Assembly (NCBI GenBank): GCA_002269645.1
Contig: NIVC01001035.1
Location: 1-64,000, forward strand
From: Macrostomum lignano
Lineage: Eukaryota
Length of the DNA stretch: 64,000 bases
Reading direction: 5' to 3'
The translations under genes were made by a program, and so were the position numbers. The notes below the pieces were generated by a model that saw nothing but the letters and a program-made list of their open reading frames with translations, was not told where the DNA came from and ran no database searches. Of this stretch, positions 1 to 64,000 are shown piece by piece. Numbering within the stretch: the first letter of the stretch is position 1; the number at the start of each line of letters is the position of its first letter.

Positions 1-3000
1 TGGAGTATGTGAGGTGGTGAAGAATCGGCGAATCCCTCTAACATCGAGCCGCTTATCACGCCTCAGTGGCCGCCAGTCTGGCTAAGCCAGCCTGCAGTTT
101 GGCGGCGCTCTCAAGGTCTCGAAGCCCGTTTAGATGATGCCAGTCTTAGCGCAGAATCTCTGCTACAGTTGGTTACGACTCTGAAGAATGAGAAACTACC
201 GTTAGATGCTAAGAAAGTTCGCTCTGTTATGGATCGATTGCTTAAAGACGATTCTAGCGCCGGGACAGTGGCTTGCGTCCTGCTCGCTGGACTGCGGATC
301 GGTTTGGATAAGGCTGACCTAGCCAAGTTCAAAGGCGATATGAAGGACGCCCTGCTGGCAGGCTGATGAGTCGGATGGACAGTATCTGTACTATGAATAA
401 GGGAGTCTACACCACTGCTTTGGTTACTGAGGCTCTGCTCAAGGTGACTTTTTGGCTGTTTTGATTGCGGCCCACATCCGCGAAGGACCTTGTAGGATGA
501 TAGCGGCCCACAGCCCGAAGGGCCTTGTAGGATGATAGCGGCCCACTGCCCGAAGGGCCTTGTAGGGTGATAGCGGCCCAAAGCCCGAAGGGCCTTGTAG
601 GGTGATAGCGGCCCAAAGCCCGAAGGGCCTTGTAGGGTGATAGCGGCCCACTGCCCGAAGGGCCTTGTAGGATGATAGCGGCCCACAGCCCGAAGGGCCT
701 TGTAGGGTGATAGCGGCCCAAAGCCCGAAGGGCCTTGTAGGGTGATAGCGGCCCACTGCCCGAAGGGCCTTGTAGGGTGATAGCGGCCCACTGGCCCGAA
801 GGGCCTTGTAGGATAATAGCGGCCCACTGCCCAAAAGGACCTTGTAGGGTGAGTGATAGCGGCCTACAGCCCGCGAAGGACCTTGTAGGGTGGTGAGTGA
901 TAGCGGCCCACAGCCCGAAAGACCTTGGAGGGTGAGCGATAGCGGCTCACAGCCCGAAGGACCTTGTAGGATGGGTGATAGCGCCCACTATTTAAAGGAT
1001 TTCGAAGAGGAAGGCGCGGTTGTCTCTCCATGAAGGGCCTTAGTCCCGATTTTCAAATGTCGGGATTGTAAATTGCAAAGTTTCCATCTAATCACAGCTA
1101 AAATCACTGTGTTTTGACCACCCAACCTCTCTTAAATAAAACCGCAGACCACCGACAAGCTGGGCGAAGCTGTGGCCCCAGCCGACAAGCTGGTGAAACT
1201 GGCCTTATCTGCTTAGCTCGTCGGCAGATTATCAGTTTAAATCGGCCGCCCAGCTGCTCGTGGCATTGAAATCGTTTGCCGATAGCAGCGTCCAATCGCC
1301 AGTTGTGCTGTTTTTGAAGAGCGGCGCCACTCTGTCCAAATCTAGCGGCTCCGGCGTGGTGTCCGTTCAACTAGCCGACGTCTGGGGCCGTCCAGTAAGC
1401 CGGCGCGGCGCCTCCATGACCCTGGCCAGCGCTAAAAACACTGGCAGCGGCGCCGTGTTTCTTAAAGACGCCGCCATGTCGGTTGCTTTAGCCTCTGAGC
1501 GTTCGGTTTTCAATATCGATTTTATGAAGGCTAAGCCTACTGTGGGATTCTATCAGCTGGCTGTGTCGGCTAAGTCTAGCGAGAAACGATTCCTATTCCC
1601 TGCTTCGATTGCTCTGCAAGTCAAGGTTGTGTCCACAGTTGCCGTGCAGTCTATGGAAGTGGCCGTGGCCGATCGGACCAGCAGTCGGCTCCCGTGCCGT
1701 CCCGTTAAGCGATGACCTATCCGGCCAAGGCTAAGAGTCAGCTGGAGGCCGATTCTCATCAGCGACTGTCTGCTAAGTTTCAGGTGAGTATTCGCTTTTT
1801 CTCTAGCACTACTCTGTTGGCTCAATTTGCTGCGATTTTAATTATATGGCTGTCCATTGTATACCACTTTTCTCCAATCCTATCCCTAATCAGATCACTA
1901 TGTCTGGCGACAACACTCCGGTAACTGTGCATCAGGCTTTTATCCGACTCAACCATCTGACCGCCAATAAAGAGGCCATCTTTGTTGCCGAGCCCGATAA
2001 AGACAAGGTGAGCTGAACTATATTGTCCACATAATTAAGCCCTAATAATTACTAGAATCTGCCCCCCCCAATAATCACCATAATCCGCCCCAATAATATC
2101 CGTAATCCGCCCATAATAAACTCCATAATCCGCCGCCAATAAATTCCATAATCCGTTCCCAATAAACTCCATAATCCGTTCCCAATAAACTCCATAATCC
2201 GCCCCTGACAAACTCCATAATCCGCCCCCATTAAACTCCATAATCCGCCCCCAATAAACTCGATAATCCGCCCCTGATAAACTCCATAATCCGCCCCCAA
2301 TAAACCCCATAATCCGCCCCAATAAACTCCATAATCCACCCCCAATAAACTCCATAAACCGGCCCAGCAATCACCACAATCCGCCCCAACAAACTCGATA
2401 TTCTGCCCCCAATAAAAACCACAATCCGCCCCAATAAAATCCACAATCCGCCCCAATTAAAATCCACAATCCGCCCCAATAAAATCCATAATCTGCCCAA
2501 TGAAATCCATAATCTGCCCCAATGAAATCCACAATCCGCCCCAATTAAAATCCACAATCCGCCCCAATAAAATCCATAATCTGCCCCAATGAAATCCATA
2601 ATCTGCCCCAATGAAATCCACAATCCGCCCCAATTAAAATCCACAATCCGCCCCAATAAAATCCACAATCCGCCCCAATAAAATCCATAATCCGCCCCAA
2701 TAAAATCCACAATCCGCCCCAATAAAATCCATAATTCGCCCCAATGAAATCCACAATCCGCCCCAATAAAATCCACAATCCGCCCCAATAAAATCCATAA
2801 TCCGCCCCAATGAAATCCACAATCCGCCCCAATAAAATCCATAATCTGCCCCAATAAAATCCATAATCCGCCCCAATGAAATCCATAATCTGCCCCAATG
2901 AAATCCATAATCTGCCCCAATGAAATCCACAATCCGCCCCAATTAAAATCCACAATCCGCCCCAATAAAATCCATAATCTGCCCCAATAAAATCCATAAT

Positions 3001-4115
3001 CCGCCCCAATGAAATCCATAATCTGCCCCAATGAAATCCATAATCTGCCCCAATGAAATCCACAATCCGCCCCAATTAAAATCCACAATCCGCCCCAATA
3101 AAATCCATAATCTGCCCCAATGAAATCCATAATCTGCCCCAATGAAATCCACAATCCGCCCCAATAAAATCCATAATCCGCCCCAATGAAATCCACAATC
3201 CGCCCCAATAAAATCCATAATCTGCCCCAATGAAATCCATAATCTGCCCCAATGAAATCCACAATCCGCCCCAATAAAATCCATAATCCGCCCCAATGAA
3301 ATCCACAATCCGCCCCAATAAAATCCATAATCCGCCCCAATGAAATCCACAATCCGCCCCAATAAAATCCATAATCCGCCCCAATGAAATCCACAATCCG
3401 CCCCAAAAAAGTCCATAATCCGCCCCAATTGAAATCCACAATCCGCCCCCAAAAGGGGCACCTACATCGCACTCAAGAATTGCCATCCAGAACCGCCCCT
3501 AACAAAAGCATCTCAACATAAAATTCGCCCCAGACGTACAAGTTCAGCGTTGACCTGGCCACCGGTGGCAAGAACCTGGACTACCTGTCCGGCCTATACG
3601 CCATGGAGTTAATCGTTGGCGATGCTCTGATTGACAAGTCTCTAGTTTGGCACCTGGCCGACGTGAAGCTGGACCTACCAGATGAAGCCAATAAGCCTGG
3701 CGCAGTTGCCACCCCGCAAGAGACCGAGCGAGCCGCTCTGAAGCCTAAGCCGGAGATTAAGCACGTGTTTAGGCAGCCGGACAAAATGGCACCGGCCTCT
3801 ATTGCTATGGGCTTCACCATCCTGTGCCTGGCTCCGCTAGCCATCTTACTAATCCTGTGGGCTTATCTCGGCGCTAATCTATCCGGATTTGTCACCTCAG
3901 TGCCGGCTCTATTGTTCCACATCGGCCTAGCCGGTATATTAATCCTATACTTCTTCTATTGGAGCTGTCTCAATATGTTTGAAACCCTGCGCTATCTGTG
4001 CCTATTGGGCGTGCCAACTTTTATCTGCGGCAATCGCCTGCTGAGATCGCTGGCCTCCGGCGGCTCTGGGGGTGAGAAGAAAATTGCCGAGCGAAAAAAA
4101 TGCTTAATGGATTGA
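1..4115 (+). CDS. RPN2: Ribophorin II (OST subunit 2), 5'-partial; exons <1..443, 1148..1783, 1894..2007, 3534..4115
   Basis: Recognisable RPN2 motifs: QADExDGQYLYYE, TYPAKAKSQLEADSHQ, HQAFIRL..EAIFVAEPD, LIVGDALI..SLVWHLADV, PKPEIKHVFRQPDK, then three hydrophobic C-terminal segments. All introns are phase-0 GT-AG. At least 7 frame changes are needed in the first 1.7 kb; exons 3-4 are clean. Confidence 0.93.
466..985. repeat. 35-bp minisatellite (AGCCCGAAGGGCCTTGTAGGRTGATAGCGGCCCAC), RPN2 intron
   Basis: Tandem copies read directly. Confidence 0.95.
2040..3465. repeat. 22-bp minisatellite (AATCCGCCCCAATAAAATCCAY), RPN2 intron
   Basis: About 60 tandem copies; source of the spurious GADYGFYWGGLW ORFs. 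Confidence 0.95.
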
Positions 4116-4474
4116 TAGACAATTGAAGTTTCGAACTATGCAGGCCTGTTTGGCTGGTTTATATTAATAGTTTTTTGGGGTCATTGTCTTTATTGTCTAT
4201 CATTAGTTTTGTTATAATAGGCTAGACCAAATTTATCGTTAACTAAATTTATTCTCGGTTGTCGTTGAAAATATTTATGTATTTTCTTCTTTCCCACTGT
4301 TTCGTGTTTCTACTCTATCTAAGGAGTGTTCTCTGTTTTATTAGCTGCTATGCATTGTTAAAGTCGCAATTATTGAAGCTAATATGTGCATTAAATTCCA
4401 TAGTTAGTGGTGACATTGCTTTACAATATTAATTTAGATGTTATGTACATCTAGATTAGATACACTAAAATGAT

Positions 4475-5070
4475 GTGGCGTTATTGTAATCTAGATTTGG
4501 CGCCACTGTAATCTAGATTTGGCGCCACTGTAAACTAGATTTGGCGGCATTGTAATCTAGATTTGGCGTCATGCAAGTCTAGATGTGGCGACGTTGTAAT
4601 CAAGATTTGGCGCCATTGTAATCTAGATTTGGCGCCACTGTAAACTAGATTTGGCGTCATGCAAGTCTAGATGTGGTGCCGTTGTAATCTAAATTTGGCG
4701 CCATTGTAATCTAGATTTGGCGCCATTGTAATCTAGATTTGGCGCCATTGTAATTTAGATTTGGCGCCATTGTAATCTAAATTTGGCGCCATTGTAATCT
4801 AGATTTGGCGCCATTGTAATCTAAATTTGGCGCCATTGTAATCTAGATTTGGCGCCATTGTAATCTAAATTTGGCGCCATTGAAATTTAGAATTGGAGCC
4901 ATTGTAATCTAGATTTGGCGTCATTGTAATTTAGATTTGGCGCCATTGAAATTTAGAATTGGCGCCATTGTAATTTGGATTTGGCGCATTGTAATCTAGT
5001 TTTGGTGTCATGCTAGTCTAGATTTGGCGTCATGCTAGTCTAAATTTGGCGCCATTCTAATCTAGATGTG
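4475..5070. repeat. 22-bp minisatellite (AATCTAGATTTGGCGCCATTGT)
   Basis: About 27 tandem copies. Confidence 0.95.
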
Positions 5071-6849
5071 GCACACTTCAACTCAACCTCTATATTAGAC
5101 TTGGGCTCCTTTCGAAATAGACATGGCGTGGATTAACCAAATTGCATACGGTGGCGACCTCCAGTTTTATTTTATTTGCTATAATAAAAAAGCGTTATCA
5201 ATCATTTAAACAAATCCATTCAGTTATGTTTGTCTATGTGCCAAAGTAAGTCCAACCATTTTCATTGCCTTTGCAGCCCCAGTTCGCTCGTAATATGTAA
5301 GATTATTTAATAAATAAAGTTACTCAAGCCTACTTATAGTAGTTGCTTAGTTTAATATCTTTTCTACGGCCAAAGCGGGTACGCTCCAGTCCGGTTCTTG
5401 TTTTTGCGTAAATTAATTTTAATTCATATTTATATTGAAATATTCTCTCAATTGTTTCTGTTGTCTTGCTTATAGCAGTGTCCCGATGTCTGTCTGTCTG
5501 CCTCTGTCTGTCTGTCATATTCTTGTTAGTTTTTTTAATGCTGACTTTTACTGGATTGTATTGAACGGAAAGTTTGCATTATTAAGGTTTGGATAGTAGC
5601 TCCCTAAGTAGGTTTGTCTTTGTAGTTTTTTAAGTAGTTTTAAGCAGATTTTGCTTAATTGTCTAACACGGTCTCTGGGTTACATTGATTGCATTATATT
5701 AAAATAAAATTACTAATTAAAAAATGTTAATAATTTCCTTTTGGTATGAAATTCTGTATAAGTGTTGTATGCCATATTCATATATATTAGTACGTTGCTT
5801 AGTATATTTATATGTTGTTTTGCGTTAATTGTTCGCTTTCCTAGAATTTGATTCACCTTAGCTTATTAGTATAGTTTTGAAGTAGTTTATCTCTCTCGCC
5901 GTTAAAAACAATTTTAGCCTTTTTTGCCTCTTGTTTGTTATCATTTGTAAGCATCAATCAATCTACGATATGGATCACAGAAGAACTACCGAGGATTCTG
6001 CAAATTAGATCTATAATTGTTACGAATTATAAAAAAAACTGAAGCATACATTGGTAGTCCTACTGTTGATCAGTGGTAGTATGCATAGCGCATGCCGGTT
6101 ATTTGGAAATTTTTTTGTCAATACACCAACCAAAAAAGGTCAATAAATGAAAAAAAGATTTTTTCGCTTCACATTTGAGATTGATTATACCAGTTGCAAT
6201 ATGTGTATGTCGGCTATGTTACATTTTCTTTTAACTAGAACAGGATGTACTCTTAATGTTCTTCTCTGCTTGTCTATTTCTGAATTTCTGGCTAAAACTG
6301 TTTCATTGCTTTTGTTTTCCTATATTATTCACACATTGTCTTAGTCAATACTGTCACTATTTGGCACTCTGTTAATTTTTTAGGGGTGAGTTGTAGTAGG
6401 TTATATTTGATTATTATTTCGTGTGATGCTAATTTGTATTTTGTTGAACAAATATATAACAAATTTGTCATCTTTTTGCTAAATAAAATTCGATTTCTAT
6501 TGACGGGCAGGCATATCGTGACTCTCAATGGTTCAAATTGACATGCTACCATTAGCCATTAACTGTTGCTAAATATTCTGCTGTTAGAGATTTTTTAAGG
6601 GAAATTGTTTCCTTTTTTAGTCCATAATTTTGCTGTTGTTCCCTGGTTAGGTCCTTGTTTAATGCCGACTTGTGACCAAACTTATAACATCTAAATTAAT
6701 ATCCATCATATATTAACATTATTGAAATATTATAAAATAAAGTGGGAATATATCTATTGTCCGTACTGACTGACTTTTTGATTTTGTCTTGTCTTGCTTT
6801 TTGGCTTGAATTTTGACCAAATTTTGTTTAGATAACACTTTGTCTTGCC

Positions 6850-7432
6850 TAAGTACCCTCAGTTCAGCACCCTCAGTACCCTCAGCACCCTAAGTACCCT
6901 CAGTACCCTCAGTTCAGCACCCCCAGTAGCCTCAGTTCAGCACCCCCAGTATCCTCAGTTCAGCACCCTCAGTACCCTCAGTTCAGCACCCTCAGTACCC
7001 TCAGTTCAGCACCCCCAGTAGCCTCAGTTCAGCACCCCCAGTATCCTCAGTTCAGCACCCTCAGTACCCTCAGTTCAGCACCCTCAGTACCCTCAGTTCA
7101 GCACCCCCAGTAGCCTCAGTTCAGCACCCCCAGTATCCTCAGTTCAGCACCCTCAGTACCCTCAGTTCAGCACCCTCAGTTCAGCACCCTCAGTACCCTC
7201 AGTTCAGCACCCTCAGCATCCTCAGTTCAGCACCCTCAGTACCCTCAGTTCAGCACCCCCAGTATCCTCAGTTCAGCACCCTCAGTATCCTCAGTTCAGC
7301 ACCCTCAGTATCCTCAGTTCAGCACCCTCAGTACCCTCAGTTCAGCACCCTCAGTACCCTCAGTTTAGCACCCTCAGTACCCTCAGTTCAGCACCCTCAG
7401 TACCCTCAGTTTAGCACCCTCAGTACCCTCAG
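6850..7432. repeat. 23-bp minisatellite (CAGTTCAGCACCCTCAGTACCCT) upstream of CPSF1
   Basis: Tandem copies read directly. Confidence 0.95.
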
Positions 7433-7617
7433 CTCAACCCCTCCAGCTCCGCATCTACGCCAATGCAGTTGTACAGTGGATTTATAACCTTCACGATGCA
7501 TTAGCCAGAATGAATCATTGTTACATTCTTATGTGCAATTTTATAAATATAACTATAAATATAATTGCTATCCGCTGCTATCGTTCACAGGTGGCGCACC
7601 TGTTGACGTCATCAAGC

Positions 7618-10600
7618 ATGTACAACATGAACAATCCTTATGGCATGCCGCCGCCTCAGCATATGGGCATGCCGCCTCCGCCACCGCCTCATCAAATGCC
7701 GCAAATGCAAATGCCGCCAATGATGATGCAGCATCAGCAACAGCAGCATCAGCAGCAGTACATGCCTCCTATGCCGCCTATGCATATGGCCTATCAGCAG
7801 ATGATGCAACAGCAGCCTCAGCATCACATGATGGCGCCGCCGCCAGTACAGTCTCCGATGTCTATGGCCGGTTTCCCTATGCAAATGCAGCAGCCGCCAA
7901 TGTCAATGCCAATGTCTACTATGCCTACTCAGATGCAGATGCCGCCGCCTGGGCAGATGTCTATGCCAGCAATGCCGATGTCTGTGCCGCCACCCGGTCA
8001 GCCAATCATGCATCAAATGCAGCAGCAGCGACCGATGCCTCCCACTTCTATGCCGCCGCCGCCGATGCAGTTTCCGACTCAGTCTCAGAGCAGTCAGCAG
8101 CAGCAGCAGCAGACGCCCGGATCTCAACAGCAGAATCCATCATATCAGCAGCAGTTGTCTTCAAGCTCAATGCCGTCAACTTTGCAGTCGTCACAACAGG
8201 TATCTATACCGTCAGTTGTTGCTGACTCAGCCGCTGCAGCCACCGTTGCGTCACCGATCGCTGTTGCGATGGAAACGCAGCAACAGCAGCGGCAGAACCA
8301 ACAGATACCGTCGCCTCCTCCATCGCCAACGTCAATCCTAGCAACAGACCACGTGTCGGCCTCGCAGACCACTCAGCAATACATTCAACAGAGTATATTT
8401 AAAAGTTATTCGCCAGATTTTCGAACCGTATTAAAAGAATTACATCCGCCTACGGCTGTTACTCATTGTTTATACTGTCGATTAATGTCGCCCAGAGACC
8501 AGCAGCTGCTAGTATTTAGCGGCCATCTGCTTCGTGTCTATCGCCTTGTAGAGGCCGGTACAGATGAACTTGGCGCCAATGCCGACGCCTCCCATAACAG
8601 CAGCGGCGGAGCAGCTCTTGACTTTGTCTACGGTGTTGAATTCTACTCACCCGTGCTAGATGCACTAGCCTTGCCAGCCACGTGTCTAGATAAACGCGAC
8701 TCGCTACTCTTAGCTTTTGAAGAGGCCAAATTGTCCGTTGTTGAATTCGACGATTCCACTAGAGAATTGCGGGCTACATCTTTGCACACGTACGAAGATG
8801 TCAAGTATAAAGATGCCAGACGCCAGTTCACCAGGCCGCCAATGCTTAGATTAGATCCGCAACGATCTTGCGTTGTTATGCTAGTCTATGACAAGCATCT
8901 GGCTGTGCTGCCGCTGCGCAGACAGCTAGTTGGCGTGCCCGAGCTCGACGCTAAACCAGCCGTTCTGCCGTCCTACGTTCTACCCTTATGGGATCAGGCT
9001 GAAGCTATTGTCAACGTAGCTGATGTACAGTTTCTTAATGGCTACTACGATCCGACTGTGTGCGTGTTGCACGAACCAATTGGCACTTGGAGTGGCCGGG
9101 TAACTGCTAGACACGACACTTACCGGATTACGGCTATGTCGCTAAATCCAAAGGATAGGGTGAGGCGATTGATTTTCTGATATTTTTATGGTACTGACCA
9201 CTTACCAGTAGGAGAAAAATGTATTTCCTAGGGTCTTCAAACTTTTTTACTTCGAGGGCCAGGTAGAGAACCTAGCGCATGACTGCGGGCCAGAGGATGG
9301 GAGAGTAGAAATGAGAGGAAGGGGGAGGGGAGGAGAGGAGAGAGCAGAGCAGAGAAAGAAGAGAAGGGGAGAGGAGGTAAGAGAAAGAGAGGATAAAAAA
9401 AGAGACGAGAAGGAGAAGAGAGAAGAGAGACGAGAAGGTAGAAGAGAAGAGATGAGAAGGTAGGAGAGAGGAGAGAGGAGAATGTAGGAGAGAAGAGAGA
9501 CTAGAAGGTAGAAGAGAAGAGATGAGAAGGTAGGAGAAAAGAGAGAGGAGAAGGTAGGAGAGAAGAGAGACGAGAAGGTAGGAGAGAAGAGATGAGAAGG
9601 TAGAAGAGAAGATATGAGAAGGTAGGAGAGAGGAGAGAGGAGAATGTAGGAGAGAAGAGAGACTAGAAGGTAGAAGAGAAGAGATGAGAAGGTAGGAGAG
9701 AAGAGATGAGAAGGTAGGAGAAAAGAGATGGGAGAAGGTAGGAGAGAAGAGAGACGAGAAGGTAGGAGAGAAGAGAGACGAGAAGGTAGGAGAGAAGAGA
9801 GAGGAGAAGGTAGGAGAGAAGAGAGACGAGAAGGTAGGATAGAAGAGAGAGGAGAAGGTAGGAGAGAAGAGAGAGGAGAAGGTAGGAGAGAAGAGAGACG
9901 AGAAGGTAGGATAGAAGAGAGAGGAGAAGGTAGGAGAGAAGAGAGACGAGAAGAGAGACGAGAAGGTAGGAGAGAAGAGATGAGAAGGTAGGAGAGAAGA
10001 GAGACGAGAAGGTAGGAGAAGAGAGAGAGAAGGTAGGAGAGAAGAGAGCTGAGAAGGCTAAATGTCCTGCAGGCCGAGCAGCTCAGCGATAAACCTGCTT
10101 GACTCTGGAGCCACGATCACAGCTGGTTCGAATCCGTTCGTAGTCACATTTGGTGATATTGTGCACTAGAAATTGGCCGAGACGATTAGAAAGTCAAGGA
10201 GCCGCTGTGCACCCTATGTGAGCGTGACTGTACAGAATTGGCGCTCTTGCATGTGCTCAGGATCCAGTGGAATGGACAGAATTGCCGTCAGCACTGGTTG
10301 CGGTATCAACTCATTCCTTCATTTTTCTCCCCGCAGACAAATCCAATAATCTGGTCTCAAGCCGGCCTACCATTCGATTGCTTCGCTCTGCTTCCAGTGC
10401 CCAAGCCGATTGGCGGCCTAGTTGTATTGGCCCGAAACAGCGTTATCTATCTGAATCAGAGCCAGAGACCCACCGGCTTAGCTTTGAATAGCAACATTAA
10501 TAATAGTACCAGCTTTCCATTGCGCAGAGTCTATCCGCCAACGCCTCGTCTGAGTCTGGACGGCGGCAAAGCAATATTCTTGCCAAACACTGGCGGCCGG

Positions 10601-13600
10601 CAATTCTTAGTTGGCGTACGAGACGGCAGTTTCTACGTGTTCACTCTGTACATCGACTCCGACATGCGCCAGTTGAACGGCTTCCACTGGGAGCCGGTCG
10701 GGAAATCTTCGCCGCTGTCTTGCTTTGCTATGCTAACAGCTATGGAAGCTGAGACTGCCGGCCTCACTATCGGAGCTAATCCGGCCGACGTCACTGATAG
10801 CGGCGGCATGTTGTTTGTTGGTTCGTTTGTGTCGGATTCCGAATTAGTCCGTTTAGTTGGCACCGGACCAATGCCAACGCCTGTGCAGTTTACTAATGGC
10901 GACGCGTCTGCCGCGGCCGCTGCACCGACAGCTCCGGCTACCCCGCCTCCGCCGCCGTCGCCTCCAACCATAGACGATGACGATGACAATGAGAATGTTG
11001 AAGAAGATGACGATATGCGGGATAATAGTAAAGCAACTGAGCACAATGATGAGGATGAAGGCGATGGAGATGCTAATGAAGAGCCTCAGAATCCTCAGAC
11101 CGATGAAGCTGATGTAGAAATCAAACAGGAAGAAGAGGACAATCATTCCGAAGCAACAGTCGCGAAACGGCGTCGTCTTGAATCGTCTTTCTCAAACACG
11201 TCGCTAGTGTCTCCTCCTCCTCATACTAGTGCTGCTCAGGACCAAGATGAGTCAGTGGACAAGCCAACTGTTAATCCGGCGGATTCCTTGAATGAGGACA
11301 GTCAACAGGCGCCGCCTTCGTTGATGTCGCAATCGTCCGTGACACCGTCCGAGCAGCAGCAGCAGCAGGAGGAGCCGCCTCAGCAGCCGCTTGGCGTGCC
11401 GCAGGTGTCCGATCCAGAGCTTGACGAAATCTACGAAACAGAAGAGGCGGCCAGCCAATCAGATCCGACTAAACGATTCCAATTAGATCGATGCGATTAT
11501 TTGCCAAATGTTGGGCCAATTGGCGAGCTCACGGCCGCTTATATACAGGGCATGTTCGATAATTTCCTAGTGAAAGAGTCGGCAAATCTTGAATTGTTAA
11601 CCTCCTATGGACACGCTGAGCACGGCGGTATTAACTTGTTGCAGCGCAGTGTTCGGCCTCTAATTCATTCTAGCTTTGAGATTCCCGACTGCTCAAGCCT
11701 GTGGTCACTCTACGGCGACAGGCGGCGGCCTTGGCAGTTCGAGAGCAACGCCGAAGAAGATGAGGAATGCGAAGGTCACGGCTATTTAGTGCTCAGTAGA
11801 GAGGAGACTAGTCTGGTGTTTCAGGTCACGGACGAAATTGCCGAGCTGGAGGATTCAGGATTTTCTACTAGCGAGCCTACTCTGTGGGCTGCGGATGTTG
11901 GCGACGATCTGAGCTTGCAGGTGAGCAGCATCACCTCCACCCTCCCAGATCCTCAGTTGCTGGGCCAGCCTCCCAGATCCTCAGTTGCTGGGCCAGCCTC
12001 TCAGACCTCAGTTGCTGGGCCAGCCTCCCAGATCCTCAGTTGCTGGGCCAGCCTCCCAGATCCTCAGTTGCTGGGCCAGCCTCCCAGATCCTCAGTTGCT
12101 GGGCCAGTCTCTCAGATCCACTGTTGCTGGGCCAGCCTCCCAGATCCTCAGTTGCTGGGCCAGCCTCCCAGTTCCTCAGTTGCTGGGCCAGCCTCCCAGA
12201 TCCTCAGTTGCTGGGCCAGCCTCCCAGATCCTCAGTTGCTGGGCCAGTCTCTCAGATCCACTGTTGCTGGGCCAGCCTCCCAGATCCTCAGTTGCTGGGC
12301 CAGCCTCCCAGATCCTCAGTTGCTGGGCCAGCCTCCCAGATCCTCAGTTGCTGGGTCACCAGCCTCCCAGATCCTCAGTTGCTGGGTCACCAGCCTCCCA
12401 GATCCTCAGTTGCTGGGTCACCAGCCTCCCAGATCCTCAGTTGCTGGGTCACCAGCCTCCCAGATCCTCAGTTGCTGGGTCACCAGCCTCCCAGATCCTC
12501 AGTTGCTGGGTCACCAGCCTCCCAGATCCTCAGTTGCTAGGCTAGCCTCCCAGATTCTCAGACAGTGCTTAAACTTACATGTACCTTTATACTGTCTTAA
12601 TCAGCTATCTCACTAACCCCCTCCAACTCCTCAGGTGTGCCCGTCCTCAGTCCGTCTCCTTCGCGGCAGCCAGCAGGTGCTGGTGCAGCCGTTAGAAGAG
12701 CGAGCCCGCCTAGTCACTGTCTGCGATCCGTTCGTCCTCATAGTAGACGAAACTGACGGCTTCCTACTGCTGGAGGTGATCGGCGAGACCCTCAGAACGG
12801 AGAGGCCAACAGTGCAGCAGTACAGCTTTGCCACCGCCATCGCCATCACGGATCATCCGTTCCTGCGCTTGCATAGGAAACCTACCGCTGCTGATGATGG
12901 CGCTGCCGATTTTGCCGACTCTGCTGCCACGGCCGCCGCTGCAACCTTCGATCCTCTAGAAGAAGAAGACGTCCTGCTGTATGGCGACGCTCTAAGCGAA
13001 CGCGCCCGCCGGCCAGCCGCTCCGCCGCCGCCGCCAACTTACGATTCAGATTGTCAAACAACTCACTGGGCAATTGTGTGCTACGAGAGCGGCGCGTTAG
13101 AGATTTATCAATTGCCTGATTTTGTTTGCTGCTTCGCTGCTAAAGCCTTCTCCGATGGGCCAAGGCTGGTCACGGATGCTAGTCTGTTCGCCGCTACACA
13201 GGTCGGCGCTGGCGGCATTGACACCGCGACTGGTGCCTCGCTTCCGACAGCTGCCGCCGCCGATGACGATGTGCCGCCAGAGGTCAGTTGTTAACAAAGT
13301 ACATTGCGGATTTTTTGACATTGTTGTAGGCAGGGGGGTTGTGTGCACTTTGGCGCACTTTAAGCGACATAGGCACACAACCGGCGAGAGGCATTGCTGC
13401 CCATTCCGCCGACTCCCCTGAGCAGGCATACAAGCGCGCGGATACGTACGCAGGCACACACTCACACAGGAGTGTACAGCGGCCCTAACTATATTATCGT
13501 TAGGCATGTACACTTCACTGCGCCTTGGGGGGTTGGCTCTCAAGGCCGTTAATTGCACGAGCAGAGCCAAGCCGAGATTCCAATTCAGCCCCAAATTAAT

Positions 13601-16600
13601 GTGACTGCACTTGGAATCGAGCCTGGGTCGCTGGCACACCAGAGCAGCTTCTTCTTCTTCTTCTTCGGGTCGCGGTCATTCTGGCTAGCCAATAGGACCG
13701 GGTGTCTAGCACCATGCAGCCAGGGCGCTGACTCCGTGCGGGCGGACAGTAGACGGCGGAGTCCAATTTGCGGCCTGCAGAGAGTGGCCACTAAGCGAGG
13801 GGACCCAGGTCCCGGTGTGCAGGGCTCCACTGCAGGGCGGCTTACGCTGTAAAAACCGCCGTCCACCGCCAACCCAGCGGAAGGGGACAGCTCCCCCAGG
13901 CTGCATACCCGGATGTGAGACCAATTCGTCACCCCGTCGATGGTAGGATCGCACGAAGCTCCTGCCACATTGGCGGGGTGTCCAGGGGCGCGACGTGGAC
14001 GCTGGTCTCGTGCCCCCTCGCGCACCAGAGCAGCTGCGCTACCGCTGGGCTACGCCCCCCCCCCTGGCATCCGTGATTCAGGCACTCTTCTCTCAGCATC
14101 CGTGATTCAGCACCCTTGCCTCAGCACCCCTGATTCAGTACTCTTGCCTCAGCATCCCTGATTCAGCACTCTTGCCTCAGCATCCGTGATTCAGCACTCT
14201 TGCCTCAGCACCCCTGATTCAGCACTCTTGCCTCAGCATCCGTGATTCAGCACCCTTGCCTCAGCATCCGTGATTCAGCACTCTTGCCTCAGCACCCCTG
14301 ATTCAGCACTCTTGCCTCAGCATCCGTGATTCAGCACTCTTGCCTCAGCATCCGTGATTCAGCACTCTTGCCTCAGCATCCCTGATTCAGCACTCTTGCC
14401 TCAGCATCCCTGATTCAGCACTCTTGCCTCAGCATCCCTGATTCAGCACTCTTGCCTCAGCACCCCTGATTCAGCACTCTTGCCTCAGCATCCGTGATTC
14501 AGCACTCTTGCCTCAGCACCCCTGATTCAGGCACTCTTCTCTCAGCATCCGTGATTCAGCACCCTTGCCTCAGCATCCGTGATTCAGCACTCTTGCCTCA
14601 GCATCCCTGATTCAGCACTCTTGCCTCAGCATCCCTGATTCAGCACTCTTGCCTCAGCACCCCTGATTCAGGCACTCTTGCCTCAGCATCCCTGATTCAG
14701 CACTCTTGCCTCAGCATCCCTGATTCAGCACTCTTGCCTCAGCATCCGTGATTCAGCACTCTTGCCTCAGCATCCCTGATTCAGCACTCTTGCCTCAGCA
14801 TCCGTGATTCAGCACTCTTGCCTCAGCATCCCTGATTCAGCACTCTTCCCTCAGCACCCCTGATTCAGGCACTCTTGCCTCAGCACCCCTGATTCAGCAC
14901 TCTTGCCTCAGCATCCGTGATTCAGCACTCTTGCCTCAGCATCCCTGATTCAGCACTCTTGCCTCAGCATCCGTGATTCAGCACTCTTGCCTCAGCATCC
15001 CTGATTCAGCACTCTTGCCTCAGCATCCGTGATTCAGCACTCTTGCCTCAGCATCCCTGATTCAGCACTCTTCCCTCAGCACCCCTGATTCAGGCACTCT
15101 TGCCTCAGCACCCCTGATTCAGCACTCTTGCCTCAGCATCCGTGATTCAGCACCCTTGCCTCAGCATCCGTGATTCAGCACTCTTGCCTCAGCATCCCTG
15201 ATTCAGCACTCTTGCCTCAGCATCCGTGATTCAGCACTCTTGCCTCAGCATCCCTGATTCAGCACTCTTGCCTCAGCATCCGTGATTCAGCACTCTTGCC
15301 TCAGCACCCCTGATTCAGGCACTCTTGCCTCAGCATCCCTGATTCAGCACTCTTGCCTCAGCATCCGTGATTCAGCACTCTTGCCTCAGCATCCCTGATT
15401 CAGCACTCTTGCCTCAGCACCCCTGATTCAGACACTCTTGTCTCAGCATCCCTGATTCAGCACTCTTGCCTCAGCAGCCCTGATTCAGCACTCTTGCCTC
15501 AGCATCCCTGATTCAGCACTCTTGCCTCAGCATCCCTGATTCAGACACTCTTGTCTCAGCATCCGTGATTCAGTATTGTTGGTATTCCCAGTAAAGCATC
15601 GCTCGGTGTGAGTAATTTTCAAGAAATCACCTCTAATAAGAGTTACATTATAGGCACAAATTCACTACAAAATAACAGCGGGCCGCTAAATCCTTGTCAG
15701 GTGGAAGAGCTCAGCTTAATGCCAATCGGGCGTCACCTTGACCGCCTGCTGCTGCTCTGTCGCAGTCGTGACGAAGTGTCGGCCTACGAGGCGTACCCGG
15801 CCCCGGCCTCCGATGTGGCCGCTCTGCCACCGGGCCGACTGGCAGTTCGTCTGCGCCGATTAGACGATCTGGGCGTGCTGCTGCGGACCGGCAAGAAGCC
15901 AAGCAAGCAGCGCCGAACTGGCAAGCAACAGCAGCAGCAACAATTGCTGCTTCAACAGCAATCTGAATTGCAACAGCAGCTGCATGGCAAGCACGCTAGG
16001 CTATTAGTGCCATTCGAAGACATTGGCGGCTATCGCGGCCTGTTTGTCGGCGGCGTTCGGCCGCATTTTCTAGTCGTGTCCCCGTCTGGTCAGGCCTACT
16101 CTCATCCTATGTTCGTCGACGGCTCAGTGTGCGCCTTCTCTCCATTTGACCGGCACTTCTGCCGGCACGGATTTCTCTATCTGACTCCCGAACGCGATTT
16201 GAGAGTAGCCAGCCTGCCAGATGACTATGATTATGCTTCGCCTTGGCCTAGGAAACGGGTGCCATTGGGCCGCACAGTGCACTGCGTACAGTTCCATCGG
16301 GCTACTAGCACTTATCTGGTGGCTAGCAGTGCGCCCGAACTTAGCAATGCCATCTGCCGGCTGTCGTCTGATGGCGATAAGGTACGGTTTATTACTGCTG
16401 CTGTCTTTTTACTTGTGATGTATTGCACCTCTTTTAGAGTCTCGGCATCTCTTATTAGTATTTAGTATTTGTTTCCGTTGTCTACCTCCCTTCTCTTCCC
16501 TCTCTTCGCCACCCCTCTCTCCTCTACCCCTCTTTTCTCTACCTCTCTCTCTTCTCTACCCTCCCTTTTCTACCCCTCTTTTCTCTACCCTCTCTCTCTT

Positions 16601-19600
16601 CTCTACCCTCCCTTTTCTACCCCTCTTTTCTCTACCCTCTCTCTCTTCTCTACCCTCCCTTTTCTACCCCTCTTTTCTCTACCCTCTCTCTCTTCTCTAC
16701 CCTCCCTTTTCTACCCCCTCTTTTCTCTACCCTCTCTCTCTTCTCTACCCTCCCTTTTCTACCCCTCTTTTCTCTACCCTCTCTCTTCTCTACCCTCCCT
16801 TTTCTACCCCTCTTTTCTCTACCCCTCTTTTCTCTACCTCTCTCTCTTCTCTACCCTCCCTTTTCTACCCCTCTTTTCTCTACCCTCTCTCTCTTCTCTA
16901 GCCTCACTTTTCTACCCCTCTTTTCTCTACCCTCTCTCTCTTCTCTATCCTCACTTTTCTACCCCTCTTTTCTCTACCCTCTCTCTCTTCTCTACCCTCC
17001 CTTTTCTACCCCTCTTTTCTCTACCCTCTCTCTTCTCTATCCTCCCTTTTCTACCCCTCTTTTCTCTACCCCTCTTTTCTCTACCTCTCTCTCTTCTCTA
17101 CCCTCCCTTTTCTACCCCCTTTTCTCTACCTCTCTCTCTTCTCCATCCTCTCTTTTCTACCCCTCTTTTCTCTACCCTCTCTCTTCTCTACCCCTCTTTT
17201 CTCTACCCCTCTTTTCTCTACCCTCTCCTCTCTACCCCTCTTTTCTCTACCCCCTCTCTTCTTTACCCTCTCTCTTCTCTACCCCTCTCTTCTCTACCCC
17301 TCTCTTCTCTACCCCTCTCTTCTCTACCCCTCTTTTCTCCACCCTCTCTCTCTTCTCTACCATCCCTTTTCTACCCTCTCTCTTCTCTACCCCTCTTTTT
17401 CTCTACCCCTCTCCTCTACCCCTCACCCTTCTCAACCCCTTTTTCTTCTTTACCCCTCTCTCTTCTCTGCGTCCTCTTCTTTACCTTCTCTCCTCTACCC
17501 CTCCCTTCTCTACCCCCTCTCCTTTACCCCTATCTTCTCTACCTCCCCGTGTCTACCTCCCCGTCTCTACCCCCTTATCTGCCTCCTCTTCTCTATCTAC
17601 CTCTCTGTCTAAGTCAGTTTGGATTTTTAGCAAAGCTTAACGCTATTCTATTGTACTTCAATTGTACTATTAATACTACTAACCTGAATGCAAGTCAGTA
17701 GTTGAACACGCGTATTTCAATTCCCTCTCGCCGCAGGAAATCGACACCCGCGAAGTGCCGCCAACCCATTGTCTGCCATTCCGCGATCGCTACTATTTCG
17801 AAGCGTACACGCCCGACTGGCAGGCGATACCCGCTGTGAGGCTGGATATGCAGGTCTGGGAACGGGTGGCCTGCTGCAGAATTGTCCGACTGCAATCGGA
17901 GGAGACTGCCGAAGGATTCAAAGAGTTAGTTGCTGTGGCTACTAATTTAAGCTACAATGAGGAGATCACCTGCAAGGTGAGAGAGCGAATTACCGAGAGT
18001 GTACATGACTGACGATAAGATAGCCAGTAACAATAACGCGATGGTAACGGAACAGTTGTAGTAAACTCGCTTCACCGGTCGCAAAACCCTTCCAGGGCAC
18101 TATCACTCTACTGGACGTGATCAACGTTGTGCCGGAGCCAGGCCAGCCTCTCACAGCCTACAAGATGAAGCTGGCATTTCGGGAAGAACAGAAAGGCCCA
18201 GTGACTGCTCTGGCATCCTGTCACGGCCTGCTAGTCTCAGCCATTGGTCAGAAAGTCTACCTGTGGCAGCTTAAAGACGATAGATTAGTTGGCATAGCAT
18301 TCGTTGACTCGGAGATATTGATTCACTCTATTAATTGCGTTAAAAATCTCATTGTGACCTCGGATTTGGCCAAGTCTGTGCAGCTGCTGCGCTACCAGCC
18401 CAGTGTTCGAGTGCTGTCCATTGTTGCTAGGGACTCGGCTAGGTAAGAATTGCCTTTTTTCCCGAGAGGGGACACTGCGCAGTTATGAGTCAGTCTTATT
18501 GGGAATATTTCTAGTCTTGACTATTTATGGGAATTTATATAGGGCACGGGTCGGCAAACTCCTGTCCGAAAAGCCTCTCTATCCGGCCCTCGGGTCCTTT
18601 CAAAACTTCACAATGGCAATCTGGCCATCTCAGGGTTTGTGTCTCTTCTCAGCTTTCTTTACTCCTCTATCTATCTCCTATCCCCCTCTTCTCTCTCCTG
18701 TCTCCCCTCCTCTCTACTCTCCCCCCTCCTCTCTACTCTCTCCTCTCCTCTCTACTCTCTCCCCTCCTCTCTACTCTCCCTCCTCTCCTCTCTCCCCTCT
18801 TCTCTCTCCTCTCTCCCCTCCTCTCTACTCTCTCCCCTCCTCTCTACTCTCTCCCCTCCTCTCTACTCTCTCCTCTCCTCTCTCCCCTCTTCTCTCTCCT
18901 CTCTCCCCTCCTCTCTACTCTCTCCCCTCCTCTCTACTCTCTCCCCTCCTCTCTACTCTCCCTCCTCTCCTCTCTACTCTCTTCTCTCTCGTCTCTCCCT
19001 CCTCTCTACTCTCTCCCCTCCTCTCTACTCTCCCCCCTCCTCTCTACTCTCTCCTCTCCTCTCTACTCTCTCCCTTCCTCTCTACTCTCCCTCCTCTCCT
19101 CTCTACTCTCTTCTCTCTCGTCTCTCCCTCCTCTCTACTCTCTCCCCTCCTCTCTACTCTCCCCCCTCCTCTCTCCTCTCTACTCTCCCTCCTCTCCTCT
19201 CTACTCTCTTCTCTCTCGTCTCTCCCTCCTCTCTACTCTCTTCTCTCTCGTCTCTCCCTCCTCTCTACTCTCTCCCCTCCTCTCTACTCTCCCCTCTCTA
19301 CTCTCTCCTCTCCTCTCTACTCTCCCCTCCTCTCTCCCCTCCTCTCTACTCTCTCCCCTCCTCTCTACTCTCCCTCCTCTCCTCTCTCCCCTCCTCTCTA
19401 CTCTCTCCCCTCCTCTCTACTCTCTCCCCTCCTCTCTACTCTCCCTCCTCTCCTCTCTCCCCTCCTCTCTACTCTCCCCTCCTCTCCTCTCTCTCCTCCT
19501 CTCTACTCTCCCCTCCTCTCCTCTCTCCCCTTTTCTATCTACTCTCTCCCCTCTTCTCTCTCCTCTCTCCCCTCTCCCCTCTTGTCTCTCCCCTCTTCTG

Positions 19601-20898
19601 CAACCATTAGCTAGATTCTTTATCTGGCCCTTGAAGTAAGAAAGTGAGCCGACTCCTGTTATGGATCCAGGTAGTAAAATTTGCTTCAGCTCGATTTGAG
19701 CGGCAATCTAGTTAAAACCCATTTATAAATACTCTCAGGCGCCAAGTGTTCACTAGCAACTTCCTCGTAGACGGGCAAAATCTCGGCTTCCTGCTGTGCG
19801 ACTCTCGCCGCAATCTGCTCGCCTTCGCCTACGATCCCAGCGAGAAGCTCAGCAGGGGTGGCCGCAATCTGGTGCGCAAACGGGAGGCCCGACTGCCGTC
19901 TAGCGTGCACTGCTCACTGCGGGTGCACAACTGCCTGCGCGGGGGCGCCGGACTGGCTAAGACTAGGGATATTCAACAGGTGAGAGAGGGGTGTGTTCGA
20001 GACTTGTTGCTATGGTAACTTGTGTCTATACGTGTTTTAGTGTATTGACTTTTGTGCGTTGCTACGAAGTCAAATCCAGTGTGTTTCCATGACAACCAGT
20101 CCCGTGTGTTCCCATGACAACCAGTCCCGTGTGTCTCCATGTCAACCAATCCCGTGTGTTTTCGTGACAATCAGTCTCGTGTGGTGCCATGACAACCAAT
20201 CCCGTGTGTCTCCATGACAACCAGTCCCCGTGTGCTCCCATGACGATTCCCATTTATTTCCATGGGTTTCCATGACAACCAGTCTCGTGTAACCATGACA
20301 GCCGTCTCATCTGATTTTTTAATAACTAATGCCCCTTTTTCTGATAAAATTGAAGTCCCGTGTGCTTCAATGTCAACCAGCCCCGTCTGTTGCCATGACA
20401 ACTAATCAAGTGGTTTTCCAATAACAATATTTATGTTAATAGACGTTGATGTTCTTTGCGATGTTTTTGCTGTTGCTGCCATGCCAACTAAGCTAAAACA
20501 TGATCTTACTAACGCTATATTGAATTAGATGCTAATCCATACGCATGTCCGCACGCTCTCAGGGCCACTCGGTTGTCATGGGAACCGCCGAGGGCGGCCT
20601 GTACTTGTTAACCCCGGTTCGCCGACCAGTCTACACCCGGCTAATCATGCTGGAGAAGCACCTGAGCCACGCCGTGCTGCACCCAGCCGGCTTGCACCCC
20701 AGAGCTTCGAGAATCTATTCGCCAGCCAATCACGACTTGGAGCCGGCCAAATCCGGCATTATCGACGGCCACTTGATGTACCGCTACGTGTCGCTTGGCC
20801 ATTCCGAACGCGTTGAAGTGGCCAAGAAAGCCGGCTTGAGTGCCGACGCTATCCTGGATGATCTGGCCGAGATTCAAGTGTCCACTTTGCATTTCTGA
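7618..20898 (+). CDS. CPSF1: Cleavage and polyadenylation specificity factor subunit 1 (CPSF160); join(7618..9159,10337..11920,12635..13282,15701..16381,17737..17976,18096..18442,19739..19979,20563..20898), 1872 aa
   Basis: Motifs ELHPPT, LSVVEFD..T..L.ATSLH.YE, P.LRLDPQ.SC, LPFDC..L.VPKPIGG, VINVVPEPGQPLT..K, EQKGPVTAL, AGLHPRASR and C-terminal ILDDL...STLHF. All 7 introns are GT-AG with matching phase; total 5619 nt. A strong acceptor at 7590 lies just upstream of ATG 7618. Confidence 0.96.
9228..9297 (+). mobile_element. hAT-like MITE terminal fragment in CPSF1 intron 1
   Basis: Resembles the CAGGGGTC..CAAACTTTTT..GAGGGCC termini of hAT non-autonomous elements; 37/46 ungapped identity to the reverse complement of the terminus ending at 19658. 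Confidence 0.55.
9300..10052. repeat. Polypurine array, ~24-bp unit AGAAGGTAGGAGAGAAGAGAGACG
   Basis: Read directly. Confidence 0.9.
10070..10265 (+). mobile_element. tRNA-derived SINE (partial), CPSF1 intron 1
   Basis: A-box-like GCAGCTCAGCGATA and B box GGTTCGAATCC at 10125-10135; body motifs (GTAGTCACATT, GCCGCTGTGCAC..TGTGAG, TGCTCAGG) shared with the 13.3-14.06 kb copy. Confidence 0.65.
11942..12555. repeat. 28-bp minisatellite switching to a 31-bp variant (CCCAGATCCTCAGTTGCTGGGCCAGCCT), CPSF1 intron 2
   Basis: Read directly; it artificially extends ORF 10238..12616. Confidence 0.95.
13650..14022 (-). mobile_element. Non-autonomous ribozyme-headed retroelement (~370 bp) with (AAG)n tail and 13-bp TSD
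   Basis: TSD CACCAGAGCAGCT at 13637-13649 and 14023-14035; (CTT)6 on + at the left end; HDV-like ribozyme at the right (5') end; no credible coding region. Confidence 0.85.
13917..14017 (-). ncRNA. HDV/CPEB3-like self-cleaving ribozyme
   Basis: Minus strand: P1 GGGGGC/GCCCCU (G1.U), P2 GAGACCA/UGGUCUC, P3 GCG/CGC, L3 UCCACGU, P1.1 CC/GG, P4 CACCCCG/CGGGGUG, J4/2 ACGAAU with the catalytic C at + position 13928. Activity not tested. Confidence 0.85.
14066..15575. repeat. 28-bp minisatellite (TGATTCAGCACTCTTGCCTCAGCATCCC), CPSF1 intron 3
   Basis: About 53 tandem copies. Confidence 0.95.
16480..17605. repeat. Polypyrimidine (CT-rich) array, CPSF1 intron 4
   Basis: Read directly. Confidence 0.9.
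18545..19658. mobile_element. Degenerate hAT-like MITE enclosing a CT-rich array, CPSF1 intron 6
   Basis: Left CACGGGTCGGCAAACT versus right AGTGAGCCGACTCCTG (imperfect inverted termini) with a GGCCCTTGAAGTAAGAAAGT subterminal motif; no clear 8-bp TSD. Confidence 0.5.
18660..19600. repeat. Polypyrimidine array (CTCTCTACTCTCTCCCCTC-like)
   Basis: Read directly. Confidence 0.9.
20075..20405. repeat. Degenerate ~24-bp repeat (CCATGACAACCAGTCCCGTGTG), CPSF1 intron 7
   Basis: Several diverged copies. Confidence 0.75.
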
Positions 20899-21034
20899 CC
20901 TGTCAGTTGTCACCGGCGAGTTCTTCATTTGTTACTATTAAGTTGCCACCGGTGCTCACGGCAATGCCCGTGTGTCTTCATTCATTTTTGTTTGTGCGCT
21001 TAGTAGCTTTGAGACATGCGCGTTTTTAGATGCT

Positions 21035-21870
21035 CGTCTGTCTGTGTCTGGCTTAGTGTCTGTATGTGTCTGGCTTAGTGTCTGTCTGAGTCTGCCTTAG
21101 TGTCTGTCTGTCTGTGTCTGTCTGTGTCTGGCTTAGTGCCTGTCTGTGTCTGGCTTAGTGTCTGTCTGTGTCTGCCTTAGTGTCTGTCTGTGTCTGTCTG
21201 TGTCTGGCTTAGTGCCTGTCTGTGTCTGGCTTCGTGTCTGTCTGTGTCTGGCTTAGTGTCTGTCTGTGTCTGTCTGTGTCTGTCTGTGTCTGCCTTAGTG
21301 TCTGTCTGTGTCTGGCTTAGTGTCTGTCTGTGTCTGGCTTAGTGTCTGTCTGTGTCTGGCTTAGTGTCTGTCTGTGTCTGTCTGTGTCTGGCTTAGTGTC
21401 TGTCTGAGTCTGCCTTAGTGTCTGTCTGTGTCTGGCTTAGTGTCTGTCTGAGTCTGCCTTAGTGTCTGTCTGAGTCTGCCTTAGTGTCTGACTGTGTCTG
21501 CCTTAGTGTCTGTCTGTGTCTGTCTGTGTCTGGCTTAGTGTCTGTCTGAGTCTGCCTTAGTGTCTGTCTGTGTCTGGCTTTGTGTCTGTCTGTGTCTGTC
21601 TGTGTCTGGCTTAGTGTCTGTCTGAGTCTGCCTTAGTGTCTGTCTGTGTCTGTCTGTGTCTGGCTTAGTGTCTGTCTGAGTCTGCCTTAGTGTCTGTCTG
21701 TGTCTGGCTTAGTGTCTGTCTGAGTCTGCCTTAGTGTCTGTCTGAGTCTGCCTTAGTGTCTGCCTGTGTCTGCCTGTGTCTGCCTTGGTGTCTGCCTGTG
21801 TCTGCCTAGGTTTATGTCTGTGTCTCATTGTCCGTAAATATCTGTCCTAGTGTCTGTGTCTGTCTCTGCA
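21035..21870. repeat. 22-bp TGTC-based minisatellite (TGTCTGTCTGTGTCTGGCTTAG) downstream of CPSF1
   Basis: Read directly. Confidence 0.92.
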
Positions 21871-22784
21871 TTCAATAACCATCTGTAGTTATCTGTAGTT
21901 TATAACTGCACAATTGCTTAATCCAAAAGTACCATCTCCATCAACCGCTGTAAAATAGTGCCCCACGCCAGCCCGTCTTCATCTAGCTATTGAATGGTTC
22001 AATTCGTTTGTCATCTCGATGACTGAAAATGATTTTTTAATTTGATAAAAATGTGTCAATATCATTTTGAATAGTTGATTTGAATGCAAGAAGTGCCATC
22101 CTTATTTAGCGATGGCACTTTGCAGTCGCTTTCTGTTATTGATAAGTTCGCTAACTGCATCAGTTCCCGTGTTAGCATGTAAAATGTATGTAATATGTAT
22201 GTATAATTTTAATTAATTGTTCGATTGACAATTGCAGCAATCGAAATTGATAGCAATTTATTTAACTAATAGCAAATTAATTTGAAAATGAAAACTTCTC
22301 TGAAATATGGTCGACAATGCTTTTAATATAATTTGCATTTTTTTCATTTTACTATCATACTACTGCATATCATACTATAGTTGAAGGTAGTATATTAAGG
22401 TTTATTTATAACATTCTTATAAATTGAAATTAGCATCAGTGACTGCGAGTCTTTTGCGTTTAAATAGCATAATATAAAATGCAGTCATTGTTTGGAACCT
22501 TCATTCGCATACGTACATGTACAAGTACAAAGTGCTAGAAGTACTTTTATCTAGGAAAGCTGTACATCTAGTGTATAAATAGTATACAAATAGATTATTA
22601 TTGTTCGCATTACTTTTATAGATTAATATTAAACTACGGTGGAGACATCTTCTAGGGGAATAAATAAACTTGCTGCGCAATACACAATGAATTCCTACTG
22701 AGAAGCACTACTGTTAAAAACATTCATAAAGAGATGCTGAGATCATGAAGGAACCCGGCCTGTTGAGCTATTCTTATTGAACTA

Positions 22785-23133
22785 CTCAGAGATCCTTACT
22801 TAGCTACTCAGATATCCCCAATTCAGCTACTCAGAGATCCCCGATTCAGCTACTCAGAGATCCCCAATTCTGCTACTCAGAGATCCCCAATTCAGCTACT
22901 CAGATATCCTCAATTCAGCTACTCAGATATCCTCAATTCAGCTACTCAGAGATCCCCAATTCAGCTACTCAGAGATCCCCAATTCTGCTACTCAGAGATC
23001 CCCAATTCAGCTACTCAGAGATCCCCAATTCAGCTACTCAGAGATCCCCAATTCAGCTACTCAGAGATCCCCAATTCAGCTACTCAGAGATCCCCAATTC
23101 AGCTACTCAGAGATCCCCAATTCTGCTACTCAA
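22785..23133. repeat. 23-bp minisatellite (CAGCTACTCAGAGATCCCCAATT)
   Basis: About 15 copies ending ~50 nt past the bHLH stop codon. Confidence 0.93.
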
Positions 23134-23181
23134 TTAGGTCCTAGCCGGTCTCAAAAATCCTTACCGTATTCAGGGATCCCG

Positions 23182-24494
23182 TTAGCGGTTACCAGAATCG
23201 AGCTGTCGCGAACTTTCAGCAGGATGATTTCCCCGTATTCGCTCCAAATATCGCTCAGATCGCTTCTTCAGTTCTTCCGGCGCAGCTATTCTATCCAGCC
23301 ATTGCTCGGGAAATTTCTCTTCTAGTAGCAGCCGAGAATCGGCAGCCGCCTGCAGATGATCAGTGAAAGCGTCTGTAACACTTTGAGCAATCAGTTTATA
23401 GAAGAGTTCGAACCTAGGACTTTCCAGCCAGCGAGTTTGCACATAGTCTATGGCCTGACTCGATGGCATTGTGGAGACCGATAGCAGCGCTCGAAGACGC
23501 TCGATTTCGGCCGATTGGTCAGTGATTTCTTGCTCAACGGCTTGAATTCGATCGGCGCACAGCTTGAGTAGAGCAGACTCGGACACGTGCCTGCTCAGTC
23601 CAGAATATCGATTCACTGCTGGAGATTTGGCCTGGTTGTCAAGCGTATCGATGCCGCAGACTCTGCTTAGCAACTTGACGCCGTCGCGAATCTTTGACAG
23701 TCGGCGCAGTTCGGCCTCTTTATGTGCCGGTCGCTGGTGTCTCTTGATTGGCTGCAGCAACTGACACGCCTGCAGATGGGCGTAGGGTGAGCCCGGATCG
23801 GAGGATACGCCCGATGAGGCTGCGGCTGACCTGGTGTGTGTGTTTGGTTATCTTGGTAAATAAGTACATGTTGTGCTTGTAAAATTGCCGTTGTCAGGGA
23901 CGTTTGCCATTGCGGTAGGTAATCAAGTATACATTTGTAAATGCTCTTTAGGAGCGGGAATAAGGCCAGGTAAGACGGAGAGAGTGGGCTGAAGGAGAGA
24001 GGGTGAGAAGGAGAGAGGGGAGAAGGAGAGAGGGGGAGAAGGCGAGAGGGGAGAAGAAGCCAGGGGGGAGGAAAGAGAGGGGAGAAGGCGAGAGGGGAGA
24101 AGAAGCGAGGGGGAGGAAAGAGAGGGGAGAAGGCGAGAGGGGAGAATGAGAGAGGGGAGAAGGTGAGAGGGGAGAGGAGGGAGAAAGTGGAGAGTGCAGG
24201 AGTAGGGAGAAGTCAAATACGAGTGTATGTCGTACATTCACGTGTTAATGCAATGCGAAGTATACACTGATGAGATAAGAGCATTAGATTAGTATGTACA
24301 TTAGAAATGAAAAGCCAACCATCCCTCATCCCGGCATACCTGGTGGCACCCGAGCCAGCTGCTTGAGGTTGCAGCAGCCCTATCAGTCGATTCTGCTGCT
24401 GAAGCAATTCACTTTTCTGTTGCTTTTGCTGCTGCTGCTGCTCTGCTTGCAGCAATCTCTTGAAGTAGGCATCCGTGAAGTATGGATCAGTCAT
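23182..24494 (-). CDS. Mondo/Mlx-family bHLH-leucine zipper protein; complement(join(23182..23830,24340..24494)), 267 aa; further upstream exons possible
   Basis: Basic region HKEAELRR, helix 2 SESALLKLCADRI, heptad zipper, and a DCD-like tail YVQTR..RFELF...EQWLDRIAAP; phase-2 GT-AG intron matches. Confidence 0.65.
23975..24210. repeat. Polypurine array in bHLH intron
   Basis: Read directly. Confidence 0.85.
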
Positions 24495-25811
24495 TTGTTT
24501 CTTCTAATCGATATGATGATTCTAATTCGATATAACTCGTGACGCACTTTCAGTACGAGTATCACAATTGTCTCTTATAAGAAGTCTCAGTTTGAGCTTT
24601 TCTACTTTTTTTTCTATCTGCCTCTGCTATTACCAGCGCAAAAGTATTTTTATACAGCGTACACTGTGTATTCACGCGTGAACGCAGCCTAAATTATTAT
24701 TTGACTATAAGCATGAGTACGCCGCCTGAACCAATGGCTAGGTGGCTGCATTGTACCTTTCATACACAGAGATCTGATATAATAACCTTTAGTAGGGTTA
24801 GGGCTGTTTATTTTTATGCTATAAAATTTCTTTTCGAAGACAGAAGGATCGCAACAATAGCAGTCTAGTTTTGAACCGGTCCAGCCGCTCAACACTGATG
24901 CGCCATCCAGTTGCAAGTACTCTCTGCTCTGCCACTGCGTATTATTGCTGACTGGCTGTGCGCACGTGCTGCTGTAGCGCTGCTGCTTCTACTGAAGCCT
25001 GAGTTGCCACTCTCTAGGGTGAGGGTGAGTGTGGCCTCTGCTCTGCCCTACCATAAAGCTGAAATTTATTGTAGATGTCCAAAAGGAGGGATAGAGAGGT
25101 TAAGGCAGAAGAGAGGGTGGTAGAAGGAGAGGGAGATAGTGAGAGGACAGGAAAGTGCATAAACTGTCATATTACCTCAGTATTTCAGAAGCTATAACCA
25201 AAAATCATTTTTAAATTGGATTTAGAGCATGTGAATGTTAATAGTTTAACTTTGAGTCGGGTGTCTTTTCTTAGCTTTACTTATACACAAGTGTTTAAAT
25301 CGTTACTCTCTACTGAAAGTAGCATCTCTAAGATAGCTAAACTCGTATGTTTGTTGAAATCACACTACTTAAAATGGTTTCCCTCTATATATCTAGTTAT
25401 CTATGTGGTTTCCAAGTACCATTGAAGCTAAAAGACCTGAACAAGATCGAAAGCAGCAATAAACCAGCTGCCTTCATTCTCTCAGACACTTAGAAATAAA
25501 TTTACCTTTTCAAATAGTCATTGAATGATTTATTTGAGATGAGTAGTTCGTTGAGCAAACAAAAAATTCACTCTGAAGAGGAAAGAAGTGCGTGTAATTA
25601 CCTTTGCCATTTCTCTTAAAAACTCCTCCCGTTTGGTCTTAGACTTCTTGCTATGACTTTCTTACCTTCGAAGCTTTAGCTGCGAGTCTCTCAGAACCAT
25701 TTGATTTTAAAAGAGGGATATTATTTAGACTGGAGAGCGCAAAGCTAAAGATTACCGATTTCATAGCAAGTCAAGGATCCGCGCGGGCATACAGTTTCGA
25801 GTTTAGCCGTT

Positions 25812-25920
25812 GGAATAGCAGTTGGGATAGCAGTTGAGATAGCAGTTGAGATAGCAGTTGAGATAGCAGTTGAGAATAGCAGTTGAGATAGCAGTTGGGA
25901 TAGCAGTTGAGATAGCAGTT
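25812..25920. repeat. 12-bp repeat (GAGATAGCAGTT)
   Basis: About 9 copies. Confidence 0.9.
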
Positions 25921-26679
25921 AGGTAGATGCGGCCTCTCGCTAGCTCAGGCCTGCGATATTTGGGAAGCCCGACATTTGACTGCCAACATTTCACAGCCAT
26001 TAATTTTACTTATCAAAATTTTACTGCTAGACCAGATACTTCAGTCCAGCGCTCCTTGCACTCCTCGTGCACAGCAGACTCGTGAGACCTGGACTGGAGG
26101 ATCCACATTGGCCAGATAGGCATGAAGAGCCGGAGAGGACACACGCACAGACAGATAAGAGAGTGGAAATGGAGTCAGTCAGTTTGTGTCGATGTTTCAG
26201 CACAGAACAGCGCAAGCGTACAGGCGCACATGAGAGATTTATAAGTGGGGGCCATTCACTCCTCTTTCCTCTCTCCCTCTCCTTATCTCTGCCGCTTGTG
26301 TGTTACATTCCGGTTGGGGCTGTACATTTGTACACCCCAATAAAACCACAGCCTTCGCTTCCTCAATCAATTCCTGAAAGTGATTTTATAGCTTAATTCT
26401 TGAAATAGAATTTTTCGTCTATTAAAGTCGTTTCTCGTTTGAGAAATTATCGATCTTTCTTGGAATGTTTGAGTGAATTAGCTAATTATGTTATATAAGC
26501 TTGAATTAAGGTAAGCCTTCTTTCTGCTTTTCTGTCACGAAATTCAAAAAGAAAGCCGAAGCAGATAAGTTTAGCTCCCTTCATTTTAATACTGCTTGAT
26601 TTGGTGACCTGGTGTGCTCAACGAGTATATATTTTTATGCAAACAAACAGACAAATGAAGTGTTTTGCGGCTACAAGAT

Positions 26680-28295
26680 AGGAGAGAGAGATGAGACAGA
26701 CTAAAGAGAGAGATAAGACAGCCCAGATCAGAGGGAGATCGGACAGACCATAGAAAAATGAGACAGACCAGATAGAGATGGGACAGACCAGAGATGGGAC
26801 ACACCAGAGATGGGACAGACCAGAGATGGGACAGACCAGAGATGGGACAGACCAGAGATGGGACAGACCAGAGATGGGACAGATCAGAGATGAGACAGAC
26901 CAGAGAGAGATGGGACAGACCAGAGATGGGACAGACCAGAGAGAGATGAGACAGACCAGAGAGAGATGGGACAGACCAGAGAGAGATGGGACAGACCAGA
27001 GAGAGATGAGACAGACCAGAGAGAGATGGGACAGACCAGAGAGAGATGAGACAGACCAGAGAGAGATGGGACAGACCAGAGATGGGACAGACCAGAGAGA
27101 AATGAGACAGACCAGAGAGAGATGGGACAGACCAGAGAGAGATGGGACAGACCAGAGAGAGATGGGACAGACCAGAGATGGGACAGACCAGAGATGGGAC
27201 AGACCAGAGATGGGACAGACCAGAGATGGGACAGACCAGAAATGGGACAGACCAGAGATGGGACAGACCAGAGATGGGACACACCAGAGATGGGACAGAC
27301 CAGAGAGAGATGGGACAGACCAGAGATGGGACACACCAGAGATGGGACAGACCAGAGATGGGACAGACCAGAGATGGGACAGACCAGAAATGGGACAGAC
27401 CAGAGATGGGACAGACCAGAGATGGGACAGACCAGAGATGGGACACACCAGAGATGGGACAGACCAGAGATGGGACAGACCAGAGATGGGACAGACCAGA
27501 AATGGGACAGACCAGAGATGGGACAGACCAGAGATGGGACAGACCAGAGATGGGACACACCAGAGATGGGACAGACCAGAGATGGGACAGACCAGAAATG
27601 GGACAGACCAGAGATGGGACAGACCAGAGATGGGACAGACCAGAGATGGGACAGACCAGAGATGGGACAGACCAGAGATGGGACAGACTAGAGATGGGAC
27701 AGACCAGAGATGGGACAGACTAGAGATGGGACAGACCAGAGATGGGACAGACCAGAGATGGGACAGACCAGAGATGGGACAGACCAGAGATGGGACAGAC
27801 CAGAGATGGGACAGACCAGAGATGGGACAGACCAGAGATGGGACAGACCAGAGATGGAACAGACCAGAGATGGAACAGACCAGAGATGGGACAGACCAGA
27901 GATGGAACAGACCAGAGATGGGACAGACCAGAGATGGAACAGACCAGAGATGGGACAGACCAAAGATGGAACAGACCAGAGATGGGACAGACCAGAGATG
28001 GGACAGACCAGAGATGGAACAGACCAGAGATGGGACAGACCAGAGAGAGATGGGACAGACCAGAGATGTGACAGACCAGAGATGGGACAAACCAGAGATG
28101 GGACAGACCAGAGATGGGACAGACCAGAGATGGGACAGACCAGAGATAGGACAGACCAGAGATGGGACAGACCAGAGATGTGACAGACCAGAGATGGGAC
28201 AGACCAGAGAGAGATGGGACAGACCAGAGATGTGACAGACCAGAGATGGGACAGACCAGAGAGAGATGGGACAGACCAGAGAGAGATGGGACAGC
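26680..28295. repeat. 16-bp minisatellite (CAGAGATGGGACAGAC)
   Basis: About 100 copies; generates long spurious ORFs on both strands. Confidence 0.96.
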
Positions 28296-29110
28296 TTAGA
28301 GAAGAATCGCAGAACAAAAAGAAAAAAAGGAGACAACAAATTCTCTCGCTCACGCACACGAGAGTAAGGGAAGGCATTTCACGTACTGGTGGGCTGTGCG
28401 TGCCAAGTGCGCAGGCGCTCCGCAGTCGCAATTGGCGTTTGCTTATTTACATAATTTTCAATCCACTATATGCCAAGGCATGTCGTGTAAGACTGACTCC
28501 AGCGGCGGAGAGCGGCACTACATTCTGTAGTTACCACTAATAGTTAATGAAATAAAACTATACAGTCACTCTCTCTCTCTCTCTGCGTGTGTATAAGGCA
28601 CGAGGCCATAGTGGCAGTTTTTCTATTGTATAAAGACGATTTACACGATTTGTTACTCATGGTTGAGATTGGTGCAGTTTTGTCACGGTAAGTTCCTATA
28701 TACTGCTAGCTATCTATTTGTAACCCGGTTTAGCAAAGCACAAGCGATTGTTTAAAAAGTGCTCGATCCTTGACAGTCTCCTCGTCCGATGCGTTTTGCT
28801 TTAAACTGGGTGGCCGGCCAAAAGAAACCCGCGTTTAGTTTGCATTGGACGGAATTCTGTTAAGGGTTGGCCTCGCTGTTGATCGACTCGTGAGAGCTCA
28901 TCTTTTTTTGATATTCTCATTGCTCCTGTGTGCTTGCTTTTGCTTGTTTAGTGTGCTGTTCTGTTGTTCTGTTTAATTGTTGAGTTTCTGTGCTGCTTTG
29001 TGAGTTCTGTCGTTTTAAACGAGCCTACCGAACCGGAATAAAGGTTCAATTATTCAATTTTAAGGAAACTCTGTTTTCCTATCGATACTACTAGTTAGCA
29101 GTAGGATTAA

Positions 29111-29749
29111 ATGAGCATACAGATGTTGTACGAAACCAAGTTAGAAAACGAGATTGAAAGGCTGATGAAGTCGGAGGAGACTGCTTCGGCATTCAATTCA
29201 TTAGAAAGTGAGGGCGAGAGGGAGAGAAGATCGAGGGGTAGATGGATAGGAGAGAGGAGAGAGGAGAGGACATCTAAGTCACTCCTCAGACTTCAAAGTC
29301 TCCATCCGTTAAGTCACTCTCCAGACCTTTAAGTCCCACTCCGGACTTTAGAGTGAGTCACTCTCCAGACCTTTAAGTCACTCTCCGGACTTTAGAGTGA
29401 GTCACTCTCCAGACCTTTAAGTCACTCTCCAGATCTCTAGGTCACTCTACAGACTTTTAGGTCATTCTCCAAACCTTTAAATCACTCATCAGACCTTAGA
29501 AGCACTCTCCAGACCTTTAAGTCACACTCCGGACCTTAGAGTGAGCCACTATCCAGACTTTAGAGTCCCTCTCCAGACCTTCAAGACCCAACTGAACTTG
29601 CAGCTGCTCATCCGTCCGCTGCTACTCAGCCGGCTGCATCAGTGGCAGCCGCTTCTGATGGACCTCAACCGCGTCGGCTCCTGGCACCAGAAACAGAGAA
29701 ATTTGCTGCTCCAATTGATGACCATGGGGGTCGGCCTTCATGGCCGTGA
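29111..29749 (+). CDS. Possible small two-exon orphan ORF, join(29111..29237,29586..29749), 96 aa
   Basis: Phase-1 GT-AG intron filled by a 20-bp repeat; no recognisable homology. Confidence 0.2.
29295..29580. repeat. Degenerate 20-bp repeat (CTTTAAGTCACTCTCCAGAC)
   Basis: Read directly. Confidence 0.85.
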
Positions 29750-29850
29750 GACAACATCTGGGCCAATTTTCGTGCGCACAAGCCCCAAATTAATGTGGTC
29801 GCTCAAGGAATCGAACCAAGGGTCGCGGACTGCTCTGCCACCAGTGATAA
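29730..29850 (-). mobile_element. tRNA-derived SINE fragment (third copy)
   Basis: Reverse-complement B box GGAATCGAACC at 29807-29817; AGCCCCAAATTAATGTG is identical to the copy at ~13587. Confidence 0.6.
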
Positions 29851-30629
29851 GTAAGTTGTATATATATTTCTAGCGTGATTGATTTATTGCCAAAACTAAT
29901 TCGAAAGAATTTATAATTGCAAAACTTTATCTACAAAAATGTTAATATTTCTACTAGCAATCTGGCTGACAAGTAGTGTACTTCGAATATAAAATAAATA
30001 TCATCTTTTGTTGAATATTTTGTATTTAAACAATCATCAAATTTTATCGGAAATAATTTCGTGTTTTATAGTTAGTTAGTTTGAAGCAATTGCTCATGTT
30101 TATCCTTCATCTCCTCTTCTCAAAGCTGTCCAATTAAAACCTTGAAAAGCCGAAAAGCTTACAACAAAGATTTTGCTGCTGCTGCAACTTTCAATAGCTG
30201 GTTAAAAATCTCTTAATCTCTTTTTCTGCGAAATTTCTCGCTCAATACCCAGAGATGTTGCTAATCCTGCAGGCTAGAATTGATGCGGCTAATTAGTGTA
30301 AGGGCAGCGGCTTCGGGATTAAGGATGTTTTGGGTCTGAAGGAAGGAAATTGGGACAGGCAATCTCTTTAATCTGCTCTAATTGGAATCTCCAGTGTCCC
30401 AATGACTTTAATGATGCAGAAACTCGCTCTGGAAAATATTTGCCAATATGACAGGCATTCAGAGCTCTGTATTTTCTTCCTGTGTACTTAAAATATTGCG
30501 ATTAATGACTGTACATGTATATCTGCTGGGGGAAATGGGAAGACTTTGAAACAGGAGCGAATAACTGAAGAGACAGGGCAAATGTTCAACAGGTCCTTGA
30601 TGGAAGATTGTTTGAGGGGTAAGAACAGA

Positions 30630-30850
30630 AGAGAGTAGAAAGGAGAAGAAAGGAGATGAGAGGATCGAGCTAAGATGAGAGGAGAAGAGAGAAGATGAGA
30701 TTAGAGAAGAGAGGAGATCAGATAAGAGGAAAAGAGGAGATCAGATGAAAGGAAGAGATGAGATGATAGGAGATGAGAGGAGAAGGAGATGAGATGAGAT
30801 GATATGAGATGAAATGAGATAAGAGGAGAGGAGAGGAGATGAGAGGATCG
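30630..30850. repeat. GA-rich low-complexity array
   Basis: Read directly. Confidence 0.8.
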
Positions 30851-30966
30851 AATGGGGAGGACAGATTGAGAGGGACTGGGCTCTCGAACTCTAGAATACA
30901 ACTAGCCACTGAGGAATCACAGTGACAGTGGGGCTGACAAACGCAAGCTGCTGTCAATCCAGCCTC

Positions 30967-31054
30967 TCAGATGAAGATCTCGCACCGAGTCTGTATGCAT
31001 TTGTCATTGCCGAAGCACTCAATGATGTCCTCTCGAATAACCATGGTGGCTCTG

Positions 31055-31105
<51 letters not shown>

Positions 31106-34100
31106 GGCTGCCGCTGCTGACAGCCGCTGCTAGCAGGGGAGCCACTCCTCGGCGGAGGCCGCACCTTGAAGGTGTGCTTCGTCCACGGCCGGTGATCCTT
31201 CTTTCGAGTTGACGCCGCAGCGCCAGCTGCGTCAGCTTTGAGTTGCTGTTGCTGCAGCAGCTGCTGACGCTGCGATCCGTTGAGGTTCCGTCCGCCGCTG
31301 CTGGAGGTCCAAGTCGGCGACAGGAGCGCGGTGCTGGGCCCGCCGCCTGCCCCGCCTTCATCGGCTCCGCCAGCCGCCTCCAGCGAGTCCTGCTGGCAGT
31401 CGAAGACTGAGTCATCCACTGGCGGCACGATGATCAGCTCGATGTTCTCGGATTTGTTGTCCGTCGGGTTGCTGCCAAGGCCGCGGTGGCCGCCACTGCT
31501 GCGGCGGTGGCAGCAGGCCGGCAGGCGGACTGCCAGGTCGTCTGCATGGGTGGTTTGGTGGGGTGAGATTTTGGTGGCTTTGGGTGAGATTTTGGTGGCT
31601 TTGGGTGAGATTTTGGTGGCTTTGGGTGAGATTTTGGTGGCATTGGGTGAGATTTTGGTGGCTTTGGTGAGATTTTGGTGGCTTTGGGTGAGATTTTGGT
31701 GGCTTTGGGTGAGATTTTGGTGGCTTTGGGTGAGATTTTGGTGGCTTTGGGTGAGATTTTGGTGGCTTTGGGTGAGATTTTGGTGACAATGGGTGAGATT
31801 TCGGTGACATTGGGTGAGATTCTATTGTCATTTGGTGAGATTTTATTGTCATTGGGTGAGGTTTTATTGTCATTGGGTGAGGTTTTATTGACATTGGGTG
31901 AGACTTTATTGTCATATGGTGAGATTTTATTGTCACTTGGTGAGATTTTATTGTCATTGGGTGAGATTTTGGTGACATTGGGTGAGAATTTGGTGAAATT
32001 AGTTTAGATTTTATTCGTATTTTATTTCACCCTGAGTTCGATAGCACAGATCTTTGAAATCTGTCCTGATCCATTCCTCATCATTCTTGATCGGGCCCTG
32101 GGTGTAGAACCACGGCGTGAAGAAATCGTTAAAGAAGATGTGCAGCACCACGAAGTCCTGATCATCCCGACGGATTCGAAGGATGTTGGCGGCGTTCCAG
32201 GGACCATAGGCCTCTTCCAGCAGCTGCATGAAGTGGCTGGCAAACCGCATGCTGTGGAATGTCACTCCGTAGCGGTTGCCTTCGTGTGACACGGTGTACC
32301 ATCCTGAGTGACAGGGGAGAGTGACAGTGTGCCATTATGAGTGACAGGGGTGATTGGAAAGAGTGACAGGGGTGATGGGGAGAGAGTGACAGGGTGATGG
32401 AGAGAGTGACAGAGTTGATAGGGGAGAGTGACAGGGTGATGGAGAGAGTGACAGAGTTGATAAGGGAGAGTGACAGGGGTGATGGGGAGAGAGTGACAGA
32501 GTTGATAGGGGAGAGTGACAGGGTTGATGGGGAGAGTGACAGGGGTGATGGGGAGAGTGACAGGGGTGATGGGGCAGAGTGACAGGGGTGATGGGGGAGA
32601 GTGACAGGGTGATGGGGAGAGAGTGACAGGGTGATAGGGGAGAGTGACGGTGATGGAGAGAGTGACAGGGGTGATGGGGAGAGAGTGACACGATGGGCCA
32701 ACATAAGCGACTTTGTTCTGCGCCTATAGTAGTCTTAGATTTAAAAAATCAACCTATAGAAAAGCGCAGTTTTATGCCATAAAATCGTGGCTTATAGATG
32801 CATGTCTCACTTCAAACGCCTTCATTTTAGATTACTGTCTTTTACAACCTTTCTTACCTACGAGTAAATCCTCATTCTTGTCTGAGTAAATAATTGATGG
32901 CAATTAAAATTAGCAACTTTCGAGAAAGAAAGATAATGAGACAGGTCAGACAGTTGATGGGCTGTCACGCAATTCAAATCACTTTTCTGAGCACTAATTC
33001 ACAACTCACTTGTGTCCATTGCGAACTGGTATTCCTCTGAAATGAAATTCGAATTGGTGCGACGATAAAATGAGACTTCGTTAGCTAAATGAGATTTCTT
33101 AGATAATTAAATACCTGACTGGCGTCTTGTTCAAGTTGCCAATTAGCTGAAATAATTTTGCCGCTAATTCGAGTGGGAATGAGTTTTCTAAGAAAGCTGA
33201 GCTCAAATTTCCAGCACATTAAGAGATGAGAACAGAGCTTACAAAGTCACTTGCTACATTCGATAAGCTGCTAAAATGTTACTCATTGTGCTTTAAGCCT
33301 TCCGTCTCTTCCCTCTGAAGCGACTGGTTAAAGTAAAGATTATGCTTTCGATACAAGTCGGCAGAAATCACATGAGCTACTGTCCGAGCTACTGTCTGAG
33401 CTACTGTCCGAGCTACTGTCCGAGCTACTGTCTGAGCTACTGTCTGAGCTACTGTCTGAGCTACTGTCTGAGCTACTGTCTGAGCTACTGTCTGAGCTAC
33501 TGTCTGAGCTACTGTCTGAGCTACTGTCTGAGCTACTGTCTGAGCTACTGTCCGAGCTACTGTCCGAGCTACTGTCCGAGCTACTGTCTGAGCTATTGTC
33601 CGATCTACTATCTGAGCTACTGTCTGAGCTACTGCCCGAGCTACTGTCCGAGCTACTGTCTGAGCTATTGTCCGATCTACTATCTGAGCTACTGTCTGAG
33701 CTATTGTCCGATCTACTATCTGAGCTACTGTCTGAGCTACTATCTGAGCTACTGCCCGAGCTACTGTCCGAGCTACTGTCTGAGCTACTGTCTGAGCTAC
33801 TGTCCGAGCTACTCTCCGAGGTCACAGAATAGTCTGTGTATATTCTGCGGTCTGAGCTACTGTCCGAACTACTGTCCGAGCCACGCAGATGACTCACCCG
33901 GCTCGCACAGCACAGGAAATTCATGGTAGCAGCGGTCGCAAGCCCGGAATAGCTGAATCGTGTAGCCCAAAGCCATAAATATTACTATGGCAACCGTGAT
34001 CCCGATTCCTATCGCCCACTTCATGCCGACTCTGCGGGATTTCAGCAAGTCATAAATTTTCCCCAGTGTACTGTCAGTCTCACCGTGAATCTGAGAACTT

Positions 34101-37100
34101 GGTTATTCGCTTTATCATGAGGCCATTGATCTCTCACTGTCACACAGCCACTCTCACTGTCACACAGTCACTCTCACTGTCACACAGCCACTCTCACTGT
34201 CACACAGCCACTCTCACTGTCACACATCCATTCTCACTGTCACACAGCCACTCTCACTGTCACACAGCCATTCTCACTGTCACACAGCCACTCTCACTGT
34301 CACACAGCCACTCTCACTATCACACAGCCACTCTCACTGTCACACAGCCACTCTCACTATCACACAGCCACTCTCACTGTCACACAGCCATTCTCACTGT
34401 CACACAGCCACTCTCACTGTCACACAGCCACTCTAAATATCACACAGTCACTCTCACTATCACGCAGCCACTCTAACTATCACACTGCCACTCTCACTGT
34501 CACACAGCCACTCTCACTATCACACAGCCATTCTCACTGTCACACAGCCACTCTCACTATCACACAGTCACTCTCACTGTCACACAGCCACTCTCACTAT
34601 CACACAGCCACTCTCACTATCACACAGCCACTCTCACTATCACACAGCCACTCTCACTATCACACAGCCACTCTCACTATCACACAGCCACTCTCACTAT
34701 CACGCAGCCACTCTCACTATCACACAGCCACTCTCACTATCACACAGCCACTTTCACTATCACACAGCCACTCTTACTGTCACAGCCACTCTCACTATCA
34801 CACAGCCACTCTCACTATCACACAGCCACTCTCACTATCACGCAGCCACTCTCACTATCACACAGCCACTTTCACTATCACACAGTCACTCTCACTGTCA
34901 CACAGCCACTCTCACTATCACACAGCCACTCTCACTATCACACAGCCACTCTCACTATCACACAGCCACTCTCACTATCACACAGCCACTTTCACTATCA
35001 CACAGTCACTCTCACTGTCACACAGCCACTCTCACTATCACACAGCCACTCTCACTATCACACAGCCACTCTCACTATCACACAGCCACTCTCACTATCA
35101 CACAGCCACTCTCACTGTCACAGGGCCTCTCTCACTATCACCCAGCCACTCACGTGTCCCAGTGTGAGCAGCAGGTTTCCCGCCTGGCGGAGCCGCAGCA
35201 CTCAGTCTCGTCGATGCTGCTGCCGGGTTCCGGGCAGGTGAACCTCCCGTCCGCAGGCGGTACGGCCGACAGATTTACCCGGTCCTCGTGGAAGCAGGTG
35301 TCTGTGCGGGACAGGTTGGTTAGGCAATAGGTAGAAGTAGAGTAGACAATGGGTAGAAGTAGAGTAGACAATTGGGTAGAAGTAGAGTAGACAATTGGGT
35401 AGAAGTAGAGTAGACAATTGGGTAGAAGTAGAGTAGACAATTGGGTAGAAGTAGAGTAGACACTTGGGTAGAAGTAGAGTAGACAATGGGTAGAAGTAGA
35501 GTAGTCAATTGGGTAGAAGTAGAATAGACAATGGGTAGAAGTAGAGTAGACAATTGGGTAGAAGTAGAGTAGACAATTGGGTAGAAGTAGAGTAGACAAT
35601 GGGTAGAAGTAGAGTAGTCAATTGGGTAGAAGTAGAATAGATAATGGGTAGAAGTAGAGTAGACAATTGGGTAGAAGTAGAGTAGACAATGGGTAGAAGT
35701 AGAGTAGACAATTGGGTAGAAGTAGAGTAGACAAAGAGGTAAAAGTAGAGTAGACAATTGGGTAGAAGTAGAGTAGACAATTGGGTAGAAGTAGAGTAGG
35801 CAATGGGTAGAAGTAGAGTAGACAATGGGTAGAAGTAGAGTAGACAATGGGTAGAAGTAGAGTAGACAATGGGTAGAAGTAGAGTAGAAGTAGAAGTAGA
35901 GTAGAGGAGGACTTCCTGGAGAGACAGGACATGGTGTCGGCCAACACCAGATTCCGCAAGTCACCGGGCAGGCTCGCGACCTTCGTGGGCTGCAAGCGGA
36001 GGCGGCGGAACGCGCGCGGCCGGAACGCTACGCGGAGGCTGGCACAGCTCGACCACGTGCTTGTGCGCTTTCGTGAGCGCCGCCGCGTCACCAACTGCCA
36101 CACCATTACGCCGCTGGCTCTGCGGTCCGACCATCGGCTGCTCATCTGCGACCTTCGGCTTCGGGACCCGCTCTACCGTCCGCCAAAGCGGCCACCGCGG
36201 CGCTACTACCGCGCGCTCAGGGACGCCGAGACGCGACGTCGCTTTGCCGGTGCCTTTGTCACTGCGCTGGGCGACAAGCGTGGAGGAGCCGAGTACGCGG
36301 AGGTGAGCGCTGCAGTTCGAGCCGCTGCGGAGCAAGCAGTCCCGCTGATGCGACCGGCCCAGCGCGGGCAGCCGGTCTGGCAGGACGACCCCGCGATCGA
36401 CGAAGCGACGGAAGATCTGGAGAGGCTCCGACTGAGTGGGCGGCCAACTCGCGAGGCGGAGGAGGCTCTGGCGGCTGTCTACCTGCAGCGGCAGCAGTCC
36501 GCTGTCGATGACGCCATCCAAGCCGTCTCTGCCGCAGGGCCCGATGCCAGAGGGCGCGTGGCCTGGTCCGCCATCAACACTCTGACGGGGCGAAAGCGGC
36601 GCATCGCGCTCAACCTGGCAGGCGACACTCCGGATGAGCGCAGGAACGAGCTGCGCGAGTTCTTCGCCGCCATTGTCAACGCGCCGCCCCCTCCGCTTCC
36701 AGAAAATCTGAGGCTGCCGCCGGAGACGCCGTTGCCGGCGGAGGAGAGCTTCAATGTTGCCCCAGTCAGCACAGCCGACGTTGTGAAGTTCGCTCGGCAG
36801 TCGCCGGGCGGCAAAGCGCTTGGTCCGGACGAGGTGCCCACCGAGGCGCTGCGGATCCACTGCGTGGCCACTGAGGTCGCCAGAGTGATGAACCGCGTGC
36901 TTTTCGGTGAGGTGGCGCCAAATGAATGGACCACGGCGCACATCGTCGCCATTCCAAAGAAGCCGGGCACCACCAAGCTCGAGGAGCATCGAGGCATCTG
37001 CCTACAGTCCTGCGCCGCGAAGCTGTTCAACCGCATGCTGCTATCGCGGTTACAGCCTGTGCTGGACCCGTACCTGCGACCTGAGCAGAACGGATTCCGG

Positions 37101-40100
37101 CCCCATCGCGGCACAGTGACGCAGATCCTGGCTCTTCGACGAGTCATCGAGGAGGCGCGCATCCGCCAGTTGACCCTGATCCTGATCTTCGTCGATTTCA
37201 GGAAGGCTTTCGACTCGGTCGTGAGGGACGCGCTCCCAGAGGTGCTCCGTGCGTACAACGTGCCAGAGCTGCTGATTTCTGCTGTCATGGCGCTGTACCA
37301 CGGCACGACGGCTGCTGTCTCAACACCGGACGGCCTATCGGATTTCTTCGAGACATCCTCCGGGGTGCTCCAGGGAGATACGCTAGCGCCGTTCCTATTT
37401 ATTCTGGTGCTTGACTGGGTGCTACGGACTGCTCTGCCTTCCAACGACGACGGCTTCCTGCTGCGGCGACGCGTGGGTCGACGCCAACCGGAGAGACGGC
37501 TCAGCGTGCTTGGCTACGCCGATGACCTCGCCCTGCTGTCCTCGACCGTCGAGGGCGCCCAACGACAGCTGGATAGGCTGGTTGCCGTTGCGGCGAGCGT
37601 CGGCCTGGTGGTCAACACGCAGAAGACCGTCGTGCTATGCGTGCCGGACGACACCGAGGCTGGAATCTTCTGCCGAGGCGCTGACGGACAGGCGAGTGAG
37701 CTTCCAAGATGTCAGCAGTTCGTCTACCTCGGCGGTCTGGTTCCCGACGTTCGCGAGGATCTGCGGCGTCGCCGAGGACTTGCTTGGGCTGCCTTTCGTT
37801 CTATAAGGTCAGTCCTGCAGTCCGAGGCCCTACCGGACCGCCAGAGGGCGGCGCTGTTCCAGGCGGTGATCGAGACCGTCCTGTTATACAACGCCGAGAC
37901 CTGGACGCTGACAGACTCGCTCGAGGCTCAAGTCGACGCGGCGCACGCTGGCCTGCTGCGCGCCGCCTTCAAGATCGGCAACGAGCGAGTCACCAACACG
38001 GCGCTCTATCATCGCGCCGGCCTGGCCCGTCCTAGCGATCTGCTGCGCCGTCGGCGACTCCAGCTGGCAGGCCACGTCATCCGCGCCGAGGCCTACTGTC
38101 CGGAGCCGGTGCAGGAGGTGCTGCTACTTACGTTGCAGGCACCCTACCGGCGGGGACAGGCGAAGACTCGGCGCTACGTCGACTGTCTGCTGGCTGACGC
38201 CGGCGCCCCGGACTCTGCCGGCGGTGCGGCTTTTGTTCGCGCCCAAGCTTTGAAGCGCGCCATCTGACGCTGCTTTTGTGAACTGGCAGCGTACTCTGTT
38301 GTTGTTGTTGTTGTTAGAGTAGACAATGGGGTAGAAATAGAGTACACAGTGGGTACTCGAATTTAGTTGTTGAGAAGAGTGGCAGAGTAGAGAACAAAAG
38401 AGGTAAAGAGCTCACTGGCAGTTTTTCAGAGAAAAGTTGAACTGCGAGCTGCTTTGTCAAGGCCAGTTTTTTCACAAAAAGCATTTGTTAAGTCTATCAA
38501 AAATGCTTTTTGAGAGGATGGAATGACGAGATTGTAAATAATGCAGATGATTTACTGGAATTTCTCACTCCAGTGCTAGCCAGCAGCAGTCTGGCCCAGC
38601 TTCTAGGACAGTTGACACTTTTAATAGTAAAATTAGTCAAGTTTATTGCGCCATTATTGTGGGAAATTTCAGTTGTTTTGTAGCTTGTCTTAGCTAGCTC
38701 AGATAGATAGGATCGCTATTTATCTGGTTACTCGTCTACTCATCTAGCTACTCATCTACTCATCTAGCTACTCATCTACTCATCTAGCTACTCATCTACT
38801 CATCTAGCGTCTCATCTACTCATCTAGCTACTCATCCACTCATCTAGCGTCTCATCTACTCATCTACTCATCTAGCTACTCATCCACTCATCTAGCTACT
38901 CATCTACTCATCTAGCTACTTATCTACTCATCTAGCTACCCATCTATTATCAAAAGTACAGATTTTCAGTGAGAGTAAAAAATAGGCTGCATGCTTGAGA
39001 AATGCAATGCAATAAATAGATCAGAGTAAGTGTGCTTGCTGCATAACAGAACAGTAATGCACCTCACTAGGGAACTCACTCGCTAACAAGCCAAATCACC
39101 CCATCACCTGTCTACCTGCCTTGCCTTCCCAGTCTCTCTCTTGTGCTGACGCTAATCCAGAAAAGGGATTATAATTTACAATACCTGTAGCATTACTGTA
39201 ACATATAGTTCCCCAATTATATGAGAGGCACGTTAAGAGGACTTCAACCAGTGCCAACAGAGCTTTGATAAACCTGTCCAAGCCCCAATCTCCAGTCAGT
39301 CAGTCAGTCAGTCAGTCAGTCAGTCAGTCAGTCAGTCAGTCAGTCAGTCAGTCAGTCAGTCAGTCAGTCAGTCAGTCAGTCAGTCAGTCAGTCAGTCAGT
39401 CAGTCAGTCAGTCAGTCAGTCAGTCAGTCAGTCAGTCAGTCAGTCAGTCAGTCAGTCAGTCAGTCAGTCAGTCAGTCAGTCAGTCAGTCAGTCAGTCAGT
39501 CAGTCAGTCAGTCAGTCAGTCAGTCAGTCAGTCAGTCAGTCAGTCAGTCAGTCAGTCAGTCAGTCAGTCAGTCAGTCAGTCAGTCAGTCAGTCAGTCAGT
39601 CAGTCAGTCAGTCAGTCAGTCAGTCAGTCAGTCAGTCAGTCAGTCAGTCAGTCAGTCAGTCAGTCAGTCAGTCAGTCAGTCAGTCAGTCAGTCAGTCAGT
39701 CAGTCAGTCAGTCAGTCAGTCAGTCAGTCAGTCAGTCAGTCAGTCAGTCAGTCAGTCAGTCAGTCAGTCAGTCAGTCAGTCAGTCAGTCAGTCAGTCAGT
39801 CAGTCAGTCAGTCAGTCAGTCAGTCAGTCAGTCAGTCAGTCAGTCAGTCAGTCAGTCAGTCAGTCAGTCAGTCAGTCAGTCAGTCAGTCAGTCAGTCAGT
39901 CAGTCAGTCAGTCAGTCAGTCAGTCAGTCAGTCAGTCAGTCAGTCAGTCAGTCAGTCAGTCAGTTAGTCAGTCAGTTAGTCAGTCAGTCAGTCAGTCAGT
40001 CAGTCAGTCAGTCAGTCAGTCAGTCAGTCAGTCAGTCAGTCAGTCAGTCAGTCAGTCAGTCAGTCAGTCAGTCAGTCAGTCAGTCAGTCAGTCAGTCAGT

Positions 40101-40513
40101 CAGTCAGTCAGTCAGTCAGTCAGTCAGTCAGTCAGTCAGTCAGTCAGTCAGTCAGTCAGTCAGTCAGTCAGTCAGTCAGTCAGTCAGTCAGTCAGTCAGT
40201 CAGTCAGTCAGTCAGTCAGTCAGTCAGTCAGTCAGTCAGTCAGTCAGTCAGTCAGGCAGGCAGTCAGGCAGTCAGTCAGTCAGTCAGTCAGTCAGTCAGG
40301 CAGTCAGGCAGTCAGTCAGTCAGTCAGTCAGTCAGTCAGTCAGTCAGTCAGGCAGTCAGGCAGTCAGTCAGTCAGTCAGTCAGTCAGTCAGTCAGTCAGT
40401 GATCACTCACGATTGTCAGCAGGGCTGTCAGCAGTGGCAGGTGCAGCTTCAGCGGTAGTCAAGTGGCCACAGATCCTGTGTAATATGAACAAAAACCACA
40501 AAAGATGCAACAT
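30967..40513 (-). CDS. Shisa-like type I membrane protein; complement(join(30967..31541,32031..32303,33898..34097,35154..35301,40411..40513)), 432 aa
   Basis: Signal peptide MLHLLWFLFILHRICG, Cys motif C..F.CP...ECCG...TCC, TM WAIGIGITVAIVIFMALGYTI, then a cytoplasmic tail with Q16. Phases match at all introns only if the AAG acceptor at 34097 is used rather than CAG at 34090. Confidence 0.7.
31558..31995. repeat. 21-bp minisatellite (GGGTGAGATTTTGGTGGCTTT), intronic
   Basis: Read directly. Confidence 0.93.
32305..32695. repeat. ~21-22-bp repeat (GAGAGTGACAGGGGTGATGGG), intronic
   Basis: Read directly; runs into the acceptor site. Confidence 0.88.
33372..33882. repeat. 12-bp repeat (GAGCTACTGTCT), intronic
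   Basis: About 40 copies. Confidence 0.95.
34128..35150. repeat. 20-bp minisatellite (CACACAGCCACTCTCACTRT), intronic
   Basis: About 50 copies. Confidence 0.95.
35325..35905. repeat. 22/23-bp minisatellite (GGGTAGAAGTAGAGTAGACAAT[T])
   Basis: Read directly; degenerate copies resume after the LINE at ~38316. Confidence 0.93.
35906..38314 (+). mobile_element. RTE-type non-LTR retrotransposon, 5'-truncated inside the APE endonuclease, (TGT)n tail
   Basis: Open ORF 35931..38267; short 3' UTR; (TGT)6 tail; probable 9-bp TSD TAGAGTAGA at 35897-35905 and 38315-38323. Confidence 0.9.
35931..38267 (+). CDS. LINE endonuclease (C-terminal part) plus reverse transcriptase, 778 aa
   Basis: APE tail LDHVL..SDHR; RT motifs IPKKP, EQNGFR, FVDFRKAFDSV, GVLQGDTLAPFLF, YADD, FVYLG; the frame stays open upstream to 35907 (EDFLERQD). 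Confidence 0.93.
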   Translation: MVSANTRFRKSPGRLATFVGCKRRRRNARGRNATRRLAQLDHVLVRFRERRRVTNCHTITPLALRSDHRLLICDLRLRDPLYRPPKRPPRRYYRALRDAETRRRFAGAFVTALGDKRGGAEYAEVSAAVRAAAEQAVPLMRPAQRGQPVWQDDPAIDEATEDLERLRLSGRPTREAEEALAAVYLQRQQSAVDDAIQAVSAAGPDARGRVAWSAINTLTGRKRRIALNLAGDTPDERRNELREFFAAIVNAPPPPLPENLRLPPETPLPAEESFNVAPVSTADVVKFARQSPGGKALGPDEVPTEALRIHCVATEVARVMNRVLFGEVAPNEWTTAHIVAIPKKPGTTKLEEHRGICLQSCAAKLFNRMLLSRLQPVLDPYLRPEQNGFRPHRGTVTQILALRRVIEEARIRQLTLILIFVDFRKAFDSVVRDALPEVLRAYNVPELLISAVMALYHGTTAAVSTPDGLSDFFETSSGVLQGDTLAPFLFILVLDWVLRTALPSNDDGFLLRRRVGRRQPERRLSVLGYADDLALLSSTVEGAQRQLDRLVAVAASVGLVVNTQKTVVLCVPDDTEAGIFCRGADGQASELPRCQQFVYLGGLVPDVREDLRRRRGLAWAAFRSIRSVLQSEALPDRQRAALFQAVIETVLLYNAETWTLTDSLEAQVDAAHAGLLRAAFKIGNERVTNTALYHRAGLARPSDLLRRRRLQLAGHVIRAEAYCPEPVQEVLLLTLQAPYRRGQAKTRRYVDCLLADAGAPDSAGGAAFVRAQALKRAI
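38745..38950. repeat. 20-bp repeat (CTCATCTAGCTACTCATCTA)
   Basis: Read directly. Confidence 0.88.
39294..40400. repeat. (CAGT)n microsatellite, ~1.1 kb
   Basis: Perfect for ~670 bp, with few variants afterwards. Confidence 0.98.
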
Positions 40514-40894
40514 TTTGCTTCCTAATTTCACAGAAGATGCTTGGAGTGAATCCTGGTCTCTGTCTGTCTATAAGAGTTGAATATTTGTAGCAGAAGGAAA
40601 AAGCAGCGCTTAAAATTACTGAGCAGGGCTGGCACCGGGGATGAGCAGCTTCGGATCAGAGCGTTGGGCAACAGTGGGCCAATAGAAAGCGGCGTACAGG
40701 TGTTGAAAACGCAGACTCTCTTCCTCATCTCTACGAGTATCCCTGCCCCTCTTTCGGCTCAGACCTAATTTGGATTTTGAACAGGGAACAGGAATCAGGT
40801 AAAATTGCATTTTTTAGTCATTCCATTCCGCATTGTATGGAGGGTAGAGTCTGTTCTTTTGTCTCTATTCTCTTGTATAGCCCACTATTCAGTC

Positions 40895-42700
40895 TCTAGT
40901 CCATCTCACTCTCTAGTCTCTAGCCTCTAGTCTCTAGTCTCTAGTCTCTAGTCTCTAGTCTCTAGTTCTCTAGTCCATCTCACTCTCTAGTCTCTAGTCT
41001 CCAGTCTCTAGCCTCTAGTCTATTCTCTAGTTCATCTCACTCTCTAGTCTCTAGCCTCTAGTCTATTCTCTAGTTCATCTCACTCTCTAGTCTCTAGCCT
41101 CTAGTCTCTAGTCTTTAGTTCTCTAGTCCATCTCACTCTCTAGTCTCTAGTCTCTAGCCTCTAGTCTCTAGTTCTCTAGTTCATCTCACTCTCTAGTCTC
41201 TAGTCTCTAGCCTCTAGTCTCTAGTTCTCTAGTCCATCTCACTCTCTAGTCTCTAGTCTCCAGTCTCTAGCCTCTAGTCTATTCTCTAGTTCATCTCACT
41301 CTCTAGTCTCTAGCCTCTAGTCTATTCTCTAGTTCATCTCACTCTCTAGTCTCTAGCCTCTAGTCTATTCTCTAGTTCATCTCACTCTCTAGTCTCTAGT
41401 CTCCAGTCTCTAGTCTCTTGTATAGCCCACTATTCAGTCTCCAGTCCATCTCACTCTCTAGTCTCTAGTCTCTAGTCTCTAGTTCTCTAGTTCATCTCAC
41501 TCTCTAGTCTCTAGCCTCTAGTCTCTAGTCTCTAGTTCTCTAGTTCATCTCACTCTCTAGTCTCTAGCCTCTAGTCTCTAGTCTCTAGTTCTCTAGTCCA
41601 TCTCACTCTCTAGTCTCTAGTCTCTAGTCTCTAGCCTCTAGTCTCTAGTTCTCTAGTCCATCTCACTCTCTAGTCTCCAGTCTCTAGCCTCTAGTCTATT
41701 CTCTAGTTCATCTCACTCTCTAGTCTCTAGCCTCTAGTCTCTAGTCTCTAGTTCTCTAGTTCATCTCACTCTCTAGTCTCTAGCCTCTAGTCTCTAGTCT
41801 CTAGTTCTCTAGTCCATCTCACTCTCTAGTCTCTAGTCTCTAGTTCTCTAGTTCATCTCACTCTCTAGTCTCTAGCCTCTAGTCTCTAGTCTCTAGTTCT
41901 CTAGTCCATCTCACTCTCTAGTCTCTAGTCTCTAGTCTCTAGCCTCTAGTCTCTAGTTCTCTAGTCCATCTCACTCTCTAGTCTCTAGTCTCTAGTCTCT
42001 AGCCTCTAGTCTCTAGTTCTCTAGTTCATCTCACTCTCCAGTCTCTAGCCTCTAGTCTCTAGTCTCTAGTTCTCTAGTCCATCTCACTCTCTAGTCTCTA
42101 GCCTCTAGTCTCTAGTCTCTAGTTCTCTAGTCCATCTCACTCTCTAGTCTCTAGTCTCTAGTCTCTAGCCTCTAGTCTCTAGTTCTCTAGTCCATCTCAC
42201 TCTCTAGTCTCTAGTCTCTAGTCTCTAGCCTCTAGTCTCTAGTTCTCTAGTTCATCTCACTCTCCAGTCTCTAGCCTCTAGTCTCTAGTCTCTAGTTCTC
42301 TAGTCCATCTCACTCTCTAGTCTCTAGCCTCTAGTCTCTAGTCTCTAGTTCTCTAGTCCATCTCACTCTCTAGTCTCTAGTCTCTAGTCTCTAGCCTCTA
42401 GTCTCTAGTTCTCTAGTCCATCTCACTCTCTAGTCTCTAGTCTCTAGTCTCTAGCCTCTAGTCTCTAGTTCTCTAGTTCATCTCACTCTCCAGTCTCTAG
42501 CCTCTAGTCTCTAGTCTCTAGTTCTCTAGTTCATCTCACTCTCTAGTCTCTAGCCTCTAGTCTCTAGTCTCTAGTTCTCTAGTTCATCTCACTCTCCAGT
42601 CTCCAGTCTCTAGTCTATCTCACTATCTAGTCTATAGTCTCTAATCTCCAGTCTATAGTTAATCTCACTCTCTATTCTCTCAATCTATCTCACTCTCTAC
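40895..42700. repeat. Composite array of TCTCTAG heptamers interspersed with CATCTCAC
   Basis: Read directly. Confidence 0.93.
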
Positions 42701-43157
42701 TTTAATCTGTCTCCAAGACTATATTCATCTTCATAATTTTGTTCTCTTGGTTTAAAGCATAATTTTTCTATTTCCCGTCAATTTGTTTCCTTTATCCCAA
42801 CACCAATTTCCCATCTGTCCGTGCCACCCAGCTGTCACAAAAATTGCCACAACAGAGATGCTCTGCTGAGCTCAAATTATCTCTGAGATGTCTATCAGCT
42901 TGGTAAAGAAAAAAAATCAATTTTTCCAAGTGCTGAGCTCAGCCATTTGTTTAATTGTATTAGCATGTAATTTTTCTACACTACGCACACTAAATGCACT
43001 TTTCGCAATGGTTATAGAAATTGCGGACAGAAAACCTGCGATACTTGTTGTAATGAATAAAAAGCATCAACATGATTCTTTGGGGAATTTTTTGTATTTG
43101 TAGGACTTCAGCAAGACTTTGGCGTAATTGACAGAGAAACTAGCTGAAATCAAAGAC

Positions 43158-43790
43158 TACTTGTCCACAATCTCTGCTTACCTGTCCACAATCTCTGCTT
43201 ACCTGTCCACAATCTCTGCTTACCTGTCCACAATCTCTCTTTACCTGTCCACAATCTCTCTTTACCTGTCCAGAATCTCTGCTTACCTGTCCACAATCTC
43301 TGCTTACCTGTCCACAATCTCTGCTTACCTGTCCACAATCTCTGCTTACCTGTCCACAATCTCTGCTTACCTGTCCACAATCTCTGCTTACCTGTCCACA
43401 ATCTCTGCTTACCTGTCCACAATCTCTCTTTACCTGTCCACAATCTCTCTTTACCTGTCCAGAATCTCTGCTTACCTGTCCACAATCTCTGCTTACCTGT
43501 CCACAATCTCTGCTTACCTGTCCACAATCTCTGCTTACCTGTCCACAATCTCTGCTTACCTGTCCACAATCTCTGCTTACCTGTCCACAATCTCTGCTTA
43601 CCTGTCCACAATCTCTGCTTACCTGTCCACAATCTCTGCTTACCTGTCCACAATCTCTGCTTACCTGTCCACAATCTCTGCTTACCTGTCCACAAGCTCA
43701 AAATAACTAGTCCACAATCTCAAATTACCTGTCCACAATCTCAAATAACCTGTCCACAAGCTCAAATAACCTGTCCACTATCTCAAATAC
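43158..43790. repeat. 21-bp minisatellite (CTTACCTGTCCACAATCTCTG)
   Basis: About 30 copies. Confidence 0.95.
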
Positions 43791-43936
43791 CGTACCTGTC
43801 GCTAAAGAAATTATCCACAGCTCACAGGCAATCAGTGCCTCAATCGGAAAAGTTCCGGTCCATCAATTACGGATAAGACGAATTTGCGTTGAAGCCTTCT
43901 TCATCCTTCGCTCGCCTCCGTTTCTGTCCCTACTGC

Positions 43937-46900
43937 CAGGGAAGCCTCTTTGTTCGCCTCGCTCACCAGGAAGCGACACTCACATGGCCCCTTCGTCCCC
44001 ACCTCCTCTACAAGTTTAGTCTCGTTTTGGGAACTTGGGAAGCAAAGAATTTTTGTCCTTCGTTTACTGTACACTGAATTACTCTCATATCTTTTCTATT
44101 CAAATATGTTATGCCTATATCTTCTTGTGCAGGATATCATTTAGGCAGCAAAAAACAACTGATATCAACTCACTCTAAGCAATTCTCTGATTTTCTAAAC
44201 TCTAATTTTTTAATCGAACATTTGCATAATACATCATGGGATACAAGTGCTGTGTTCCAGCTTGTGTTACTAGTTTGCCTCGGTATAAGAAGGACCCGAC
44301 TGTTTCCATCCACAAGTTTCCTTCTCTCGAGAATCTGGATCTGCTGAACAAGTGGATCGCTACAATTCCTCGACAATGGACTGAGGCCGAGCTGTGTAAG
44401 CTGCGGTCTGACCCAAGTCACAACTATCGGGTTTGCTCTCTGCATTTTCCAGGTAAGTTTTTGTGACTGTCTCTGCGGATTCCAACCCAAATCGCAAAAG
44501 GCTGGCAGCTGACGATCAATTGACTGCTATTGCTAAGCTGAAAAACCGGCGTCTGACAGATGATGCTGTGCCGTGCATCTTCCCGAATTTTGCATCCTAC
44601 TTGAGCAAGGCCGTCCCGGAAGAGAGGCAAACGGTTTGTACATCGGCTGAGAGCCGTCGAGAGAACGACATTCAGCATTGCGAGGTAGAAGCAGAGAAGC
44701 TTCTACAAAAGGATGTGATTTCTGACTTCCACGCTATTGGGCCATACGATCTACCAGATCATCTAAGGTGCTTTTTCAAGGTGATCTCTGAATCGAGTGT
44801 AACCTTTTTTACAACTAGAATGTCCGGTGCCGGCAACTTGGAGATCGCCACATCGCTGAATGTTGGCCAAGAGCTGCTTTTTGAGGTCACAGTTGGTGGT
44901 GATAAGCAAGCCTCTTTTGCTGGAGATCTGGTAGCTGATGGCAGTCTTAAAACCTTTGCCCAACTTGAAAACATCCTAGCTAGGCTAAAAAATGTCCGTT
45001 TGGAAGATTGCCGGCATGGTTATGAGGTGCACCTCTTACTAGCTCAGGAGGCAGTCACGAAAGCTATCACCGACTTGTCAGCTAAGTTTGAAGTCAAGAG
45101 TGATCAAGAGCTGGATACATCCATTGAGGAGGCTGCTTTTGCTAAACTGAATTTTCTTGTCGAGCAGCTAAGCTTTTCGAGTTTGAAGAAGGGGAAGCTA
45201 ACATACTCTAGCGAGCTACTTGCTTTTTCATACCTGTTGCAGCACCACAGCCCATCAGCGTACAATTTCATTCGGAAATCCAACACAGTCAACCTCCCAA
45301 GTGTTAGGCATCTGCAGAGGCTTTCTTCCGGACTCGCCAAAACTGTGTGCGCTTTTTTGATCAAGTTGCTGCATGGAGACTTCCAGGAAGCAATTTCTCT
45401 TATTCCAAAAAGTAGGCTTAGTGCTCTGGACTTGCAAAATCACCTCACTGACTGCCTTGCTCTGCTTGATCGGGTTCACCTGAGGTCAGTGGTGTGCATT
45501 GTTGACAACAATGCAGTGAATAGGAGCCTCTTTCAAGGTCTTCTATGCAAAGGCAAGCTGCAATCGTCAATTCCGAATCCGGTGTCTGGCGAGCCGCTGT
45601 TCCTTCTGTTCGACCCTGTACACAACTTTAAGAACATCTTGAACAATTGGATTTCGCGTCAGGTGTTTCAATTTCCGGACTTCACCGATCTCCAGAAAAT
45701 CCAAACAGCAGATTTTCGCGATTTGCACAAACTTCATGAACAAGAACTTGGGCAACCAGCTCGGATCGCCTTTCAACTGAATACAAGGTCCTTGAATCCA
45801 ACGAACCTGGAGAAAACTAATGTTCAGCACGCAGCCAGCATCTTCAGTGAGTCTACTGTAGAAGCAGCAAAGTTCTACCATTTTTCCTCTGGCTTGTTAG
45901 CTTTCCTAGCACTCATTCTTAACATGTGGACGATCTGGAATGTCAAGACCACTAGGAAAGCGAAGGAAAAGCGGCTTCCCGACGCCGCTCCGCTGGTGCC
46001 AAACGACCACCGCCTCGACAAGCTGCGCCAGTTTGCTGCTTTCTTCCAACGTTGGGAGGATTCGAAGTTGCCCGGCTTGACTGCTCCCACTTTCCTGGCT
46101 GTTGAGTCCTGCTGTCTCACTCTTGCTGATCTTTCCGAGCACCTTTTCTCTAGGTATTTATTTCCCTCTGTTTTGACAGGTAGGATAGTCAGTGACTGGA
46201 TCGAGCGGCGCTTTGGTCGCTACCGCCAGTTTCACGGAGGCAACTATTTTGTTTCTGTCCGGCAGATCCTTCAAGCCGAGAAGAAAATTCGCGTTTCCAG
46301 CCTGCTTCAGTTTCATGGCCTTGGACTGAAAGATTTAAAAATTCTTGACCAGGCGAGTTCATCCGAGTTTTTTTAATCCACTCTTATCCGTGAAGCTTCC
46401 AGGTCTCCAGCATCTTGACGCCGCTCTTACATCTAGTGACCGAAACATTTGTTCCTATCTTGGTGGCTACGTGTCTAAAGCTCTATGCGGCCAGCTGCAT
46501 GAAGTGCACTGACTGCAAGAATCTTCTACTTACTAACGATTACTTGGAGTTTATTGCCGAAGAGGACTCTGCTGACGACTTTGCCCTGATTCAAATGCGT
46601 GACCGAGGCGGTCTGAAGTGCCCCAGCAAATTCGTATTTTTCTTTTGAAGGCATCCTACTTCATGTTTGGACATCTGCGAGATCTTCTCACCTCTGGTAA
46701 TTTAGTTCAAAATATTGTTGAGCTCTGCCAGGACTACGTGAGCGAATCCACTGATTTTACGACCCTTCCAAGCCGGACTTGCAGTTGTGAAAAGGCAGCT
46801 GCTACTCTTTCTTCGCGGATCTTTATTCCTGCAGTCCGGATTTATCTAAAGAATTTTGTCAATGAGACAAACGATAAGAAGGCGAAGAACCAGAAGGCGA

Positions 46901-47253
46901 CGAATCGTAAGGCGTCCAAGCTTTCCAGCAAGAGTTCGAGCTAGCTGTTTAATATGCGTTTTAACGAGGGAAGCTCAGATTTTAAGCCGAGATTTTTCCT
47001 TTTTGTGTATAATATTTAATGACGATTGTTAATTTTTTCAGTTTCATTTATTTGTTGTATAATTTGTAATTGCAGCCTTTTATTTTTCAAATAAACACGT
47101 ATCAATTTATACACTTTTTCATACTGAGCGCACTGAAATAAGTGGGCTCTCGGGTAGTCTGGGGAAGAAAAATGAGACCCAACTTGTATGTATAGCTAGG
47201 CACGATTTCAGTGTCTCTTCCTGGTTAGCGAAGCGAACAAAGAGGCTTCCCTG
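43937..47253 (+). mobile_element. P-superfamily (THAP9-like) DNA transposon, 3317 bp, 44-bp TIRs
   Basis: TIRs 43937-43980 and 47210-47253 match 41/44 (first 21 perfect) and start CAGGG; flanks CCCTACT(G)C and CCCTACTC approximate an 8-bp TSD. Confidence 0.9.
44236..46944 (+). pseudogene. THAP-domain P-like transposase, split by ~4 frameshifts and lacking the first catalytic Asp segment
   Basis: THAP CCVPAC..HKFP..W..VCSLHF..DAVPCIFP; VDNNAVN; LFDPVHNFKNI; SDWIERRFGRYRQFHGGNY; YLGGYV; CxxC; DRGGLKCPS. Frame breaks near 44460, 46370, 46495 and 46645. Confidence 0.85.
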
Positions 47254-47624
47254 CCCTACTCAAATATCATTTGCCTACTCGCATCAAATGGGGAATTTCG
47301 GATTGAGAATCTGATTGAATGTAACCTACAGGTGCCCGGCTCCGAGTGCCCAATGTTCCTGTCCTGCAGATAAAGTACTTCCCTCCCTGATACACTCTCT
47401 TCTCTTCTTAGTACGTGCAACCTCGAGTGCGCTAGTTGAATTAAGAAACAGAGATAAGAAGAGAAGGGCTGAGAGTGTTGAGCACTGCGGAGCCAGGTTT
47501 CTTTAATAATATTTAAATTTATCACTTCAATCAAATACAATCTTGCCTTCACGCAGCTGTTCGCAGTCGGCATTGTAAATTCATGCAGTACCTGTCATAC
47601 AGATTTTCGTATCTACGGTAACCT

Positions 47625-47950
47625 CTGCTCCTCCTCTCCTCACTCTACTCTCCCTCTACTCACCATCTCCTTCTCACCCTTCTCTCCATCTCCTTCTCAC
47701 TCTACTCTCCATTTCCTTCTCACTTTACTCTCCATCTCCTCACTTTAATCACCATCTTCTTCTCACTCCACTTTCGCTTTCTTTCTCACTCTACTCTCCC
47801 TCTCATTTTCACTCTACTCTCTCAATCTTCTTCTCACTCTACTATCACTCTCCTTTTCGCTCTACTCCCCATCTCCTTCTCACTCCATTCTCCATCTCAA
47901 CCCTACCCAATCTACCTCATATCTGCCCTCCTCTGGCTCTCTCCCATAAT
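47625..47950. repeat. CT-rich low-complexity array
   Basis: Read directly. Confidence 0.8.
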
Positions 47951-48589
47951 CCCTCGCTCAGCAGCACACAGTCCTGCATATTTGGGCATAAAACGCCATA
48001 GCACCACCAATATCTCGTTTTTTCTTCAGGCTACCTATAGAAGCATCATAAACGCTAATCGTATCCCAAAATCGGATATACAAGGAGCGCATTTCGCTAT
48101 ACGTTGCACACAAAGACAGTATGACAGGACTCGAGCTGACAGACTCAAGCTCAGTTTCCAGCGACCCTTCAGCTGCTCGGAAATCTTCTGTGCACGAAAA
48201 TGATGACTACAGCCCGCAAGGCATCCTGAGCCAGAGGGTCATTAGGCGTCATATTAGGCAGACACTGCATGGCGCAAGGCGTGACCTGGGAAGGAAATAA
48301 GATAGGCCTGTCCCATCCGCTGCATTAGCTCAGCTTGTCCCAGACTCCAAGCACCTAAACCCCAGCTGGCTCTAAGAGCATTGGCGCATGTATAATCCAT
48401 ATTAAGCATATTAAAGATAATAATGATGATTCAGTCTCGTGCTCGAGACGCGTTTTTTTTCGATTTTATATCAGTCTGATGCTGTTTCGGGTTAGTTGAA
48501 TTAGTGGCTAAGGCGGGATCAGCTTTGCGCCTCGTTAATCAGCTGCAGCCTGCGTACCGCCGAGGGGCGACACAGCTATGGTTTAGCGG

Positions 48590-48848
48590 CTGATGTGGGT
48601 GGTGGGTGTTATGGGGTGTTGGGTATTGTGGGGTGGCGGGTGTTATGGGGTGGCGGGTGTTATGGGGTGGTGGATGCTGTGGGGAGGTGGGTGTTTTGGG
48701 GTGGTGGGTGCTGTGGGGAGGTGGGGCTGTGGGGTGGTGGGTGTTGTGGAGAGGGGTGCTGTGGGGTGGTGGGTGTCGTGGGATGGTGGGTGCTGTGGGG
48801 TGTTGGGTATTGTGGGGAGGTGGGTGTTGTGGGGTGGTGGGTGCTGTA
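48590..48848. repeat. GT-rich degenerate repeat (GGGTGGTGGGTGCTGTGG)
   Basis: Read directly. Confidence 0.82.
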
Positions 48849-49384
48849 ATTTGGCGGATATATATGCACTAGAAAACGTGGGTAGCACCGGTGTGTGCAA
48901 TAAAATAATTAGTTTGAAAACCTCACGTCCAGAACTATTACTTATTAATGCAATTACTCGCATTGTACACTACAACGATGTAGTCGATCACAGTTAATAA
49001 TTCACTGTTTATTTACAAGATATTTTTCACAGGAATAAGAAACAAAACACGATAAAGTACAATATCAAGGTCAAATAAGCACATGAATACTATGCTATTA
49101 CCGTATATGGTAATCAGCTGATTTATTTCTTTCATAGAATTTTTTCAAATGTAACGATAGAAGCAAATTTGTTAAAATCAGATCTAAGAACAAATTAATA
49201 TACATATTACAGGCCTTTTTTGTTAAATCAACTTTGCAAACTGGCTAATCGGTAGCTAATCAGTTCGACACAGACTGATAGACTGTAAACAATGCAATGT
49301 TCACTTGAAAGACGGCTGACAAAAGCGCGCGTGATACAATCGTCTGGGGTGGGAACAGCAAACATGGGGTGCGATGGGCACGCA

Positions 49385-49557
49385 CAGGCAGGCAGACAGA
49401 CAGACAGACAGACAGACAGTCACAGAGACAGACAGACAGACAGACAGACATAAAGACAGACAGTCACAGAGACAGACAGACAGACAGTCACAGAGAGTCA
49501 GACAGACAGACAGTCACAGAGAGTCAGAGACAGACAGACAGACAGACAGACAGTCAC

Positions 49558-49588
<31 letters not shown>

Positions 49589-49611
49589 TAAAGACAGACA
49601 GTCACAGAGTC

Positions 49612-49658
<47 letters not shown>

Positions 49659-49815
49659 GTCACAGAGACGGACAGACAGACAGTCACAGATAGTCAGAGA
49701 CAGACAGACACATACAGACAGACAGACAGACAGACAGTCACAGAGACGGACAGACAGACAGTCACAGATAGTCAGAGACAGACAGACACATACAGACAGA
49801 CAGACAGACAGTCAC

Positions 49816-49846
<31 letters not shown>

Positions 49847-49964
49847 GTAAGACAGGCAGACACATACATACAGACAGATAGACAGACAGACACATACATA
49901 CAGAACATACAGACAGACAGACAGACAAACAGTAAGACAGGCAGACACTAAGACACTAAGACAC

Positions 49965-50051
<87 letters not shown>

Positions 50052-50052
50052 G
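49385..50052. repeat. (GACA)n-based compound microsatellite
   Basis: Read directly. Confidence 0.93.
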
Positions 50053-50163
50053 GTCAATAGATTTAGTAGACGGATCCAAATCTGGTCAAGTGTAAAACCA
50101 GGCTATAGCAAAGTTATTAACGCAACATATCGGTACCCAGTGCAAGCAATTATCAGGCAATAT

Positions 50164-50584
50164 CTAAACAGACTGAGGCGCCACCTCCTGATAGATGAAC
50201 ACTAGCCGAGCCAGTAGGTCAGCAATCGCCACAGACAGAAGGCAAAAGAATGGTGCCAGCACAGCGTACAGACTCGCACCATCTGGCAGCAGGCCCTGAG
50301 CAAATAGACTCAAAGTTAACTCTCCAGCCAATTTGCATAGCAGAGTAATGAAACCGGGAGATCGGCAGAGCAGCAGTCGGAGCTGCGAGACTGGCCTGTC
50401 TGAGCAGCAGCACTGCCGCAGTGTCATAGTTATGGCGATAATTAAGCCGGCAAGATCAAAGGCGAATAGTGGTGTGAAAATCAAAGGCCAAGCCCAGTTG
50501 ATTCGAGTCTCCAGGCGAAGCACTAGGAAGATTAAAAATACCATGTGGAGCAGGTAGCTTAATAGCACCTGGCCCACTTCGCAT
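50164..50584 (-). CDS. TMEM60: Transmembrane protein 60-like, ~138 aa, single coding exon
   Basis: QVLLSYL..FLIFLVLRLE..NWAWPLIFTPLFAFD, KLA..L.L, YAVLAPF follow the TMEM60 pattern with four hydrophobic segments; ATG at 50584 is 1 nt out of frame with the ORF. Confidence 0.75.
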
Positions 50585-50689
50585 TTCTGATCGGCCAGAA
50601 ATTTATTATTATGAAATATAATTTTGTGTCATTTATCGATAACAATTAGTTAGTTACTACAGTGATGGGCTAAAATGGTCAATGATAAG

Positions 50690-51125
50690 AAGGGGGTGGC
50701 AGACCATAGATAACACAGTGAGATGGGGTGGCAGGCCATAGATAACACAGTGAGATGGGGTGGCAGGCCATAGATAACACAGTGAGATGGGGTGGCAGGC
50801 CATAGATAACACAGTGAGATGGGGTGGCAGGCCATAGATAACACAAGGAGGTGGGGTGGCAGGCCATAGATAACACAAGGAGGGGGGTGGCAGGCCATAG
50901 ATAACACAAGGAGGTGGGGTGGCAGGCCATAGATAACACAAGGAGGTGGGGTGGCAGGCCATAGATAACACAAGGAGGTGGGGTGGCAGGCCATAGATAA
51001 CACAAGGAGGTGGGGTGGCAGGCCATAGATAACACAAGGAGGGGGGTGGCAGGCCATAGATAACACAAGGAGGTGGGGTGGCCATAGATAACACAAGGAG
51101 GGGGTGGCAGGCCATAGATAACACA
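50690..51125. repeat. 32-bp minisatellite (GGGGTGGCAGGCCATAGATAACACAAGGAGGT)
   Basis: About 13 copies. Confidence 0.94.
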
Positions 51126-51779
51126 GAAAGGTGAGGTAGCAGACTATAGATAAGAATTAGCCATCAAATTCGAAATAAATAAATGAAGAAAAACTAAATT
51201 TCTAACTAAGAAGAAGCAGGAAAAATTGCTAACGGCATAAAATCCAATCCAGTTCTTATGGATCACTACCCCGAATCACACAAACTAATAAACGTTTTCA
51301 CTCGTACTTATCGTCACGATTCTAAAAAATCAAGTTTCAGCAATAATTGGGTGCTCATGACAGAGCTAATAAAGCCATATAAAAAGTTGAGTGAACAAGA
51401 AAAGCACATCAAGTAAGAAAGGTGCAGTGTAGATTAGCAGCTAAGACAAGGCGAAACGAGAAACGCAAGCAGACATCATGTATTCCGCATGACGCTACGG
51501 AAAAACAGCACATTCCGAAACATTCATACAAAATAAATTAGGAATGAAGGATTATTAAAAGTTTAAAAGCCAGATAAACGACGGAACATGTTGTAAAGAG
51601 ATTGAGTGTTTTGCTAAAATATAACGCATAAAAAGGCAGCTGTTGTACTAAAAAGTATGATGTGAAATTTAACGTTTAGGTTTAGTCCATTTTGATTTAG
51701 GATCAAACCAGACCTCCACCCCAACTCGAATAGATGATGTACGCTTGGAAGAGCTTGATGCCTATTGGGCAAGTGCTTC

Positions 51780-52230
51780 TCAGTGGCAATGTACATTAGG
51801 AGTGGGGTTGGTGCCTAACTGTGGCAATGTACAATGGAAGTGGGATTGATGATACACTGGCAATTTGTACATTTGGAGTGGGGTTGGCGCCCACAGCGGC
51901 AATGTACATTAGGAGTGGGGTTGGTGACAACAGCGGCAATGTACATTAGGAGTGGGGTTGGTGCCCACAGCGGAAATGTACATTAGGAGTGGGGTTGGTG
52001 CCTACAGCGGAAATGTACATGAGGAGCAGGGTTGGTGCCTAACTGTGGAAATGTACATTAGGAGTGGGGTTGGTGCACACAGCGGCAATGTACATTAGGA
52101 GTGGGGTTGGTGCCTAACTGTGGAAATGTACATTAGGAGTGGGGTTGGTGCCTAACTGTGGAAATGTACATTAGGAGTGGGGTTGGTGCACACAGCGGCA
52201 ATGTACATTAGGAGTGGGGTTGGTGCCTAT
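51780..52230. repeat. 37-38-bp minisatellite (AATGTACATTAGGAGTGGGGTTGGTGCCTAACTGTGGA)
   Basis: About 12 copies. Confidence 0.93.
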
Positions 52231-52869
52231 CACGGAATTGAGAACACACTATAAAGATGGGCCTTCTTCTTTCTGCTAATTTCGTTGGAAACCTGACGCT
52301 CTAAAAACATCATAATATACTACTGACAAAATCAGTAGTAATACATATATCAGAATGATGAAGTATAGGCAGAAATTTTTGGAAACGTGTTAATATCGAC
52401 AAAAAATGAATTTGGTTTGCAAAAACAACTTTGAAGAACAAACACGAAATCATCAGCTGATTTTAAAAATAAACTTACCACAGATTATGAGATCTTGTGA
52501 AAATTAATAAAATGTTTTAAATCGTAGTTGAAGCGTAAAATTAAGCGAGATTCTTTCACATGGTTAACACAGTTGCATTCTAAGGTACAAAAGACCCAGG
52601 TAAAGACAAAAAAGCAAAATAATAATATACGAGTATGCAGTTCACATGCAAGGCTGCATTAGTCAAGCAGAAAAAGAAAAGGAAACTAAAAAGTCAACAA
52701 AAAGTCAAAATACGTAAAGAAGCCGAAGTGATAAAAAATCAATTTTAAGAAGTCATGGCACGCAGGTTGAGACGCAGCCGCTTCTACATGTGATAGAAAT
52801 ATTCCAAGCAAATCAAAACTAGACATAAAATAGCTCAATTTCAAAACGTATAGTCCTTATAATCAAGCT

Positions 52870-53185
52870 GTAGATTAGCAATCCATTCTAACCCATGTTG
52901 ATATGGGATAACTTTGCAATATTTTATAGCCATAGATTACCAATCCATATCTATAGTCAGAATGCTATAGATTAGCAATCCATATCTATTCAGACTACTA
53001 TAGATTAGCAATCCATCTATAGTCAGAATGCTATAGATTAGCAGTCCATATCTATTCAGACTACTATAGATTAGTAATCCATCTATAGTCAGAATGCTAT
53101 AGATTAGCAGTCCATATCTATTCAGACTACTATAGATTAGTAATCCATATTTATATTCAGAATGCTATAGATTAGTAATCCTCAA
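52870..53185. repeat. 31-33-bp alternating repeat (TATAGATTAGCAATCCAT..)
   Basis: Read directly. Confidence 0.85.
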
Positions 53186-53335
53186 TCCTGAATGCAAAAT
53201 TCAACTTTTAATCCTAGACCTACACTTGTAGTTTCAATTTTTCTAACACAAATTTAAAAAAACACCGTTTACAAGTCTAGACGACCTTTGACATAAAGGC
53301 ACAAAATTTGCTAAGACATTCCAGGCACTCAAAGG

Positions 53336-56300
53336 TTAGACAGATTTAACAGAGTCTGGAACCTGCCGCTGCTGTTTCTGCTGCTTGCGGCGCAGCCGTT
53401 TCAGCTTGCCAGCATCGATAGTGTCCCACCAGTGGATCCCGTCGTCAAACTGTTTATAAATAATCACAGCCGGGAATAGAAAGTTGAGTAACGGGAAATG
53501 GCCAAACACGGACTCGAACCGGCGGCGCACCGGCTGGCGGCACACAATCTCTTGTTGCTGGGCGTCCTCGTGGGTTGTGGTGCCGCGGGACACCGAGATT
53601 AGCTGGATGTTTTATGACGGGGATTGAGAGCTAATTATAGTTGCAGTTAGTTTGCACGCGCTCGCACAGGGTGTACAGGCATGTCTTGGGTCTGTCGTGA
53701 ATCGTGCGACAGATTTATGACTGACAAGATCATAACTGACATTTTAGAGACGATTCTCATAGCGGAGATTGATGATTCTCATAGCGAAGATTGATGATTC
53801 TCATAGCGGAGATTGATGATTCTCATAGCGGAGATTGATGTTGATGATTCTCATAGCGAAGATTGATGATTCTCATAGCGAAGATTGATTATTCTCATAG
53901 CGGAGATTGATGATTCTCATAGCGGAGATTGATGATTCTCATAGCGAAGATTGATTATTCTCATAGCGGAGATTGATGATTCTCATAGCGAAGATTGATT
54001 ATTCTCATAGCGGAGATTGATTATTCTCATAGCGGAGATTGATGACTCTCATAGCGGAGATTGATGATTCTCATAGCGGAGATTGATGATTCTCATAGCT
54101 GAGATTGGTGATTCTCATAGCGGAGATTGATGTTGATGATTCTCATAGCGGAGATTGATGTTGATGATTCTCATAGCGAAGATTGATTATTCTCATAGCG
54201 GAGATTGATGACTCTCATAGCGGAGATTGATGTTGATGATTCTCATAGCGAAGATTGATGATTCTCATAGCGGAGATTGATGATTCTCATAGCTGAGATT
54301 GATGACTCTCATAGAGAAGATTGATGATTCTCATAGCGGAAATTGATGATTCTCATAGCGAAGATTGATGACTATCATAGCGGAGATTGATGACTATCAT
54401 AGCGGAGATTGATGATTCTCATAGCGGAGATTGATGATTCTCATAGCGGAGATTGATGATTCTCATAGAGGAGATTGATGATTCTCATAGCGAAGATTGA
54501 TGATTCTCATAGCGGAGATTGATGATTCTCATAGCGGAGATTGATGATTCTTATAGCGGAGATTGATGATTCTCATAGCGAAGATTGATGATTCTCATAG
54601 CGAAGATTGATGATTCTCATAGCGGAGATTGATGATTCTCATAGCGGAGATTGATGATTCTCATAGCGGAGATTGATGATTCTCATAGCGGAGATTGATG
54701 ATTCTCATAGCGGAGATTGATGATTCTCATAGCGGAGATTGATGATTCTCATAGCTGAGATTGGTGATTCTCATAGCTGAGATTGATGACTCTCATAGAG
54801 GAGATTGATGATTCTCATAGCGGAGATTGATGATTCTCATAGCGGAGATTGATGATTCTCATAGCTGAGATTGGTGATTCTCATAGCTGAGATTGATGAC
54901 TCTCATAGAGGAGATTGATGATTCTCATAGCGGAGATTGATGATTCTCATAGCTGAGATTGGTGATTCTCATAGCTGAGATTGATGACTCTCATAGAGGA
55001 GATTGATGATTCTCATAGCGGAAATTGATGATTCTCATAGCGAAGATTGATGACTATCATAGCGGAGATTGATGACTATCATAGCGGAGATTGATGATTA
55101 TCATAGCGGAGATTGATTATTCTCATAGCGGAGATTGATGATTCTCATAGCGGAGATTGATGATTCTCATAGCTGAGATTGATGACTCTCATAGAGAAGA
55201 TTGATTATTCTCATAGCGGAGATTGATGATTCTCATAGCGGAGATTGATGACTATCATAGCGAAGATTGATGACTCTCATAGCGGAGATTGATGATTCTC
55301 ATAGCTGAGATTGATGATTCTCATAGCGGAGATTAATGACTCTCACCTGACCCATAAAAAACACGGCGCACATCGGTCCAATCCACCAGAACAGATAGCA
55401 GTGATAGAGCATCAGCACCAAATGACCCTCTAAGTGGCCGAACAACCAACGATAAATAGCGTAAGGCAGGAACAGATCCCACCGACTATGGACTTTGTAG
55501 TGCTGCCACAGATAAACAGCGCTTCCGCCGCCGCCCCAGCCCAGCCCGATCATCAGGTAGAACACCATAACTATAAAGAATCTCTGATTATAGAATCCAA
55601 CGCATCTGCCAGTCATATAGCAGTGATGATCGCGTTTTAATACGCAGGCCCGACACACGGGACAGTGATGCGTCCTTGGCGGCGCGTCGTGCTGGCAGAC
55701 CAAACAGCGGCGCCATTGCAAACCGTTGTCCGATTCAGCCTCGTATGGCAGCATGAATTTGCGGCCGTCAAGGAGGCCCGTGTCATCTTTGATGGCCGGG
55801 CGGCCTGAGGATGCGTGGCACTTGGGATCAGTATGGGGGAATTTGTAAGAGGGCTGGGGATTACTAAAAAAATTTCTAAGGGAATTTCTAAGGGAACTGG
55901 GGATCACTATAGAGGGTTTCTGGGGGGACTGGGGATCACTAAAGGGGGTTACTGGGGGGGGGACTGGGGATCACTAAAGGGGGGTTACTGAGGGGGACTG
56001 GGGATCACTAAAGGGGGGTTACTGGGGAGGACTGGGGATCACTAAAGGGGGTTACTGGGGGGACTGGGGATCACTAAAGGGGGTTACTAGGGGGGGGGCC
56101 TGGGGATCACTAAAGGGGGTTACTGGGGGGGACTGGGGATCACTAAAGGGGGGTTACTGGGGGGCCTGGGGATCACTAAAGGGGGTTACTAGGGGGGGGC
56201 CTGGGGATCACTAAAGGGGGTTACTGGGGGGGGACTGGGGATCACTAAAGGGGGTTACTGGGGGGACTGGGGATCACTAAAGGGGGTTACTGGGGGGGGG

Positions 56301-58119
56301 GGACTGGGGATCACTAAAGGGGGTTACTGGGGGGGACTGGGGATCACTAAAGGGGGTTACTGAGGGGACTGGGGATCACTAAAGGGGGGTTTCTGAGGGG
56401 ACTGGGGATCACTAAAGGGAGATTTCTGAGGGGACTGGGGATCACTACAGGGGGATTTCTGAGGGGACTGGGGATCACTAAGGGAGATTTCTGAGGGGAC
56501 TGGGGATCACTACAGGGGGATTTCTGAGGGGACTGGGGATCACTACAGGGGGATTTGAGGGGACTGGATCACTACAGGGGGATTTGAGGGGATTGGATCA
56601 CTACAGGGGGATTTCTGAGGGGACTGGGGATCACTAAAGGGGGTTTCTGAGGGGACTGGGGATCACTAAGGGAGATTTATGAGGGGACTGAGGATCACTA
56701 CAGGGGATTTGAGGGGACTGGATCACTACAGGGGGATTTCTGAGGGGACTGGGGATCACTAAGGGAGATTTCTGAGGGGACTGGGGATCACTACAGGGGG
56801 GATTTCTGAGGGGACTGGGGATCACTACAGGGGGATTTGAGGGGACTGGATCACTACAGGGGGGATTTCTGAGGGGACTGAGGATCACTACAGGGGGGAT
56901 TTCTGAGGGGACTGGGGATCACTACAGGGGGATTTGAGGGGACTGGATCACTACAGGGGGATTTCTGAGGGGACTGAGGATCACTACAGGGGGATTTCTG
57001 AGGGGACTGGGGATCACTAAGGGAGATTTCTGAGGGGACTGGGGATCACTAAAGGGGGTTTCTGAGGGGACTGGGGATCACTAAAGGGGGGTTTCTGAGG
57101 GGACTGGGGATCACTAAAGGGGGTTTCTGAGGGGACTGGGGATCACTAAAGGGGGTTTCTGAGGGGACTGGGGATCACTAAAGGGGGGTTTCTGAGGGGA
57201 CTGGGATCACTAAAGGGGGGTTTCTGAGGGGACTGGGGATCACTAAAGGGGGTTTCTGAGGGGACTGGGGATCACTAAAGGGGGGTTTCTGAGGGGACTG
57301 GGGATCACTAAGGGAGATTTCTGAGGGGACTGGGGATCACTAAAGGGGGTTTCTGAGGGGACTGGGGATCACTAAAGGGGGGTTTCTGAGGGGACTGGGG
57401 ATCACTAAAGGGAGATTTCGGATGGGACTTGGGATCACTGCAGGGGGATTTGAGGGGACTGGATCACTACAGGGGGATTTCTGAGGGGACTGGGAATCAC
57501 TAAGGGAGATTTGAGGGGACTGGGGATCACTAAGAGCTGAGTATCACAAGGATCCAAGAACCTCACCTTTACCATTCTCTTCCTCGTCAGGCGAGTCGTC
57601 AGATTCCTCTTCTAATTTGCGCTTCAACGGTTCGGGAAACGGTTCGAATAGAGTCTTCCTTAAATTAGGCCTATCCAAAGTCACTTTATAGCTATTATCC
57701 GTTAGAGTAGTTAGCAACCAATTGGCTGTGGCATTAATATAAATATAACAGGCTGCCACTTTGATACAATATCGAATATCGTCAGACCAAGCGGCATAGA
57801 AGTCGTCAACCGCATAGGCAAGAGTTGTGTACAAAATCGTGCTAGAAGCCGACCAATACAGGAATATCGAGGCGGCAAATGCGACTCGGATTTCTGCCTG
57901 ACTATCGCCAACGCCCAGGCCTCGCTGTTTGACATCATTAACAAACGTTTCGAATGATAACCGAGCCGCGGCAGCAAAGTCTGGCTTCTTCTGCTGTTGC
58001 TGGCGTCTTCTTCTAGATTGCTGCTGTTGCTGCTTTTGCTCAGCAGAAGAATCCAAGCCCATCCATTCAACATCCAAGCCCATATCCAGGGCAACAGAAC
58101 CAGGTGGTCGATGATGCAT
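53336..58119 (-). CDS. DHHC-type palmitoyltransferase (ZDHHC22/24-like); complement(join(53336..53602,55347..55804,57567..58119)), ~425 aa
   Basis: CRD CLVCQHDAPPRTHHCPVCRACVLKRDHHCYMTGRCVGFYNQRFF; two TM segments on each side; TTHE (TTxE) motif; phase-1 and phase-0 GT-AG introns match; start codon uncertain. Confidence 0.92.
53752..55340. repeat. 22-bp minisatellite (GATTCTCATAGCGGAGATTGAT), DHHC intron 2
   Basis: About 70 copies. Confidence 0.96.
55895..57535. repeat. G-rich 32-34-bp minisatellite (GGGGATCACTAAAGGGGGTTWCTGRGGGGACT), DHHC intron 1
   Basis: About 50 copies. Confidence 0.95.
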
Positions 58120-61100
58120 AATTGCTGCCTACTTGCAACTTGTGTCTCAACTGATGGATTTCTTTCAGTTGGGCATTGTGACTGAGCATGAAAGCATTGT
58201 AGCTTATATATAAAGCACCTGTCTCTACATGTGTACACTGGCAAGAGTGTTAGGTGCAATAAACCAAAGTCAAATCAAAACCTACAAGCTATGGACCCAT
58301 GCATGCACAACACCCAGCCAAGGTAAGTTGCAACAATGCCAAAGGGGGAAAACTTAGTGCTAAAGAAGATGACGAGGCATTTAGCCTTAATAATACAATC
58401 ATAGTTCCTCCTACCATTTAATCAAAATTATGTTAGTTTTTGCTTAGGTTTCTTTCATAGGTAAGTCGCATTAGGATTAGGTTTAGGATTGTATTCTAAC
58501 CTCTATATAGTGTATCTTATAGGCCATAGTCCAGATCATGCTGGGTGCACGCCCAAACAAAAATTGAATAATTACAAATGCATGCCAAAAAATTTAGTGC
58601 ACACCCATTCTCAAAAATATGCCAGTGTTGCAACAATAAATGACCTTTTAAATTGCATAATAGACCCTTATTAGCAGATAATTTGGTTGATTTCTATGCT
58701 TTTTTGGTGATACTATTTATAGCAGAAAATCAATACATGCAAAGATTTATTTAAATGCTTTTTACAAGCTTGAAAAAACTGGAAAGCTTGAAATTTACAT
58801 TTAAAAATTAACTTTTTTTTATTTTTTTCTACTTCAGAATAACTCTTATGCGTGATTCTATAAAGTGCATACTAGGTGTACATGCATACTATTTTCTTAG
58901 GAAGTGATGTATGCTAATTGTGCATGCCTAATTTTGGCATGCAAGGCCAATGCATACATGCCTAAATTTTTGGGCATATATTACATGATACGGAGTGTGG
59001 CTTATAGGCTTATTAAATAGTCATTTGTCAAATTGAATATAGAAAATTAGAACATTTTCTTAAATTATCTCCTAGGCTAAAGCATCAAGTGATTTAGCAT
59101 AGCTATACAATTGTTTCCATTGTACTTTTATGTCTTTAAATAATTTTGTAGTTGAGAGCTTTTTCCTACTTTGGCTGCCTATGCTCCTTTTTTAGCCCTC
59201 CTTTTCCTCTGCATTCTCATATAGGCCCCTAAGCCTAGCAATAATAAGGGAAATGCATTGAGTTAAGACAAAAATGAATGTAGGTCTAATAAATAAGAAA
59301 ATATATGATAAAGGCCTAGCCTAAGCCTATATTTTTTTCATTTTGAATTTATTTTAATGATCTAGCTTAGACTTACCTAAATCATAGCCTATTATTCTAG
59401 GTCTAGTCTATGTCATAGGCTATATAGTATATAGGCTATGATATGCTTGATATTACCATATTATTTACTTCAATAAGCCTACAAATGATCAAATCTAATT
59501 CTAATATACCTTTTAATACTTTTAAGCTAAGGCCTAAGGCCAGAACAAGGCCTAAACTTGCCCTTAGGAGAAATAGGAGAATGTTTAGGCTAAAGACAGC
59601 TTACATTTAAAATGTCAGGAAAAATATCAGAAAGTAGGCCCCCCCCCCTATTGCAAAAGCCAAAGGTTAAATTTTGCTTATATACACTAATTTAACTAAC
59701 ATGGGCAGCATGGGCATGGGCCTAGTTTAATTGAAAGACCTAATGTTTCCAAAACTGCTTGCTTAGAAAGATATTCATGGCCTAAGTCTAAGACTAGGTC
59801 TAAATAAGCATTCAAAATTGTTAGGTCTAACTAATATAATAAAGTCAATATATATAGAGACATTGTCTCTATATGTACTTCATATAATTATAGGCTCTAG
59901 GCCTAGCCCACCGCCTAGGCCTACTAGTACTAGGTCTAGGCAACTGAAATAGCAACCAATGCAAACTAGGATAAGGCCTAGGGGCAGCAAGGGGCCTAGT
60001 CATAACATCGGATAGGCCTATTGACTTTATTAGGCCTTTAAATTATTAAATTAAGCACAAGTAGCCAGCCATAGGGCCCAGCTGAGAGAAGTATCCACAT
60101 TCCACATCCACATTCACTAGGGTCTAAATGTCTAGTCTTAGGGGCCTAGTCCAAACTATATAGTATATTATTAGCCTAGGCCTACTAAATATATATCTCT
60201 ACAGAGCTATACTAATCCACTACTCTACTATGGCTCTAGGATTAAGCCTCTTATTTTATTTATAATATCGATCATGACAATGCACTAAACATTTCACATT
60301 TGTAGTGTAGTAGTAGTAGTAGTAGTAGTAAATTTGGCTCAGGCTTAAGGAGCCTGTTTTGCCAGTATAATCCTATGTATTTAGTATTTGTTCAAAAGGT
60401 TAAATTTTTATACGAGTTACGATGCGGGTTACGATATTTGTAAAAGTAAGGTATTTGAAAGAGCGTCTAAAGTTTTTTTGTAAAAAGATGTAGTATTTTT
60501 GAAAACGCGTGATATTTCAAAGCGTGAAAAACGGACATAAACATGTGGCAGGCGGGATGCCACAGTAATTGTTTGGACTCAGTTTTTAATAATTTTTAAG
60601 CGCTATCAAAACTTTAATTTACTGACCCAACCACTGTCTTTTCACCCCAATTTTTGTCCATCGTCTGCCCAGCTCCCTTTCCCTTCCGTGGCCTGGTCGC
60701 GTCCCTTCGCTGTTTTTTGTCGTCCCTTTGTTGAAATTTTGTTATCCGCCTGGTGTCCCAATGTTTTTGAGCCGGTCCATCCCGTGAATTTCTGTTTGCC
60801 CAGCGTTTGCTTCCAGTACTTGTCAGCCCCCTTTCGGGTATTTATTCTGCTAATTGTTGTGCCCAGTTTTCTCATTCTCTTCCTCTTCCCTTCCCCTTCC
60901 TTCCGTTTTTCTCACCCCTACCGTTCCTCAACTAGTAAGCTTTGATTCATTAAATTAGTGGTAATATATTTATTGCATTAGTTTAGCGCCCCGGCGCCGC
61001 AAGAGCGAATTCATCTCGAGTGTCTAAATAATAGTAATACTATCTTTATTCAGTGCTCGCCTGCTATTATCTTAACTAAGTTACCATAATAAACCGACAT

Positions 61101-64000
61101 CCTTAAATTAGCTTTTAATTTCATTCGTTGAGCCATAGCTTCTCTTGAATCATATGCCCGTGGGGCGTAAAATAACCAAAGTTCTCATCTCAAAGAAAGC
61201 TCTGAGACTTATCCGTTCCGTAATACGTAAATTACGGTGGTGGCAGCAACTACCCTACTGAAAGTAACCAGTTCAACACATCGGCGCATTAATTTACGGA
61301 GCCAGAAATCTCCGGGTTTTTCATCACTTTGAACGACCCGAGCCGCTAAACGACCGCTCTGCTACGATTACGACTACCCTCCCCCCGGACTTGAGAACCC
61401 GGCAGCCGGAGTAAAAGGAGAAAGATTTTTCCTGTTGAGATTCGTCTGCGCGATTTTTCCGGTTTTATTCGTGCGAACTCAACATTCGGCGGAAATTCAA
61501 ACGAGGAATCCGCCCCACCTCACTGGTGTCAGCAAATTTTCAAAACCGACCAATTTCCAAGAAAATCTTCTCCACCCCCACCTCAAACATACTTCGAAAG
61601 TACGTACACCTTAATTTCGTAATTTAAATTGGTGCCAACTCGAGGCGGGTGTTAAGTAAAGCAAAGCAATCGCATCGCAATGTAATAATACTCGTATATC
61701 TTCGTTTCGTCCAATACTTTATATTCGTAACTTATATCAGCTGAATTTCATCGCCTTAGCTCGATGGTGAGTCCAATAAATGCTGAATCATAGCTCGAAC
61801 TGTTACTGGCTATGCTTTAGAGTGTGCCTAGTAAGCAGGGAGCTGTGCAAACTTGTGATTGGGCGGTAAAGGCTCAAAGTAAAATTTGGTGTCCTGCCTC
61901 CGTTCTTGCTACAGTAGGCCACTTTCAAACGCATTTGTTTCCCCATTGATATTCGCATTGATATTCGAATTTTAACAAAAGCAAAATACTAAAAGTAACC
62001 CGTAGCATGAAACTTTACACAGAGTAAACTGCAACCGTGAAATTACTATTGGTCCAGTTTCAGCTCGATATGCAACTTTGGCTTTGAGCAGGACGACCTG
62101 CATTCCGCAGCTTTATTCATACCAGTATACGTACTTAATGGTGTGCTGAATTGGCGAAGTTTTATTTACTGGTTGTTTATTTCATTGAATACTTTTTCCA
62201 TCGCATTTACATTGACTGTTAGTTGAACAATTAGATCAGTTGAACAGTTTCAGAGGCTTTGAATTTGGTTGCTTTCACCATGTTTTAGCTTTCGAGCCTG
62301 AGTTTGTCTATGGCGTTTCTTTCACCATCGTCGGTTTTTGGTTCGAAGAGACTAACACCATCCCTTTTCAAGCGTGACGGGACTGTACAACACTTTGACC
62401 AGTTAAGTTATCGATTTTTTGCTTTTAAAGTGATTGGTTTCGGCCTTTCGGCCCCTTTTTGGGAAAGCCTTCGGGCCTCAGGTCTCAGAAATAAATCAAT
62501 TAGAGTCCTGGCCCCCCACTCCTGTCAGATGGTCAGCCCCATGGTAGCTTGATCGTGTGGCGAGCAGTCTAGGTCCTATAGCTAAGAGAGGGACAGCGAG
62601 AGACAAGCAGGGAGAATTCTGAAGGTAGAGATCAGTTAATCCGCAGATTAACTAACCCGCTGCCACCAGCCCGTGCGTCCTGGCTCACCAAACCGGAACT
62701 TTCGAAATCGGGCTTCCGACTAGAAGGGGCTTTGCACTTACCTGCCAACTAGTGTCTTTTTGCTGTCAGTCTCTAAGTCCTAGCCGATGATAAGGGACAC
62801 TGCTGGGACTTGATCACATTGGCCATGCAGGTACAGAGAGGGGACTTGTGCAGGGGATTCTTGCAGTGGCGAGACTATGGGGTAGCTACATGTACTATTA
62901 CATTGCTAAATACGAGGAATTGTACCTTTGGCCTTCAACGCACTAACTAGCCTCTCGTAGCGCTGATGATAGGCTAACTCGAACATCGGAGACCGCATGA
63001 TTCATTACCCGAGCCGCTTGGCGAACCTAGAGTGCACAGAGTACATCTCTAGCGCCGATTTTGCACTATTGGCAATTTTGCTCACTGATTTGATAGATTG
63101 ATCGACTGAGAACTGCCTTGCCATTGGTCCACTGTGACCGGCGCCTACTAGCTTAGCTCCTCATCTGAGCCATCGGCGAACAAAGAAATAAAACCAATAA
63201 AAATAACTGTCAGATTTAACCTTCTCCTTAAATCACTTCACACTTCAGATTGAATTGGAGTTTCAGACTACTAATAGTTTATTAAGTGATTTCTGCCTCG
63301 ATAACAGCACTGTTGAATAAAATGAGCAAAAGTGTGCGCCTAATCCAGCTACTGAAACAGGGGACAGATAAGGAATCACCCAATCAAGCAAGTCTAGGTA
63401 GCCTCTCACCCAACCAATCAGAAACTCAACAGCCGGAGACCAGGAAATCCGCAGTGACCGAATCGGCTTAGTGCTTCGCAGCTGTAGGCCCGGGATGATG
63501 CTGATGTCACAATCTACAATTTACTGGGATTGCCCAGTAAAAGAGGGGAATTCCCCAGGAGTAGACATGAGCTGTTTGCAGCCGAAATAGCGTGATGCAG
63601 TGTTGAGTCGGAGAGAGATAGTGCTGAAAAGCCGGAAACCCTCGTTCAGTGGTAACGCCGTGTTGGACTGTACAAATTAGTGATCAATTAGTAGTCAGCA
63701 GTGTCTTGCCGCTCGGCACTGAAGCTACCATGGGTAACTCGTACTGACGATCTAGCCCATACATTTTAGTATATAGGATTATTAGTACACAAAGGTATAA
63801 ATAATGGGATTTGTTAGGATAGGACAGAGCTAGTAACCTAGGACTCCTAGGACTTTGGCCTAACGGAGCCCGACCGTCGTCTCTTGATCCCCGGATCGCG
63901 ACTCCCCCCCCCCATCACCATCAAGGACGAATTCCCACGGTCGTCAGCAGCGAACATCAAAGTTGAGAGCATCACCTGCTAGCTATCTGCGAAGATTGTG

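What the first reader, a model, noticed from the sequence alone, without database searches (positions are those of the whole stretch)
13917..14017. Complete HDV/CPEB3-type self-cleaving ribozyme hidden antisense in CPSF1 intron 3
Seen: the minus strand reads A^GGGGGC AC GAGACCA GCG UCCACGU CGC GCCCCU GG A CACCCCG [37 nt] CGGGGUG A CGAAU UGGUCUC. Every element of the nested double pseudoknot pairs: P1 6 bp with a G1.U wobble, P2 7 bp, P3 3 bp, a CC/GG P1.1, P4 7 bp, and J4/2 CGAA carrying the catalytic C. Established: this is the HDV-like ribozyme topology, and the P3/L3/P1 core is nearly identical to mammalian CPEB3 (GCGUUCACGUCGCAGCCCCU). Inference: it cleaves 5' of G at 14017. Unusual points are the 6-bp rather than 7-bp P1, a very short J1/2, and a P4 that expands into a branched insert (CCA/UGG and AGGA/UCCU hairpins). 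Being antisense, it should not cut CPSF1 pre-mRNA.
Basis: partly seen in the sequence, partly recalled or inferred. Interest (0 to 1): 0.9.

Follow-up and report, generated by a model that had tools for sequence, protein, structure and literature searches.

The report
HDV-like ribozyme heading a flatworm retroelement
The minus strand at 14017-13917 really does encode a complete HDV/CPEB3-type self-cleaving ribozyme fold. It is the first 101 bases of a roughly 370-base retrotransposed element sitting in a CPSF1 intron of a Macrostomum-like flatworm, so it is a new example of a known arrangement and not a host-gene ribozyme.

Summary
P1 (6 bp, G1·U), P2 (7 bp), P3 (3 bp), P4 (7 bp), a possible 2-bp P1.1 and J4/2 CGAA all check out.

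- A generic HDV-like descriptor finds only this site in both strands of the window. No chance hit in 365 shuffles reaches its 23 bp.
- Rfam's CPEB3 ribozyme model is the best hit in the window, but it is below threshold: 23.1 bits against 35, E = 0.11.

The ribozyme is the 5' end of a short insert:
- It ends in (GAA)6.
- It is flanked by a duplication: 12 nt perfect, or 17 of 19 nt reaching exactly G14017.
- The sequence it split carries A-box and B-box-like motifs.
- It lies antisense in the CPSF1 intron between the exons matching human residues 622-838 and 846-1051.

The genome is probably Macrostomum lignano or a close relative.

Best reading: the ribozyme trims the 5' end of a non-autonomous non-LTR retroelement, as in R2, L1Tc/NARTc and Baggins. 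Catalysis was not tested, and no intact second copy was found. New member of a known kind; moderate interest.

The parts
14023..14034 (-). 5' copy of the target-site duplication GCTGCTCTGGTG. The imperfect 19-nt version spans 14017-14035.
   Evidence: Exact 12-nt repeat located by script. The repeat finder extends it to 19 nt at 89% identity, 14017-14035 against 13631-13649.
14018..14022 (-). CGCGA lying between the perfect 12-nt repeat and G1. It is either a diverged part of the duplication (the 3' copy reads TGCCA) or non-templated junction nucleotides. A14018 is the -1 nucleotide.
   Evidence: Sequence read. PMC3774820 reports that 5' junctions of ribozyme-processed R2 copies often carry non-templated nucleotides or target deletions.
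13917..14017 (-). HDV-like self-cleaving ribozyme, 101 nt. Predicted scissile bond lies between A14018 and G14017.
   Evidence: All helices verified. Only descriptor hit in the window. Exceeds all chance hits in shuffles. Sub-threshold CPEB3_ribozyme match.
14012..14017 (-). P1 5' strand GGGGGC. G1 forms the G·U wobble with U13984.
   Evidence: the minimum-free-energy fold also forms this helix.
14003..14009 (-). P2 5' strand GAGACCA. J1/2 (AC) is 14011-14010.
   Evidence: 7 Watson-Crick pairs with 13917-13923.
13990..14002 (-). P3 (GCG/CGC) with L3 UCCACGU (13999-13993). Together with the flanking A14003 and G13989 it forms a 15-nt core that matches the CPEB3 consensus at 14 of 15 positions.
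   Evidence: cmscan alignment; consensus-core search with 1 mismatch and no match in any of 100 shuffles.
13982..13989 (-). P1 3' strand GCCCCU (13989-13984), then GG (13983-13982), which can form a 2-bp P1.1 with C13998 and C13997 of L3.
   Evidence: P1. P1.1 is inferred from complementarity and from the HDV ribozyme architecture; it was not tested.
13930..13980 (-). P4 domain: a 7-bp closing helix CACCCCG/CGGGGUG around a 37-nt insert that folds as one extended imperfect hairpin.
13924..13929 (-). J4/2 ACGAAU. C13928 is the candidate general-acid cytosine.
   Evidence: CGAAU is identical to the CPEB3 consensus CGAAU printed.
13917..13923 (-). P2 3' strand UGGUCUC.
13667..13916 (-). Non-coding body of the element. 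It forms one long imperfect hairpin plus a small stem-loop just before the tail. A T5 run lies at 13855-13851.
   Evidence: Fold z = -2.2. Nested inverted repeats. The ORF spanning it has no homologues and no Pfam hit.
13649..13666 (-). (GAA)6 3' tail of the element.
   Evidence: Sequence read.
13637..13648 (-). 3' copy of the target-site duplication GCTGCTCTGGTG. The 19-nt version spans 13631-13649.
14042..14052 (-). A-box-like motif TAGCCCAGCGG in the interrupted sequence, read by eye as a possible tRNA-derived SINE head.
   Evidence: Read by eye. ARAGORN does not call a tRNA in the reconstructed empty site, so the tRNA-like nature is only a resemblance.
13613..13623 (-). B-box-like motif GGCTCGATTCC of the same interrupted sequence, now about 420 nt from its A box because of the insert.
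   Evidence: Read by eye; reconstruction.

Best explanation
The 101 nt on the minus strand (14017->13917) are a genuine HDV-like self-cleaving ribozyme. It forms the 5' end of a short (about 370 nt), non-coding, non-autonomous non-LTR retroelement.

Proposed mechanism:
1. A source copy is transcribed as part of a longer read-through RNA.
2. The ribozyme folds co-transcriptionally into the P1-P2-P3-P1.1-P4 double pseudoknot.
3. It cleaves 5' of G1, with C13928 in J4/2 as the catalytic cytosine. This removes all upstream sequence and defines the element's 5' end, leaving a 5'-OH.
4. A LINE reverse transcriptase recognises the 3' stem-loop and (GAA)n end and copies the RNA into a new site by target-primed reverse transcription, creating the flanking duplication.

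This copy landed in a sequence carrying A-box and B-box-like motifs (possibly a tRNA-derived SINE), antisense inside a CPSF1 intron of a Macrostomum lignano-like flatworm. There it is a passenger with no role in CPSF1 expression.

Shown: the fold, the insert boundaries, the tail, the duplication, the strand and the host gene.
Inferred: catalysis, the processing role, and the identity of the mobilising LINE.
For: Fold:
- Every helix pairs as proposed.
- It is the only hit of a generic HDV-like descriptor in the window.
- Its 23 bp exceed all 9 chance loci found in 365 shuffles.

Core sequence:
- CPEB3_ribozyme is the lowest-E-value Rfam match in the whole window.
- The 15-nt CPEB3 consensus core matches with 1 mismatch; none of 100 shuffles contained a match.
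- J4/2 CGAAU is identical to the consensus.
- Relative to that consensus, P2 differs in sequence on both strands yet stays fully paired. P1 is shorter by one base on each strand.

Retroelement context:
- A (GAA)6 tail is followed immediately by a repeat of the 12 nt that precede the insert.
- The tool-extended repeat (17 of 19 nt) ends exactly at G14017, the predicted cleavage nucleotide.
- The insert separates an A-box-like motif from a B-box-like motif of one interrupted sequence.
- The ORF spanning the insert has no homologues and no Pfam hit.
- The same window holds an RTE-clade LINE that also ends in a trinucleotide repeat, (GTT)6.

Precedent:
- HDV-like ribozymes release the 5' ends of R2, R4, Dong, Baggins and L1Tc (PMC3774820; PMC4035085).
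- They also do so for the non-autonomous NARTc and R2 internally deleted elements (PMC3383444 and PMC3414825).

A metagenome contig (L007) carries a 27-of-28-nt match to the core, so the core sequence also occurs in another genome.
Against: - Cleavage was not tested and cannot be tested here.
- The Rfam hit is below the gathering score, and its E-value is only 0.11 at window scale.
- The loose descriptor has a false-positive rate of about 7% per window. The margin over the best chance hit is a single base pair, 23 against 22.
- The nested fold energy is unremarkable.
- There is only one copy in the window.
- No intact second copy was found in viral, metagenome or prokaryotic collections. There is therefore no within-family covariation and no census of 5' ends.
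- L007 lacks a P1 5' strand and a canonical J4/2, and it fails the descriptor.
- Beyond the first 12 nt the duplication is imperfect (4 of the next 6 nt match, p about 0.04 by my binomial estimate), so whether the insert starts at G1 or 5 nt upstream is unresolved.
- No autonomous partner with the same 5' or 3' end was found. The RTE in the window has a different 3' end and tail, and its full-length relatives L001 and L002 have no ribozyme.
- ARAGORN does not recognise the interrupted sequence as tRNA-like.
Confidence: 0.7

Rival explanations
1. Ribozyme-derived but dead. The sequence descends from an HDV-like retroelement ribozyme, but this copy or its whole lineage no longer cleaves, for example because of the 6-bp P1, the 2-nt J1/2 or misfolding with the large P4 insert or the flanks.
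For: If the two mismatches in the 19-nt duplication arose after insertion, the insert has some age. The only relative found (L007) is clearly degenerate. In the longer context the minimum-free-energy fold sequesters part of P1 in alternative pairings.
Against: All 23 helix pairs and the conserved L3 and J4/2 nucleotides are intact. A 6-bp P1 is normal for retrotransposon HDV-like ribozymes (PMC3774820).
Confidence: 0.15
2. Chance look-alike. A G+C-rich stretch happens to satisfy the HDV-like pairing scheme and to resemble CPEB3, with no ribozyme ancestry.
For: The loose descriptor hits about 0.07 times per shuffled window, and chance hits reach 22 bp. The Rfam score is below threshold. The first stage presumably scanned many windows.
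Against: Three largely independent signals coincide at one site. First, 23 bp of correctly nested and pseudoknotted helices. Second, a 14-of-15 match to the CPEB3 core plus an identical CGAAU, with no match to the core in 100 shuffles. Third, a position at the exact 5' end of an insert that has a duplication and a repeat tail, which is where such ribozymes are known to sit.
Confidence: 0.06
3. Domesticated host ribozyme. Like mammalian CPEB3, the ribozyme has a host function at this locus, for example cutting an antisense transcript that regulates CPSF1.
For: It is intronic, as CPEB3 is, and its core is CPEB3-like.
Against: It lies on the strand opposite to the host gene. It has all the marks of a transposon insertion and sits among satellites. 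No orthologous locus could be retrieved to test conservation.
Confidence: 0.04
4. Retrocopy of a small rod-shaped ribozyme RNA. On this reading the insert is a retrozyme-like or deltavirus-like satellite RNA that uses an HDV-type ribozyme, not a SINE-like derivative of a LINE.
For: The 250-nt body folds into one long imperfect hairpin more stable than 195 of 200 shuffles, z = -2.2. It has no coding capacity.
Against: There is a single ribozyme in one polarity and no tandem copy, so unit-length excision and circularisation are not possible from this locus. The (GAA)6 tail and the duplication are typical of LINE-dependent elements. The z-score is modest.
Confidence: 0.05

Closest known systems
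HDV-like ribozymes at the 5' ends of non-LTR retrotransposons (R2, R4, Dong, Baggins, L1Tc) and of their non-autonomous derivatives (NARTc, R2 internally deleted elements)
   Same: The double-pseudoknot ribozyme occupies the first 100 nt or so of the element. The predicted cleavage site coincides with the element's 5' boundary. There is an insertion duplication and a 3' repeat tail. P1 is 6-7 bp and P4 is variable (PMC3774820; PMC3383444, PMC3414825 and PMC4035085).
   Different: The element here is a 370-nt non-coding unit with a (GAA)n tail and no identified autonomous partner. It is not rDNA-specific. Its ribozyme core sequence matches the mammalian CPEB3 model; no other Rfam family matched the 551-nt region at E up to 10. 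No paper in the held library describes a ribozyme in Macrostomum.
Mammalian CPEB3 ribozyme (Rfam RF00622)
   Same: Same fold. Identical or near-identical segments are GGGGGC...AC, AGCGU(U/C)CACGUCGCG, CCCCUG and CGAAU. It is the best Rfam match in the window. Both are intronic.
   Different: The score is 23.1 bits, below the gathering score of 35. P1 is 6 bp, not 7. The P2 sequence is entirely different, with compensating changes. The P4 domain is 51 nt, against about 20. L3 is UCC, allowing a 2-bp P1.1. It lies antisense to its host gene, in a flatworm, inside a transposon insertion, and is not a conserved single-copy orthologous element.
Hepatitis delta virus genomic and antigenomic ribozymes
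   Same: Nested double pseudoknot, G1·U wobble at the cleavage site, a UCC start to L3 giving a 2-bp G-C P1.1, and a catalytic C in a C-G/U-A-A J4/2. This comparison rests on established knowledge of the HDV ribozyme structure and was not tested here.
   Different: No Rfam HDV_ribozyme match at E up to 10. P1 is shorter. The context is genomic DNA, not a circular RNA replicon.

Membership tests
HDV-like self-cleaving ribozymes (structural class) | Nested double pseudoknot: P1 and P2 interleaved, P3 hairpin nested between the P1 strands, P4 between the P1 3' and P2 3' strands | tested here: met
   All helices verified. Only descriptor hit in the window. Total bp exceeds all chance hits in 365 shuffles.
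HDV-like self-cleaving ribozymes (structural class) | Cytosine in J4/2 positioned as the catalytic residue; G·U wobble closing P1 at the cleavage site; C in L3 and G in J1/4 able to form P1.1 | tested here: met
   C13928 within CGAA, G14017·U13984, and CC of L3 opposite GG 13983-13982. This shows presence in the sequence only.
HDV-like self-cleaving ribozymes (structural class) | Site-specific self-cleavage giving 5'-OH and 2',3'-cyclic phosphate, abolished by mutating the catalytic C | not testable with these tools
   Needs in vitro transcription and a cleavage assay.
HDV-like self-cleaving ribozymes (structural class) | Helices supported by compensatory changes among homologues | tested here: inconclusive
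   No intact homologue was retrieved. Against the CPEB3 consensus, P2 is changed on both strands and stays paired, and P1 loses one base from each strand, but homology with CPEB3 is itself unproven. L007 is degenerate.
Rfam RF00622 CPEB3_ribozyme | Score at or above the curated gathering threshold (35 bits) | tested here: not met
   23.1 bits. The model does not encode P2, and it mis-aligns the 3' end because of the long P4 insert.
Rfam RF00622 CPEB3_ribozyme | Orthologous position in an intron of the mammalian CPEB3 gene, on the sense strand | tested here: not met
   The host gene is CPSF1. The ribozyme is on the antisense strand. The genome is flatworm-like.
Non-LTR retroelements with a 5' HDV-like ribozyme | Insert bounded by a target-site duplication and ending in a 3' simple-repeat or A-rich tail | tested here: met
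   A 12-nt perfect repeat (19 nt at 89%) flanks the insert, with (GAA)6 immediately before the 3' copy.
Non-LTR retroelements with a 5' HDV-like ribozyme | Ribozyme cleavage site coincides with the element's 5' end | tested here: inconclusive
   The extended repeat ends exactly at G14017. The perfect repeat ends 5 nt upstream. One copy cannot decide between the two.
Non-LTR retroelements with a 5' HDV-like ribozyme | Repeated in the genome; an autonomous LINE shares the ribozyme and/or the 3' end | not testable with these tools
   There is one copy in the window. The source genome is not searchable by DNA here. The RTE in the window has a different 3' end, and its full-length relatives lack a ribozyme.

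The most novel reading that the evidence does not exclude
The flatworm retroelement ribozyme and the mammalian CPEB3 ribozyme share ancestry and did not merely converge. By my manual alignment of the sequences printed, about 35 of about 39 core positions outside P2 and P4 are identical, although the fold is said to have few invariant positions (PMC3774820). That would make this lineage the first non-mammalian relative of CPEB3 and would point to a retrotransposon origin for it.
Probability: 0.1. Interest if true: 0.7.

Novelty: new member of a known kind. Interest (0 to 1): 0.4.

Why it matters
HDV-like ribozymes that cut retrotransposon RNA out of read-through transcripts are well established. 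One more example in a new phylum-level lineage mainly adds to the catalogue, and it gives Macrostomum lignano genome annotators a defined ribozyme-headed short retroelement.

Two points give it some extra value:
- The catalytic core is unusually close to the mammalian CPEB3 ribozyme, whose evolutionary origin is unknown. A census of this family could test whether CPEB3-type cores circulate in retrotransposons.
- The flanking duplication appears to end exactly at the predicted scissile bond. That would be in-genome evidence that the retrotransposed RNA had been self-cleaved.

M. lignano is a transgenic model organism, so activity in vivo is testable.

Tried and rejected
- **Rfam at gathering thresholds:** no hit in the window. 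Only permissive mode shows CPEB3.
- **tRNA search:** ARAGORN finds nothing around the site or in the reconstructed empty site. The tRNA-like reading of the interrupted sequence rests only on A-box and B-box-like motifs seen by eye.
- **Second copy in the window:** none found by pattern search or blastn.
- **Copies found as spurious proteins:** the 146-aa ORF spanning the insert has no homologues and is not on record.
- **RTE in the window as partner:** it is 5' truncated and has a different 3' end and a (GTT)6 tail. Two full-length relatives from marine metagenomes (L001, L002) have no ribozyme by Rfam or by the descriptor.
- **Collection scans for the core:**
  - Viral contigs gave 0 and then 3 hits; none of the 3 passed the descriptor.
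  - Prokaryotic genomes gave 0.
  - Metagenomes gave 26 hits. I read 25 of them as chance matches in G+C-rich, bacterial-looking sequence; the other is L007.
- **L007:** it has a 27-of-28 core match and a second degenerate fragment. It has no P1 5' strand and fails the descriptor. A relaxed P2+P4 test did not discriminate, because 4 of the 25 other hits also passed it. L007 is therefore not used as covariation evidence.
- **Orthologous or homeologous CPSF1 intron (empty-site test):** exact look-up and a homology search with the adjacent exon both returned nothing.
- **Nested minimum-free-energy z-scores:** uninformative for the ribozyme (-1.1) and for the whole insert (-0.28).
- **Bacterial-type promoter and terminator scan:** nothing found, and not relevant to a eukaryote.
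- **Literature:** no paper on ribozymes in Macrostomum, and no relevant paper containing the core sequence.
Full report
**1. Observation.**
A script asserted each segment and checked every proposed pair:
- P1: G14017-C14012 with G13989-U13984, five G-C pairs plus the G1·U wobble.
- J1/2: AC.
- P2: 14009-14003 with 13923-13917, seven Watson-Crick pairs.
- P3: GCG/CGC around L3 UCCACGU.
- J1/4: GG 13983-13982, opposite the CC of L3, a possible 2-bp P1.1.
- P4: 13980-13974 with 13936-13930, seven pairs around a 37-nt insert.
- J4/2: ACGAAU, with the cytosine at 13928.

**2. Is it more than chance?**
- I wrote a deliberately loose HDV-like descriptor that was not tuned to this instance. It requires P1 of 6-7 bp, P2 of at least 5 bp, P3 of 3 bp, L3 of 7-8 nt with a C, a G after P1, P4 of at least 4 bp, and J4/2 containing C-N-A-A.
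- It finds this site and no other on either strand of the window.
- On dinucleotide-preserving shuffles it fires about 0.07 times per window, 15 loci in 224 shuffles.
- In a second run of 365 shuffles, the nine chance loci had 18-22 total base pairs. The real site has 23.
- The helices alone are therefore significant at roughly the 1-in-several-hundred level per window, which is not overwhelming.
- Rfam at curated thresholds reports nothing in the window.
- In permissive mode the mammalian CPEB3 ribozyme model matches at 23.1 bits against a gathering score of 35. E is 9.5e-4 on 551 nt and 0.11 on the whole window, where it is the lowest-E-value hit of all 4227 families.
- That model does not encode the P2 pseudoknot. 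It mis-places the 3' end because of the long P4 insert, so P2 and the true CGAAU are independent extra evidence.
- The 15-nt consensus core printed by cmscan (AGCGUUCACGUCGCG) occurs here with one mismatch. None of 100 shuffles contained a match.
- Nested minimum-free-energy statistics are uninformative, z = -1.1.

**3.
Reading the minus strand outward gives this order:
- A 28-bp satellite, 14067-15573.
- A G-run and GGGGCGTAGCCCAGCGGTAGCGCA (A-box-like motif).
- GCTGCTCTGGTG, then CGCGA.
- The ribozyme, then 250 nt of non-coding body.
- (GAA)6 at 13666-13649.
- GCTGCTCTGGTG again, followed by TGCCAGCGACCCAGGCTCGATTCC (B-box-like motif).

The 12-nt repeat is exact. The repeat finder extends it to 19 nt at 89% identity, 14017-14035 against 13631-13649. 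It therefore runs up to and including the predicted cleavage nucleotide G14017.

This is the signature of a target-primed reverse-transcription insertion. A roughly 370-nt RNA that began at or within 5 nt of G1 and ended in (GAA)n was copied into a sequence carrying A-box and B-box-like motifs, duplicating the target.

ARAGORN does not call the reconstructed empty site a tRNA. The possible tRNA-derived SINE origin of the interrupted sequence is only a resemblance, and the argument does not depend on it.

The five bases CGCGA between the perfect repeat and G1 have two possible explanations:
- They are a diverged part of the duplication. Four of the next six bases match, p about 0.04 by my binomial estimate.
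- They are junction nucleotides. Eickbush and colleagues report that 5' junctions of ribozyme-processed R2 copies often carry non-templated nucleotides or target deletions (PMC3774820).

**4. The insert itself.**
- The ORF that happens to span it has no homologues, no Pfam hit and is not on record.
- The body folds into one long imperfect hairpin built from nested inverted repeats. Its energy is -117 kcal/mol against -105.4 ± 5.3 for shuffles, z = -2.2.
- A small stem-loop lies directly before the tail.
- A T5 run at 13855-13851 would terminate RNA polymerase III. That argues, by inference, for polymerase II read-through transcription followed by ribozyme processing.
- P4 is not branched in the minimum-free-energy fold. 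It is one extended irregular hairpin.

**5. Host gene and organism.**
- The plus strand encodes CPSF1. Pfam RSE1/DDB1/CPSF1 propeller and CPSF_A domains hit 7510-9180, 10238-12616 and 20545-20898.
- The ORF 12635-13294 aligns to human CPSF1 residues 622-838.
- The ORF 15608-16465 aligns to residues 846-1051.
- The insert therefore lies in the intron between these two exons, antisense. 'Intron 3' fits the order of coding blocks but was not verified.
- A 5'-truncated RTE-clade LINE elsewhere in the window is 391/404 aa identical to a Macrostomum lignano UniRef protein (taxonomy).
- The window is therefore most probably from M. lignano or a very close relative. This inference rests on a transposon, not on a host gene, because the CPSF1 exon search returned nothing.

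**6. Search for relatives.**
- There is no second copy in the window.
- Exact and degenerate core patterns found nothing convincing in viral contigs or prokaryotic genomes.
- The metagenome scan gave 26 loci. I read 25 of them as chance matches in G+C-rich, bacterial-looking sequence. None of the loci fetched up to that point (L001-L031) passes the descriptor.
- One contig, L007 (Ga0209149_1089167), looks eukaryotic. It shares 27 of 28 nt with the core (CAGCGTCCACGTCGCGCCCCTGGA[C/A]ACC), has a second degenerate fragment, and has a (GAAA)n tail downstream.
- L007 has no P1 5' strand and no canonical J4/2, so it is at best a decayed relative.
- Within-family covariation therefore could not be assessed. 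The only comparative signal is against the CPEB3 consensus: P2 differs on both strands yet stays fully paired, and P1 is one base shorter on each strand.

**7. Mechanism.**
- HDV-like ribozymes at the 5' ends of R2, R4, Dong, Baggins and L1Tc cleave the element RNA out of co-transcripts and so define its 5' end (PMC3774820; PMC4035085).
- Non-autonomous derivatives keep the ribozyme: NARTc (PMC3383444) and R2 internally deleted elements (PMC3414825).
- P1 in these ribozymes is 'typically 6 or 7 bp' and P4 is highly variable.
- I conclude, at 0.7 confidence, that this is such a ribozyme heading a short non-autonomous retroelement.
- The element was probably mobilised by a LINE that uses trinucleotide-repeat tails. 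The RTE in the window ends in (GTT)6, but its 3' end differs, so it is not the demonstrated partner.
- At this locus the ribozyme is a passenger. It cannot cut CPSF1 pre-mRNA because it is on the other strand.

**8. Rivals.**
- An intact-looking but inactive relic: 0.15.
- A chance look-alike: 0.06.
- A domesticated antisense regulator: 0.04.
- A retrocopy of a small rod-like ribozyme RNA: 0.05.

**9. Novelty.**
- No paper in the held library describes a ribozyme in Macrostomum or prints this core sequence in a relevant context.
- A Schmidtea mediterranea (planarian) R2 sequence is among the element sequences used in PMC3774820.
- This is a new member of a known kind.
- The one notable feature is how close the core is to mammalian CPEB3. 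By my manual alignment of the sequences printed, about 35 of about 39 positions outside P2 and P4 are identical, in a fold said to have few invariant positions.
- Shared ancestry is not excluded, but I rate it at about 0.1.

Noticed in passing
window 13631-13649 and 14017-14035: The direct repeat flanking the insert extends, with two mismatches, to 19 nt and stops exactly at the predicted ribozyme cleavage nucleotide G14017. This is possible in-genome evidence that the retrotransposed RNA had been self-cleaved.
   Followed up: partly
window 13667-13916 (minus strand): The element body folds into one long imperfect hairpin (nested inverted repeats; z = -2.2 against shuffles). It has a small stem-loop just before the (GAA)6 tail and a T5 run at 13851-13855.
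   Followed up: partly
L007 (metagenome contig Ga0209149_1089167), minus strand, locus coordinates about 1278-1305 and about 1743-1765: A eukaryote-like contig carries a 27-of-28-nt match to the ribozyme core, a second degenerate fragment of the same region, and a (GAAA)n tail about 850 nt downstream. It has no complete HDV fold. It is probably a decayed relative in another organism.
   Followed up: partly
window about 35900-38320 (+): A 5'-truncated RTE-clade LINE (RVT_1 domain) with a (GTT)6 tail, inserted into a 22-bp satellite with a short duplication. It is 97% identical over 404 aa to a Macrostomum lignano protein model. This is the basis for the organism assignment.
   Followed up: partly
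window 12002-12561, 14067-15573, 16500-17521: Large tandem arrays (28-bp, 28-bp and 47-bp units) fill the CPSF1 introns. The first one creates a spurious extension of the long ORF 10238-12616.
   Followed up: no
window 44463-46376 (+): A 637-aa ORF with a P-element transposase-like HTH domain (THAP9-like DNA transposase).
   Followed up: no
window 3603-4115 (+) and 55299-55907 (-): Neighbouring host-gene exons: the ribophorin II C-terminal domain upstream of CPSF1, and a DHHC palmitoyltransferase exon on the minus strand.
   Followed up: no
window 7510-8400 (+): The first CPSF1 coding block is preceded in frame by a long Q/P/M-rich low-complexity stretch before the first beta-propeller. It is unclear whether this is coding sequence or an ORF artefact.
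   Followed up: no

Follow-up and report, generated by a model that had tools for sequence, protein, structure and literature searches.

A short non-coding retroposon with a predicted HDV-like ribozyme at its 5′ end in Macrostomum lignano

We found that an intron of a CPSF1 homologue in Macrostomum lignano contains a 373-nt insert (13650–14022, minus strand, its 5′-to-3′ direction running from 14022 to 13650) that is, on balance, best explained as a recent copy of a small non-LTR retroposon with neither coding capacity nor a promoter, which consists of a ribozyme at the 5′ end, a short body and a 3′ end for recognition. By analogy, this layout corresponds to the one known from SIDE and NARTc elements. 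All coordinates refer to the window, which is the whole 64,000-nt stretch of DNA that was analysed.

Boundaries and tail of the insert

The insert is bracketed by two copies of the sequence CACCAGAGCAGCT (plus strand), one adjoining the 3′ tail of the element (13637–13649) and the other adjoining its 5′ end (14023–14035). A direct coordinate check showed that the two copies are identical at 13 of 13 positions and form a perfect 13-bp target-site duplication (TSD). The 3′ end of the insert is GAAGAAGAAGAAGAAGA (13666–13650, minus strand), a microsatellite tail of composition (GAA)5GA. The A that follows is common to the tail and the TSD, and with this shared A the tail reads (GAA)6, equivalent to (AAG)5–6. 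The 3′ terminus as a whole reads ..UGGCUAGCCAGAAUGACCGCGACCC(GAA)n, and the pure (GAA)6 run is the sole such run within the 64-kb window. Insertions made by target-primed reverse transcription (TPRT) are marked by a TSD together with a 3′ tail that is A-rich or made of simple repeats, and the insert has both. The perfect TSD and the microsatellite tail thus support the conclusion that the insert is a product of target-primed retrotransposition. The G+C content of the insert is 64.6%, compared with 47.5% for the window and 65.5% for the LINE within the window.

Between the TSD and the predicted ribozyme cleavage site lies a 5-nt leader, CGCGA (14018–14022, minus strand), which a direct sequence check places immediately before G14017. 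The leader probably represents extra nucleotides added at the 5′ junction, since non-templated additions at this junction are documented for R2 and the R2 SIDEs (PMC3414825). The leader is also complementary to UCGCG in L3/P3 of the fold described below, a match that is statistically not significant. An earlier note on this DNA had described an insert of ~370 bp within a perfect 13-bp TSD, an (AAG)6 tail, and a 5′ end located 5 nt upstream of the predicted cleavage site; the coordinates bear out each of these observations, with the last A of the tail shared with the TSD.

A predicted HDV-like ribozyme at the 5′ end

The 101 nt that follow the leader (13917–14017, minus strand) are predicted to adopt an HDV-like self-cleaving ribozyme fold, as indicated by a structural descriptor match and by a sub-threshold match to the Rfam CPEB3_ribozyme model. 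Cleavage is predicted to occur 5′ of G14017, the first base of P1. The P1 5′ strand GGGGGC (14012–14017) pairs with GCCCCU (13989–13984) to form a 6-bp helix, which is closed at the predicted cleavage site by a G14017·U13984 wobble. The P2 5′ strand GAGACCA (14003–14009) pairs with UGGUCUC (13923–13917) via seven Watson–Crick pairs, creating a pseudoknot. The fold and a sequence check place P3 (GCG/CGC, 3 bp) and its 7-nt loop L3, UCCACGU, at 13990–14002, and P1.1 arises from pairing of the CC in L3 with a GG at 13983–13982. P4 (13930–13980) folds as a 7-bp stem, CACCCCG/CGGGGUG, around a 37-nt structured insert. J4/2, ACGAAU (13924–13929), contains the predicted catalytic cytosine C13928, whose CGAA context we take to be the same as that of HDV C75 and of CPEB3. 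The whole is a nested double pseudoknot in which P1, P1.1, P2, P3 and P4 follow one another in the canonical order and every helix is free of mismatches. The features expected of an HDV-like core, namely the G+1 wobble, the J4/2 cytosine, and a C-rich L3 that makes P1.1, are all in place.

We searched both strands of the window with a structural descriptor that demands P1, P1.1, P2, P3, P4, the G·U pair and the J4/2 C together. There was one match only, the element site at 14017, and it falls 5 nt from an insertion boundary that is defined independently by the TSD. The controls, totalling 120 × 64 kb or about 15 Mb searched, yielded 0 matches in 60 block-shuffled windows and 0 matches in 60 × 64 kb of random sequence of the element's composition.

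CPEB3_ribozyme is the best Rfam match of all families across the whole window. On the element it scores 23.1 bits, which is below the gathering score of 35, with E values of 0.0012 in a local scan and 0.11 over the whole window. At gathering thresholds, neither a curated HDV-class model nor any other Rfam family matched anywhere in the window, and no further family of the HDV-like fold class was among the matches even at E ≤ 10. Because the Rfam HDV-class models are lineage-specific, the low score weakens membership of those families and not of the fold class. The resemblance to CPEB3, its score being sub-threshold, is likewise one of fold class and not of family membership. The earlier proposal of a ribozyme at the 5′ end agrees with these results, in that a complete HDV-like fold with all catalytic-core features is found within 5 nt of the start of the insert. 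The modelled structure suggests that the element RNA would be capable of self-cleavage.

Body, coding capacity and promoter

The body of the element (13667–13916, minus strand) is G+C-rich and non-coding, and is similar neither to any protein compared nor to the RTE loci examined. The hairpins listed for it in the earlier note are present, but the body as a whole folds only marginally better than chance (z = −2.0; 6 of 200 shuffles fold equally well). A 10-nt palindrome, UGGCUAGCCA (13682–13691, minus strand), was found in the fold and by sequence check 16 nt upstream of the tail, and is a candidate for a 3′ stem-loop that a reverse transcriptase may recognise.

One sense-strand frame is open across the entire insert, giving a 146-aa ORF (14025–13585). 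This frame has no homologues in a collection of 5.8 billion proteins and no meaningful Pfam match, and the chance of such an open frame, estimated from the element's base composition, is ~4% per frame. For these reasons we retain the earlier view that the element has no credible ORF. An exact look-up of an internal 82-aa ORF returned nothing on record. A blastx comparison of the element with 293 proteins, including 120 of RTE type, found none similar, and nothing derived from APE or RT coding regions was seen in the 250-nt body.

The element contains no properly spaced pair of Pol III A and B boxes, as the earlier note had observed. Furthermore, the sense strand of the body has a T5 run (13851–13855, minus strand, by sequence check). 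A T5 run is a terminator signal for Pol III and, lying inside the element, speaks against full-length transcription by this polymerase. A canonical SINE has an internal Pol III promoter in a tRNA, 7SL or 5S head, and the element has no such head. With no Pol III promoter and with the T5 run inside it, the element fits the term SINE, used in the earlier note, only loosely and is nearer to the SIDE/NARTc type.

Insertion target and host gene

The insert interrupts a tRNA-like, SINE-like sequence (13560–14066, minus strand) that has an A-box-like motif, TAGCCCAGCGG, 5′ of the insert and a B-box-like motif, GGCTCGATTCC, 3′ of the insert. ARAGORN called no tRNA in the interrupted target. A second copy of the target sequence is found at 29781–29826 (minus strand); it is diverged, partial and without an associated insert, and its alignment covers positions 54–98 of the reconstructed site, starting just 3′ of the insertion point and thus spanning the 3′ flank only. 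This paralogous SINE-like sequence supports the assignment of the flank as an interrupted SINE-like sequence. That the flanking tRNA-like boxes might be the element's own Pol III head was considered and rejected, as the TSD puts the boxes in the target and the 29781–29826 copy is insert-free.

The target is located in an intron (13187–15700, plus strand) flanked by predicted exons of a CPSF1 (CPSF160) homologue. The exons of this gene are at ~8425–9177, 10334–10852, 11393–12223, 12632–13186 and 15701–16186 (plus strand), and its best relatives, ~37% identical, are from assorted metazoans. The element is antisense to the CPSF1 homologue. With this orientation, the host gene transcript cannot express the element, and the CPSF1 pre-mRNA escapes cleavage by the ribozyme.

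Copies, relatives and a partner LINE

BLASTN found no second copy of the element in the 64-kb window, leaving one copy only. The earlier note had proposed a candidate family, for which these 64 kb offer no further member. The open frame of the element, used as a query for spurious gene calls on other copies, had 0 matches in the 5.8-billion-protein collection. The 20-nt core had 42 matches in metagenome, prokaryote-genome and viral collections, which probably do not include the M. lignano genome. These matches reach a few bases at most past the seed, none is preceded by a P1 5′ strand, and none satisfies the descriptor; we take all 42 to be chance matches, mostly in G+C-rich sequence.

The genome does host recently active APE+RT LINEs with microsatellite tails. 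An example is the truncated RTE-type copy at 35.9–38.3 kb of the window, which has an intact 778-aa RT reading frame (35931–38267). The RT of this copy is 97% identical to M. lignano proteins, and an exact look-up of its ORF returned nothing on record. We compared the element with this RTE lineage, represented by the window copy and by related elements found elsewhere on six contigs, and examined seven RTE loci related to the RT of the window (L043–L049). Wherever the 3′ junction is visible, the RTE loci end in (GTT)n, and none of those examined has an HDV-like motif at its 5′ end. The element has no nucleotide similarity to the seven loci and no protein similarity, by blastx, to RTE-type proteins. 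Dependence on an RTE element would be recognised by similar termini, and the termini of the seven loci examined are not similar to those of the insert. An autonomous LINE sharing either end of the element was not found in this comparison, in which the RTEs with (GTT)n tails were the only lineage. The RTE-like RT suggested in the earlier note finds no support in this comparison. The RTE 5′ UTR motif GCGGCTGCCAATGGCGGC was also considered as a candidate twister variant, of the kind published for flatworm RTEs, and gave no Rfam twister match.

Origin of the element

The earlier note had viewed the element as ribozyme-processed, promoterless and mobilised in trans. This is the best reading because of the TSD and tail, the fold at the 5′ end, and the lack of a Pol III promoter and of coding capacity; these parts of the earlier view stand, and self-cleavage and trans-mobilisation are the parts that we infer, together with read-through transcription and the existence of further copies. 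In such a scheme, a source copy would be transcribed within a longer Pol II read-through transcript, and the ribozyme would trim the element RNA at its 5′ end. A LINE-encoded endonuclease/reverse transcriptase would then recognise the 3′ end, comprising the stem-loop and the (GAA)n tail, and copy the RNA into a nicked target by TPRT, producing the 13-bp TSD and adding ~5 extra nucleotides at the 5′ junction. The R2 SIDEs and NARTc offer, by analogy, a strong precedent. Counting against this explanation are the single copy, the lack of relatives or a partner among the sequences compared, the sub-threshold Rfam score, the 5-nt offset, and a body structure that is near chance.

The single copy in the window and the lack of relatives in our searches would also be expected of a one-off, dead-on-arrival product, in which an autonomous LINE with this ribozyme in its 5′ UTR and with this 3′ UTR gave rise once to an internally deleted or template-switched cDNA, and no propagating non-autonomous family exists. 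Internal deletion of a LINE should leave exactly such a layout, with the 5′ ribozyme running straight into the 3′ end, and the R2 SIDEs are thought to have arisen in this way (PMC3414825). However, the body bears no trace of APE or RT coding in the blastx comparison, and no LINE with matching ends was seen among the loci compared, and we consider such an origin rather unlikely, if the most serious alternative. It is a good deal less probable that a LINE RT opportunistically copied a non-coding host transcript in which an HDV-like ribozyme happened to be present, leaving a retrocopy or processed pseudogene. HDV-like ribozymes are also found in host genes, for example in CPEB3 (PMC6765202), which is the best Rfam match here, but the tail is a (GAA)n microsatellite and not poly(A), the ribozyme is positioned exactly at the 5′ end, which is also its place in retroelements terminated by a ribozyme, and the G+C content fits the window LINE and not the host background. 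The least credible alternative, and a very improbable one, is that the fold is fortuitous or inactive and that the element is an ordinary short retroposon whose 5′ end was set in another way, for example by a transcription start or by RT fall-off. The Rfam score, the 5-nt offset and a P1 of 6 bp in place of the usual 7 are in keeping with this, as is the reliance of the ribozyme reading on a predicted structure; yet a descriptor that demands all the helices had no match in the controls, and its sole match in the window is next to an independently set boundary.

Significance and comparison with known systems

The element belongs to a known kind. Ribozyme-headed non-autonomous elements have been published already (PMC3414825, PMC3185411, PMC3383444; reviewed in PMC6765202), and the concept is established by the R2 SIDEs and NARTc. 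We put forward tentatively, as a possibility somewhat short of an even chance, that Macrostomum has an active, multi-copy family of non-autonomous retroposons with an HDV-like ribozyme at the head and a (GAA)n tail, and that the element is a member of it. If so, no such family would have been described in flatworms before. RTE LINEs without an HDV-like 5′ motif would share the genome with it, giving a single genome more than one 5′-end strategy for its non-LTR retroelements, and the partner LINE of the family may come from a clade for which no link to HDV-like ribozymes has yet been made. A real family would extend the ribozyme-terminated non-autonomous retroposons beyond the rDNA-specific SIDEs of insects and the NARTc of trypanosomes, with a dispersed, microsatellite-tailed example in a free-living flatworm model with transgenesis, and would give biochemical studies a compact natural HDV-like ribozyme of 101 nt whose core is perfect. 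It would also show how ribozyme-headed elements sit within host genes, the present copy being antisense in a CPSF1 homologue. Finally, it would flag a repeat class that would have been lost in the standard annotation of the M. lignano genome, which filtered out repeat models that had no classification (PMC5730564).

The closest parallels in organisation are the R2 SIDEs and R2/R1 hybrid SIDEs of Drosophila (Eickbush & Eickbush 2012, PMC3414825), which like the element are short (~0.5 kb for the SIDEs) and non-coding. The R2 SIDEs retain just the self-cleaving 5′ ribozyme and the 3′ end, and their 5′ junctions have non-templated additions (PMC3414825). SIDEs are promoterless and dependent on co-transcription, combine an HDV-like 5′ ribozyme with a LINE-type 3′ end, are inserted by TPRT in trans and have variable extra nucleotides at the 5′ junction, and we propose the same for the element. 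In contrast to the element, which is in the intron of a non-rDNA gene, the SIDEs are site-specific in 28S rDNA; they have recognisable parents in R2 and R1, whereas none was recognised for the element among the LINE loci compared; and the tail of R2Dwi_SIDE is poly(A), as in its parent R2, and not (GAA)n (PMC3414825).

NARTc and the RIME/SIDER elements, relatives of L1Tc/ingi in trypanosomatids, are comparable to the element as dispersed non-autonomous non-LTR elements (PMC3185411, PMC3383444, PMC4035085). In these elements an HDV-like ribozyme, made by the first ~77 nt, frees the RNA from longer co-transcripts, a role comparable to that proposed for the 5′ ribozyme here. They differ in that these 77 nt double as an internal promoter (Pr77) and in that they live in a protist whose transcription is polycistronic, and we saw no sequence relationship between them and the element.

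Among autonomous elements, the RTE and Baggins elements of insects, and R2, begin with an HDV-like ribozyme, as the element does (Ruminski et al. 2011, reviewed in PMC6765202). These ribozyme-terminated LINEs have no promoter of their own and sit in introns or downstream of other elements (PMC6765202). RTEs carry microsatellite tails, a further likeness to the element. These LINEs encode APE and RT, whereas the element encodes nothing. The RTE lineage inspected here, with (GTT)n tails and no HDV-like motif, is unlike the ribozyme-headed RTEs of insects.

The mammalian CPEB3 ribozyme (RF00622), the best covariance-model match to the element, has a nearly identical P1/P3/L3 core, GGGGGC..AGCGU(C/U)CACGUCGCG..CCCCUG, with J4/2 CGAAU. 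CPEB3 is nevertheless a single-copy intronic host ribozyme of mammals, and its P2 and P4 are unrelated to those of the element.

Within the phylum of the element's host, Schistosoma has Perere-3/SR RTEs with twister variants (PMC8501958) and SINE-like elements that bear hammerheads (PMC6765202). The ribozyme class is thus twister or hammerhead in the schistosome elements and HDV-like in the element, and the schistosome SINE-like elements appear to be transcribed by Pol III (PMC6765202), whereas the element has no Pol III promoter. The schistosome elements and the element nonetheless follow the same logic: where the RNA of a non-LTR retroposon begins is determined by a self-cleaving ribozyme.

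Insert boundaries and predicted ribozyme fold

Read directly 5′ to 3′ along the minus strand, the target sequence (...GGTAGCGC) runs into a 13-nt copy of the target-site duplication (TSD; AGCTGCTCTGGTG, 14035-14023), followed by an insert of 373 nt (14022-13650) that starts CGCGA|GGGGGCACGAGACCAGCGTCCACGTCGCGCCCCTGG... and ends ...GACCGCGACCC(GAA)5GA, and then by the same 13 nt again (13649-13637) and TGCCAGCGACCC.... Direct comparison found the two 13-mers identical, and tail and duplication overlap by the final A of (GAA)6; the coordinates, duplication and tail described in the earlier note are correct. No further run of at least four GAA units occurs elsewhere in the window. This arrangement of TSD and (GAA) tail is the hallmark of a target-primed reverse transcription event.

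We found that a full HDV-type nested double pseudoknot can be folded from G14017 onward. It comprises P1 (GGGGGC/GCCCCU, 6 bp including the diagnostic G1·U pair), J1/2 (AC), P2 (GAGACCA/UGGUCUC, 7 bp), P3 (GCG/CGC, 3 bp), L3 (UCCACGU, the CC of which forms P1.1 with the GG following P1), P4 (CACCCCG/CGGGGUG, around a 37-nt insert) and J4/2 (ACGAAU, with its C in a CGAA context as in HDV C75 and CPEB3). A structural descriptor requiring all of these features simultaneously matched only this site on both strands of the window, and had no match in 60 block-shuffled windows or in 60 × 64 kb of random sequence at the element's 65% G+C. Rfam gave no match in the window at gathering thresholds. Run permissively, it aligned the CPEB3 HDV-like ribozyme end to end with a score of 23.1 bits, short of the threshold of 35; this was the best match of 4227 families for the whole window, with E = 0.11 there and 0.0012 in the local scan. 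The modelled assignment of the 5′ region to the HDV-like fold class is well supported.

Some short sequence matches were also seen. The 7-mer GCGACCC directly before the tail (13667-13673, minus strand) recurs in the target 5 nt past the TSD (13618-13624, minus strand), and the 5′ leader CGCGA (14018-14022) has the letters with which CGCGACCC begins and complements UCGCG in L3/P3. These are probably coincidences, with a chance of roughly 2-10%; otherwise, microhomology used during integration, or an alternative pairing inhibitory to the ribozyme, might lie behind them. In a metagenome contig (Ga0209149_1089167, 1279-1306), 28 nt match the P3/L3/P1 core at 96% and have a possible P2-like GTGACA/TGTCAC pairing on either side. 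The upstream P1 strand is absent, and we regard the match as due to chance.

Origin of the insert and search for relatives

Five nucleotides separate the independently defined 5′ insertion boundary from the site of predicted scission, a coincidence that speaks more strongly than any other evidence for a template RNA ending at the predicted cleavage site of the ribozyme. An uncleaved read-through transcript, if copied, would bring in whatever sequence lay upstream. The extra five nucleotides fit non-templated additions, which are documented at the 5′ junctions of R2 and R2-SIDE insertions (PMC3414825). The perfect TSD, pure tail and mismatch-free helices indicate a young insertion, which implies that a source copy elsewhere would have been recently active. 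We consider it fairly probable that the insert is a young copy of a ribozyme-ended short retroposon with such a source. The main rival, a one-off internally deleted LINE copy, seems to us unlikely; it differs from the short-retroposon reading solely in whether the short form propagates. There is no second copy within the 64-kb window, and exact searches with the 20-nt catalytic core in three collections (metagenomes, prokaryotic genomes and viruses) gave chance matches only.

The APE+RT LINE in the window (~35905-38315, plus strand) is 5′-truncated and related to RTE-type elements. It retains an intact 778-aa RT reading frame (35931-38267; UniRef proteins of Macrostomum lignano are 97% identical to it), has a G+C of 65.5% and a CpG observed/expected of 1.13, and carries a (GTT)n tail; its insertion site is a 23-bp minisatellite. 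Seven RTE loci related to its RT were collected from metagenomes, marine and others, and from one Logan and one NCBI assembly. The 3′ junction is visible in two of the seven, both with a (GTT)n end; none of the seven had an HDV-like match, and none is similar to the element. These comparisons speak neither for nor against mobilisation of the element by an RTE-like RT, as proposed in the earlier note.

Full-length RTE relatives share a conserved short 5′ UTR motif, GCGGCTGCCAATGGCGGC or GCGGCTACCAATACC (L043 1-430, L045 1-310, L047/L048 1-520 and L049 1-435), similar to parts of the twister ribozyme. We suspected a twister variant of the kind described for RTEs of flatworms (PMC8501958, PMC7761336); Rfam gave no twister match to this motif. 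Three copies (L047 1-115, L048 1-30 and L049 1-100, from JGI and Logan samples) have a 17-19-bp tandem repeat directly upstream (TTCAGTTTGTCTAATTT and similar), which may reflect an RTE target preference for tandem repeats, compare the minisatellite site of the window's LINE.

Element body

The earlier note had reported no Pol III boxes, and this is borne out: the element contains no A/B box pair, only one A-box-like site (one mismatch) without a corresponding B box. A T5 run is a stop signal for Pol III, and since one lies at 13855-13851, Pol III would terminate inside the element. The hairpins previously described are present, but the 243-nt body fold is just 2 SD better than shuffles. A 10-nt palindrome, UGGCUAGCCA, 16 nt ahead of the tail is, by analogy, a candidate RT-recognition hairpin.

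The claim of no credible ORF needs qualifying, as one sense frame is open over the full insert (146 aa). A search of 5.8 billion proteins found no homologue of this frame, Pfam gave no meaningful match, and the element is not similar to any of the 293 proteins collected, of which 120 are RTE-type ORFs. Because the chance of such a frame at the element's G+C is estimated at about 4% per frame, we regard it as fortuitous.

Host gene and surrounding sequence

Two exons of a plus-strand CPSF1 (CPSF160) homologue flank the insert, which is thus in an intron and antisense to the gene. What the host transcript contains is therefore the complement of the ribozyme; it stays uncut, and the host promoter does not express the present copy. 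The homologue (~8425-16186, plus strand) has unusually long exons, with minisatellite arrays filling most intron sequence; its identity to the best metazoan relatives is about 37% overall and up to 45% in the best segments, and the protein collections searched held no close orthologue.

The insert splits a tRNA-like, SINE-like target (13560-13649 and 14036-14066, minus strand), with an A-box-like motif (TAGCCCAGCGG) upstream and, on the same strand, a B-box-like motif (GGCTCGATTCC) downstream, each one mismatch from consensus; a conserved CACATTAATTTGGGGCT follows the latter. A diverged partial second copy lies 16 kb off (29781-29826, minus strand). Its alignment begins a few nucleotides 3′ of the insertion point, and so it identifies the flank, by sequence similarity, as repeated and SINE-like and provides no empty-site comparison. 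ARAGORN called no tRNA at either place.

Minisatellites saturate the window (71 TRF rows), consistent with the published abundance of tandem repeats in M. lignano (PMC5730564). Together with the 97% identity of the RT, this led us to assign the window to that species or one very closely related to it. Their density is extreme, with periods mostly of 12-47 bp and arrays of up to 1.8 kb, and (CAGT)n and (ACAG)n also form long tracts, at 39293-40400 and 49384-50052. A 637-aa ORF (44463-46376, plus strand) has P-element/THAP9-type transposase domains (Tnp_P_element HTH and, weakly, a TNP-like GTP-binding insertion domain).

Comparison with known ribozyme-bearing elements

The literature searched yielded no connection between Macrostomum and ribozymes. 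Unclassified repeat models were dropped from the M. lignano repeat annotation as published (PMC5730564), and the element is therefore probably unannotated in this species. Its type is already known, since R2 SIDEs, along with hybrid R2/R1 SIDEs, have been described in Drosophila (PMC3414825), NARTc and relatives in trypanosomatids (PMC3185411, PMC3383444, PMC4035085), and LINEs and non-autonomous SINEs bearing hammerhead or HDV-like ribozymes in diverse metazoans (reviewed in PMC6765202). The present case, unsurprising to specialists, is a clean example of a ribozyme-headed element, and a genome-wide check is worthwhile. Like R2 SIDEs and NARTc, the element is short, promoterless and non-coding with a 5′ HDV-like ribozyme fold; those elements retain nothing but such a ribozyme and a LINE 3′ end.
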